A stretch of 64,000 bases of DNA, taken from positions 20,567,700 through 20,631,699 of the forward strand of contig OZ037768.1 in NCBI GenBank assembly GCA_964035545.1. Direction: 5' to 3'. Made by a program: the position numbers and the translations under genes. The DNA is from Bugula neritina (Eukaryota > Animalia > Bryozoa). Shown one piece after another: positions 1 to 64,000 of the stretch (position 1 is its first letter; each line of letters starts with the position of its first letter). A model generated the notes under the pieces. That model did no database searches, was not told the origin of the DNA, and was given only the letters and a program-made list of their open reading frames with translations.

Positions 1-1571
1 ATTAGTGAGAGATCAAACAAGATCTACCATCTATGAATGGCTCCTTCGAGTCCCACACAACTTTTTTCATTTAATTTTTCCTTAATTGGTATTCCGGTGT
101 CGCAAGGTTCTAAACAAATGGCCAACATTAATCTTAATAATTGATAAAGAGTATAATTCAGTGAGTTGTAGATGAAAGCTATCAACCATTGAAATAGTCA
201 CTGCCTTGTCATTAGCCGATGTAGGGCTAAGAAACTGTGATCTAATTAATAATTTTGACGCCACATTTTTCACTATTGAGTGTGATGGTACAATACATGC
301 ATTTTATAACTACTTAATTTTTATAATTAAAAAGGTTTATCAGTGATGTGTGTAGTCTAATCACTGATTCTCTAATTGGTTTGGGTTGAACCAGAATGCT
401 GCAAGTGGAACAATCATTTGGTATGTTGAATGAATGTAACTAGTGAAATCACATCAATGGACTGGTGAGCTTTCTAAAAACAGTGGGCACTTTTAAGTCA
501 CCTGAGATTGTGAATAATATCCAGTCAGGCTGATTAATTTAGAAATGGGAAATGTTTTCCCTTTCCCTTTAGGAATTTGAACTAAAGTCCCCTATCAAGG
601 AAGAAGGAACTCCTTTCCAACTTCCTATACACTATTTATATCACAATTGTGCCTTACACTTACAACCTCAAACCAAGATCCCAACTTATATCACAACAAT
701 AATAATATTTACCACTAAACAGTAAATTTATAAAATACAAAAGACATCTTAAAATAACAGAATTTATGAACATAATATCTACGGATGTGGCTGACTAAAT
801 TGACTCGCTGTGAATGATAACAGAAATCAACATACCAGTACACAAAAGCAGACTCCACACAGCTGCCATGTTGGTACAGCGTCCAGTTATCTTGCAATAA
901 AACACTAATTTAACATTGCATGCCAAAGTCATAGTGTGAGAGCAGGCAGCTGCAAATATACGATATATTATAGAGTTGTCTGCTCCTTATATAAACACTA
1001 AATAAGGAGACAACTTCAAAATACCTGTTTTCAGGTTGCAAAATGACAGTGATGTACAGAGAATAAATCAAGTGTGATGTATAAATTAATCAGACCACCT
1101 CCTCACCACAGTTCACACACTCTTTAACTGCATTTTACATCCATTGACATTACTACACACCAAAATAGCTGTCGCAAACACATTTCTGATGACACATGTA
1201 AAGCTTCTGACTGTATAATATTCTATAATATTATACTAAATTCAAAACATGTAGTATACAGTTTCGTTTCCAATTTAAATTACCAGGTGCCATGATCAAG
1301 TTTTGAGACAAAGCGAACTCTCAGAAGATGTTTAATTACATTTCTACATTGAATTTTATATCTATTAAACATCATAATCTTCTTAACTGATAACAAGGTA
1401 TAAATAGGTAAGATGGTGAGGCTAAATTAATAACCATATAATCACTTTTTAAATCTATATGATTATACATTTGAAAAATAAAATAGTGAAACTACATACG
1501 TTAGTATTAAGGACTATCATTTAACAATGCTATGAATACTTCACTTACCGAAAGAGATGAATGTAGAGGTG

Positions 1572-4500
1572 TTAATGTTGAGACAGAGGTGCATATTTCA
1601 GCTGGTGTTGCACCTCTAAAGGCCACAATGATGCCAGCTCTGTTTTGTTTTTCTCAAGGAGCTTTAGTTTACGAGTCAGTAATGTAGGAACCTCCTTATT
1701 CTCCAGCAAATCTCCAATAGCCATGACATAGTTGCCTACAGCACGGCATATTTTCGTCTATTCAACTTATAATTACTTACTACTAATTTAAAGAAGCATA
1801 TTTCAGTTTATTTATCTTATAATTACTATAAATTTTTGTTTATTTGAAATATGACTACTAAATAGGAAAAATCTTTTTTGGATGTAAAAATATAAAAAAC
1901 AATATTTCTCATGTTATATATACATGCAACTTACGATACTAATTTAAAATGAAGCCAAAAGGCATGTGGTTAGCAAAACAATACATTTACACCTATATAC
2001 TGCTTTACAATAGGTGCAAGTGTACTTTCACAGCATAACACAGAGAGTGTTACCATGTTGTACTGAAGAAGTAATGTATACCACAAATAAGAAAACTAAA
2101 AAAAATTAGGATTAAAAGTAATGAACCTTGTTGAAGGACATAGAGATCTTCAATAGTAGCTCGATTCATTTTAGTTTCTGTTAACTTAACTTTCCCGCTA
2201 TCATCTTTGATAAGTACTTCTTCTTTTTCAAAGTCTACCTGTGTCATGTTAACAGTAACATATTTTTCAAGCATATTCAAAGTGATAAAAGTAGTTTTTA
2301 GTTTCACAGTTTAAGTGATGACAATAAAATATTACTGTTTCAATTTTCAAGAGTGAGACTACTAAATGATAGATAAGTAATGAGTAGGGGAAAAAAATCT
2401 ACATAAATGGCAGTCTGACAGTTGTTAATGGTTAGAGGAATGACCAAGTGTGACACATGGCTAGGCCAAGATTTTTAACTACAGTAGAGCCATTTGTGAT
2501 GCCAGGCAAGGAATTTAGCCCATATAACTTAATTTAGGGGCTAGAGCGCTGGTTTAGGAAACACGAAATCACGTGTGATGGTGATGTTAGGAAGAGCCTA
2601 TAGTCATAATTGCTCTTGTAGACCGTATGAGTAATTCCATAGCCTGATTTAACAAAAAATATTTTCATCAGGGGTTTCTCACATTATTCATGATAATGAT
2701 AACACACGCATGCACACACACGTATACCTGCGCATATATATATACATGCACATACATACATACAAACATATAAATAGATATATGTATATACCTATTTATT
2801 ATTATTTCTATTATCTATTATTATATTTGTGACAAATGAATACAATTTGATATTTTATAAAAACTACTAATTAGTAAAAATGCAAACTCACGCAAATTTA
2901 AAGTCACTATCCCTGTGATAGACCCCTAATGGAAAGCTGGGGATCGAACCCATGACCACAAGTGTTTTAGTAGCCAGTGCTCTAACCCCTAAACCACAGC
3001 AGCTCCCTAACTATTGATTAATATTATAAATTTATTCATTGTATTTAATTTCTTAATAAAAAATATAACCATAAATGTCAATTATTAAATGATCATGATG
3101 ATACTTTATTATAACTATCAAATTCAAAATAACTATAGGTATTGTTATGGACAGCTCTGTACATGAAGGGCAGACCTTTATGAGCTTCTTGTCCACATGT
3201 AGCTAGTTTTAAGTACCAGCTCAAGTAAACAGTTGTAATTGCAGTGACCATTTAATTCCTTATAATTGTCTTTATTATTATGCAACAATTTATCTGGGGA
3301 GTGCTATCTTTGTCATATTCAAATGTGTTTGAGTGCAAACTGTACAATGCGATTGTAATTACTTGAGTTTTCTAACCATTAAGATTTATAGCATAAATAG
3401 AGCTGCATCTTTTGTCATTTTATTTTTCACCCACACTGAAACTTTTTTACAACTATGAGCTGAATCGAGCTATTGGTATTCTGTCCTCAACAAGTGGATT
3501 AAGGTGTCTCAGTAGCAGAAAACCAAAAACCTTAACACTGTTATTTAATTTATAGCAATAACTCCTTTACATGACCATGTAAAGGAGTTATAAATAATCA
3601 AATATTAATAACTATAAAACATAGTATAAACTTAAGATTCATTTATTGTTAGATCTTCATTATAACTACACTTTTTGTAAAACTGATTCACTGTTAATTT
3701 CAACAGTCAAAGGAGATTATGTATATTACCAATAATAATTAATATCACTAATACTATTTACTGAGTTGTTAGTTACCAAGTTAGTTGAATAGTCAACAAC
3801 CAATTATCATTGAGAATATAAAATTACTCATTTGCAAATTTTATTCAAAATATTTAAACTTTCATTTTTCATTATCAACACTTACTAATAGTTAATGTTA
3901 TACCATCACTGAACCAATACTAATACTAATAGTAATAGAATAAACGCAACACTAATAATAGTACTAATAGTTATAGTTATAGTTATAGTATTACTAATAC
4001 TAATAGTAAAATCGTTTCCAAATAATTTACAGTTTTACACTATTAGACTTGCAGTAAAACTTTTAGATTACTTTTTAACCAATATTTAAAATTCTTTTCA
4101 TTCATAGTGATCACTGATCAGTGATAGTGATACTGATGTTACATTTTACATTCACAATTCAGTAAATTGATATTCATATATTTATAACAGCTAATGTTGC
4201 CCCTATACATAAGTCTGGTTCAAAGGAAGGTGTCCACAACTATCGACCCATATTACTAACCAGTATTCCTTGCAAAATGCTGGAGCACCTTGTCTTTAGG
4301 TTTTTGCTGGAAAAAGTTGATAAACTACTGAACAATCGACAACTTTGCTTTAGAAAAGGACTCTCCTGTGAATTTATGCAATTGTGTGCTACAACGCAGG
4401 ATATTCTCCAAGCTGTTGATAACCAACTGTGTTCATGCTGCCATTTTATATTTCACAAGTTTTTGACCGAGTGCCTCGTGCGCTACTGATGCAAAAACTC

Positions 4501-6282
4501 TCTACGATTACTTATAATGACGACTATCTCTTGGGCGGGATCCCAGATTTTCTGACAGAAAGACTCCAAAGCGCTGTCCTTCAAGGTCATAGCTTGGAGC
4601 CACTCCCAGTTACATCTGGTGTTCCTCAAGGATCAGTTTTGGGCCCTATTTTATTTCTAGTCTCTATCAATGACCTGCCAGACACCCTTGACTGTTCTGT
4701 TGGCCTTTTCGCTGATGATATGCTTGTGTATCAAAAGGTCAACACTACTGATGACACCAAACGGTTTCAACAAAACCTTAATCGCTTAGGAGATTGGGCT
4801 GACAAATGGGACATGTCGTTCAACATTGCCAAAAGTAAATCCTAAAGTAATCCTACACAAAACTTACTGAAATACACCTTGAATGGTTCTGAGCTAGTAC
4901 CAAATACCTCGGAGTATTAATTAAGTCTGATTGTAAGTCTGATACACATTCATGAGAAAGTTCTAAAAGCAAAGAGACAACTTGGGATGATTAGAAAAGC
5001 ACTACTCAGCCCCACAACATGCTCATTTGCTCACATATAAAACCTTCTGTTTACCACACCTGGAATATGCTTGTGCTGTCTGGGATCCAGTTTGTAAAAG
5101 CGACATTGCCAGCCTGGAAAGTGTCCAGTTAGATGCTGTTCGCTTCATATCCGGCTTAAAAGGGCGGACATATTTTAATTTGTCCATGGAAAAGTTTGGA
5201 ATAATACTACTAGCATCAAGAAGAAAAAATAAACGCATCAGTCTGCTTCTCCAGATTTTAGCTGAAGAGGAATGCCACCCGGCACTCACTGAATCATATG
5301 ACCACCTGGGTAAACAAACATCGTCAAGAGTTTAGACTAGGTTTTAGGCTCTATCAGTGCTAACCAAAATAAATATTACAATAGTTTTCTACCATGGACA
5401 ATTAGAGATTTGAACATTGGATCAACTACAGCAACCAAAGCGCCGTCACTTACTGTACTCTTACCACAGACAGGCAAAGCAGGCCTGTTTTGCATCCACT
5501 GTACATTATTTCTTTAAATATATCTTTGCTGACCACAGGTAGTGGTACATACATGTAACTCATGATTAAAAATGTGGCACACCCCTTCAGCCCAACAGGG
5601 TGGTTTAGTGTGAAGAAAAATTTTACAGGTATTGATGATATTCAATTTCCTAGTCTTATTATAATTATTTATCAATATTGTCATATTCTTTAAACGTCAC
5701 AATCATATTCATTGTCATTGTGATTGTGATACTCATTGTCATACTCATACTGACCGTTTGATTATGATAGTTATACTCATAGTCATAGTGACAACTCTTA
5801 GTCTTACTAATACTAATAGCAATACTAATCATGCCTAATGCCAATACTAATACTTATACTAATAGTAATACTAATAGTTTATAGTAATACTTATAGTTAT
5901 AGTATCACTGTAATAGTAATACTAATAGTAGTAGTTTAGTAATACTTATAGTTATACTATAAAGTATAAGATTAGGTATAATACTAATAGTAATACTAAT
6001 AGAATAAATATAATATCAATAATACTAATACTAATAGTAATAGTAATACTAATACTAATAGTAATTAATACTAATTCTATTTCTTACATTTATTATGGTG
6101 CCCTGAACCCAGGCTATAGAAAACAGAATTTGTCTTCCATTATATAAGGACATCCAACGCATTCTGCCGTTATATTTTTGCATCTCAGATGCTGTTTGAA
6201 GGTGATATGACAGGAGTTTTACATGTGGTAAGGCTAGAGAGCTAGTGCTAGTAGAATTAGCTGAATTTAAGGAGGCCGCCAT
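1572..6282 (-). CDS. RMI2: RecQ-mediated genome instability protein 2 (OB-fold, BTR complex); 3 coding exons, 156 aa
   Basis: Exons 6282-6088, 2238-2127, 1735-1572 join with GT-AG and consistent phases: ...LPHVKLLSYHLQ...FSIAWVQGTIIN/VDFEKEEVLIKDDSGKVKL...QQ/GNYVMAIGDLL...LWPLEVQH*. This matches the RMI2 pattern (xWxQGxV...L.DxSG...GxYVMxxG...MWxLEV). Confidence 0.85.
2537..2682 (+). mobile_element. Degenerate tRNA-derived SINE copy (same family as 38238-38447)
   Basis: Shares gtgatgttaggaa...agtcataattgctc...atttaacaaaaa...ggggtttctcac with the copy at 38238. Confidence 0.7.
2881..3007 (-). mobile_element. tRNA-derived SINE, internally deleted copy
   Basis: Reverse complement GGGAGCTGCTGTGGTTTAGGGGTTAGAGC...GGTTCGATCCC (A and B boxes)...CACAGGGATAGTGACTTTAAATTTGCGTGAGT matches both the head and the tail of the 38238 copy. 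Confidence 0.75.
4188..5420 (+). mobile_element. 5'-truncated, frameshifted non-LTR retrotransposon (CR1/L2-like RT) in RMI2 intron 1, antisense to host
   Basis: Fragments ANVAPIHKSG..NYRPILLTSIPCKMLEH, GVPQGSVLGPILFL..INDLP, LFADD, WADKWDMSFN, YKTFCLPHLEYACAVWDP, NSFLPWTIRDLN across several frames. Confidence 0.9.
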
Positions 6283-6900
6283 GTCTGTGACGAAATAGTT
6301 CCCGGAAATATTATCAGAATGTGACTGAATGTTCTAATAGATATTTCCGATTGACCAGCGATGTTTTTGAAGGCTAGGATTCGCAATAAAAAATGTAGTA
6401 GCATATTATGTAGAGCAATAATGACAACTATTATAATTTAGATATTTAAATGGTTTATTACTGCAAACATATCAATTATTGAACAAACGTGTTTTTGCAA
6501 ATTGTACATATTACAACCAAGAAAATAAACTGTTACTAATGTCCATACTGAAAAAAAATTGCTAAAAGATAACTTCGCTAAAACATGTTTGGAAGAATAA
6601 CTCTATAAAATATTATAATATATAAGTTAGGTAAATAGACCCGCTACTAACACGTCGTTGCTAACCAGAGACCGTGATAAGCGCAACTTTTTTGTCTGTT
6701 TGGGACGTGGGTGTTTATCTACTACGATAAAGCGTGTTGATTTAGGCTTATGACATGACCTTCACAATGATCCGTGCGGCTGCAATAAGCTCAGCAAATA
6801 GCGTTCGTGCACTTACACTTTTGTTTTGTAAGGTTAATTTGAAAAGTCATATAGTTATATTCATATTGCAACTGACGGGATAGAGAGGTGCACGTGCGAC
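6283..6900. promoter_or_regulatory. Putative divergent promoter region RMI2 / OSGIN
   Basis: Head-to-head genes; locally CpG-richer, CACGTG at about 6890; flanked on both sides by AGT/ACT periodic tracts. TSS not observed. Confidence 0.4.
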
Positions 6901-8072
6901 CAGACCTTGTAGTTTAGTATTCTTCAATACCAGCCTCAAGCGTTTAGATTTATTTTCAAATGGAAATGTAACGCCTATGGTAACAAGCTCTTTTGAATTT
7001 TACCTATACTAACAGTAACTATAGCATAGGCTATAGTTATAGTTATACTAAAAGTAAATCTGATAGTAATACTTATACTAATAGTAATACTTAGTTATAC
7101 TTTTAGTTTTACTTTTACTTTTAGCTTTGGCTGCTTTGCCAATGCCTTTACAGTTACTTTTATTTTTAACCGTTACCGTAGCCTTTGGCTTCAGAGTTTA
7201 GATTTAATAAGTAACTGTAAGAGTAAGAGTAAAGGTAACCCACTCATTCAGTAAGCCTTTATTTTCTAATTACTACTCAGTACTTTATGTCTTACTATTA
7301 GTATTACTATAACTTATAAGTATTAGTAACTTTAAGTTATTGTTATCACTCGGTTATGTAACTTATAGTCATAGTCATACTAATAGTAATATTATTTTTA
7401 TTGCTTAAAAGTAGAATAAAATAAAATAATTTTATTTGATCTTATCCGCAACCTGTAGGGTGTAGTCAGTAGTGATTGTCATTGTCATTTTTGATGTTGC
7501 TCAACTTTGCATTATGATTATGATAATGATAATAATGTAGTTGACGTTCTAACTATTTGATTGTTTATTACATTTACACTAGCAGTGACTGTGCTAATTA
7601 CAAATTTCATTATTAAACTTAATGTTACACTTACTGGGGACAAATTTTAGCTAATCCTGCCCCTGGGTACCAGTTTTTTGCTTTGACTTGAGAAGTTGAA
7701 GTTACACTAGTAGTAGTTGAGTGTAAGTTAATTAATATCATTGTCAAAATGTAATCACTTAGCAGTCTCAGTCTCTTGCTAATTTATATTGTCCAGTTTT
7801 AAGGGTTAGGAGTGTAATTTAGTGTTTAGCACTACCATGAAAACGAGTCAATATTAGTATTAATAAATCATATATGCTGCTTGTTAATTGATTCTAACCA
7901 GCATATAGTTTTGTATGCTAAAAATATTACTGTGCAAGTAAACAATTACAGCAGTTAGCAGTGGCAGCTTTTGGTTTCACAAAATATGTCTCTTGGACAT
8001 TTTTATTTTTACATGTTGCATAATTAATTTTTCTGATTTAGATATTTCTATGTTATGTGATATAAAACTTTT

Positions 8073-8145
8073 TGACCCCAACTGGGATTTGAACCCGAGA
8101 CCTCTAACTTGCAAGCAGGCGCACTACCATTACGCCACAAGGGCC
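8073..8145 (-). pseudogene. tRNA-like sequence (Trp-like scaffold, GCA at anticodon position); probable pseudo-tRNA or SINE head
   Basis: GGCCCTTGTGGCGTAATGGTAGTGCGCCTGCTTGCAAGTTAGAGGTCTCGGGTTCAAATCCCAGTTGGGGTCA has A and B boxes and a TTTT shortly downstream, but mismatches in the anticodon and T stems. Confidence 0.6.
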
Positions 8146-9395
8146 ACTGGGTAAACTCAACACTACAATTGATTTAGTCAATTTCAAGTTTTCTAGAGAT
8201 ATAGAAATGTACCCAGTGGTAAAAGAATTGCATTGGGCTTAACTTAAGCTCGTTATTAATTTCTAATTATTTAAACTTGCATTACAATTATATTTAGTTT
8301 TAGTATTCAATCCATGTGTTAGTATGTAAATGTCAGTCATTGTAATTAGAATGAGTTGATTTATCTGGCATTAGCTGAGATGAATAGGTAACCACTATTA
8401 GTACCAGATCCATCATGTAGCCAAATAGCATGCACATGTTTCTGTTACTGAGTTTAGTTTTTCAGTTGATGCTTAAATTAGTTTGACCATTTCTCTGGTT
8501 TCAAAAGTTTCAAAATGTTTTAGTGAAATTAAGGTCCTGTTTTCATATTTTAATCTAAGAAAGTGGGGTGACTTGCACATTTAGTGCATTCAGTGCAGAA
8601 AATATATAATAAAGCATTACAGTTGCAAGAGTTTTTGATTGAATGAAACCAGTTCTCTCAACCATAGAATGGAATTACAATGCTAATTCAACAGCATGGA
8701 AATAATCCAATTGCTTTGTTTCGTAACAAATTGCAAGGTTATTATGACTTCAGTTTCATTGTTCTATTTTACAATGCTTTGAAATCTACTACAAATTTCC
8801 AGCCCATTTGCATGTAAAGGCTTTCATTTTTATGCAAGGACACACTTTTATGCATACTTACATGCATGTGTAGATTATTCCAATTCTTAATTATTATAAT
8901 TTAATTATAAAACTTAGAACTAAAAGCATTTCATTAAAAACAGTCTAAAGTTTTGCTGATTTTTCATCCCAAATATTCAAACGGCGCCATCCTATATTAA
9001 TCATTTATAACAAAATGTTTTTAGGTTTAGCTTTATAATTAGTTATCAGTATTTCCTTTTCAGTTGAATGCTTCTTATTATTTCTATGTCTATTGTATTT
9101 GCCTACTTCAGTGTGTTCTGTAATTCCACGTATATCAAACGGTTTCTGGGGCATTTTTAATAAATTCAATTTGGCTAAATATGCTGAGGATATTAACAAA
9201 TCAAAATTTATTACTAAGAATAATTTTTATGTATATGAAATTATAATGTTAATGTAATTGTTCAACCAGCTTCCTATAAGCTGGGTATTGGCCATTGATC
9301 TTTAATACATTGCGACTTTTATGTTTGCAGTAGTCAGTGAAATGGGGGTCTACTGAGACAGTCTTACCCAGAGCTGCTGCAGCTGGTTCTGTGAA

Positions 9396-12300
9396 ATGGA
9401 AAATGAAATCAAAGAAGTTGATGTAGCAATAATTGGTAGGTGACTATATATTTAGGCAAACTATCTAATTCAGTAGCTCATTGACTTTGTTAACCACAAT
9501 CTAAGAGACTCAATGTCACTTTATTTCTATAATAATATAATGACACAATTTATATTTTATAACTTTGATGATTTTAATAAAGACTGTTTCCCACATGCAT
9601 TGCTGTGGAATACACTTAGTTGTCGACTAGGCCATTATTGCTGAGAAATTGATGATAAAAAGATAAGCAATTATTTGAAAGTTTTTGGAATTCTTTTGTA
9701 TTTATTGCTTGGGTTCCTTCCAACAATGTTGATGAAAGTTCACTTCACTATGTCATTGCAGGCAATGGCCCATCTGCTATCACTTTATCCTACATGCTGT
9801 CGGGCTACACCCCGTACTACCACCCGACAGATCCTCCTGAAGATGATTTGCTGCACCTCAGGCTGGCTAACCAAGACTACAAATGTGTGCCTATAACTGA
9901 GATGGTAGGCTATGGAGTTCATACTTTCTAATAACTCTGCTACTCCTTCATTATGTTATTATCATACTAATATAATTTAGCCCTAACTCATTTGCAACAG
10001 AGTAAATACTTGTTGGTCAGTTCAAAGTGCCCAATCAGAGGTAAAGGTGAACATAGAACAGTCTGACCGAATTTTCTAATAATCCCCAGGTTTTGGTGCT
10101 ATTGTGCTGAGTCAATGTTATTTTACTACTCACTATTGTGAATTACATTATTCTTCTAGTAATGCCATGACTTGCTAGATTCCTCAAATCAATAATGTTA
10201 ACATGCACTTATGTGTTGCAATCAATACTAATTCACACAGCTAGGTTTCATATGTTATATAGCACACTCTGCACAACATAATTATTATAAGGTAGACAAC
10301 GGTTAGCTGGGTGGACAGTAGATATACTCTTTATCTGGCAGCTTGTAGCTGAATGATATGCAACTGGTCAGCTTTATCCAGGCTGATAGTAGAAGACCAA
10401 TAAACTAATAATAGTATACTAGTAGTTTAGCACTAGAAGGTCAATACACTGATGATAGAAGTATAATATACCTATAGTAGAACTCTAATAGACTGGTGAT
10501 AAATATCTAGTAGATTAATAATAGAAATCTTATATAATATTGATAGTAGAAGGCCTCTAGGGACTGCTAATGGATTGATAGAGGGCTGATAATGGACTGC
10601 TAACGGACTGATATTGAATACATTGTATATTATGTATATTGTGCAGTGTGGACTTTAGAGCTGTGAGAGTAGGAGATCACTCCTAACTGTTGTGGTCTGT
10701 AGAATCTCCGCAATCTCAGTGATGGCTTGGAGGGCAGGACTAGTAACCCTGTAGCCTTGGTTCTCGACCAGCTCTGTCACCCCTATGCCGATACGGGCTA
10801 CCCCAAGCTCTCCAGTCAGCTGAGATGGGTTAAAGAAGAGAAGAGGGCTATTAATCACATTGTGATAGGAAGGAATAGTCGGCCTGGCGGAGTGTGGCAG
10901 GTAAAGTGTGATTTATCTAATGTAAGGACAGTTCTACTTGCAGTCAAAATGATCTCAACAGTGTCCTGAATGTCAATAACACAGTATGTCAGGGCAATGC
11001 ATTGTGGGAAGGGGTTGTTTTTCTGAAATATTTGTCTCTGCCAATAAATTTATTCCTCATCAATGTGAGTCTGCAATGCTAAATTTATGAAGGCTATATT
11101 AGCTCACCTGCTGTGACCTAGCTCACCTGTCATGACTTTATGTCCTTATGCAGCTGTCCAACTGATAATTTCTATTCAACTAAATTTGCAAAGTGTTTTC
11201 AAATGTTGTTTTCTTAATATGCTCAGTTTCTTGGAACTTTATCTTTCTAGTCTCCAAAATTATCAACTGTGACTGATCAACTGGTGCCAATGTGTTTTCA
11301 GAGCTGTTGCTAGCCAGCAGTTGTTTATAATTATGTATCTAGTTTATCCGATCCTATACTATTGTGTAGGTGGAGTAGCATAGATATGGTGTACCTGATA
11401 AATGTTTTTCAGATATTATAATGTTTGCATTTTATTTATAATCACATTGTTGGATAGCTGCCATTTTCTCTAAATGATTTTTGCTTCTTTTTTTAATGTT
11501 GGAATAAGCTAAACTGAATTACTACAAATGTTATTATAAAATATATGAATAATTATATTATAATACATGCTGCATTTTATTTTTATAATATACTATATTT
11601 TAATATAACATATGTTATATGTTATTATGATATATTATTATATAATATTATATTTATACTTGCTTATAATAAAGTATACCCATTATACAGAAGGTGCAGG
11701 GGGACCTGAAGACGTTGAGTAGAAGTTCTTGGATGCAACTGCCTGACCTGCCTTTTACTCAGTACTTGAAGGAGAAAAAGTAAGTACATTACCAGTAAGT
11801 TCTCAGTAAGTACATTACCAGTAAGTTCTCAGTAAGTACATTACCTGTAAGTTCTCAGTAAGTACATTACCAGTAAGTTCTCAGTAAGTACATTACTAGT
11901 AAGTTCTCAGTAAGTACATTACCAGTAAGTTCTCAGTAAGTACATTACCTGTAAGTTCTCAGTAAGTACATTACCTGTAAGTTCTCAGTAAGTACATTAC
12001 CTGTAAGTTCTCAGTAAGTACATTACCTGTAAGTTCTCAGTAAGTACATTACCAGTAAGTTCTCAGTAAGTACATTACCAGTAAGTTCTCAGTAAGTACA
12101 TTACCAGTAAGTTCTCAGTAAGTACATTACCTGTAAGTTCTCAGTAAGTACATTACCTGTAAGTTCTCAGTAAGTACATTACTAGTAAGTTTTCAGTAAG
12201 TACATTACCAGTAAGTTCTCAGTAAGTACATTACCTGTAAGTTCTCGGTAAGTACATTACTAGTAAGTACATTACCACATTGTTCTCACCACTTCTTCAT

Positions 12301-14739
12301 ACAGGAAATTGGTAGGCCTTTTTAAGTATTCTGTAGTGGACAACTCAACTAACAAATTATTTAGATTTTAGGCTATTAAATGAAAATAGGTTAAAAGTTT
12401 TGTTGCAGAAAAATTACGAGAAGCACATCTGAATGTTGATTAAAACAAACACTAAATGTTAAATGAAAGCTAGTATTATGCTAACAACAAAAGGATATGT
12501 ATGGGAAATATTCCAATTAGCAAATCTCATTTCTTACCTCTTTCATTAAAAAACCATTTATTTTATTAATTCGCCTTTTCCTATCTATACATGACTTCTT
12601 TCAGTTGCAAACACAAGGTGTAGAGACTTCTGGTTAAGAATGTGAAGAAATTTACCAATTGCTATATATCAACATTTAATAATTGTCTTAGAAACACGAT
12701 TTATTGTGTATATTGAAGTAGGTTAGGTTGCTAAGTGTGCTGTATGTCAACTAACAATAGAATACAGAGTCTCACAGGAAACTGGACTGCAAAGAAATAC
12801 ATTACAGTTTTATCTACTTAGACTAGTTTAGTTGTATAATATTACATGCAAGTTATATCAGTTAATACTTTGGTCAACAGACAGGTCTACTGGTTATTGA
12901 CATTCAGCTGCAAAGCCCTTGTTGGCTGTAGTTATGTACATAGTGTTGCATAACATTGTTAATTGTGCATCTGACACCAGCCTGGATATTTCTTCACCGC
13001 TTATATATGAAGCTAGCCTTGAAAGATCCTTTTTACTGACTATAATATTTTTAGTTCAGAAGGTTTTGCTTGTCTAAAACAAACAGCCCTCTCTTGTATC
13101 GATATATACATAGAATGTTCCAGAGACCTTTAAAATTGTTATACCGTGAGGATTATTTTATTCATCAGTGGATTGCCGGTCCAGCTTTAGTTTTTATAGT
13201 TTAGAAATTTGTTTGATTAGTGAAATGAGCTGTGTGAAAACTATCAGCAATTAACGACATACAAATATATTGCAATGTTTGCATTCATGTGTATGGGGTG
13301 GGGGGGGGGGTTTATGGAACTAACAGTATATTTTTAGTGGTCCATGTTTGAATTTGAGCAGCTTGCGTGTTGCTTTATTTCATTTATTTGAGTTGATGTT
13401 TGGAAGACTATAGAATTGAAAACCAGGAAGTGTTGATCTGAGGCTCTTTCCATACTTCCAAGTTGCATGTAACTGTTGATAGTTTGCCAAGACCTGCCTG
13501 CATCAACAGTTCTTCCTGATTCCTTGAATACCTCTATTCAAATGTCCTTCAATGAATCGCTAGGCTTTCTTTCAGTATAACTAGTGAGCGTGCTTTATAC
13601 AATTCCATGTTTTGTGTGCAGATGGATTTGAAGGTTAATTCGATACTAGGATGTTTATATTTTATTCTGATGTTACAACTGTGAGTGAGTTAATTGATTT
13701 AGAGAATTCTAAGCCTATTCCTCATCAGCAGTGTTTTTATATGGTGATAGATGAACACAGCAGGATATTCACAAGCTAAAAAATATTGGCTTCGCTGTAA
13801 ATGGTTTTGCAGTCTGCGTGAATTTAGCAAGCTGCTCTGTGCATACAACTGAATGAATGTAGTATTTCATAATCACAGTGTCATTTCACTGTTATCTGGG
13901 AAGGCATATTGATATGACAGAGTAAGGATCAAAGGTGCAGTTGTGTAACATCAACTTCAGTAGTGTTGTTGCTTTAGCATTTTATTGTCTGCTCTATTAT
14001 ACAATGATAACGAACATGTGCTTCAGACATGTGCATCCGGTTTAAATTTATATTTATAAATACACTGCAGTAATGAAGATCAGCATAAACTGACTTTAAA
14101 AAAAAAATAAAGTTCTGAATTTATTATAATATGCTGTAAAATCAGTAAAATCACAATTATAGTTAGGAGCAAACAATTCTTACCATCTGAGAAAAAGATT
14201 CGTTTTGATTTTTGTATTTTTCTATCGAAGTGATGACTGAACTTGGTGGAACTAGAAAATCATGATATTTCTAAATTGAATGGATTATTCTTATTATTTC
14301 TTATGGTATACCTGTTGCATCTAGTTGATAATATGATTATTTCGCTGTATACTTCTTAGGGGCACAGGTGACATAATAGCCAGTGGTGACAGAGCCGATG
14401 TGTGTCAAGTTACTCGCTATTATGAGGAGTACGTGAAGGAGAAGGCATTGTCTTCCAATTTCCTTAATAGCTGCCTAGTCACTTCTGTAGAGAAAGTTCG
14501 TATGTCTCCTCAGGTATTAGAATACTGCTACTGCTACTACTAGTACTACTACTAGCTACTGCTAGTACTACTACTACTACTACTAGTGCTACTACTAGCT
14601 ACTGCTAGTACTACTACTACTAGTGCTACTACTACTGCTAGTACTACTACTGCTACTACTAGTACTACTACTACTACTGCTAGTACTACTACTACTACTA
14701 CTACTGCTACTACTACTACTACTACTAGTACTACTACTA

Positions 14740-14771
<32 letters not shown>

Positions 14772-15764
14772 GCTACTACTACTACTGCTACTAGTACTAC
14801 TACAGCTACTAGTACTACTACTAGTACTAGTACTACTACTACTACTCCTAGTACTACTACTTCGGCTATCACCACTGTTACCTCCCCTCCTGCTGGTAAC
14901 ATAACTGTTGACTTTGACCTGTTTTCTCATGATTTTCAGATAATAAATGAAGACACTGGAGAAATGGAAGGCAATGCTCTTGAGAATATCTGGGAAGTAT
15001 CTATCAAGAGACTAGAGTCATCAACAGACGGCTTCCCTCAGTCGTTTAGGGTCAGAGCTAAAAACATTGTGCTGGCTACTGGTACGAGTGACATTCCAAA
15101 TGTCCTGGGGGTTCCGGGAGAAGATCTCAAGTTTATCAGACACGGTGTGTCAAAAGTCAGTGCCGCACTGCAGCACATTGACAATGAGACCAGATGCAAC
15201 CCAGTGCTGGTCATAGGGGCGGGTCTTAGTGCTGCAGACGCCATATTAACTGCTCGAAAAAGTAACTGCAATGTAGTCCACGTGTTTAGAGAGACGCCCT
15301 GTGGTAACCCCGCTCAAATGCTGAAGAGTCTACCTCGGGCTATATATCCCGAGTACGTTATGATGTATGAGCTGATGTGTGGCGATGTAACAGTCGACTG
15401 GTACAAACCGTACCCTCAGTATGCGGTGAAGGCTTTCATTGACAAAAATAGAGTTAGATTAGAGAGTTTGCAAGGGCGGAGTGAGATCATTGACGTTTCA
15501 TTGGCTCTCGTTCAGATAGGGTCTAATGCTGATCTCTCCTTCATGCCTTCTCAAGGCACTAACCTCGGCGTTGTGCCTGGTATGAAGATTGAAGTCAAGC
15601 ATAACGTAGTTGATGTGGACCCTTTCACCAGCGAATCTGTCATTGAGAAGGGACTCTATGCCATGGGCCCGCTTATTGGGGACAACTTTGTCAGATTTCT
15701 CAAAGGTGGTGCTATGGCCATCACGCAACATATTCAGATGAAGAATGGAGTAATTAATATGTAG
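9396..15764 (+). CDS. OSGIN: Oxidative stress-induced growth inhibitor (OSGIN1/2-like FAD-dependent oxidoreductase); 6 coding exons
   Basis: Exons 9396-9435, 9762-9904, 10703-10900, 11691-11779, 14360-14513, 14940-15764. Motifs DVAIIGNGPSAITLSYMLSGYTPY, LEGRTSNPVALVLDQLCHPYAD, PGGVWQ, TLSRSSWMQLPDLPF, VLATG, VIGAGLSAADA, GLYAMGPLIGDNFVRFLKGGA. Confidence 0.92.
11780..12276 (+). repeat. 26-bp minisatellite (GTAAGTACATTACCAGTAAGTTCTCA, about 18 copies) starting at the splice donor
   Basis: Directly visible; variants cca/cct/cta. Confidence 0.95.
14523..14861 (+). repeat. (ACT)n-type microsatellite in OSGIN intron 5
   Basis: ACT/GCT/AGT triplet run; produces the poly-T/L/V/S ORFs. Confidence 0.95.
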
Positions 15765-17455
15765 CCTGCAGACTACCTGGTTGATATAGCTGGTCCCACA
15801 AGTTGTTCATTTCCTTAGACAGTGTGTAACAGTAGGGCTCAAAGCTGCAACTTCTGCATGCTATGCTCTGTGCACTTCCGCTAGCATGAGGGGTTGTCTA
15901 CTACTGCACCATCTCTACAGAATGCGTATACTAGTTTTTTTAGATATATGCATGCCATTGAAATCTAATTTCATGGCTTTATATTTTATGAAGTCATTTT
16001 ATTTCTACCAAAATGTTTTAGCATTTTAAAATCGCTGCTACCTCCTAAAAATTGTAATTTTACTACTATATTTTCATTACCATGATTTTTTCACATTTTC
16101 AATAATTTGTTGGGATCAAGCCAACTACAATAACACTTTTATAGTTATTAGAGTACATTTTGCTCTTCATAATCATATAATTTGTATATAGTATATATAT
16201 TGTTTTACTGTTGTACTTGATTTTGAGTATAAAACTAATGTAAATGCTAGGAAGGCAACACAGATATAAAAAGTGTCAACAAAAGCACCTTGTAGACACC
16301 TGCCTTAACTGTGAACATCTCACAAACAACCCACAGTTCCCTTGTTGCTACATTTTAGTTGTTTATTGTGATGACAACCCTCAACTGCTAAATTAGCTGC
16401 ACTATTTATAATATAACAACAATATAGTTATTCAATTAACAAACTGCGTGGACTTTGCCCCCTAAATGCATGTGGGTTTTGGATATATGAAAATAAAAAT
16501 GTTGAAAGTGTTAGAAGGCTATCATGTTTAAAAGGCATGAACATGAATAAATAACAAGCAGATTAATTTGTTGACATATTTATGATTAATGCCAAATGAG
16601 TACAGCTTTTCCATGGAACACATCCTGGATGTAATTGGAGACTAGACAGTTGATAAATTATATTGCAAAATTTCTTTGGATATCATAGTAAAGCTTGAAA
16701 CCTAAGCCCTCTAAACCAACCAAACTCAATACAAAGTTATGTTGGACACTTCTAATCTACTGCGTAACCATAAGATTGTAATTTTAATGTAGGCCTGTGA
16801 ACTGCCAGCTGTTTTTAAAAAAATGCATGTAAACAGAATGATAATCGGAAATGGGAAGACTATGCAACAAATTTATAGGCAAATTTAAGGATTTGGAAAA
16901 ATAATATTTTCATGTTAAAATTAAAAGCTGAAACATCTGCAGCTCAGTCAAACCGGTTTTCCAACTAAAAGTGTTTCAACAACTTAAATTAGGTCACCTC
17001 CAGCTTAGTGAAAGGTTGGCTTGTAACTACTGTGATATATTGCACTGTAATGTCTACACAAGTGTCAGAGTCCAGGATGTGCAGGATGAGGAGATAAGTG
17101 CGGGCATGTATCTCCAGGGTTGTACATTTCATAACCTCAGTTAACCTTTTTAGTTTGAAAACACAATACAGTTTGATACACACTGCTACCAAAAAATCAA
17201 TAAACCACCTACCAAATAAGCTTGAACTATAGTAACGCTGGTAGTGTGATAGTAAACAATACTACACTGGCATAGTGAATGTACACTGCAGTAACCATGG
17301 CAAGGAATTACATTCAACATCAAATTTATTTTAATAAAATCAAAGAATGACCAATTTAACACAAGAGTAAATAATTTACTAGACATTTGAACATGAACAT
17401 TGAGGTGGAGGGCAATAAAGTTCGTAAAGTTTATTTTACGCTGCCAGAGTGCCTT

Positions 17456-20400
17456 CTACGCTGTCTTATTCTTCTTATTGTAGAGGTCACGAACACTAGC
17501 TGGTAGCAGCCTGTCTATAGTCCCACCCTTGATCAGCTCCTTCTCCATTCTAATGATATCTTCAACTCCCTTAATGAGTAGTTGCATGAGCTCCACCTGG
17601 TCAGATATAACAGGCATGACATACTTTCGTATCACCTCACTTGACAGCAAACCAGGGTGTGGCAAGGTGTATAAATGCATGAATCACCGGCTTTCAATGC
17701 CTCAAATGCAATTCAATGCATTGAAATGGTATTTTATATTATATTAGCTGAAGGAGAAAAAGTACTTTCTTTATACTAAAAAATTGAGTACTTCATTGAC
17801 CATCCAACTACATAAGCCATCACCATCAGCTTACAGTATGACATACATTGCTAATGAAAAATGGCAGCTACTCCAACAATTACTCATTAAGCCACCATTG
17901 ACACGGTGATTTGATGCATTGAAAGTTAGTGAGTATATTAGGCACCTAATTAATTTGTTGAAACTCAATTTAGAGTTCAGTAGTTGCGAAGGACAACTCC
18001 TAATTTATTGAACACTACTCGTGCACCTCTCTATTGCTATAACTGCTAACATAGAGCTAAAAGTTGCATGATTTATAGTTTCAGTACACAGATAGAATTA
18101 ATCAGAGAAGAGTAAAGACAGAACAGTACAAACTTACATTCTATTAACAAAACAAATATCTACACAAATGTATGGCGCCTATCATACAAACATGTAACCA
18201 ATGTATGTGCCAGTTAAATGTGAAGCTCCGTACCTCGGATTTTCCTAACCGCTGAGAGTTAGAAATATCGTAGACATCGTCGACAACTGGTGAATCAGTT
18301 CCACCAGTACCTCTCTTCTGAAGATGCATGGCTTGTAGGAACAAATCAAATCTGGGATCCTGTATATAATATAGCATGTATTATAGCATACATCGTAGAA
18401 TATATTGTAGAATATATTATAGTGTAACATATTATAGCATATATTGCAGTATATATTGTATATATAAGTATATTATTATATACATTGTCATCATTACACA
18501 GCAATGCTACGTCCTTTAAATTCCAAACATAAAAGACTGTAAATCTATCAATAAACATAATATTTGATGACAAGGGAAATATTCTGACCAGAAAGACACC
18601 ACAAGAATGTGGTCCACCTTCAGCCTTAAAAACAAAAAACCAACTATAAGCCAATTTTCATATTCACACATACAAATTGTGTCACAAATAATCATTAGTA
18701 ATGAACATGGCAGATCATTTTGTCAGAAAATTGCGACGATTAGAAACCTTTACACCCAGTAGACGTGGCACAGTAAAATTAAGTAGCCTCAGCACCCAAC
18801 CTTTGACAGCATTGGTATCTTGATGTGCACACCGGCCCGCATTCCTGTGCCCAAGTCAGCAGGACTAGTGGCCATGTAACCGAGATGCTCGTTCCACATG
18901 AAATCCCATCCTTTCTTAGAGATCTCTTGCTGCAACTAATAAACATAGCAACACATATAGCTTATACATACAATATATATCTTCATAAGCAGAGGTAAGC
19001 TATGTACTGAGATTCATATAGAATATGTATTATAATTGTTAATTTTCATACAATTAGCCCAAATGGCCTCCTAACTATAAACTCATTCCTAACAGTGTTA
19101 TACAAAGGGGTACAGCTCACAACCATTACTATTCTGCAGTCGAGCTGGCATTATTAAAGTAGACAACTCCTACTCCAGTGCGAGTAAATTTACATGGGAA
19201 AACAACTTTTTGAATTTAGCCAATCATTTTACTAGTTGAACTGTTAATGAGACCAAAAATCCTAGAAAACTTGTATATTGTTTGTAGCATTATGTGTGTC
19301 ACCATATGCCAAGGAAGAACGCAAGTTACTGCTAAAAGCACACACCAAGTTCACTCCTTTACAGTAACGCATGAACGTCTGCGCAATATTGCCTCCTTTC
19401 TGCATGGAGATGATACGAGCGTGGTCTCTTTCATTGATCCAAACTAGAAAGTTTTTGGAGTCGTTTGCCCAGAGTCCCCTGGCATCTGGCCAATCACGAG
19501 TCATGCCAGCAGCTACATGTTGAGGCGCCGTTGGCTTGCCAAACATAAATCCTTCCTATGAGATACACACACAATACTACAGTTTACAGAGTGTAGTGTG
19601 CACAAGCAATAACAATGCTACTAACACAGTAAATATGTAGTGTGTGCACGTAATAGCAATGCTACCAACACAGCGGTAAGATAATTACGTACTTCAACCA
19701 ACTTCTGATGTTCTTCAGCAGCCATTTTCTTCAAAGGATAATATCGACCTTTGAACTCTCCATGAAGAGTGTTTAGAGCTTCAACAATGACTCGCTCGAC
19801 CTCTCTCCGCTCAGCTCTAGTACACGAAGGAGGAAGTCTCAGTCCGCGAATAGCTCTTCCAGTGCGCACTCGAGATGAGAGGACAAATCTACACAAAATG
19901 GAAAATGATTAGATTTATACATCTTACCATTCTAGTGCATTACACAGAGTCACATGACTACAGTCACATGACCATACAGTCAGTCACATGACTATACAGT
20001 ACAGTCACATGACTATACAGTACAGTCACATGATTATACAGTCAGTCGCATGATTATACAGTCAGTCACATGACTATACAGTCACATGACTATACAGTCA
20101 CACGATTATACAGTCACACCACTATACAGACATAGTCACATGACTATACAGTCACATGACTACACTACACAGTCACATCTTACTTGTCATCCAGGCAGCC
20201 CCCCTTCAACTTGGTATAGTCCATGTCTTTAATATGCTTGTCCCACGGCTTATAACCTTCATGTCTTTCATCGATAACTTTATCAAAAAACTCCGAGAAA
20301 ACCTAAACATACCAGAATGGAGGTAAATAGACCCAGTTTAATAAAATACTAGAAAATTGCACTCACTAAAACTCAATGTTAAATCAACAAGCGATGATAG

Positions 20401-21065
20401 AATAGCCTGTGTCACCTCATAAGATTCCTCGTCACCGGCTATACACCCGACTTCTTTGAAATGAGCATTTGATGGGTTGTCCACTCCTGGCTGTATGCAT
20501 TCGTCAAATGTGCAGCCGTGAGGAGTTGTCCTGCTGCGTAGCTTGTTGTACATCTACATCGTGTGTGATTAGTTACAGGATTTGTATGAGTTACGAAATT
20601 TAATGATTATCTTTGGGTTCAATGTTGGAATTAAACCATGATATGATAAATTTAATTAAAACTAAAGCCAAGGGTGACTCAATGATGATCTATTAAGTTT
20701 CAAAATTTTATTTAAAACATGTTCATCGAATTCAAATAAACTGAAAATGTTAATCAACAGTTCATATAAACAACACTGATACACAGATAGTATGTACATA
20801 AAAAATCTCGCCAGTATGTAAACATTACATAGTTTCTCGTAAATAAAGTACATATGTAAATAGGAAAGCTCACCTCTGGGGTCAGCACTTGGGCCATATA
20901 GTTGCGGTGTTGCAGTATGTCCGGGTAGTTGGACCCAGCTGGGAACTTATACTGATTGCTACACGTCACTCTGGCATGCACTGGTTCACCCCCCTTGTAC
21001 GCGGTGTACGCTACGCCCCCTGCTGCCAGTCCTATGGAACTGCAGACAGCTACCAACCTTGACAT
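17456..21065 (-). CDS. CKMT: Mitochondrial creatine-kinase-like phosphagen kinase with substituted catalytic residues; 8 exons
   Basis: Exons 21065-20874, 20553-20416, 20302-20184, 19888-19693, 19555-19346, 18935-18801, 18359-18234, 17596-17456. N-terminal presequence-like leader; motifs [70 protein letters not shown]. Confidence 0.88.
19948..20178. repeat. About 16-bp (CAGTCACATGACTATA) variable tandem array in CK-like intron 3
   Basis: Directly visible, with 4-5 nt insertion variants. Confidence 0.9.
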
Positions 21066-21492
21066 CTTCTACAAGCAGCAGTACGGTATGATAAGTCTAC
21101 AGATGAACTAGTTTTGGTTTCGGAGTGAAAAAAATCCGCATTTTATCAAAATTGTACAAGTTTCGTCAAAAAATCATCAGCCTTGTTTAAAGAACCCTTT
21201 ACAAAGTATATTTTTATCTCTCATTCAAATAATTCTGCTCAATTATCTTAGACTATGTAAAACTTTCAAATCAGGAAGACCCCGGCATCTAATCGTTTAT
21301 ATTATTACTATAAAATTGAAAATAATTTGCTTATTATAAAACAGTTAGTATAAATACTACGGAACAACTGCTATTAGATGACCTAAGGCTAAATAATTCA
21401 TCTATACATAATAAAGTAGCTAAGAATTGCTAGTCCACAATACTCCATGTAACACTAGAAAGTACCAAACATTCACATGAAGTACAATATTT

Positions 21493-21603
21493 ACTTGTGT
21501 ACTACACCAAATACTTGTGTATTACACCAAATACTTGTGTATTACACCAAATACTTGTGTATTACACCAAATACTTGTGTATTATATCAGATACTTGTGT
21601 GTT
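21493..21603. repeat. 20-bp tandem repeat (ACTTGTGTATTACACCAAAT, about 5 copies), intergenic
   Basis: Directly visible. Confidence 0.9.
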
Positions 21604-22356
21604 ACACATATGAAGGAAAAATAAAATTATAAACTTACTGACATACTCATAGCTGCTACAACTGGTTAACGATTTTAATCAAATTAGCGAAAATATTCAA
21701 CAATGCTCTAAAACTTTTCCCCTCAGGAATGAAATAATAACAGCCAACAATGATACAGCATATATAATTCATCTTTAAAACATATCAAAAATTCTTAAAA
21801 TATTATTGCAGAACTAGGTTATAACAATTTTGACTTAAAGAAAATTTTACTAAAGCGTATTTGACTTTATATAAGAGGGAAAACAAAATTTAAAAAAAAA
21901 ATAATTTGGCAACTTGGAAAGATAAACTGGAAAGTACTATAACATAATATTAATAATGCACAGTACAATACCTGAATAGCTAGCTAGCTGTCCAATATAT
22001 AACAGTATCTGGTTGGAGGCACTACATCTGGCCCATAGCCTATAACACAATAATATACAAATATTAACAGTTTATTAAATGTAGACACTTTTCATGTTGT
22101 ATTTTCTACATGTAACACATTGCACTCTATAGTGCAAAACAATTAAAATCTAGTAAACATAAAAATATTCAAAGCCAACTGACATAATACTCAATTGGAG
22201 TGAAGCGAATGACAATAGTACTGTACAGAAGAGCAAACTACAACCCAGCAAACAAATCAGCTCCACTTTATAATGTCTAAACAGGGTAAGGTGTAAAGTT
22301 CAAACTACTTCATCAAGGGTCAGCTCAATACTAGACAGCATGTACAACTGTATAGT

Positions 22357-24882
22357 CTATGAATATGTAGGAAATCCCACCTCCTTAATTTTCCGTCTGA
22401 TATTAAGAGTTGTGTCATCCACCACATGCTGCTGATTTGTGGCTCTAATATCCTGCTCCACCTCCCTGGGCAGACGGGCGCCCTGCTCATCACCAAGTAC
22501 CACAGAGTCAGCCACAACTTTCTTATGTGCTGCGGCTGCTTCGGCAGCCATCACAGATGACAGCTGCCGAGGGACAAACCTTGGTCTGGAGTGCTGAGTA
22601 GGCGGCTGCACAGATCTAATAATAATCTCAGACATTGGCTTCAACTCGGGCTGTGAGTGAGATGTTGCCGGTTTACCATATCTATGTGAACTACTCGCTG
22701 CCTCTTGCAGTGTAGGACCAGTGGCAGCACTTGGTGCTGTTAGATGGTGCATAGTGCTATCAAACTTCTTCAGTTTGGCTGATGGACCATTAAAACTGGC
22801 TGATTGCCATGTGGCAGCATTAGTTGCATCATGCTGCCTCTTCCGAGCTAAACTCTTATGACTCACCCTCTCGTGTGTCAGCACTGAACTCAGCTCCACT
22901 GTATCTATGTTGTTCACATTGACGTGCTCCAACCCTACCAGGTTTGTTGGCTGCACCTCGGTGAACTCAAAGTTGGTATTAGTGTGTGACACACAGCGCT
23001 CTGGAACACCACTGTGATAGGGGTTAGGGAAAACTGATTGGTCTGGAAAACTACCGTGATAGGGGTTAGGGAAAGCTGATTGGTCAGTTACTGCAGGAAG
23101 AGCTGCCGTCTGTTGAATAGAAACAGCAGACGATGGTAGAGTGTGAGCTAGCCGAGATAGCCTTGGCTCTGGTCCAATCCTCGTACTGCTGTACACCCTC
23201 TCCCCCACAGGTAACTTGTGCTCCTGCTTATGCTCTGTTGACACTTTGAGCTTTTCTTCAGCTAAGAACAAATAATATCACTGATAATAAGAAAACTCTT
23301 AACAAAGGTGTCGGGAGTAAACAGCATATCGAAAGTGGTTATGAAGCTATGTGACTTTGATGCAGAGAAAGAGGCCTGTAGTCAAAGCATTGAAATAGGA
23401 ATGCCAAGGCTTTGGGTATTATCTCAACTGTGAGAAGAAAAAAGCCACCTTTTGACTGAAAAGGTAACATTTGAGTAGTTCATTGACCATCCAACTACAT
23501 AGTTCATTTGGTTCAACTGATCAGCTCACAGCAAGGCATATATTGATAACCAGGAACTGCAGTCTGAGTTTCTCAGCTACTCTAACAATTACTATCTCTA
23601 AAGCCACCAGTGCATAAATTTTCATCATCAAAAACCACTTTACAGTAGAACCAATGCATTGGAAGTTGGTGATACAAACTAGACACTGACCTAATTTCCT
23701 GCATTTTCTAGCTATTGTAATCCTTCTCTCCTGTAGCTTCAGTCTGGTTTCCTCTACCGTCTCGTACTCCGGGGCGTAACACACATGTAGAATACCGCCA
23801 AAAAACTCCAGCTCATCTAGTCTCCTCTTCGCTGTTCTAAAAAAAACAAATTTTGTTATAAAACATACAAAGTGTTCATCTGATGGACACGAAAAGCAAC
23901 TCATTTAAATATTTTCAACAAAGAAAAAAGAGAAACTGTAGAGTTTTATAGCCTCAGTATTTATCACAGAAAACTCTGCTCATACAAAATACAAATTCAT
24001 AATACATGAAATAATAAAATAACAATAAATGTTACTGCAGAAGTAAACACTTACTTCAAATAACTAAGCAATATTAAATGGTAAACCAATCTGCACAGAA
24101 GTATTTTTCAGAAACTCAATTTATACTTTGTCTGTTTCTGTCTGAACTTGAATTCATAGCAAAGAAGTAGCACGCAATGAAGAAGTACCTTGCAGAGTTT
24201 ATATTGTCATATTTAAGCAGGTAAGTGCTGGTGAAAGGCTCTGCAGGATAATCATCCAGCACTGAAAGAGCAGTTATAGTTCCATAGGCTGAGCAAGTAG
24301 CATGGAGTTCTTTAGTCAAGTCAAGCTGAGGAACTTGCAACAACAGCAGATATTGTGATTCATCACTCACAGAGTACACCTAAAACAAACACTCAGTCTG
24401 TGATCATGGCGTGACCCTTTTCCCTCACTCTTAGTAGTCAGTAGTGAGTAGTAGTAGTTAAACTAAAGCATGTTTAATTTTATACTTATAGTAGCAAGCC
24501 TATTTTAATTCAGTAATGAGTAATGACTAAGTCTAATGATAAGATTGAAACTGCCCTTTCAAACTAGTCATCAGGGGTAAGCTACCAAGACTATCACTAA
24601 GAGTAAGAGCTAAGAGTAAGAGCAAGGACTTTGAATGATCAATTAGACTCAGAGTGAGAGCCTCAGTCTGACTCTGAGTTGAACTTCATCTTCATACTTT
24701 AACCTTAAGGCAGATCTTAACACAGATTGCAAGAAAGTTCCACCTCAACTTGAGGTAATCTAAGACTTAGAGTTAGTCTTGAGTTCATCTTGTGATCTTA
24801 CTTTTACTGAAGTATACTTTCTGCCTTGCCGATATTTAGGACGATTTTCACAAACATCGAGTTTGATGTGGTGGGAAAACAT
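22357..24882 (-). CDS. RBM48: RNA-binding protein 48 (minor spliceosome component)
   Basis: Exons 24882-24802 (MFSHHIKLDVCENRPKYRQGRKYTSVK), 24379-24189 (VYSVSDESQYLLLLQVP...DDYPAEPFTSTYLLKY), 23836-23691 (AKRRLDELEFFGGILHVCYAPEYETVEETRLKLQERR), 23261-22357 (contains PRFVPRQ). The last exon may instead splice at 22381 to a short terminal exon 22039-22022 (AMGQM*). Confidence 0.92.
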
Positions 24883-26073
24883 TTTTGAACAAAAATAATT
24901 CTAACACTTCTTTTTAAAAACACTAGCTATAATCAAACTTAATATCAGTGCACCAAGCTCAATCCAGCGTGAAACTGAATGTGAAGGAATAATAAATTTA
25001 AATAACTTCAATAAGAAGAAAGATAAAGCTTTCTACTTGAACCGCTGCAATTAAAAGAAAAGCCCCCCCCGTGCTTCGTTGAAATATTTACGATTACTTG
25101 GAGAGGATCTTTCTACTCAGTCGTGTCGCATAAAGAAAATAACTCCGAAGCATATACTTTCAGCTAATGTATAACTACAAAGTAGTACCTGTATAATATG
25201 GCAAAAATAGATGCCTGTTTAAAATGTTGGCTATAGAATGACCTTATTATGAGAACAACTATAAATATAAAATTACCTTACCCATTTTATGTGCATATGG
25301 AATACATATTACAATTATAATTGAAAGTTGATGGCACAATGAGAAAAATCAATAGCAACACACTACTTTCCCCATTTTGACTCTGCCTATTTACCCGAAG
25401 TCATGCACTTACAAACTATGTACTAGGCATGCTTTAACTAATTTTATATTGGTAACTTCTTTAAAGATTTTAGTTAGCTAGTATTGTTTTAATCACAATG
25501 ATTTTTGGTATTTATTTCAATTAGAAAGATTTGACAAGACATATTGGTTTTACTTCACATTTCAAACCTGCAAATGATGCATTTTTTTATAATTTAAATT
25601 TACATTCTGCATTTTCCAAAAATGTAAGCACTTGAGATAACTGCAGAAATATTACATGATTATTGTCAAGTTGCAAATTTACATCTAGACTATAGCACGA
25701 ATACATTATAATATACAAAAAAGTTTGTTCAGTGAAAATTATTTAGCACATTGAACAAATTATAATGATAGTAAGATATAAATATAAGTTGAGATTTTAA
25801 TCCCACATCAAGGTATATTAAAACAATCAAATAGAAGAATCAACAACTAAAATACATAATAAACAACAAACAAGTAAAAAAATAAATAATATATGTTACA
25901 CATATTTATAAATATGTTGCATAAAAGAAAATCAAATCAAACTTCTACGACACTAGTGATATTTTAACGTGAGTTCAAAGTGCCAAGTCAAAGTAGTGTT
26001 ACGTTCGAGCAGCTACTACTGATAGTACTAGTGAGCCTAGCAAGGCCAATGATGTCTGTAACAAGTAATTCAT

Positions 26074-29000
26074 CTAATCGGTTGAGAAATATGAGGAAGT
26101 AGGAGTATTCAGCGAGGAGACATCAGTGTGGAATTTTCTCATGTATGACTCATCAACCGTCTCCATTTGGTGCACTGGATGAGTACACAGAACTTCTTTC
26201 ATTGTTTCGGGAGGTAATAAACCTTTACAGATCTTATCGAGCACCACAAACATTGGAAACCTGCAGAAAGGATATTATTTTAGAGTTGGAAGTTTCACGG
26301 TAAAATTCTATTTTAATCTATTCTAAAACTAGCATAAAAACTACACAGCATATAAAGGGCACAGACCTACAGTAGAAAGTATACATTCACAATCGATCCA
26401 TGGATTAATCTCAACTAGATCTCGGCCATTTTTATTTTTTCGAAGACGGGTGAACTAAATATATGCAACTGAATTTATACCTATCCTTCACATAATAAAA
26501 GGCAGCTTTGAAAGATCAAAAAGATCATGTAATAGAAAAATGATCAAACTGAACACATTTCTCAGATGAAATGGGCCAATATTTGAGATTAATCCATGGA
26601 ATACGGTGATTATTCTCACTATGACAAAACATTCTCTACCAACTAACTATACAGACAGGCTTTTGACATAGACTTACGACTTCTCCAGATTTCGTTGCCT
26701 CAACATAACATTGACTTCAGTAGCTGTAGGCGGGCCTTGCAGTTTCTGTCCATTCAGCATTTCCTTCTCTAGCACTTCAATACTCTACACAAATTTCATG
26801 TTACAGTTTATTTTCCAACTAGTAATACAAAGAAGGTTTTTTACTTACTTTATGCTATATTAATCACTCAACTCCCTATAAAACAATTATGTTATTCAAT
26901 AAAAACAATACATTGTATAGACTAGGTAGCAGAAAGTTTTGCTGCTTATATTTCTAAAAAGAAACTTTAGCTGTAATAGAGTTTGTAAAGTTATCTTTCC
27001 ATCAGTAAATTATATACACAGAGGTGATGGTGACACCATAGCACTCTGAGGATAGCTAGACAATAATTAGCTCCTCATGGATACATCTTCAACCTGACCT
27101 ACACTTTTATTAGTACCAAAATTGTATTTTTACAGTGCTTCCTTACAATAAACTTTTCTTAGTCTAAAGTACAACATTGTGGAGCTTCTAGCTGCAACCA
27201 ACAAGTTCTAGCACTACTGAGAACAACGTAGCACCTGCCCACCTTGCCAGTTGTTACCATAGCAGCAGCCACCTTTCTGTTTCTGCCTCCGTAACACGTG
27301 GTGACCAAGTCGGCCACGCCACAACTTTCCAGGAAGGTAGAGGGTTGAGTGTTTTCATAAAATGTATCAACAAATTTGATCATCTCCATAAGACCGAGCC
27401 TTATAACTGCTGCCTTAGCGTTGTCGCCGTAGTCTAGTCCGTCCGCAATTCCAGCCCCTAGCGCTACTATATTCTACAATAGTACAGGCAAAAATGATAA
27501 TACAGGTGATACTCTACTAGGACATGCTATACAAACATGGCTACTCACTTTACAATACGGTGACTCGCTTCACTCACTATACAGTAAAAAACTGCTCGAT
27601 TGACAGGACTAGATGGCAAGGCTTTGCATGAACAAACGAATTTTATGCATTAGCAGTGTCTCAATATTGAATATTTTACAGAGTTTCATTACAGTTGCCA
27701 ATAGATACTAATATAGAGAAAGTTTTGCTTATCACTACAACAGGACACAGGTTGTGAAAGGTTACAGAAAACTTATGTTTAGGAGGGAGGAGAGGCTAAG
27801 CATTTAGTGTTGAAGCACCACTGCAGCCTGATTGAAGCTAATTTTATATTGTTTTCATTGATAATATGCAGTAACTGAACACAGAGAATATGGGAGAAGA
27901 CTATGGAAAAGAGAGAAATGAGATGAAGGGGAAAGTTTTGAACAACTCAAGCTGAAAGTGAAAACATGCAAAATTCAACAGCCTTACTGGACGATTGGTT
28001 CTATAAGCAGCTCTGAGTGGGGGTGATTAATGTACCTTCTCAAGTTTGGAGTTGGGTTATTGAAACCCCAGCTAAACTTTGAGAACCACAAACTACTGAA
28101 CTCAGTCACCCCCCAACTCTTACAGAACAGCTTACAGAACCATTCTTACTGGACACAAAACCGATAGCCTCATCACCTACATGTCTTATAACAGAGATGG
28201 TACCTGCCTTCAAAGCCCCGCAGATTTCAACTGTTGCTGCATCTTCAACAACCACTAGTCTGAAATATTCAGTCTGAAGAAGTCTTTTCAGCACTAAGCC
28301 ATCCGCTAATACCTTTGCACCTATAGAAAAGTTATATAATCTATCCATCTTTACTGCATCACCAGTTAAGCTGACCAATGAAACTTAATGCTAAATACAA
28401 TTTCAATAAATACAAACTGCACAACAACCTATTGAGAAACTTAAATTAAACAAGGAAAATCATTGGCTTTTGTATATATGCATTATATAAACAGCACTGA
28501 CCGACTATACTTATCAATAGAATATAACAGCAGTTTAGGTGATGCAATAAATTCATACCTATACAACCCTAATATACAGTAGATATTAGAGCCTATAATA
28601 CCAGCAATTTTATAGCAGAAGATTAACTTGCCAACTGTGGCATTACAACACCAACCTACCAACTGTGGCCTCACAGTACTAACTTACCAACAGTAGCTTC
28701 ACAATATTTCTCTTCAGCCACTTCACCAGCCAGGTTAGCTCCCATAAGAACATGGCAAGGGATTGAGAGACACTCTGTTATAATGTCGGAGATGAGAAGC
28801 AACCCACCTCCCTCCTTAACATCTAACCCCTACATGTCCAAGTAAAAATACAGCAATAGAAGTGACAGGTGCTTGGCAACACCCAACAGTTTCAGTTCTA
28901 AATCTCAGCATACTGAAAGCTAATATATTAGTATGAAATTTATAGCTTATTAGACAAGTTTTAATTTTGCATGAGTGAGCAAAACTTCAGCGTATGTAGG

Positions 29001-31028
29001 AGGGAGAAAACTAAAGCATCTTTTTCCAACTTCTATTCCCCCTTCTTCTCTCACCACCCGCCAAAAAAACTAAGCTACACAGTTATAATATATCTCTTTG
29101 TCAATTAGTAAATCTATTTTAGGTTCAGGTAAACGAGGTAGGTACAGTAATGGAGAAATTGAGAAAAGCCTGTGTTCTAGATTAAAAATGTAGCAAAAGA
29201 AGTCATGTTTTAGCAAGAACTTCAACCTAAGCCCTTAACAGAAATTTGATATTAAAATTAAAGAACTTAGCCTATCTCAATTTCCCACTACTGCTCCTAA
29301 GGGAGATAAACTGTGTGCTAACAGATGCTGTAACAATTTGATCTCTACTGATGTAACTAACTACTTGTGTGTTATAGTGGGGATAAACAGGATACAGCAG
29401 CTTGCAGGAATTTTATTATGCAGCAATGAATTTAATAGTTTTCACAGATGTTAGGTCAATAATCGTACTTCTATAATAAGCTAGGCATTACTGCTGGGTG
29501 ATAACAGCTACTTATCTGACAATGTTATACAAACCCATAATAACAAAAAAAAATGGTTTTACTGCCTTTGCAACAATTCTAAAATGTGTAACTCGTAGCT
29601 GATCTATTTCAAAATTGCTAAATAAATGACTGACCACAGTGAGTAAAAAATGACCAAATTCAAAATGGTTTTAGACTTTTAGTTAATGGCAAGACTTGAA
29701 AACATCTTGAATAAATAATTATACCTGTTTCTCAGAAACTAAATTTATGATTTCCAGTTGATAAAAAAACTTATACACTTGAAAACAAGATGGCAGCAGA
29801 AAACAGTATTACTTGCAAGTAATTTTGCAAAACTGCAAACCAATAACCTATACAAAAAAACATTTAACAAATACCTTAATCAAAGACACTGCAATGGCAC
29901 TTTTCTTCATTTTACCATTAAGCTGCTTGCAGAGAGCTCTGATAAACTGATGAGGTACAACAAATATGAGAATGTCAGCGCCATCGGCAGCAGTCGCTAG
30001 GTCAGTCACTGCTCGCTGTATAGACATATCAAGAGGGATCATTTAACTTTAGATATAATGTACAAATCAATGGGGAGCCTGCAAGTGAACTACTGTACAG
30101 TTCAGAGACTATGTTAGCTACTAACATCTAGTGGCAATAGTCGCTTTGGTTTGTTAAAAGCTAATCAGCACAAGTTAGAAGGAGTATACATGAAAAACAT
30201 GTATGCAATAAAAACTATAAACAAAATAAAAAACTGTAATGTTGTCTTATTTTTAATGGTAAACTCAAGATTCTAAAATAAATCCATTTCATACAGTTTT
30301 ATGCAAATAAAAATAGGTTTTTTAAATACAACTCATCAAATTAAGCAGAATAGAAATTTTTTTGTACACTGTAAGCATGAGGATCTCCACACATACAGCC
30401 ACTCAACTTACAACATTTTCTGGCAATTTGATCCCAGGAAGATATTTCTTGTTTTCATGGTCTTGATTTATAACTTCTGATAATTTTCTACCCTCAAACA
30501 TTTCTTCATACACATACATATTGATGTTAGAGTTAAACTCATCACTGCCTTTTTGTAAATTACTTCCAACTATTTTAGCTATGGCCGAGCCCCTGTAGTT
30601 ACACAGGAAAGTTATCAGCTAATTTAAGATTTGTAAGAATAGATTTTGTATTTTATATACTTAAAGAATTTATTTTGGAAATTTGTATTACGTTGATTGC
30701 TTCACAAAATTCGTCACAACGTCACAAATTTAAACCATGCAGCTGTGATAAGAAGTAAAGACCAGAAATATTGCAAGGTTGGTGCAAAAATATATAATCT
30801 GTTTAAAACTCATATTTCGGCACATTAGCTACTAATAGGAAAAAGTGCAAGCTGACTTAATATCAACACCTTAGCATTTCACTCATGCTGGTGCTAGTGC
30901 ATAGTTCTTTTTATATATTGTTTTCCAGTCTAGTTATAAAAGGTAAATGATTCGATGCTAAACATTCAGCAGACTTACCAATTTCCAGACCCAACAATAC
31001 ACACTCTTTTCTTCTCAGCACTTGCCAT
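26074..31028 (-). CDS. GPD1: Cytosolic NAD-dependent glycerol-3-phosphate dehydrogenase; 8 coding exons
   Basis: Exons 31028-30979, 30592-30412, 30015-29875, 28829-28688, 28320-28208, 27473-27243, 26784-26678, 26260-26074. Motifs [88 protein letters not shown]. Confidence 0.96.
26397..26600. mobile_element. MITE-like element with 18-bp perfect terminal inverted repeats
   Basis: TCCATGGATTAATCTCAA ... TTGAGATTAATCCATGGA, extending imperfectly inward (ggccattt/aaatgggcc). Confidence 0.65.
27999..28139. mobile_element. Degenerate foldback/MITE copy (family of 37854-38007)
   Basis: TTCTATAAGCAGCTCTGAGT...AAACTACTGAACTCAGTCACCCCCAACTC...CAGCTTACAGAA aligns with the 37854 hairpin. Confidence 0.65.
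29145..29293. mobile_element. Possible Tc1/mariner-type MITE
   Basis: TA|CAGTAATGGAGAAATTGAGA ... TCTCAATTTCCCACTACTG imperfect terminal inverted repeats. Confidence 0.45.
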
Positions 31029-31989
31029 CACTCCTTTTGCTGAATCAGTATAACTATGCTTACTGTATCTAGTATAAAAACAGGTTTACTTGCATGGCTT
31101 GGCAGATTGAATAAATAAAACAAGGTGAACGTAGGCTTAAAAGGCATTTCTATTTGTACATACCTAACAGTAATAGTAAATCTATTAGGATCTAGTCTAG
31201 TTAAAGTTTTAGTAAAAATTTAGCTGGAGATTTCAAGACTGAAAATTAAACCGGTGCACCTAAACATTATACTATAATTTATAGTGACTCTTGCGTGTCG
31301 TAACTATAAATTTAAAAAGTGAAGTTTACAACTAGTACTACAAGTTGACGTACAAGTAAAGGCAATGTTAAAATTATAAATATTAAATAGATGGAATATT
31401 AAATTTCATATTTAAAATTGAAGTTGATGCATTCATAAAAACAAATAATAAAAGCAAATAGGCAAAACTCTGTATATAAATAATAATATAATTATAATCA
31501 TAATGATGATCATAATGATCAAGTGATAGTGATAATATTAGAAATAATAATATACCTTCTATTTTTAGTAACACTATGACTACGATTCGGACTGTTTGAG
31601 TTTCTGTTTAGGCTTAGCTTTATAAATTCCGTTGTATTCAACAGAAAAGCAGATCTCAGGTGGCTAGCTGAAGTTAGTTGGCGTAACTGAGTTTGATGAA
31701 GTGGCTGTGAGTATAGACAGGCACGAACTCGAAGTCTGTTACCAGCACTAAAAGTAGGCGTGGTACCCAATCCCCCACTGACAGTGACACTGTGATTAAG
31801 CCGAACCGTCTCAGTCTGACTCTGAGTCACAATGTGGATGGAACGCTGTGTATTTTTTACTTTAGCAATACTAATACGGCTAATGCCCAATAATGAAAAT
31901 CTTGTACTTGTAGCTCTGCCTTCTGCACAGCATGCCAGCTTAAAATTTCTAAAGAATGACATAATAACGTATCGAAACAAATATCTAAT

Positions 31990-32260
31990 AATGTAAATAC
32001 AAATCAGGCGTGCAGTTGATTGAGTTCGACCAATGGCGTTGGGAAGCTTCCATTCATGCTGCGAAGTAGTGGGAATTCAGGAAAGAATAACGTAAACATG
32101 TTTTGGTTAGATTTCGCGTAAGTCTCAGGAAGGTTTGACATGTTATTGTTTCAATCTTTCAGAGCAAAGGCTATATTATTATACGTGCCCTAGGTAAAAG
32201 ACAACATCTTGTTACCACGTGACTAAACGTAAACATTGATCACGTGATATACACATATTA
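31990..32260. promoter_or_regulatory. Putative divergent promoter GPD1 / TAX1BP1-CALCOCO with two E-boxes and two forkhead-type sites
   Basis: CCAAT at about 32030; GTAAACA at 32092 and 32229; CACGTG at 32216 and 32241; + strand donor-like GTAAGT at about 32117. Confidence 0.45.
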
Positions 32261-33915
32261 TAACCAAGCAAGTTTTGCTCAGCGTGATTTTGCCTACAGC
32301 TGTCTAATATTATGAGTGTGACAGTTGCAGTATTAGATTTAGTATTACTATAAGTATAAGTATAAGACTAACTTTTAAGTATTCACTTTCAGTCACTAAA
32401 TCTTATACTAATACAGTGATATTATTATAATAAAATTATATTATTGAATCTATTTATAAATAATAATACATATGTATATTCATATTGTATATGTGATATA
32501 CTTAGTCTTATAGTTATACTTATACTTATAGTTATTGTTATACTTATAGTTATACTTATACTGTTCTAGTTATACTTATACTTATACTTATACTTATAGT
32601 ATTAATTTACTATTAGTATTAGACTATTAGTATTACTATTACTATTAGTATTAGTCTATAGTTATAGAATATAATATTACTATTGGTAATAGTAATATTA
32701 TATTCTATAACTATAGACTAATAGTATTACTAATAGTAGTAGTATTACTATTAGTATTACTAGTAGATTTAGTTATGCTTGATCTTATATTTATAGTTAT
32801 ACTACTTATAGTTTAAGTTATACTATTAGTATTAGAGTAATAGTAGTAGTAATTCACTAATAGTAATACTAATAGTAATAGTAATATACTAATAGTAATA
32901 ATGGAAGAGTTTAGACCTAGAGTGAATTACAAATAATCATTATAAGAATAAATATTCATTGTCACTGATAGTTCAGTGGTAGTGATGCTAATAGAGTTAC
33001 TGCAAAGTGTAAAGTCATGGTGATACTGATAGTCATAATCATAATCAGTGATAATGATAATGATGATCAGGATATCGGTATAGTTAGTAATACTAATAGT
33101 ATTAGTAATACCTATTATTAATATTTATATTAACATTTATTTCTAAAAGTGATTACTATTGTGATCATGATCTGTTAAGATGTTCATGCTCTACTGTGAC
33201 TAACAACTCATTCCCGCTACACTCTGTCATACCAAACTTGTCGGACACTGTGATTGTGACTGTCAGTGTCAGCCATATCATTACAAGTATAAAATTATGG
33301 CAATCTATTCACTCTTTCAGTTTCACATTGGCTCATTGAGTTTGACTATACCTATTTTCATTTATTTTGGTTACTAATTTTATTTGAATTATTTTTGTAT
33401 CAAGTAATTAACTAATAATATTCATGATAAAAGCTCAGTAAATGTGATTTAGGAAATGCATACATGTTTAGAAATTAACTAGTGTTGCATGGCAAATTTT
33501 AGTTTCAGATATTCATGCAATCAATATTAGTTAGTATATTACTATATAGTTATCGTAGTCTAAATAGTTCAGTGGTTCAAAGATTTAGTTCAAAATAGAC
33601 TTCATATATAAAAGTATAGTTATAGTACAGTTATGCTACATCAAGGGCAAGGGATATCTTTTTTATTCTACTATTGGGTAATTCTTTAAGAATTTGTCAT
33701 AGTTGAGTGGTGGTAGGTATAAAAATAGGCTAAGAGACTTCATTATATGTGGGCTAGGTACATTCTTAATTGATGAGCCATTATAAATGCTGTTAAGTTG
33801 GCAATATAGAAACTGGCATATTATTTGGAATCTTTGTATCTAATAAACCTCTTACACAAGTGTTTCTTTTTATCCTACAACTTGTACCTTTACACATCAT
33901 CTTAATTTATAGAAT

Positions 33916-36900
33916 ATGGCTGACTTCCGAGGCATGGTTTCTTTTGAAACAATAGCCAAAACCTATCCAACAGACACCAACATTGATTGTGTGTATGTGA
34001 TGAAAGAGGCTCACAATCCGTCTGCATATGACTGGATTGGTCTGTTCAAAGTGGGATGGTCGAGTATCAAAGACACAGTATACTACCACTGGGTTCCGTT
34101 ACCTGACAGAACGGCAGGGGAAGAGTTTCGTGGGACCTTAGTCTTTCAAGGTAAGCTTAAGTTCACATCTCTAGCAAGAAGTTGACTTGACACGGGTTTT
34201 AGAAGGGGCCCAGCTGTTTTTCTGTGATATTGGCTGATTAAACCAAATTGAAAACAGCCATTGTCACACCTACAGACTGCTATGATGATGATGGCTGAAA
34301 TTTACTTGAGTGTTAGTCATCTAACAGAATGTGTGTTCTTGTAGCATCCATTCTTCCCAAAGACGATGGCGAGTTCTACCAGTTTGCCTATTTCAACGGC
34401 AAGAAGAAGATGTGCGGAGCTAGTTCTCCCTTCCAGTTCAGAGCTCCAAGAAGTGAAGACTTTGTGGAAGAAGATATGCCAGATGACGAGGAAATGTTGC
34501 TGATAACCACCAAACAGGTGCAGCTGGAGGAGAATCTCAATAAGTTGGAAGATGAGCGAAGAACATTGTCTAAGGTGTGATACTGTAACTTAGCGTTGAA
34601 CATTGCGTAACTGAGTAATTGACATTGCTTTGAGCTTTAGTTGTTCATGCCTTTCCATGATTATGGCTTAGCTGTTTAGGGTTAGGTTTAGTCCATGGAA
34701 GCTACTAAAGAATTTAAAATTGTGTTGCTCAGCTTTCTCTGTGGAATCCATTTAACCTGCTTTGTTATTGTATACAGCTTGCAGCTGTTTGATTATAAGG
34801 TTACTGTATAGCTTTGTGTAATCAGTTGCTTGTTGTCACAGGGTTGTAGTTAGTACTTTCTTCTATTTTTATTAGAAATGAAGCTTTATTACGTAACAGT
34901 GATGGGGGACAGTGGAAAAGATCAATTTTCATCCCAGTGATTTTAAAACGTAATTTTAATTGTACATAATTCTCCAAGATTAAGGGCCTTTTAGTTAGAT
35001 TTCATATTATGTGTTGATCTTTATGTAAACTCTCACTAGGTAAAATTGTCACATCTTGCTGGTTTCACTGAACTTTCTAGAAGCATATAGCTGTTTGTAC
35101 TGCTAGCTGTATTAAGGTGCTTTTGTTCCTAGTAGTGATTACTGTCTAATAGGTAAAAATAATACTGCCTTTTGTCCTCAAAAGTTCAGGTTAGAATATG
35201 CATTAAATGGCTTTATCTGCCACTCTATTGGTAATTTTGTTCGTTCCATGGTAGCACCACCTTCTGCCTAGAAGGTATTTCATCATGGTTGTCATGCCTA
35301 TTCAACTTCCTTATCACAAGGGAAACTACTAGTTTATTTTCTAGTGAAATCATAATCTTTATTTATGATAACTGCCAGCTGAGTATGATTGTTAGTTATG
35401 TTAGCTCAAATAGACCTCTTAGCTTGTAAACTAAAACTGCTATCTTTTGCTTCCATGACTGCCATAGCTGCGTATTGATTTTCCATTATTATGTATTCAC
35501 CTAATTATTGCATCATGCTTGATGAGAAAAAAGTTTAACTTGGGAATTTCCACAAACAAACTACGTATTGTTCTTAATTTCATATAAGCAGCGTCATTGC
35601 TGGGGTGTTGGCTGTCACATAAGCGAAACTTTACAATTACTCCCCAGTATCGTATTAGTAATATTCATGTAGCCATGATTATGATTCACTCGCTGATACA
35701 AAACTGGAAATTACAATTAGCATTTGATGATGTAACTATTCTGCTGTAACCTCCAGTGTGATTGAAAGCTTAGTCCACATTCTAGAATCTAGATTGATAA
35801 GGCTTGTTGTTAGTTGGCCTTGAGTGGGTGATAGCTTTTCATCATCAATATTTACCATACCTAGACACTGCAGTTTAGTCTTACTAGGCAATTCCTGGCC
35901 CGTCTCCAAGAACAACTTATAATTATCTTTGCCAGTGTCTATTATTCCACCTTATGTTCAGTTATCACAACTACTAGTATATGCAGTCCGACTTAGTCAT
36001 ATTCATAATGTGAGGGTATGTATAATAATGGCTATTTATATCTGGTGTTGTTAGACCTGTGAGGAGCTAAGTGCAGAGAATAATGAACTACGAACTCAAT
36101 GTGACTCTCTCAAAGCAAGACTTGAGGAGATGGAGTTTGAAAGAGATAGCATACGCATATCCTTGGAGGTAAATACTGTGTGAAGATGCAATACTATGTA
36201 ATTTTTTGTTTATATTATCCTGCTGGTTGCTATGGTTACAGTAATGCCACCTGATCTTGAGTAACATTGGGAGATGTGAAGGGATTGTGCAACTGAACAG
36301 ATTCGATACACTCCATTCAACTTTACTTACATATTTGTTAAGTAGTGGCTGATAGAGGAAATTGTGGTGCAGCCCTTCCTACTTCACTAATATATGTACT
36401 CTTACTAAAATATATAGTATATTCCTATTAATTTACATATTTATTCCAACGAGTATATAACTGTGCTTAGGCTCTGAAAGTCGAGGCAGAAGTTTTAACC
36501 CAAAAGGCTGACGACTCTGAGAATACTGCTGCAGGGCTGAAAGAGGTGAGTGGAACTGAGCAAATTTCACACAAGCCTGAACAACTATGGGTGTTGAAAT
36601 TAGTAAACCTTTAATAACCAGCGATGTGTTTCACATGTAATGCTTTGTTAGTAACTATTGCAGGATATGAAAGGCCTACATCTTGTTTTAATCACCTTCC
36701 TTTAAAGATGGTTCCATCTAATCAAGGTATGTGTGCATTTTTCTGAATGATGACTGTGTTGTTTACAGGCAATAGAGGATGCCGAACAGAAGAAGGCATC
36801 AGCTGACGAAAAACTGACCGAACAAAGTGAGAGAATTCTCCAGTTACAGAATGAGTTGGACGCCGTCAGAGGTGAGGTGGAGAATGTAAAGCGGGAGAAA

Positions 36901-39900
36901 GAACTGCACTACCATCACTTCACTGCTGAGTCGTCTTCTAAACAGGAGGCCTTGCGTCAAGTTAGTTCTTTGCTGACACTTCCCATAACTGTGAAATATT
37001 GGGAATTGGTTGATTATCCTTTACTTTTAGGTATGACCTATTTGGTGATTAGTTATCTGGCATGAATAAATATTTATGCCAGATAACTAAGCATGGTTTT
37101 ATCGGAATATGGTAAAATGTTTACATTGTGTAATCACCAGTTAGTATTTGCCATGTTTTCAAAATGCTGCCTAGGATAAAAGCAGAAACAATTTCAAATG
37201 TGGTAGACCTACTTAACTAGTTGGACATTCCAGATTGATGTGAAGTAAAATCAGGTCATGCTTGTGTACTGTAATGTGCAAAAGGTGCCAAGTACCTACA
37301 GAATTCTACATGCTGGGGGAATTCACAGAATAGCTTAAGATCCGACTGAAAATTGCGACATAAAAATTCCCAATTGACTCAACAATCACATAAAACATGC
37401 TGGCTCTGATATTTAGTGATTGGTGACTGCTTATTGCCTGGCTCTACCCCCTCATTTTCGAACAGGGCGGATTCACTGTTCAGAGCATACAACTCCTAAA
37501 ATAAATAATTATCTGTCGAGCATTAGTTCGCCTTGGAACTAATTTATGTGCTGTTACAGAATTTCAGATTTGATGAGATTTTAGTATTAGTATTAAGTGT
37601 GAAGAAATTACGTAAAACGTATTTCAGGTGCAGGAGCTCAAACAGAACCTGGCGGAAAGACAGATAGATGGTAATCGTGTACAGATGCTGGAGGCAGCTT
37701 TGCGAGAGTCTGAGAAAGACCTTAAAGACATGAGTGAAGAGTTGGAGCTTCGAGAGGTTTGTGTGCAGTCTGTCTGTGTGTCTTCCTTTATGTGTTGGAT
37801 TTGTATGAGTTTATGGGCATTAGTAGCTGTCAATTCCTGAGACGGTAAAATCCTTCTATGAACAGCTCGGAGTTAGGAATGACTGAGTGCAGTAGTTTGG
37901 GATTCTTGAGTTTGGAGTTGGAGGTTTAAGTTGGAACTTTGAACTCCGAACTCGAGAATTCTAAACTACTGCACTCAGTCACTCCCAACTCGGAGCTGTT
38001 TATAGAATGATTTGAGATAGTATAGTAAGTGACTTGCACACCCGCCTCTGCTGGTACCAAGTGGTGCCTGAGTTTATGGTCAGGCTGTCATACGAACCAG
38101 TAATTAAGTCATTTGTGGTGCTTACTGGCTACTAGTGGTTTCTAGTCTTTCGCAGACACACTTGGTAGTTTGGTTAGAGCTATGCATTTGCAGCTCTTTT
38201 CGTCTCCAATAAGAAAACATCAGCAGACTATAACATGGGAGCAGCTGTGGTCTAGGGGTTAGAGCGTTTGCCAAGTAAGCACGAAGTTATGGGTTCGAAC
38301 CGACAAAGGCCATTAGTGATGTTAGGAAAACATCCAGTCATAATTGCTCCTGTGCCTCATCTGAATAAGTCTTTAGCCCTATTTAACAAAAACCTTCCGT
38401 CGGGGTTTCTCACAGGGATGGTGACTATAAACTTGTGTGAGTAGACTATAACATAATTGTTGACCAACATCTACTATACTTGAGATTCTATGTTGGCAGA
38501 AATTATGATGTGCAATAAATTGTCTGGCAGAGCCAAGCTGTGGTACTCTTCACATACATTGACCTCTCTTACTCTATACTGTTACAGAACAGGCTGTCGG
38601 TGCAGAAGGATAAGCTAGATGCTGTAGAAGCAAGACATCAGTTGGACAAGGAAGAGCTGAGTGCATTGAGTGCCACTCTGGAGATTCTCTCGCAGAAGAC
38701 CGAGACTGTCCAGGGTGAGAACTATGAGTATAAACAGAAAGTAGAGGAATTGAGAACGAAGCATCAAACCGAAAAGGCCGACTGGGATGTGACACTGGAG
38801 GAGCTAGCAAAGGTGTGTCCTCGTCACTCGCTTTATTCTTGTCTCGCATTAGAAAGTTTAAGATTTGGAGTATGTGCATCAGAAAAGTAGGTTCATTATA
38901 AATGCATTATGTCATATTGTACGGTGCCTTTTTTTATAATTTTGCTTTCCTGCAATATAGAATATATTTTGCACCATGCAATGCTACACAATTCTTATTG
39001 GAATCAGTACAGTTTTAATAATGCTAACAGTGTCAAGTGACTAGCTTTAGAGAACAACAATATACAATCAAGCAATGTTGATGGTTCTTATTTACTGTAA
39101 CTTCTGATAAAGTAAAGCTTAGCTCTGTAGAATGGAGACTCCAGTGTGCCAAGCACATGTCATGTCATGTCACTCAAATTGGCAACACTTGCAGTTAGTT
39201 GTATATCTTAATGACAGATCTGGTCAATGCCAGGTTTATTAAGTTTGTCAATTTATCACATTGCCACTTGTTTTCTACCTTTCATGGGCAGTATTCATTT
39301 TGTGGTCATCTATGATACTTGTGTATTGATTAATTATATTGCGTGTATATAATAAAGTATATAATTAACCCTTTATATAGGAAAAAAAATGGTTTACTAC
39401 TATCTAAGATATTTCATGCAATACATGTGATATATATTTATAATATACATCACATGTTTGCATAAAATATATAATATAATATATAATCTCATATAAATAT
39501 ATATGGTATAATAATGTATAACGTTTACCTTAAATATAGGAAAAGAATGGCCTGCTATCCAAGATATGTGAACTGACACACGCAATGGAGCAGATGAAGA
39601 AGCAAACCGTTGATATCGCCGTGCTGAGTGAGCAGGAAGCCGGAATGGTTGCGCTGAGGACGGCATATGACAATGTTAAAGCTAGACTGGCAGAGAAGGA
39701 GAAAGAGTTGGGTGTCCAGCGTGTCAGAGCTGTGAGTAATCTCATAGGTTCCGGCTATCTTGTTCTATGTACTCAGTGAACTGGCCAGTTGTCGGATAGT
39801 TGGATGTTCAAAGAGTAAAGAAAACTGTACTTTTTATTGCAGGCAAAGCTGAAGGATGCGGACAAACAAATCCAAGAGCTGCAGCAAAAAATTGCAGCCG

Positions 39901-42788
39901 GCGAACAGAATTGGAAGAGAGCCAACCAGTCACCTGGCAAAAGTATGTTGATGGGCAGTGAATTTCTTCTCTCAGTCATTTTCTTGTGCGTAGAAAGCCT
40001 CTCAGCTGCTTGAGATTAAATCTTTATATGTTGTTGTGTACGTTGTAGGTGCTCAGTCTGGTGCTGCCAGCGAGGGGACTACTCCTGGAAGAAAACCCAG
40101 TGATGGTAAGTGGTCTGGTCTCTTATAGGTTTTGTCATGATTTGCATCATTTCACAAAAGGCGTACGTATTTAAGCTATATGGTACTTCTTATTTTCTAA
40201 GTTTACCAGAAAATAGTACCTTTGCGCGTTCTATATTAATAGTACTATACTTTAATATGTTGACTGTGTGTAAGAGAAATTATTTATTTCAGTTTTGTTT
40301 AAAAATATGAAAAGGTGGTATTTTTTTAACAGCTGGTAGGTAACGATATTTATTTCTGGTGTTGTCTAGTTTAACTAGTAAAGCCCCCCTCACAAGGTTT
40401 CTACACACCCTGTGCTTGGTGAGCATAGGCAACATCTTTTCTTACTCTGTTGAAGTCTTGAGGTGATCAAAGTGCAGTAGTTTTACTGTTGAAGTTGTTT
40501 TCAGCTGCGTCCAAGGATGAGCTGACCAGAGAAGAGCTTCAGAAGATGGTTGAACAGCTGAACTCTGAGCTGGAGCTGAGAACTCAGAAGAAGGATAAGT
40601 ACAAAATCAAGTACTTGGAAGAGAAACAGCGTGCAGCTGCAATGAGAGACTATTACAAGGTGAGAGTGGAGTCCTAAATGTGCTTAAATAGTAGTAGTGT
40701 AGTAATAGTTGCAGAACTAATGGTAGTGATGGCAGTATTAGTAGTGGTGGTACTCGTATTAGTGATAGTAGTAGCAGTAATAGTAGTAGCAGTACTGGTG
40801 ATAGTGGTAGCAATACTAGTGGTAGTAGTACTAGTGAAAGTTATTAAGTTTGGTGTAGTGACACTTAGCGAAGCAGTTGTAGTGTTACCATCACCAGTAG
40901 TATGACTGTAACTAGCTGTATATTGTCACTGGTATATGGTGACCTCACAGGTACTAGTAGTGATAGATGTAAGGCCACCTATAGTTCTCGTAATAGCTGA
41001 GAGATAGTTCGATAGGTATCTTTTTAATGAAGTATTTTACTCACAAATTTATTTTGTTTCACAGGAAGAATTGGAAAAGCAAAACGCCGAGCTGTTTCAA
41101 CTGAGGAGACAAACTTTCAAACCCTCTTTTCGAAAATCTCCATCAAGTCCTGTAAAGAAGACATCCACTAAAGTTGAAAGACCTGTGAGTTTTATGGATA
41201 ATTCATTTACTAGTAAAGTTTCAACTTCTTCTAATGACTCATTCACTTAATCATTATAAATAGTTAATTCATGGCTCAGATAATGCTCAACCGCCCTTGA
41301 AGTTTAATGTTGTACTTTATTATTTCTTTGTCTGTAAGCAGTTGTTCTAATTTATTTTCTGTAACTTCAAACAATATTTATGTTTTTTCTTGAGGTCAAG
41401 TATAAAGGAATAAACACCATTTTAGTCATATAGAATATTATAATGATGGCAGACCATATTTGTTCTACTGGTAATGATTTTTGCTTTTCGTGATTATTTT
41501 TTCTGTTTTAATGTATTGCTCAAAGTCGTTATAAATGTTAAAGTTACCTCTCTTTTTTAATGTTGCTATGGTTTAGTTGTTTTAGTACTTCGGTAAAATT
41601 TTATAGATTGTACTATAAATAGAATTAAGAGTTATCTTATCAGTTATTTATCAGCAGTGCTATGATATGCCAACTATGGAACATCAAATTCTCCCGCCAA
41701 CTCCTAACTGGCTCCTATCACATGACCTGCAATATCAAAAATATGACCTTTCTAGCACCTTCTTGGGTTAAGATCCCACTGCCATACTTAGATATAGTAT
41801 TTGCTTACTCAATTATTTGCTGTCACCTATCAAAGTGTCTATGTTGTGGGTGAGGTGTCGGTGTTATAACCTGTTTACAACTCATGCAAGGCTCAGTCAC
41901 ATGCTAAAATCTTATTCATAGGGAATCAGATTAATTTTCTCTATTAAATACATATTTTCATGTCGTAGGTGGTTGAACCTGGAAATGGCGGCAGCTCTAA
42001 GCAGCAGCTCAGCTCGCCGAAAGGCGCTGCTAAAAGTAATGGTAAATATCTTCTACCTGCAATTCTACAACCTGCAACACAATTTAGCAGTAATCTTATT
42101 TATACAGTTGTTTTATGTCCCAATCATTACAGTCTGGGTTATAATGCTGTAGATTCTGATGCCCAAAATCTGATAGAAGAGATGGGTGAGAAGGTTAAAT
42201 TGCCAGCTCCTATTAAGCCACAGGTAATACCAAGTTCTGCTAGTGGCGGTGAAAAAGACCAGCTAAGAGTGAATTTAGACCCGGTTGTAACCAGTCCTAC
42301 CCAAAATGAGCCCCCTGCATTTCCCAAAGCTAAACTACCAGAAGTGCTTGTCATGAATAGACAAGATAGCGATGATGAAAATGAAGGAGCAGAGAGGTGA
42401 GCTGAGGTTTTCGTGTATTGTGAACTGCTTAAATTTTTTAACATCTTATGCATTTTGTTGTGTACAGTTTTTCCATTAAATTATCAAATTGCGTTTCTAT
42501 AGATTTCATGATGCTCAGGATAACATTCTGACTAGTTTGGACAAGTGCTTTGTCTGTGACAAGACCTTTTCGTCATCTGACTCCCCACAAGCTCGCAATG
42601 ATCACGCCAATGGCCACTTTGACCCAGCAGTTGACCAGAACTCTCTTGATCTACAGAAGTGCCCAGTCTGCACTCAGGTGTTCCCGAAAATTTCTGTAAC
42701 ACAGGAAGCTTTTGAGCAGCATGTTCAATCGCATTTCGCTGAGACCAATTACACACCCCCTTTGACTCGTGGGGAATTCAATGCTTAA
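33916..42788 (+). CDS. TAX1BP1: TAX1BP1/CALCOCO-family selective autophagy receptor (SKICH - LIR - coiled coil - 2 UBZ fingers); 15 coding exons
   Basis: Exons 33916-34150, 34345-34574, 36055-36168, 36471-36545, 36769-36960, 37628-37756, 38588-38812, 39540-39731, 39843-39942, 40049-40105, 40505-40659, 41065-41184, 41969-42041, 42153-42396, 42503-42788. SKICH motifs DWIGLFKVGWSS and EFYQFAY..GASSPFQFR; CLIR-like DDEEMLLITT; CFVC..H..H and CPVC..FEQHVQSHF. Likely co-orthologous to CALCOCO1/2 and TAX1BP1. Confidence 0.9.
37854..38007. mobile_element. Foldback MITE-like hairpin (about 70-bp imperfect arms)
   Basis: TTCTATGAACAGCTC..TGACTGAGTGCAGTAGTTT.. / ..AAACTACTGCACTCAGTCA..GAGCTGTTTATAGAA; second copy at 27999. 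Confidence 0.75.
38238..38447 (+). mobile_element. tRNA-derived SINE, near full-length
   Basis: GGGAGCAGCTGTGGTCTAGGGGTTAGAGCG (A box)...GGTTCGAACC (B box) plus a body shared with two copies at 2.5-3.0 kb. Confidence 0.78.
40688..40835. repeat. Degenerate (GTA)n microsatellite
   Basis: GTA/GTG/GCA triplet run just after the donor at 40660. Confidence 0.85.
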
Positions 42789-43296
42789 TCACAATTGTGC
42801 TGTGCTTGCAACACTTGAAGTTGATTCATTTTCATTCCTATCTATTTAGGGTCATGCTTAACATTAATTGTGTTCTCAATAAAAAAAAATTAATACTAGT
42901 TGTTAAACATTTGTCTCAAGCTATTTACATTATTGTTACGTGTTGTCTTGTCTTTCAACATGATTTTTCAGTTTCATACTTTAAATGTGATGCAACTGGC
43001 TCATATTCAATTATTTGTAATCTCTTGGCCAAAAATATTATGCTGTTGCAGACCTAAAAACCACAGCTTAGTAATGCTAGTTTACATTTTGTATACATAA
43101 CATAATATTTGATATCATCTTGATACTGCTTCTGCAAACTTTCAGTTGCATACATAAATTTGGTGAATTTGTGCATTAATAGTCATATTTATCATATTGT
43201 AGTTACATAATACATTTATTCAAATAAATTTTACAATCTTCAAAATTTATAAATATTGCATTTTACATATAAAAATAGACTCAGCCAATTACCAAC

Positions 43297-43362
43297 TGTT
43301 GAAGTTAATCCACTTGAAAGGGTTATTACTTATAATTTACCAATCAAACTTCATACAACTAA
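43297..43362 (-). ncRNA. Candidate SECIS element (type II) in SELENOK 3' UTR
   Basis: AGTTGT-ATGAA-GTTTGATTGGT-AAA-TTAT(AAGTA)ATAA-CCCTTTCAAGT-GGAT-TAACT: AUGA/GA core, about 10-bp helix II, apical AAA with mini-stem, helix I AGTTG/TAACT. Confidence 0.72.
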
Positions 43363-43624
43363 ATCACTGCGTAGTTCTTCAACATGGTTGGCTGTGACAT
43401 AATTATTATGAAGACTTGGGGAGTTGAATGTCTGACTAAATAGTAAATAACTTAACCTATATTATGTGCTAGCAAGAACATGTCTTGACCATTCAGTAGT
43501 CTGTAAGAGCATGTGGTAAGGATATTACAGTCATAATATTTTCAAGTCTTCATAAAAACAATGTCGGTATTAGGGCCACAATCCCTGGAGATGTGTAATT
43601 ACACCTCAACATGAGACGTGGCCT

Positions 43625-45765
43625 TTATCTTCCTCATCCACCCGCCATGGGTGGGGCACTGGGGCCTCCGCCACCTACAAAAACATAGGTACTCAATTAA
43701 AATAGTGTTACACATAGCTGTATTCAGTGGATCTGTTATTGAAAACTTAGAATTACAATATTTCAAATAAAGCTGAGAATTACAAATCTTAGCTGATGCT
43801 TGGTGTCGAAAGGTGATGGACTTATGTTGATAAAGCTATAAATATATTTGATAGGTTTATCAACTATATTGATGGATACATTTCATAAATCATCAATTTC
43901 TATAACAAAAAATTTATCAACTTTTATTAATACTTCTAATTTTACATTCCTAATGTTCTCCGACACTTCAAAAATTACCATCAATGACTACTACAACTTT
44001 TAAAGCAAATTTTCCAATTCTTTTACACGACACAAATAGAATAACTTACGTCCACCAAAGCCTCCCATTCTTTTTCTGGGGCCAGGGGGAGGGCCTCTTG
44101 GTCCCCCACCCCCTGATGAGCTACCAGCTCTATATGTTGATGCAGAGTTTGCACCTTTACTTGTGAGATTTGGGCTTACTAATGTTTTGAAACTACAAAG
44201 TGCCACAAACTCATATTATACGATCTCATATCAATTTCACACTACTACACAGTCAATATACTATCATAAAGTGTCATTGCTTTTTTTTAATACCAAAAGT
44301 TTTAAATTAATTTATTCTATTGATTATTTTACATTAATTACCTTGTTAAAAAGTACAGTATTTTTGAATAGTATTGTGCACAAGATATTAGGTAATAGTC
44401 ATACTCACAACAAAACTATGAAATTGAGAAATCCCCAAAATAATTTTTGTATAGATCCTAGACTCCATGGTTGGGAGTCATACACTCGTCCTAAATTCAA
44501 ATAACAACAGCTATACACCTTTAAAATATATCTTAACTAATCTTATAGAAGAAGGGTACTGGTACAGCAATGCAAAAGGTAAGCATAAACATAACAAATA
44601 ATGTATAATTACCACATGACATAATTGTGTCATAACTAAACTACTTAATCACACCCTGTAACTGTATCTGAAAAATTTGTTTAATCAAAAACCCAATCTT
44701 GATTTTGTTCAATTCTAAAACATCCAATAAAGAGGAAAGGAGGATAATTGTAAGACAGTTAAATCAATTAAACTTGAGAGTTAGGCCTTTTTAAAGCATG
44801 TCAGGTAATATTCAGCTAATCTTCATAAAAAAAAAATTTTTTATATGAATGTTGGCTTACAGAAAGCATTTGGCTAGAGACGACACAGCTGGGATTGGAA
44901 TCTACAACTTTTACATTGAGAATTATGTGCTTTATCAACTGTGCCACCTTGGCCAACCTACTTCAACTCTAGTATTATTGAAGTTTTCCCAAACATATGG
45001 TTAGGCCTCAATTTCAAAAAATAGATCTAATAATGCAATAGCAAAAAAAGTATTACTAACTGTACTGGTGCTGATAATTATGCACTTGTAGCATACATAC
45101 TAGTATATTAATATACAACCTTATACTTCTAAAATCTAAAGTGACTGTCACTAGGACTATAATTCACTCCCGGCCAAAGTAACACACAAATTTACAGTGC
45201 TCAACTAAACTTGTCGTGACAGTCAAAGTGTAAGTGCCAGTATGAGTACTAGGCTTGCTCGTAAAAAGTGTTATTTTCACTGACACTGTAAATGTCAGAT
45301 ACAGTGTGACTAACTGAAAATAGTTGAGTAATTAAAATTCAAGAGTAAACTTTGCACTTGCAGCTTTTTACTAATACTAATAGTAATAGTTTATTTAAAT
45401 AAATAAAATTAAATAATCATAACATTAAGTACTAGTAGTAGTAGTACTACTAGTAGTACTACCACTAGTAGTAGTAGTACTAGTAGTACTAGTAGTAGTA
45501 GTAGTACTAGTAGTAGTACTAGTACTAGACCTAGTACTATTAGTAGTACTCTAGTAGTAGTAGTAGCTGTAGTACTACTAGTAGTACTACTACTAGTACT
45601 ACTAGTAGTACTACTACTAGTACTAGTAGTTATACTCAAGTTGCAAGTTGAGCTTCAAGGCACCAAAATAAACAGTAAAATAAAGAAATTATCATGTGTT
45701 GGCAGCAGCGTGTAAACTTAAAGGCATGAACAGGTAAATGACTTACCTTCAGAGACGTACACCAT
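43625..45765 (-). CDS. SELENOK: Selenoprotein K, 97 aa, Sec (TGA at 43636-43634) third from the C-terminus; 4 exons
   Basis: Exons 45765-45747, 44490-44409, 44192-44050, 43674-43625 give MVYVSEGRVYDSQPWSLGSIQKLFWGFLNFIVLFFKTLV...GPRGPPPGPRKRMGGFGGRGGGPSAPPMAGG-U-GR*. The PPMAGGUGR terminus is diagnostic. Confidence 0.96.
44880..44955 (-). pseudogene. Highly degenerate tRNA-like / SINE head in SELENOK intron 1
   Basis: GGCCAAGGTGGCACAGTTGATAAAGCAC...GTAGATTCCAATCCCAGCTGTGTCG; A/B-box remnants at tRNA spacing. Confidence 0.35.
45428..45630. repeat. AGT/ACT microsatellite
   Basis: Directly visible. Confidence 0.9.
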
Positions 45766-46260
45766 GATGATAACGTCAACTAAAACACTACAGTGGTGAT
45801 GTTCATGTAATGTTTAGCAGTTAGCAGTTATTAAAGCATCAAAAGAAAGAATATTGGGGTTTCTGATTGTTATAACATCTGTTACTTCGTAGTTGTAGTT
45901 AAAAGAGATAGATCTCAGGTTATTATGACCTTGACCTCGTGATTCAATTTCTATTGAGCTGAGTGTAATAAAAGAGCCAATAGAAATAAGTCTCTACTTA
46001 TGCAGATAATAAAAGCACAATAGGGTTGATAATACTTATAATCGCAGTTATCTTTTCAGACATAAGATGACCATGATTATAATCATTAGATTGAAGTACA
46101 GACAATAGAGTTATGATTTACAATATAAACTACCAGTTGAAATCCTGTAGAGTATATTATTTATGCATCTGCCACTTTGCTTACACTTGTGTACTTTAGG
46201 ACAAGTTTCCCAACAAGCTGTTCACAAGAACTAAAGGTCAACTTGGACAACCCTCATTCA

Positions 46261-46325
46261 ACAACATTCACCGGCTTTCCATGTACCGATCTCAGATCGG
46301 TACATGGAAAGCCCGTGATTGTTGT
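46261..46325. repeat. Near-perfect palindrome (20-bp perfect arms, 1-nt spacer; 32-bp arms with 2 mismatches)
   Basis: GGCTTTCCATGTACCGATCT-C-AGATCGGTACATGGAAAGCC. Confidence 0.92.
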
Positions 46326-48028
46326 AGTTTTAATAGTGAAACTACTGAGTTGTGGGTTATGGCGCGTTGCAAAGCTAGAACATACTCTTTGTGTGTTTGA
46401 GAGAGAGAGAACTAGAATTGTAATCTGTGAGAAAATAAACTATATTTACAACACTTTACAATTATAGTAACATCAAGATAAAAGTCAATAACATTTGTAA
46501 AAGCTATACACTAGTAATCACATTAGTAATCCTACGAGCTAAGTGTGTTGGGCGTACAGAATGTCCTGCTTATAAAGGAGAGCTTCATACTGATTGGTTG
46601 TCAGGCCGCAGCATGGGCCGCCGTGAGGCGGTGCGGCATCCCAGACTGCCACACTCGGCGAACATAAATTGTCCATAATACATAAGTTGTCACAATATAG
46701 AATGCATACGTTGGGTTCCAAGTACAAAGGGGGCAGGGGGGGGGGTAGCCATATATATCAACATTTAACAAGACATGCATAATGATTAAACAAATACTCT
46801 ACTAGCTACCAAGTCAAATAGCATGTCTACCAGTGTTCTTACCAAGAAATTAGACTAAGAATGTGTGCATGCAGCCATCTGACTTACTATTATATGATCT
46901 ACACAAACACGTGCATAATTTCCATAATTATGTCATACATCCTAACCAGCACTTATATATTAGAAAATGGATCAGTCCATCATTTTTCGATTGCAGGGGT
47001 GGAATTTAGGAATCATTCAAAAGTCTGAGAACAAATGCAACCAGATATATGTAGTGACAAGGTGTTAATTTTATTACAGGTATACTGTGCAGTCAACAAA
47101 TAGCCTTTTTATTATATATTTCCACACAAAATTTACAGTCATAAATTATATCATGTTCTCAAATCTGATATATGTATGTTAGGTATAAAATGTAAATTAT
47201 GCTCAGCTATTTCTTGCGTTGTTCATTTTCCCTTGTTTATTTTTAATTTGTCTATGCCTCTATACAGTGGGTGCGCCAGCAGTTCTGATGTTGAAAACAT
47301 TAGACGCATCAATAAATATATAGAAGATAACTCTATATGTTGGAGTCAAAGTATTCGTCAACATAGCGATGTAGTTAGTTTAAATGAAGTATGATGCACG
47401 CAATTTCTATTGGGATAAAACACTACATATATTTATCATGCTAGCTAAAAACATAGTCTCCATATTGTTTTTAAATTTAAATAACAAACGCCAACTGCAG
47501 AAAATTTAAAATTTAAAGTCGATGTTAAACTCCGAGAGTACTAGTTTTTGTCTTTTAAAAACGTTCAAAAACTTATTAAAGCTTTGAGTTTTACATTTTA
47601 TTATTCCATGTGTTCTTTTGGATTTCAGCTTTGGAATCTTTGCCAAATTATAGAGGTGAGTTAACAGATCTTGGTGATGGTCGTAGTAGTAGTACTAGTC
47701 ACGGCCACTGCTAGTCAAATCCATTTCACAGTGATGCTGATAGTGATAGTCTCAATCTTACACTTACAGTTACTCATACTCATTGCCATGCTGACAGTGA
47801 CACTGACTTATTAACTTGTCATACTGATAGTGATACTGGTGCTCATAGTGATAGTTATAGTGATGGTCAGACTATGACTATGAGTATGAGTATGACAAAT
47901 TAACAAGTACATAGTTTAACAATGTTTATTACTACAACAGTTTAAAAGTTGAAGGCCAAAATGCCTTTAACTTTAATATTATGTCTGTTGGTTTGTCTTT
48001 TAGTTGCCTAATTGATGTTCTTGACAAA

Positions 48029-50904
48029 ATGAGCGCACCTCGGCCTCGCCCTGTGACAGCAACTGTTGGCAAAAGACAACCAGCTGCAACATACCGACCA
48101 CAAAGAAATGTTTCTTTGTTTTCGGACAGTAGTGGCTCAACAGAGTCTCTGATATCATGTGTTAAAGAGAGTCAACTGTCTGACTCGGAATCTCAGACGT
48201 GAGTAACCATTAACTCGATTGTTCTGGAAAATTCCAGAATATGACAGAAAATAAATTTCTTACTGTATTTTTGTTGTTGCTGAATAATTTTGTTTTAATA
48301 AAATTTCTAGTGAAGATTTCAGCTCAAGCGAAAGTAGAGAAAACATTAATAAAAACAGAAATAACAGTAATTCTGTTGGTAACCGGGACAAGTCCGCTAA
48401 AGAGAACAGCAGGTAAACTTTTCTTATTTGTTTTTCTTATTAAATAATATTATATGTTGCATCACTATGTTTAATAATGTATTACCACACATTGCCATTA
48501 TTCATTTTTATATATTAACTTTCTGTTTTGTTACCAACTTGCTATATTATTCAACAAGCTTCAGCCAGCAGTCGATGGTTCAAATGTGTGCCTTTCTTCT
48601 TAACTAGTAAAAGCTCAACTCTCTAATCCAAATGTTAGCTCATTATATTGTAGATTGAATTTTGTTTTTAAATTTACAATAACATACTTGGTTGTGGTAT
48701 AAAATTTTCATTAGCTAGATTGACCAAATAATGTTTTTGGTGTGTCAATTGTTATATTTTCAGTAAGAAAATTGATATATCCAAAGTAATGCGAAGTGAA
48801 TCTACAAATACTGAATCTTCTGAAGTAGAGAAAGAACAGGAAATTGGTCCTTGGGAAAAGTGGATGATTAAAAAGTCGGAAAGTCTTCACAAACTTGCAC
48901 AGCAGAAAATAAAATTGCAAAGAATAAAAAAGCAGCAAGAAAAGCAACAGGAGCTTGAAAGACAGGCTAAACTTGAAAAGGCTGAGCGTATTCGGCAGGT
49001 ACCATTGATACTCAACGTGAATTTTGGCTTCTTTAGTTTAAACTCTACTTTTCATACGATTACATTCTAGTTCTTTTTGCACATGCTCCAAAGATTTGTC
49101 CTTTGTACGTAGTGTGTTTATTTGTCTGTTGCCTGTTTAAAGTTGGGTGGAGTCTTACTTGTATCTTGCCCCATCAGGGTTTATGTAATGTTTTGTAACT
49201 AATGATTATATGCCTTGACTTTTGACATGTTTGGCACAAAACTATACTAGAAATATGTTGATGAATTTCAAAACTTTCAATTACTTTTCTAACCATGTTA
49301 GTGAATTCATATTTGATCAATAGGATTGGCTACAGAAGAAAGACGAAGAGCAGATACGGTCAGAGCGCAAACAAAAGATGAAAGAAAACAGAATGCTTAG
49401 AGAACAAAATCGAAAAAAGAAAGAAGTTGAAGAAAAATCAGAAAAAAGGTTTATAAGCGCTATTCTTATCTCTTTGTAAAAGTCATAACACTTTCTTCTC
49501 TCTTTCCAACAAACACCAACTATCTTCACTATCAATACCTTCTGTGAAATTATAATTTTGACTTGTAACTTTTTTCCAATTTCTTTTAGGTATAATGATT
49601 GGCTGGAACAGAAAAGAAAGACTGCAGCTTTGGCAATGGCTCTCGAAAAAGAAGAGCAGAAGCTAAAGGAACTGGAACTGAAAGAAAAAAAGGAGAAAAG
49701 CGACGAAGCATTCCAGGCGTGGCTCAAAAAAGTTGGGCCAAGGATGAAGACTGTGCCACACAGTTATGCAAAATGTGATGGTGCAGTAACAGGTAGCTGT
49801 GTGTGAGCAATATTTAGAGTTTTTTTGTCGCTGGTTTTTAATGGTTCAGTTTGTGTTGTGTTTTTTGTTTTTTTCAAATCTTATAGTTACAATGAAAAGT
49901 AGTTTCCAACAAGGTTTAAGGTTCCCCACTGAGCAGCAAATTGTGTAGTCATGTATCAGTTGGTCTTGTGTATATTCAGACAAATTGGTTGAATCTGTTT
50001 AATCCTTGGTTTCTATTGGTATAAAAAGTTGCCTCCCATCAACTGATGTTTATGTGGAGTTGAAACGCGACGGGCACATAACTCCTGCAGTTCAATGCTT
50101 TCAAGTAGTACTAGTTATTAGTACATGGTTTGGTAAATTAGCTTAACTAACTTACCTGCACAGGCATGACTGTTCTATAATTTGATTGATCGTCACAACT
50201 TGTATATTTTGCTCTGAAATTGCTTTTCAGAACGTAATTTTACTCTCAAGAGTGTTAGAATTTTCGGTCATAACTGTTTTTTAATATCATTTATAGCTAA
50301 ATTTCTGAATTATTATATCATTATTCTCAATTTTACCAATTAATCTAAAATAAGAAAAACCTATGGCTCATTTAATGTTATCAATTCAATTATGTTTTAT
50401 TCAATCACATCTTGCTCAAGCTTTTAGCCAATTAAACTGACTGTTGAAATAATTGCAATCCTGCTATTGAAGTTGCTGGTTTGTCCCATCTTACAAATTT
50501 CGCTTAAGTGTAGCTTTTGGTTATAAATTTGAATAAGCGTTTTTAGAACAGTCCAAATAAGTTAGCCTAATTCTTAATAGATTTGGTACTTCAGCATTCA
50601 GATTTACTTTGTTTACTTTATTAGTGATGGGTACCATTTTCCTTTTTCATAAAGCAACATGGTTTTTTCAACAGACTTTCAAGTTATGTTTTCCCTTCTA
50701 TAGATTAATTAACATAGGAAACAAGAGTCATTTTAGTGATTTTTTTTTCTTACAGGATATTATGACAGTGCTGCCAGTCCAAATCCTTCCTACTTCAACC
50801 CAATACCATGGCAGCCTGTAGCCTTGCCTGCCCCTAACCCTCGACCAAAAGTAAAGTCCAAGACAAAGAGACGTCCACTTAAGAACGCCTGGTCTCTGGA
50901 TTAA
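48029..50904 (+). CDS. CCDC34: Coiled-coil domain-containing protein 34; 6 coding exons
   Basis: Exons 48029-48198, 48311-48412, 48764-48998, 49324-49448, 49590-49792, 50756-50904. Repeated W-L-x-x-K helices (PWEKWMIKK, DWLQKK, YNDWLEQK, AFQAWLKK) and C-terminal GYYD..PNPSYFNPIPWQP. Confidence 0.85.
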
Positions 50905-51125
50905 CATGTGAGCTGCTATGCAGTTACTGCGCCACAGAGTGGACTGGAGTGTATTTGAATTTTCTATTGTGGTGTTTTGCTCTTTACTATAACTAACTTC
51001 CGTCCTGATTTGTATATTTTCATAGTGCATGATATTATGTAGCCTGTAGATGAACTGTAGATATTTTATTTAAAATATAGTATGATATTGCATCAAAAAA
51101 ACTAAAAAAAACACAGAATAATATG

Positions 51126-54100
51126 TTATGCATACTGATGAGGCTTAATAAATCCAGTAGCTCTGCCTGTGTTCCCCTCTTTCAGCCGCCTCTCTTTAGC
51201 TCTGTCTCTGTATTGTTTGGTAAGCTGTCCTTGGTTTGTCTGTTGAAACTTTATCAAATTTTGCTAAAATATAAACAAATGAAATTAGCTAACTAAGTAC
51301 CAATGAACTTTCCATGGAAGTGTACCAAGTACCATTTTTAGCTTATAACATGTATAATGTTGAAACAAAGTTTTGCCTCTGCTAGTTCTGGACATCTTGC
51401 ATGTACAATAGTGATAAAGTAGGCATTTAGATTTTATTGTCAGATGAAATTAAATCTTTTATCTGACAATTGAAGTGGAAGGTGAAACAAGTTATAGGTT
51501 ATAAGCTGTAGCATCAGTGTTACATTGTTACATTAGCTACAGAGTAGTAAGTAGAGTTGACTGTAGAGTACTTAGTAGAGTTGACTGTAGAGTTGTTAGT
51601 AGAGTTGACTGTAGAGTACTTAGTAGAGTTGACTGTAGAGTTGTTAGTAGAGTTGACTGTAGAGTTGTTAGTAGAGTTGACAGTAGAGTACTTAGTAGAG
51701 TTGACTGTAGAGTACTTAGTAGAGTTGACAGTAGAGTACTTAGTAGAGTTGACTGTAGAGTAGTTAGTAGAGTAGTAAGTAGAGTAGGAATGTACCTTAT
51801 GAAGATCTGACATCTGAACATGTTTCTCCAGAATAGCTGTTGAGTTGAATTTCCTTTCACATAAGTTACAAGTCAATTTTTGTCGGTCAATATGGTTTGC
51901 TTCGCTCACCAGCTCCTCCTCCCCATCCGAATCATCCCCACCATACGAGGCCACAAGGCCGGTGGATGAAACTGGTGCGCCTCTTTTCACTCCGGCCATC
52001 TACAGGCAAAGAGTTATAGCATTAGAAGTTATGGCCACTTGTTAGTTTCATATGAAATGTTATATTCAAATACATCACAGCACTACTAGGATAAACTGGG
52101 GCACTTATAGTACATTTTACATTGTATTCAAAAACTTATTTAATTTCCACCCATCCAAATTATTGCCCACGTCATGACATATAAACCAGAAGCGTTTGAC
52201 AGGAAATAAATCACTTACCGCTGAAGGAGGGGGCATCAAGTCTTGAGATTTCTGTAAACACATAACAGAATATTTCATTTATACCTCTACACTGTGTCAT
52301 CGTAATAATATTTTCATACATCACACAATATAATATAGGCTGTGCAAGTCTTCGCAGCAAAATTTAAAAAGAACAACATTGCAGGTCAACTTTGGTCTGC
52401 TAAGGTAAAGTAACTCCGAACTCTAACAGATAACTTGGTAGTTTTCCACAACTCTAAACTGACCAAGTGAACACCAAGACAGTTGCTGAATAGCAATGTG
52501 CATTTTTCGTACAAAAGTCCACACCGCATGCACATCTTCTCCAGATTGATGGATTCAAGTATTCCACAGTTGAACTTACATTGACATGCAGTGGACCAGG
52601 ATTAGACAACTTCTTCCCCATCAGCACATCGTATGCCATGTCAGCCGCTGCCTGTTTACTACTGACTGAACTGGGAGTTGTGTCCACAGGAGCTGCCGAC
52701 ACTGCTGGAGGCGGAACTACCACCGATGACTTTGATTTTTTATTCTGTGATTTTGCCCATTTCTCCATTTCCTATAGAAAACAATTACACTATAACTCAC
52801 ACTATGGAACAATGAAGTTTAAACATACCTTGTACTAAATATAGGGCGATAAACATGAATGGTAAGAGTTATGGTGGACAAGATTTGAATAAATTGTCAG
52901 TCATACATGTGGAGACAACTCCGTAATATTACATTACTCTACAAACACACACTACAGTTATTTTCTACTACGTCATTAATATATGCTCGGACAACATATT
53001 AGTTCGACAAGTGGCTACAACTCCGCAGTGTTATCAACTGTAACAGTAAACCACGACTATAGGATCATGCGCATCACGAAAAGGGAAAACGCACACTACA
53101 GCCACTACGATCTACACTTTTCCAATGCCACTAATTTATCCTCATGTTATAATTTTTCCAAAGTCTACTATAACCACATGTTGATAGGGCAGTTTTCCTA
53201 TGATTACTCAGTAAAGCATTAACAAGGTTACCTTGGCTATGTTTTTAGCTTTGTTTTTTTTCTCTTCCTTCTCTTTAGGCACTTCTGCTGATTTCTGAGT
53301 ATCTGTAGACTCTGGTGCCGCGGTTTCTGTGCTGGATACGGGGACATAGGTCTTGGCCGCCCCATCCCAGTACATGAACTCCTGCGTGGTCATGTTGTAG
53401 TAATACTGCAATACAAATACAGAGGACATCTATTTATAAGTATATAATAGTAATATACAGTGGATATTCTCCTATGCCCCACTCTCCACCAGCAACTGTA
53501 AACAGCAGCACAAAACTTGAACCAATGTCTTTTCTCCTCTGAAACAATTCAAACCCGACTTCTTGGTTAATGAAATACAAGACAGTGAAGAGCAGAGTTG
53601 CTTCCCAGGTAACCTGGTTTAACTTATGAAACTAGCCTTAGGTCACCAACCTGTGAATTGGCATCATAGTAGAGCCCCGTGCTGTCATCATAGTAGTACC
53701 CAGAGGCAGCGTCCCACCTGTAGGTGGAGACATCCGGGTCAGCTACAACACAAGGTGAGACAACTCTAGCCTGTGCCTACCATTATATTACAGATAGAGT
53801 AGTTGCAATTACCAAGGTCAAATTTAGGCAGAAAAAATAGCCAAGATAAAACTGACAAAAGTGAAAATGGCGATACTCTCCCACTACTGATATACATTGG
53901 GTTTGCCTGTGAATTACTTGCTTCATGCGTAGAAAAAGAACGTACGATATTGAGGAAGTTGACTGTATCCATTAGCTGTCGGCACCGTGCTTGCCTTCGC
54001 CGACGAACCTTGATCATAATGCTGCTGTATTTTAGACATCTGATTGGCTGAACTGGCAGCCAATGCCTGAAATTCAACGAATGAAGTTTGGCTAGCTGAT

Positions 54101-57100
54101 TGTACGAGTACATCAAATAATATAGTTTCTGATAGATTGGTGCAGATAACAGCATGTGATTGGTGACTATACATACTTGTAACTCGTATTCTGTAGGTTG
54201 TCTGTATTGACTATGTCTATCGTAGGACTGCTGTGATTGGTCCATGCCTTGATACTGTATGCTAGCTAGACTGTAGCATACAAAATACAAAAATTATATT
54301 ATTAATACGAAGATATAAAGTAGCGTATACAACTGGTGAAAATTACATTCACATAGAATGCTGGTTATGAAATTCTAACTTGAAGTGACAAAATAACATT
54401 CACATGGTATGTCTAGACTTGAACTCGAGGTGATACATTACTAGGTAATACTCACATGGTAGAGTAAGTGTTCTTGGCATATTCGACCATAGCGAGTTTC
54501 CCGTCAACCTCAAACGACTGTTTAGTGTTGAAGTGATCTCGCACTTTCTTCCCGTCCATGGCGCTGTCAAACTCCATGAATGCATAACTACAAAAAACAA
54601 CCTTGATCTCAGCGAGGAGACAATGCTAAACTTCAAACACAAGAAAATTGGTCTTTCAATTTATTAACTGAATTGTAAACTACAAACCTATCAACAACAT
54701 GATATCATCCTGGTATATTGTAGAATTTGACTGATTGAAAAACCTAGCAGCGGATAATTCAAAATAATCAACAATGAAATCCTTTGTTTGACTAAGCAAT
54801 TTCAACCAGCTGACTAAACATGTACCCAGTATATATGTATCACACAGTATATATGTATCGCACAGTATATATGTATCACACAGTATATATGTATCACACA
54901 GTATATATGTATCGCACAGTATATATGTATCACACAGTATATATGTATCACACAGTATATATGTATCATACAGTATATATGTAGTAACATGAGAGATAGT
55001 TGGCAGAGCTTACCCTAAGGAGACGCCTGTAGTGAAGTTCCTCATCACATAGCAGTTCTTAGGCTCTAGGGAAGTGACTGCAGCAAGGGCATCCAGTAGG
55101 GACCGCTCTGTAGTCAGCCCGTCTAGTCCTCGTATGATCACAGCTAACAGAATATCACTAAGTATGAGTTACTGAGTCACACACAGAGAGATTACAAATC
55201 TGCAAACTTCTTTATTTGAAATTAAAAACAAATCCAAACCTAATACATCTTATACACATGTATACACATGTCTACTAGGTGTACACACATGTCTACTAGG
55301 TGTACACACGTCTACTGGGTGTACACACATGTCTACTAGGTGTACACACATGTCTACTAGGTGTACACACATGTCTACTAGGTGTACACACATGTCTACT
55401 AGGTGTACACACATGTCTACTAGGTGTACACATATATTAAACAACTCACTATTGCAAGGATTAGAACCAACTTGACTGGACCCATCATCACTCTCCTGGT
55501 GAACTTTGTTACCAGCTGTGTACACAAAACATGTGAATTATGAGAGATGGTATAGAAACTCAATAAAAATCTTGACCATGCAGTGTAAATATATGCCGAG
55601 AAGCATGTATATAGTCTGTAGTGTAACCCTAGTATAAGCGTAGTAGATGCTAACCTGCATAAGAGAAATATGAGGACGCAGGTAAAAAGAGTACATAATT
55701 AGCTTTAGAATATAACAGCAGCCATATAGGGGGACACAACTTTACAAGTTCCCTGGGTTTCACAATAAACAGCCTGGTTCACTGATCATTATTTTAGTCA
55801 AATAGAACTTGAATTGATTGGTTTTAGAGTTCATTTATTTCACAAAACTCACTTCAGCCATAATAATTTCAAACAAGACTTTTAAATTGAAGACATTATT
55901 GTAACAGCTATTTTAGCATATGATTTATATCAAAACGCAAGTATAACTAATGAATGAAGTAGATCAACTATCTATGCATACAGGGTAGAAAGCACATGTT
56001 CAACTTACATGATCTTGGGTGCTTTGGTGTGCTGCATCTATAGCATTCACTTCTCTTGGCAAAGTTTATGAAATTACACTAAAGTTAAAAAGACAATTAA
56101 ATATACCTGATCGTCTTAGGTATTAGAAAAGAATGGGAATAGCTATATTCTGAGCCGACACTTACATTAGAACATGTCCAGTCGGCGTGAACAGGTGGAT
56201 CTCTGTGGTCGGACCTGGAAGAGTGTCTCGGATTCCTTCTACTGTACACCAGCCCCGACACATGTTCGCCAGACTCACACATGATCCTCATCAGACCCTG
56301 GCAAATACAGTCCACACAGATACAACACCAGTGAGAGAAGTAGAGGAGCAAGGAGACCGTGGCGAACCCTGTGCGTGTCCAGTGGCTATCTCAAGCATGC
56401 TATACTATCTCTGCTCAGCAAACGCTGCTAGTCTATCAGGGGGAATTGACCCGTAAAATGTGTAGGAAAATCTCCTTAGAGCAACTTTTCAGCTCAACTG
56501 ATAAGTTATTGAGATGGAATATGTGAGGTTATTCTATATTAGTAAAGTTGTTATCTATTTGTTTTTGGTTATGTGTGTAAAAATGAACCTAACAAGTATA
56601 AAATATAAAAGAATGGTCAACCTCAACACTTTGAGTCCAGAATTCATTGAAATTTCAAGTTTGATGTAAACCCATTCATGTTGCTGACAACAATCCTGCA
56701 TCTCCCCCTCCCCCAGTTACACTCCCCTGGGTGCACCAGTATCGACAACTATTTAGTTATACAGAGGACTGACGACTGCTATGAATATTGATTAATGACT
56801 AGAAACTTGCTCTCTGAAGATAAAACATAATGGGGAGCAGGTATGTTGTCCCATCATGAAAAGCTACAGCAAAAGCATGGGATGTTTTTCTTAAAATCCG
56901 CTGCTTTTAAAATTATTTTGACCAACTGGTGGAACTCAATTTACGAGAATATTACTACTTGTGCCAAAAACCTAGACTCAAAGTGATTGATAAACCAGAA
57001 ATGTAACACTTAGTAACTTATTGTTAAGGCTGTTTAATACCGCATTACCTACCAAATACATTAAAAAAACCTAAATAAGTCTAGAAGCATATTGCAGGTG

Positions 57101-58146
57101 ATGCAATAGGGTGCTGGCATAGCGCCACCAGATTTCACCACAAGAAGGCAAAAAAGGGGAGCAGTTGCTTGGTTACCATGTATCACACTAGTAATAATAG
57201 TATAGAAGGAGGTAAGAAACTTAGAGTAGTAAGGACTGAGACACGTTCTCATAGGTCAACCTGCTGTTTATTCATCCAGTCCGCTGATGCTTGCACTGAG
57301 TGAAACTCTACGAAGGCAAATGCAGCACCTCTCGAACCTGCGTAACAGGATACAAGTTTACAAACAATACATTTAATGAAGGTTAATCACAGGAAACACA
57401 TTTCCTTTCTACGCGCCAGGCAGTCAGAGTTGAGCGCCCCTGTCTCACTTACCGTTTCCTTGACAACGCCAGATGAATGACCATATGTCCGGCTAATAAC
57501 AAGAGTTGCTTTCAATACAGTAACACAATGACTGACCACCATGCCACGGCAGGTATGGTGAAGCAATGGATGTATTAGTCACAACGCACTAACTCACACA
57601 CTATACTCTTTATTACCTGATTTCCTGGGTATCAGCCGAACATCTTTTATTCTTATGTTACGATCATCAAACCATATGTCAAGCTGAAAAAAGAGTAAAG
57701 ATGTATTTAGAAACATTAACACCATGTTTATACTGTAAACACATCAAATAAACAGGAATAAGTTGCTAGCCGAAGCAGTATTAGTACATACATCACGCTC
57801 AGTTATATCATCCGGAACATTCTTAATCAGCACAGTACTAACAGGTTCTCTCTGCCATCCGTCATCTCTTCTGTAATCCCTGATAGACAAGAAATAACAA
57901 GTATGCGTTAACCACCATATCACAATTTATTTCCACTACACTACTAGAAAAGCTTTGCAAAGAATGCCAAAGTTAAAAGAAAGCACATTGCAATATTCAA
58001 ATGAACAAATAGTGTCATTTTCTGAACATACAATATAAATTGAACACGTAAATTAAACAAGTAAAATAACATAATTATAGAGCTGGCAATGATCAACACT
58101 ACCTGTCTCTATCGTTGTAGCTGTCTGGACTGTGTCTGCTACTCAT
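51126..58146 (-). CDS. RBM5: RBM5/RBM10-like splicing factor (RRM1, RanBP2 ZnF, RRM2, OCRE, C2H2 ZnF; no G-patch found); 17 coding exons
   Basis: Exons 58146-58103, 57879-57792, 57683-57617, 57337-57261, 56297-56166, 56078-56009, 55515-55450, 55143-55014, 54587-54456, 54270-54177, 54066-53946, 53742-53651, 53405-53232, 52771-52580, 52251-52219, 51999-51796, 51263-51126. Motifs [104 protein letters not shown]. Confidence 0.9.
51536..51787. repeat. 24-bp minisatellite (2 x 12-bp GTAGAG subunits, about 10 copies)
   Basis: GTAGAGTTGACTGTAGAGTACTTA and variants. Confidence 0.92.
54827..54981. repeat. 18-bp minisatellite (CAGTATATATGTATCACA, about 8 copies)
   Basis: Directly visible. Confidence 0.92.
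55254..55432. repeat. 21-bp minisatellite (GTGTACACACATGTCTACTAG, about 8 copies)
   Basis: Directly visible; generates the spurious (MCVHLVD)n ORF. Confidence 0.92.
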
Positions 58147-59446
58147 CTTAGTTAGTCACCGCTAAATGCCAAAGTAAGATACAAGTTAAACAGAAGGCTT
58201 CACTTAGGTAAGAATTCAAATTAGGTCTATACCCTCATGCCCATACAACAAATATGTTTAAAAACAAAATTACAAATTATCAACACATATATACCCTTAT
58301 TAAATTAAGTCACATGATTTATAATCTGATTAGTTTATCCAAAAATTAACGATTTCATTTGTTGAAGCAAACCATCTATTGAAAACTGTATCGGCCAGCT
58401 TGAGCCTAACTTGATTGTTAGTTGACAGTTGCTCACTCAGCGAGTGTAGGAGTCTTTTGCAGCCACTGTGATGTTTTGATTAATAACAGGCTGCTAGCAA
58501 GTAACATTAACACAACTACGTAAGTAAGTGTGTAGCCAATTGCTACCATGGTAATTTATAATAATATTGTATTATTAACTTGAAGGCGATTATTATCACT
58601 GATGGCAGCTAAACTGCTATTTTTTTTACTACATATTGCAATTAACATATTGAAAGTTAGTTTTAAAGTTTCATTATTTTTGACAGTTTGAGCATCATGA
58701 AAACTATTACAATTTATGTTTACCAACTGTTAGCAATCATCAATTTAATTTTTTGAGTGTAAAAACAAATAGTGATAAGGTCAACCACAATGTCATACTA
58801 ATAGTGATAATATACTAATACTTATTCTTAGGTTACTGTTACCGCTAGACTTTCTGAGGTCTTAAGAAAATGTGATACGTACGGAGTATCAGTATGATAC
58901 TTTCACAATGAGTTTAGTACTCATATTGATAGTCATATAATGATAGATTGATAGTAATACTATGATTCCATTGCTATTAGTATTATTACTATCGCTTATA
59001 ATAATAGTAATACTAATAGCATTATACTATTACTAATACTACTAGTATTATTATTAACTAGTACGATTAGAGTATTACTTTCACTATGTCATTAGTATTA
59101 AGCATTACTATTACAGTATTAGTATTAGTCAAATTAGTGTATTAGTATGTTAGTAATAAACTAAAACTGTATAAGTATAACCTTACAATATTGATTAGGT
59201 TTGACTATGATACTCATATTGATATTGTGATGGACTTTGAGTGTGACTGTTTACCTCTACCATCTATGACTATGAGTATACCTGTATGAATGTGACTAAT
59301 CTATTTACGGTGATTAGTGGCTAATGAGTACGATGATCACTAGAACTATTAATATCACTATCAGTATCAGACTATGGGACTGACCGTCTGAGTCTCTATG
59401 ACTGAGATCAATAAGTATAACTGTAAGTGAGTATAAGTATTGGTAT

Positions 59447-59751
59447 TGTGGTGGCTCGTGGAGCTACCAGCAACACAATACGCAAGGTTGCGTATTGACC
59501 CGGAACAATGTATTAGCCAATTAGCTAAGCTGTTTTATAAGTAATAGTAGCGGCTTCGCGCTACTAGCTCAGTTGAGGATAGTGCTGTAAACTAAATAGA
59601 CGTGCGTATCATTACTGTTGTACATTGGATTTTTATTATGTATTCTTGTATTAAATATAACGATATCTACTCGACTTAACTGGTGAAGTTTCTCTAGTGT
59701 TAAATAGACTCTCTTGGTGGCACATCAACCCTAAATCTGAAAACTATAACA
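59447..59751 (+). repeat. 5' LTR (TG...CA, about 305 bp)
   Basis: Starts TGTGGTGG where the host low-complexity tract ends; ends ..TATAACA one base before the PBS. The left boundary cannot be confirmed without the 3' LTR. Confidence 0.7.
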
Positions 59752-59752
59752 G

Positions 59753-59770
59753 TGGTGGCAGCAGTGGGAT
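59753..59770 (+). promoter_or_regulatory. Primer-binding site complementary to a tRNA-Leu 3' end
   Basis: TGGTGGCAGCAGTGGGAT, the reverse complement of ATCCCACTGCTGCCACCA (tRNA-Leu AAG/TAG-type end). Confidence 0.8.
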
Positions 59771-59784
59771 AGTGTATATCAAAG

Positions 59785-60651
59785 ATGGAGACTGAAAACG
59801 CTAGAATGCAACCACCCCCAGTAGAAGGTGAGCGTAGAAATGCTGTTAATCCTGTGAATCATGAAGGAGAAGAAGCTTATAGACATTGCTTGAAAGCTCC
59901 CACCTTTACTGGGTCGGAAGATGTCGAACAATTTATACAAGAATTTAGAGAGGTAATGGAAGTTGCTCAATGGCCGCATAGAGTGGCCCTCATTCAATTG
60001 CGGAGAGCGGTGACGGAGCAAGCCAAGCCGTACGGAGTGGGAACGGACGTAGACGGCATACTGGCTGCGCTGCGGGCCCGTTTTGGCACCTCCGTCATAG
60101 ACGCTAGGACCAAGCTGGCGAGATTGTGCCGCACCCCGCGGACCTCGCTGCAAGAACATGCCGCGACGGTGAAGAAGCTGGCGCAGATTGCATATAGCGA
60201 TCTGCCAGCACAACACCAAGAGCGTTACACTTATGACGCCTTTGTCCAGTCCCTAAACGACCTGGGCCTAGACCATCACCTACGAGCTAAAGGGATAACC
60301 AGAATAGAGGATGCCCTGAAGGCTGGAGAAGCTTACCTGTTGGCTACCCAAATGCATCGAGCACAACGGAACCCACCAGTAGTTGGAGTCAGCGCTGCTC
60401 GGGCTACGACAGGTTCCGAAGCCCTCCCGCTGGAAGCCGAAGTGGACCGTATGGTAGAGATGCTGGGACAATTGGTGACCATTCTGGCCGGTGCTGGCCC
60501 CGGTCAGGCCTTGCGGATGCCCCCAACACCTGTGGGGCAAGGCTGGAGTAGCGCTGATCAGGACCAGGGACAGAAAGGACGACCCCAATACCAGGGGGCG
60601 TTAAACTGTCACGGCCCGCGGACACTCTCCCTCCCCGCGGGCCGCAACTAA
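59785..60651 (+). CDS. gag: Gag (capsid-like), 288 aa
   Basis: KAPTFTGSEDVEQFIQEF...W...ALRARFG...SLQEHA capsid-type pattern, immediately after the PBS. Confidence 0.88.
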   Translation: METENARMQPPPVEGERRNAVNPVNHEGEEAYRHCLKAPTFTGSEDVEQFIQEFREVMEVAQWPHRVALIQLRRAVTEQAKPYGVGTDVDGILAALRARFGTSVIDARTKLARLCRTPRTSLQEHAATVKKLAQIAYSDLPAQHQERYTYDAFVQSLNDLGLDHHLRAKGITRIEDALKAGEAYLLATQMHRAQRNPPVVGVSAARATTGSEALPLEAEVDRMVEMLGQLVTILAGAGPGQALRMPPTPVGQGWSSADQDQGQKGRPQYQGALNCHGPRTLSLPAGRN

Positions 60652-60906
60652 AGGAGTATGGTGGAACACGCCGTCGTCTGTCCGTACGGACACGGCGGAA
60701 CATTCTACCCGAGTGGCAGGTACCACGCAGGACTAGTAGGCCCGCACAACGGCCCAGTACCTTTTCCCTGCCACTCGCTAACCGGTTTCACCGGTTACCT
60801 CGGGAGGAGGAGCCCGCCACTGAAATGGAGCCAGAAGGCCCAGTGGAGAGGCCCAAACCCCGCCGGCACCAACCTCGCCGCCGGAAGCCCCGTAAACCAC
60901 GGGTGA

Positions 60907-63900
60907 AACCCCCGCCGTCCTGTCAAACCAGGACAGCACATGCGGGGGGGGGTGAAAGTACAACCACATGGAGAGAGCTATTTCCTACCCGGAAAGGTGG
61001 CCGGCAACGCTGTCACTTTCCTGCTCGACTCCGGTTGTACTACCAACCTTCTCAGCCGTAGAGTCTTTGAGGCACTGCCCCGCCGGGACAGGGATAGAGT
61101 ACGACCGTATACTGGAGAACATGGCATCCTGGCAGACGGGTCATGTATCCCCTTTTATGGTATTATCGAGCTCCCTGGGCGTGTCCGAGATCAGGCTGTA
61201 CAGGAGACCTTTATCATAGGTCAACTGGAGGAAGATGCTATCCTCGGCATGCCCTTCTTGAAGCAACACCAGTGCCGAATAGATTTTAGTAAGTCGGTGG
61301 TGCTGATGGGCGGGCGAGAACTCGCCTGTGTGGATAAGTTTGGGCGTCCTCTGGTGGGCGGTGTTCAGGTAGTTCGGAACTGCACCGTACCCGGACGCTC
61401 CAGAGCTACTATCCACTGCCGAGTGAACAGCAACCGGATAGCCAGGCTCGGGGTCGTTGAAAGCGCGCACGAAAAGATCCAACTCGCCAGTAGTTTAAAC
61501 CGACTAACTGAGCGAGGGGAGGTCTTAGTGCAGTGCGTCAACCCCTTTACCGAGCCCATTGAGCTCCCAGCTGGGTCAATGCTGGGCCGGTTCCATTCCG
61601 TCCAGGAAGAGGACGTGGGCCCGTCGCTGGGTGACGCGACGGAGGCACCCCCTCGACACCCTATTCAGGGACGAGGGGCAGTCCCGACACATCTCCGGGA
61701 GTTATACGAAACAGCCAGTGGCGGCTGCGCGAGTAACAGAGAACGCCAAGCTATGGCCAAGTTACTACGCGACTACGGTGATGTGTTCAGCAGCGGGGAG
61801 AATGACGTGGGACTGACTGGAATTGTCAGACACGAAATACCGCTGACTGCAGGGACAGTCCCTGTCCGGCAGCCCACGCGCAGGCTGGGGCCGGAGAAAG
61901 AGAAGGAGGTTAGCCGACAAGTACGGGATCTTCTGGACCGGGGACTGATAGAGCCCGCCCATAGTGCGTGGAGCTCGCCAGTCGTACTGGTCCGGAAGAA
62001 AGACGGCAGTTGGCGGTTCTGTGTGGACTACCGCAAACTCAATAGCGTAACCATACAGGACGCCTACCCTCTACCTCGTATTGACGAGTCATTGGACGCC
62101 CTAGCCGGCAGCAAGTACTTCAGTACGTTAGACTTGCTAAGCGGCTATTGGCAGGTTCCTCTGAGTCCCGACGCCCAAGAGAAAGCGGCGTTTATTACAC
62201 GGGACGGTTTGTGGAAGTGGAAGGTGCTGCCCTTCGGGTTAACCTCCGCCCCAGCCACCTTCCAGAGGCTGATGGAACAAGTCCTTAGCGGACTCCATTG
62301 GAAGACACTGCTGGTCTACCTCGATGATGTCATCGTAATCTCCCCAGACTTCGAGACACATGTCAGTCGTCTGCAGGAGGTTTTCGAGAGACTCCGAGGT
62401 GCCGGTCTTAAGCTCAAACCTTCCAAGTGCGCTCTGTTGCAGCCGGAGGTCAAGTACCTGGGGCACGTTGTCGGTCGAAACGGCGTGGCAACGGATCCCG
62501 AAAAGGTACGGGCAGTAGAAGACTGGGTCACCCCTCAAGACTTGACCGGACTCCGGGCTTTCTTGGGGCTGGTAGGGTATTACAGGCAATACATACCAGA
62601 CTTTGCGGGCATAGCCCAGCCGTTAAACCGGCTTACCGCAAAGGGAGTGACGTGGCAGTGGACTCCAGTCGAACAAGAAGCGTTCGACCGCCTCAAGGGC
62701 TGCCTCCTAACGGCGCCCATCTTGGCCTACCCAGACCCCACTCTGGAGTACATCCTAGACACAGACGCCAGTGACCAGAATGTTGGCGCTGTGCTGTCGC
62801 AAGTGCAGGAAGGCCGAGAAGTAGTAGTAGCCTACTACAGCAAGTCTCTCTCTCCCGCTGAACGAAATTACTGCACTACCCGCAAGGAGCTGCTGGCAGT
62901 AATCAAGTCAGTGAAGCACTTCAGACCATACCTATATGGCAGGAAGTTCCGGCTGCGTACGGATCATGCCTCGCTGATCTGGTTGTGCAGGAGAGCAGAG
63001 CCCTCCAGTCAGGTCGCCCGGTGGCTCGAAATCCTAGCTGAATTCTCGTACCGGATCGAACACCGACCGGGCAAGAGACACAGCAATGCAGATGGGTTGA
63101 GTCGCCGACCTGACGGAGGTTGCAAACAGTGTCTCAACATCGAGAGGAGGGATGGAGGTCCCCCACGATGCGAGTTGGAGACGCTGGCTCATCACGGAGC
63201 ACCGTTTGACTGGGATCAAGGTCAACTCAGGCAAAGAGTTGATGAGTCCCCGGAGGATGTGCAAAACCTCCGCGCCAACCCTGTACTGGCCGGTAATGTT
63301 CGAGAGCTGAAGAAGCTCCAAGAAGAGCTGCCGGGAGTCGTGGCAGACATCTACCGGGCCAAAAGGGAAGGGCGACGACCCAGCGAGGAACGCATACGAC
63401 AGGGATGCGCCGAGTTCCGGCTATACTGTCAGCGTTGGGACTCGCTGCGGATCGGGCAGGATGGGTTGCTAACCATCTCTCTAGCTGCCAGCGGCAGACA
63501 CCCGGAAAGGAAGAGGGTAGTCTGCCCCACAGCCATCCGCCGTGAGTTGATTTGGGATACTCACAAGCAGGCCCACGCAGGGGTCAAGCGAGTGATATCC
63601 AAATTACGACTCCGGTGGTATTGGCCGCAGATGGAGCGTGACGTCCGGCTCAGAGTCAAACAGTGTGAGATCTGCCAGGCCAGTAAGCATAGCCGCCCCC
63701 CTGGTGAAGCAGGACGGCGGAGGCTATATGCTGGTAGGCCCTGGCAAGTAGTCGCTGTAGACCTGGTCGGACCCATGCCCCTGACCCCCAGAGGCAATAA
63801 TTGGATCCTAGTACTAACCGACCACTTTACTAGGTGGGCGGATGCTCTGGCTATCCCAGATGCATCAGCCCCAACAGTGGCCAGGGCACTAGACCAACAT

Positions 63901-64000
63901 GTATTCTGTTATTTTGGGCTTCCCGAACAGATACACTCTGATCAAGGCGCTCAATTCCAGTCTCAACTGATGAGCGACCTTTGCCACCTCTGGGGAGTAA
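60907..64000 (+). CDS. pol: Pol polyprotein (protease, RT, RNase H, integrase), open to the window end
   Basis: FLLDSGC (about 61018), WRFCVDYRKLN, LPFGL..APATFQ, YLDD (62317), LDTDAS, HAG..CEIC zinc finger, AVDLVGP, IHSDQG. No stop seen in this frame after 60906, and none implied by the ORF track. Confidence 0.95.

Follow-up and report, generated by a model that had tools for sequence, protein, structure and literature searches.

What is a mitochondrial creatine kinase (MtCK) gene kept for when the two residues most closely tied to its catalysis have been replaced? The question is raised by a gene on the minus strand of the window, the whole stretch of 64,000 nucleotides of Bugula neritina DNA analysed here. 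An earlier note, made from the letters of this DNA alone, had described an intact MtCK-like gene with both catalytic residues exchanged. It had suggested that the product is a selected ATP-binding or membrane-bridging scaffold, a regulatory subunit of hetero-oligomers or a kinase for a substrate other than a guanidine. We have followed these proposals through the structure of the gene, its relatives, the selection acting on it and the other phosphagen kinases of the same genome.

Results

Structure of the gene

The gene lies at positions 17456-21065 (minus strand, as are all of its parts) and has eight exons, which join to 1257 nt encoding 418 amino acids plus the stop codon. There is no internal stop and 7/7 introns are GT-AG, as the earlier note had claimed. 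Residues are given in muscle CK numbering, assigned by alignment. Exon 1 (20874..21065) carries the ATG, a presequence-like leader and the start of the mature protein; by alignment, the leader has a basic start, a hydrophobic stretch and an HAR motif like the leaders of invertebrate MtCKs. Exon 2 (20416..20553) encodes the N-terminal domain with a remodelled guanidino-specificity loop (T59P, H66N, I69F and T71E). R96 is kept in exon 3 (20184..20302), and R130 and R132 (SRVRTGR) are kept in exon 4 (19693..19888) together with the dimer-interface segment. Exon 5 (19346..19555) contains H191G, L201Q, L202H and the sequence NERDH (E232R, codon AGA at 19429-19427), and it keeps W228, E231, D233 and R236. 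The octamer Trp (GWDFMW), R292 and H296 are kept in exon 6 (18801..18935), which also holds C283S (codon AGT at 18866-18864), S285A and N286D. Exon 7 (18234..18359) keeps R320, the RGTGG loop and D335 and carries V325T and D340Q. Exon 8 (17456..17596) encodes the C-terminal helix, a Lys-rich tail and the stop codon. NERDH for NEEDH and TSPADLGT for TCPSNLGT are found in the 418-residue model where they had been reported beforehand, and the same holds for the other altered motifs, RGTGGTD among them, and for the retained motifs. Minisatellite-like repeats occupy 19940-20170 in intron 3, and similar simple repeats occur in other introns and upstream at ~21500-21600.

Searches were run with single exons; the joined protein was used in local alignments and trees. 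PF02807 was found in exon 2 (E 4.5e-15) and PF00217 in exons 5-7, all above the curated cut-off, which places the product by sequence in the ATP:guanido phosphotransferase (phosphagen kinase) family. When the exons were searched against the PDB, the best single-domain matches were creatine kinases, and those of exon 6 were mitochondrial CKs. With the octameric MtCKs (Chaetopterus, Siphonosoma, Lingula and vertebrate CKMT1/2) the product shares the PF02807/PF00217 fold, the leader, the octamer Trp, the basic C-terminus and the ATP-site arginines, at 53-60% identity.

Splicing and selection

Three RNA-like runs, drawn from three studies, yielded contigs that together cover all seven splice joints, and the joint between exons 1 and 2 (20553/20874) is present in all three runs. 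The RNA-like contigs lie on exons only, and a single contig (X18) covers exons 1-8. The lineage from which the runs derive differs from the window gene by ~4-5% in the exons. Genomic contigs of the second lineage (L027, L036, L037 and L038) keep the splice sites. Both substitutions recur there: the AGA codon of E232R is present in 4/4 independent second-lineage contigs and the AGT codon of C283S in 3/3. The sole T>A change in the RNA-like runs is located at 17442, in the 3' untranslated region; the Ser codon (18866) is therefore not reverted to Cys in RNA. For the Arg codon, support from RNA is only indirect and comes from matching per-exon difference counts. A-to-I editing would not bring back the canonical residues, since from AGA or AGT it gives Gly and not Glu or Cys.

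Comparison of the window gene with the second lineage over 314 codons gave 40 synonymous and 6 nonsynonymous differences (Fisher p 5.5e-22). The dN/dS of 0.037 (dN 0.008, dS 0.22) spans a short time because dS is only 0.22. Purifying selection on the gene is strong, and the NERD and Ser codons are kept in both lineages. Two of the six amino acid differences, A94P and H228Y, are located in pocket-lining segments (p 0.07, not significant). The branch of the gene is long in the trees, which may favour an artefact, a restoring RNA edit or a decaying pseudogene. The codons and splice sites shared by independent contigs of another lineage, the low dN/dS and the spliced contigs led us to reject, to the extent that sequence allows, an assembly error or a young pseudogene, and this group of explanations is left with almost no probability. 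The checks that the earlier note had proposed on codons, RNA and dN/dS therefore favour a gene that is expressed and under purifying selection despite the loss of its catalytic residues.

One-sided remodelling of the active site

E232 and C283 are invariant across 150 canonical single-domain CKs, and R or S occurs at these positions in 0/150. There are 158 near-invariant columns among these 150 sequences, and 31 of them are changed in the bryozoan gene. The changes affect 10 of 13 guanidino-site residues (T59P, H66N, I69F, L201Q, L202H, E232R, C283S, S285A, N286D and V325T, each a state that is absent from the 150 canonical CKs), 1 of 16 nucleotide-site residues (H191G) and 20 of 129 other invariant sites. 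The change rate of the guanidino site differs from that of the nucleotide site (p 2.6e-4) and from that of the other invariant sites (p 8e-6); these p values are optimistic because the site lists, which draw on knowledge of CK transition-state structures and on PMC5133464, were compiled after the changes had been seen.

The Glu232 of the NEED motif that marks active phosphagen kinases is Arg in both the window and the second lineage, and Cys283 of CPSNLGT is Ser, with S285A and N286D beside it. The creatine-specificity positions carry I69F and V325T, and the loop NPGHPF reads NPSNAHF. The five arginines that bind the triphosphate (R130, R132, R236, R292 and R320) and the Mg-linked E231 are all retained (for their roles, PMC5133464), which agrees with the earlier observation that the ATP-site motifs survive. 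Two other points of the earlier note carry less weight. H191G, which it listed among the changes, does not indicate that catalysis is lost: P0354 and P0355 (L048-L053), two orthologues that are canonical in other respects, carry it as well. The suggestion that the charge reversal at position 232 would suit an anionic ligand is weak, since T71E and N286D, which lie within or beside this pocket, offset the gain from E232R.

Mutants of other CKs give an indication of what these changes would do. In human uMtCK, the E227A substitution, equivalent to position 232, leaves no detectable activity and E227D causes a 260-fold loss (PMC5133464); CK-B with C283S keeps ~4% of its activity and acts as a dominant negative (PMC2265766). 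Because these mutants lose activity, normal guanidino-kinase activity of the bryozoan gene product seems very unlikely.

Ancestry and locus

The window gene falls in a bryozoan MtCK clade (support 100/99) together with Watersipora subatra XP_067932710.1 and unnamed marine sequences. The canonical bryozoan relatives (the first half of the Watersipora model, P0305, P0354 and P0356; L041-L043) are 65-67% identical to it and, where covered, share its intron positions and its neighbours. Unlike the window gene, they keep NEEDH, TCPSNLGT, NPGHPFI and RGTGGVD. In L042, the canonical orthologue shares both the introns and the tail-to-tail neighbour of the window gene. This neighbour is a pyridine nucleotide-disulphide oxidoreductase whose last coding exon in the window is located at 14898..15761 (plus strand) and which we take to be OSGIN-like. 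The upstream neighbour (22360..23904, minus strand) gave no match in a Pfam search and is presumably RBM48-like; it matches L047:323-967 with 40% identity (E 6e-28) and is thereby syntenic with the Watersipora MtCK pair. The clade with canonical relatives and the shared neighbours identify this as the bryozoan MtCK locus and show that the changes arose within bryozoans. The mitochondrial CK origin that the earlier note had proposed is thus borne out by the tree and by synteny on both sides of the locus, and by the presequence, octamer Trp and basic C-terminus recognized in the alignment. L041, one of the unnamed marine sequences, carries a sample label that leads to a metagenome study of plastic debris in which bryozoans predominated (PMC5069773). 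A single-sequence AlphaFold prediction of P0305 reached a pLDDT of 40.

Elsewhere in the window, exons of an NAD-dependent glycerol-3-phosphate dehydrogenase (PF07479) are located at 27162-28384 (minus strand). The stretch at 33913-42785 (plus strand) encodes a SKICH domain, a coiled-coil and terminal zinc-finger exons, as in autophagy receptors of the TAX1BP1/CALCOCO type. An LTR-retrotransposon-type element at 59773-64000 (plus strand) contains protease, reverse transcriptase, RNase H and integrase, and its open frame runs past the window end.

Degenerate copies in Watersipora and elsewhere

XP_067932710.1 (L047:10001-27904) is an 842-residue RefSeq model labelled 'flagellar-like'. Judging from its sequence, it seems to be a fusion of two mitochondrial CK genes that lie in tandem. 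Copy 1 is a canonical MtCK with a stop at 14760-14762 and an AATAAA poly(A) signal at 14940. Copy 2 has a new ATG at 15260 and, like the window gene, a leader of its own. It is degenerate, and so is an exon pair from a marine metagenome (L028), which reads NRNDH. The MtCK-like exons of this kind from marine metagenomes (L028, L029, L039 and L040; P0150 and P0286), with NRNDH and a five-residue deletion, group with copy 2 (SH-aLRT 96).

Copy 2 and L028/P0150 resemble the window gene in having an Arg in the NEED motif followed by HA(R/K)II and in their remodelled specificity loop, and 16 invariant positions are changed both in the window gene and in this type, compared with 8 expected (p 0.001). 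The differences are also substantial. Copy 2 reads NRDDH, with the Arg one position earlier (231 and not 232, as also in L028), keeps Cys283, and has lost the RGTGG closing loop and the octamer Trp. It has Lys in place of R236 and R320, carries a five-residue deletion and has lost 7/16 nucleotide-site residues; its identity to the window gene is 55%. Grouping of the window gene with copy 2 was neither demonstrated nor rejected (p-AU 0.125-0.45), grouping with copy 1 was rejected (p-AU 0.014 and 0.049) and grouping with P0354 was weakly preferred. The window gene and copy 2 have 8 private states in common (p 0.08 against background).

A search of JGI metagenomes with the DNA pattern W-x-N-x-x-D-H-A-R found six loci and no further NERD carrier; because all six are canonical NEEDH, HAR alone is not diagnostic. 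Among proteins of 39-122 residues, a search for exon 5 homologues gave a fragment from the same species as the only close match. NERDH recurs in P0030 and P0066, which are multi-domain proteins. At the level of sequence, degenerate phosphagen-kinase domains are not rare: many large unnamed proteins (P0002-P0149) contain three or four of them, in which the NEED motif and the Cys have been replaced in various ways. Like the window gene, the degenerate domains of multi-domain proteins, among them the C5 second domains described below, have lost NEED glutamates or the Cys. They have usually lost ATP-site arginines too, whereas the window gene is a stand-alone gene with an intact nucleotide site.

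Other phosphagen kinases in the genome

Whole-genome searches, for which two Pfam families, exon 5 and the MtCKs of a sipunculan and a bryozoan served as queries, matched two places, the window locus and a cluster on contig C5, and found no canonical MtCK. No second MtCK remnant was found at the window locus either, and the window gene is the sole mitochondrial-type phosphagen kinase found in the genome. The canonical paralogue that the earlier note had asked for was thus not found in its own genome, and canonical syntenic orthologues were found in other bryozoans. The cluster (G000:C5:15366900-15410600, L019-L025) consists of three phosphagen-kinase genes in tandem. Each encodes two domains, of which the first is canonical and arginine-kinase-like and the second is degenerate and lacks the Cys. 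Within the first of these genes, the stretch that separates the two domains can be read as introns plus a linker exon. In the first domains the specificity loop is shortened and the V325 position holds a Glu, which we take to be the mark of an arginine kinase. These domains show 50-52% identity to the window gene and belong to a different clade.

These searches bear on the idea that the product is a regulatory or dominant-negative subunit that hetero-oligomerizes with an active phosphagen kinase. The dimer-interface residues are kept, the C283S mutant of CK-B is a dominant negative (PMC2265766), and Watersipora carries an active MtCK in tandem with a degenerate one. The regulatory subunit of MtCK hetero-octamers suggested in the earlier note is left without a partner, because no canonical MtCK was found in the genome or at the locus, and the only active-looking kinases are the divergent C5 domains. 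We regard such a subunit as quite improbable.

The same genome searches could be read in favour of a slow but real guanidino kinase, acting on creatine, glycocyamine, arginine or an unknown phosphagen, for which a reduced activity is sufficient. It would be the sole mitochondrial phosphagen-kinase gene found, GO terms for phosphocreatine stand out in Bugula larvae at the swimming stage (PMC4192642), and single mutants of other CKs keep traces of activity (C283S ~4%, PMC2265766; E227S/D ~0.5%, PMC5133464). We consider this reading improbable. Both key residues and eight other pocket residues have changed together in the bryozoan gene, an Arg at 232 should repel a guanidinium group, and the larval GO terms rest on sequence annotation, with the C5 genes as another possible source. 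A search for AGAT, the enzyme of creatine synthesis, with PF02274 and three short motifs gave no real match, which is a weak hint as the search had no positive control.

Discussion

The reading that we favour, with moderate confidence, is that this cheilostome bryozoan has kept a nucleotide-binding pseudoenzyme for the membrane-bridging role of MtCK. The product would be imported into the intermembrane space and would form the MtCK dimer and probably the octamer, as suggested by the retained octamer Trp, dimer-interface residues and basic tail. It would bind Mg-ATP or Mg-ADP through the five arginines together with E231, W228, H296 and D335. Creatine and other guanidines would not be phosphorylated, judging from the mutants of other CKs, since neither the base E232 nor the C283/S285 thiolate system remains. 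As a structural guess, Arg232 may occupy the vacated guanidinium pocket, where S283 and D286 would hold it as an intrinsic mimic of the substrate. What selection maintains would then be the second job of MtCK, in which contacts with cardiolipin and VDAC/ANT link the inner to the outer membrane, possibly tuned by nucleotides, and the buffering of phosphagen would fall to the first domains of the three C5 genes, which resemble arginine kinases. Octamers of MtCK reach across the intermembrane space, interact with VDAC and cardiolipin and stabilize contact sites, which is a structural role (PMC5909653). Expression, purifying selection and the intact ATP site support the scaffold option of the earlier note, and we also count in its favour that a second bryozoan lineage, Watersipora, retains a degenerate MtCK copy. 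A purely structural role is weakened by the finding that MtCK protection of hepatocytes against permeability transition needed creatine (PMC5909653).

The near-perfect ATP site fits phosphoryl transfer or ATP hydrolysis equally well, because a scaffold need not keep the site, as the loss of 7/16 residues in Watersipora copy 2 illustrates. The product could thus be a neofunctionalized phosphotransferase or ATPase in which the ATP half works and the acceptor is a small molecule or protein side chain other than a guanidine, or in which Arg232 itself forms a phosphorylated intermediate. The gene retains E231, D233, the RGTGG closing loop and the full set of five triphosphate arginines, and its nucleotide site is far more complete than that of copy 2. 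Two base changes are required to turn E into R, both lineages are fixed for this replacement, and an Arg recurs one position earlier in the same motif of copy 2 and L028. CKB has also been reported to act as a protein kinase, although that signal is lost with C283S (PMC10173731). Furthermore, no general base remains at position 232, H66, which helps the loop to close, is lost, and the pocket charges roughly cancel (E232R against T71E and N286D). A94P and H228Y hint at relaxed constraint in the pocket segments, at a p value of 0.07 that is not significant. We think this alternative unlikely, and it is the rival to be taken most seriously. Also unlikely, in our view, is the broader proposal that the fold has been re-tooled into an ATP-dependent enzyme or switch of the intermembrane space with a non-guanidino acceptor, in which Arg232 takes the place of the guanidinium, possibly as a phospho-arginine intermediate, and which took over from the creatine shuttle in this lineage.

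In the literature we searched, which covered few subscription journals, we found no description of this gene, and none of a stand-alone mitochondrial CK, present in single copy, whose active site has been lost on the guanidino side only and which is strongly constrained.

Our study provides a comparison set for the phosphagen kinases: a selected MtCK, the only one found in its genome, with a rebuilt guanidino site; active orthologues, which at 65-67% identity can serve as controls; and, in Watersipora, a copy that has degenerated in another way. The RefSeq 'flagellar' CK model of Watersipora is corrected to an apparent pair of tandem mitochondrial genes. In vertebrates, the bridging and catalytic functions of MtCK are hard to separate, and the bryozoan gene is a natural test of the two. 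If its product is catalytically dead yet conserved, a selectable non-catalytic function of MtCK would be shown; if it is active, it would represent new chemistry for the family.
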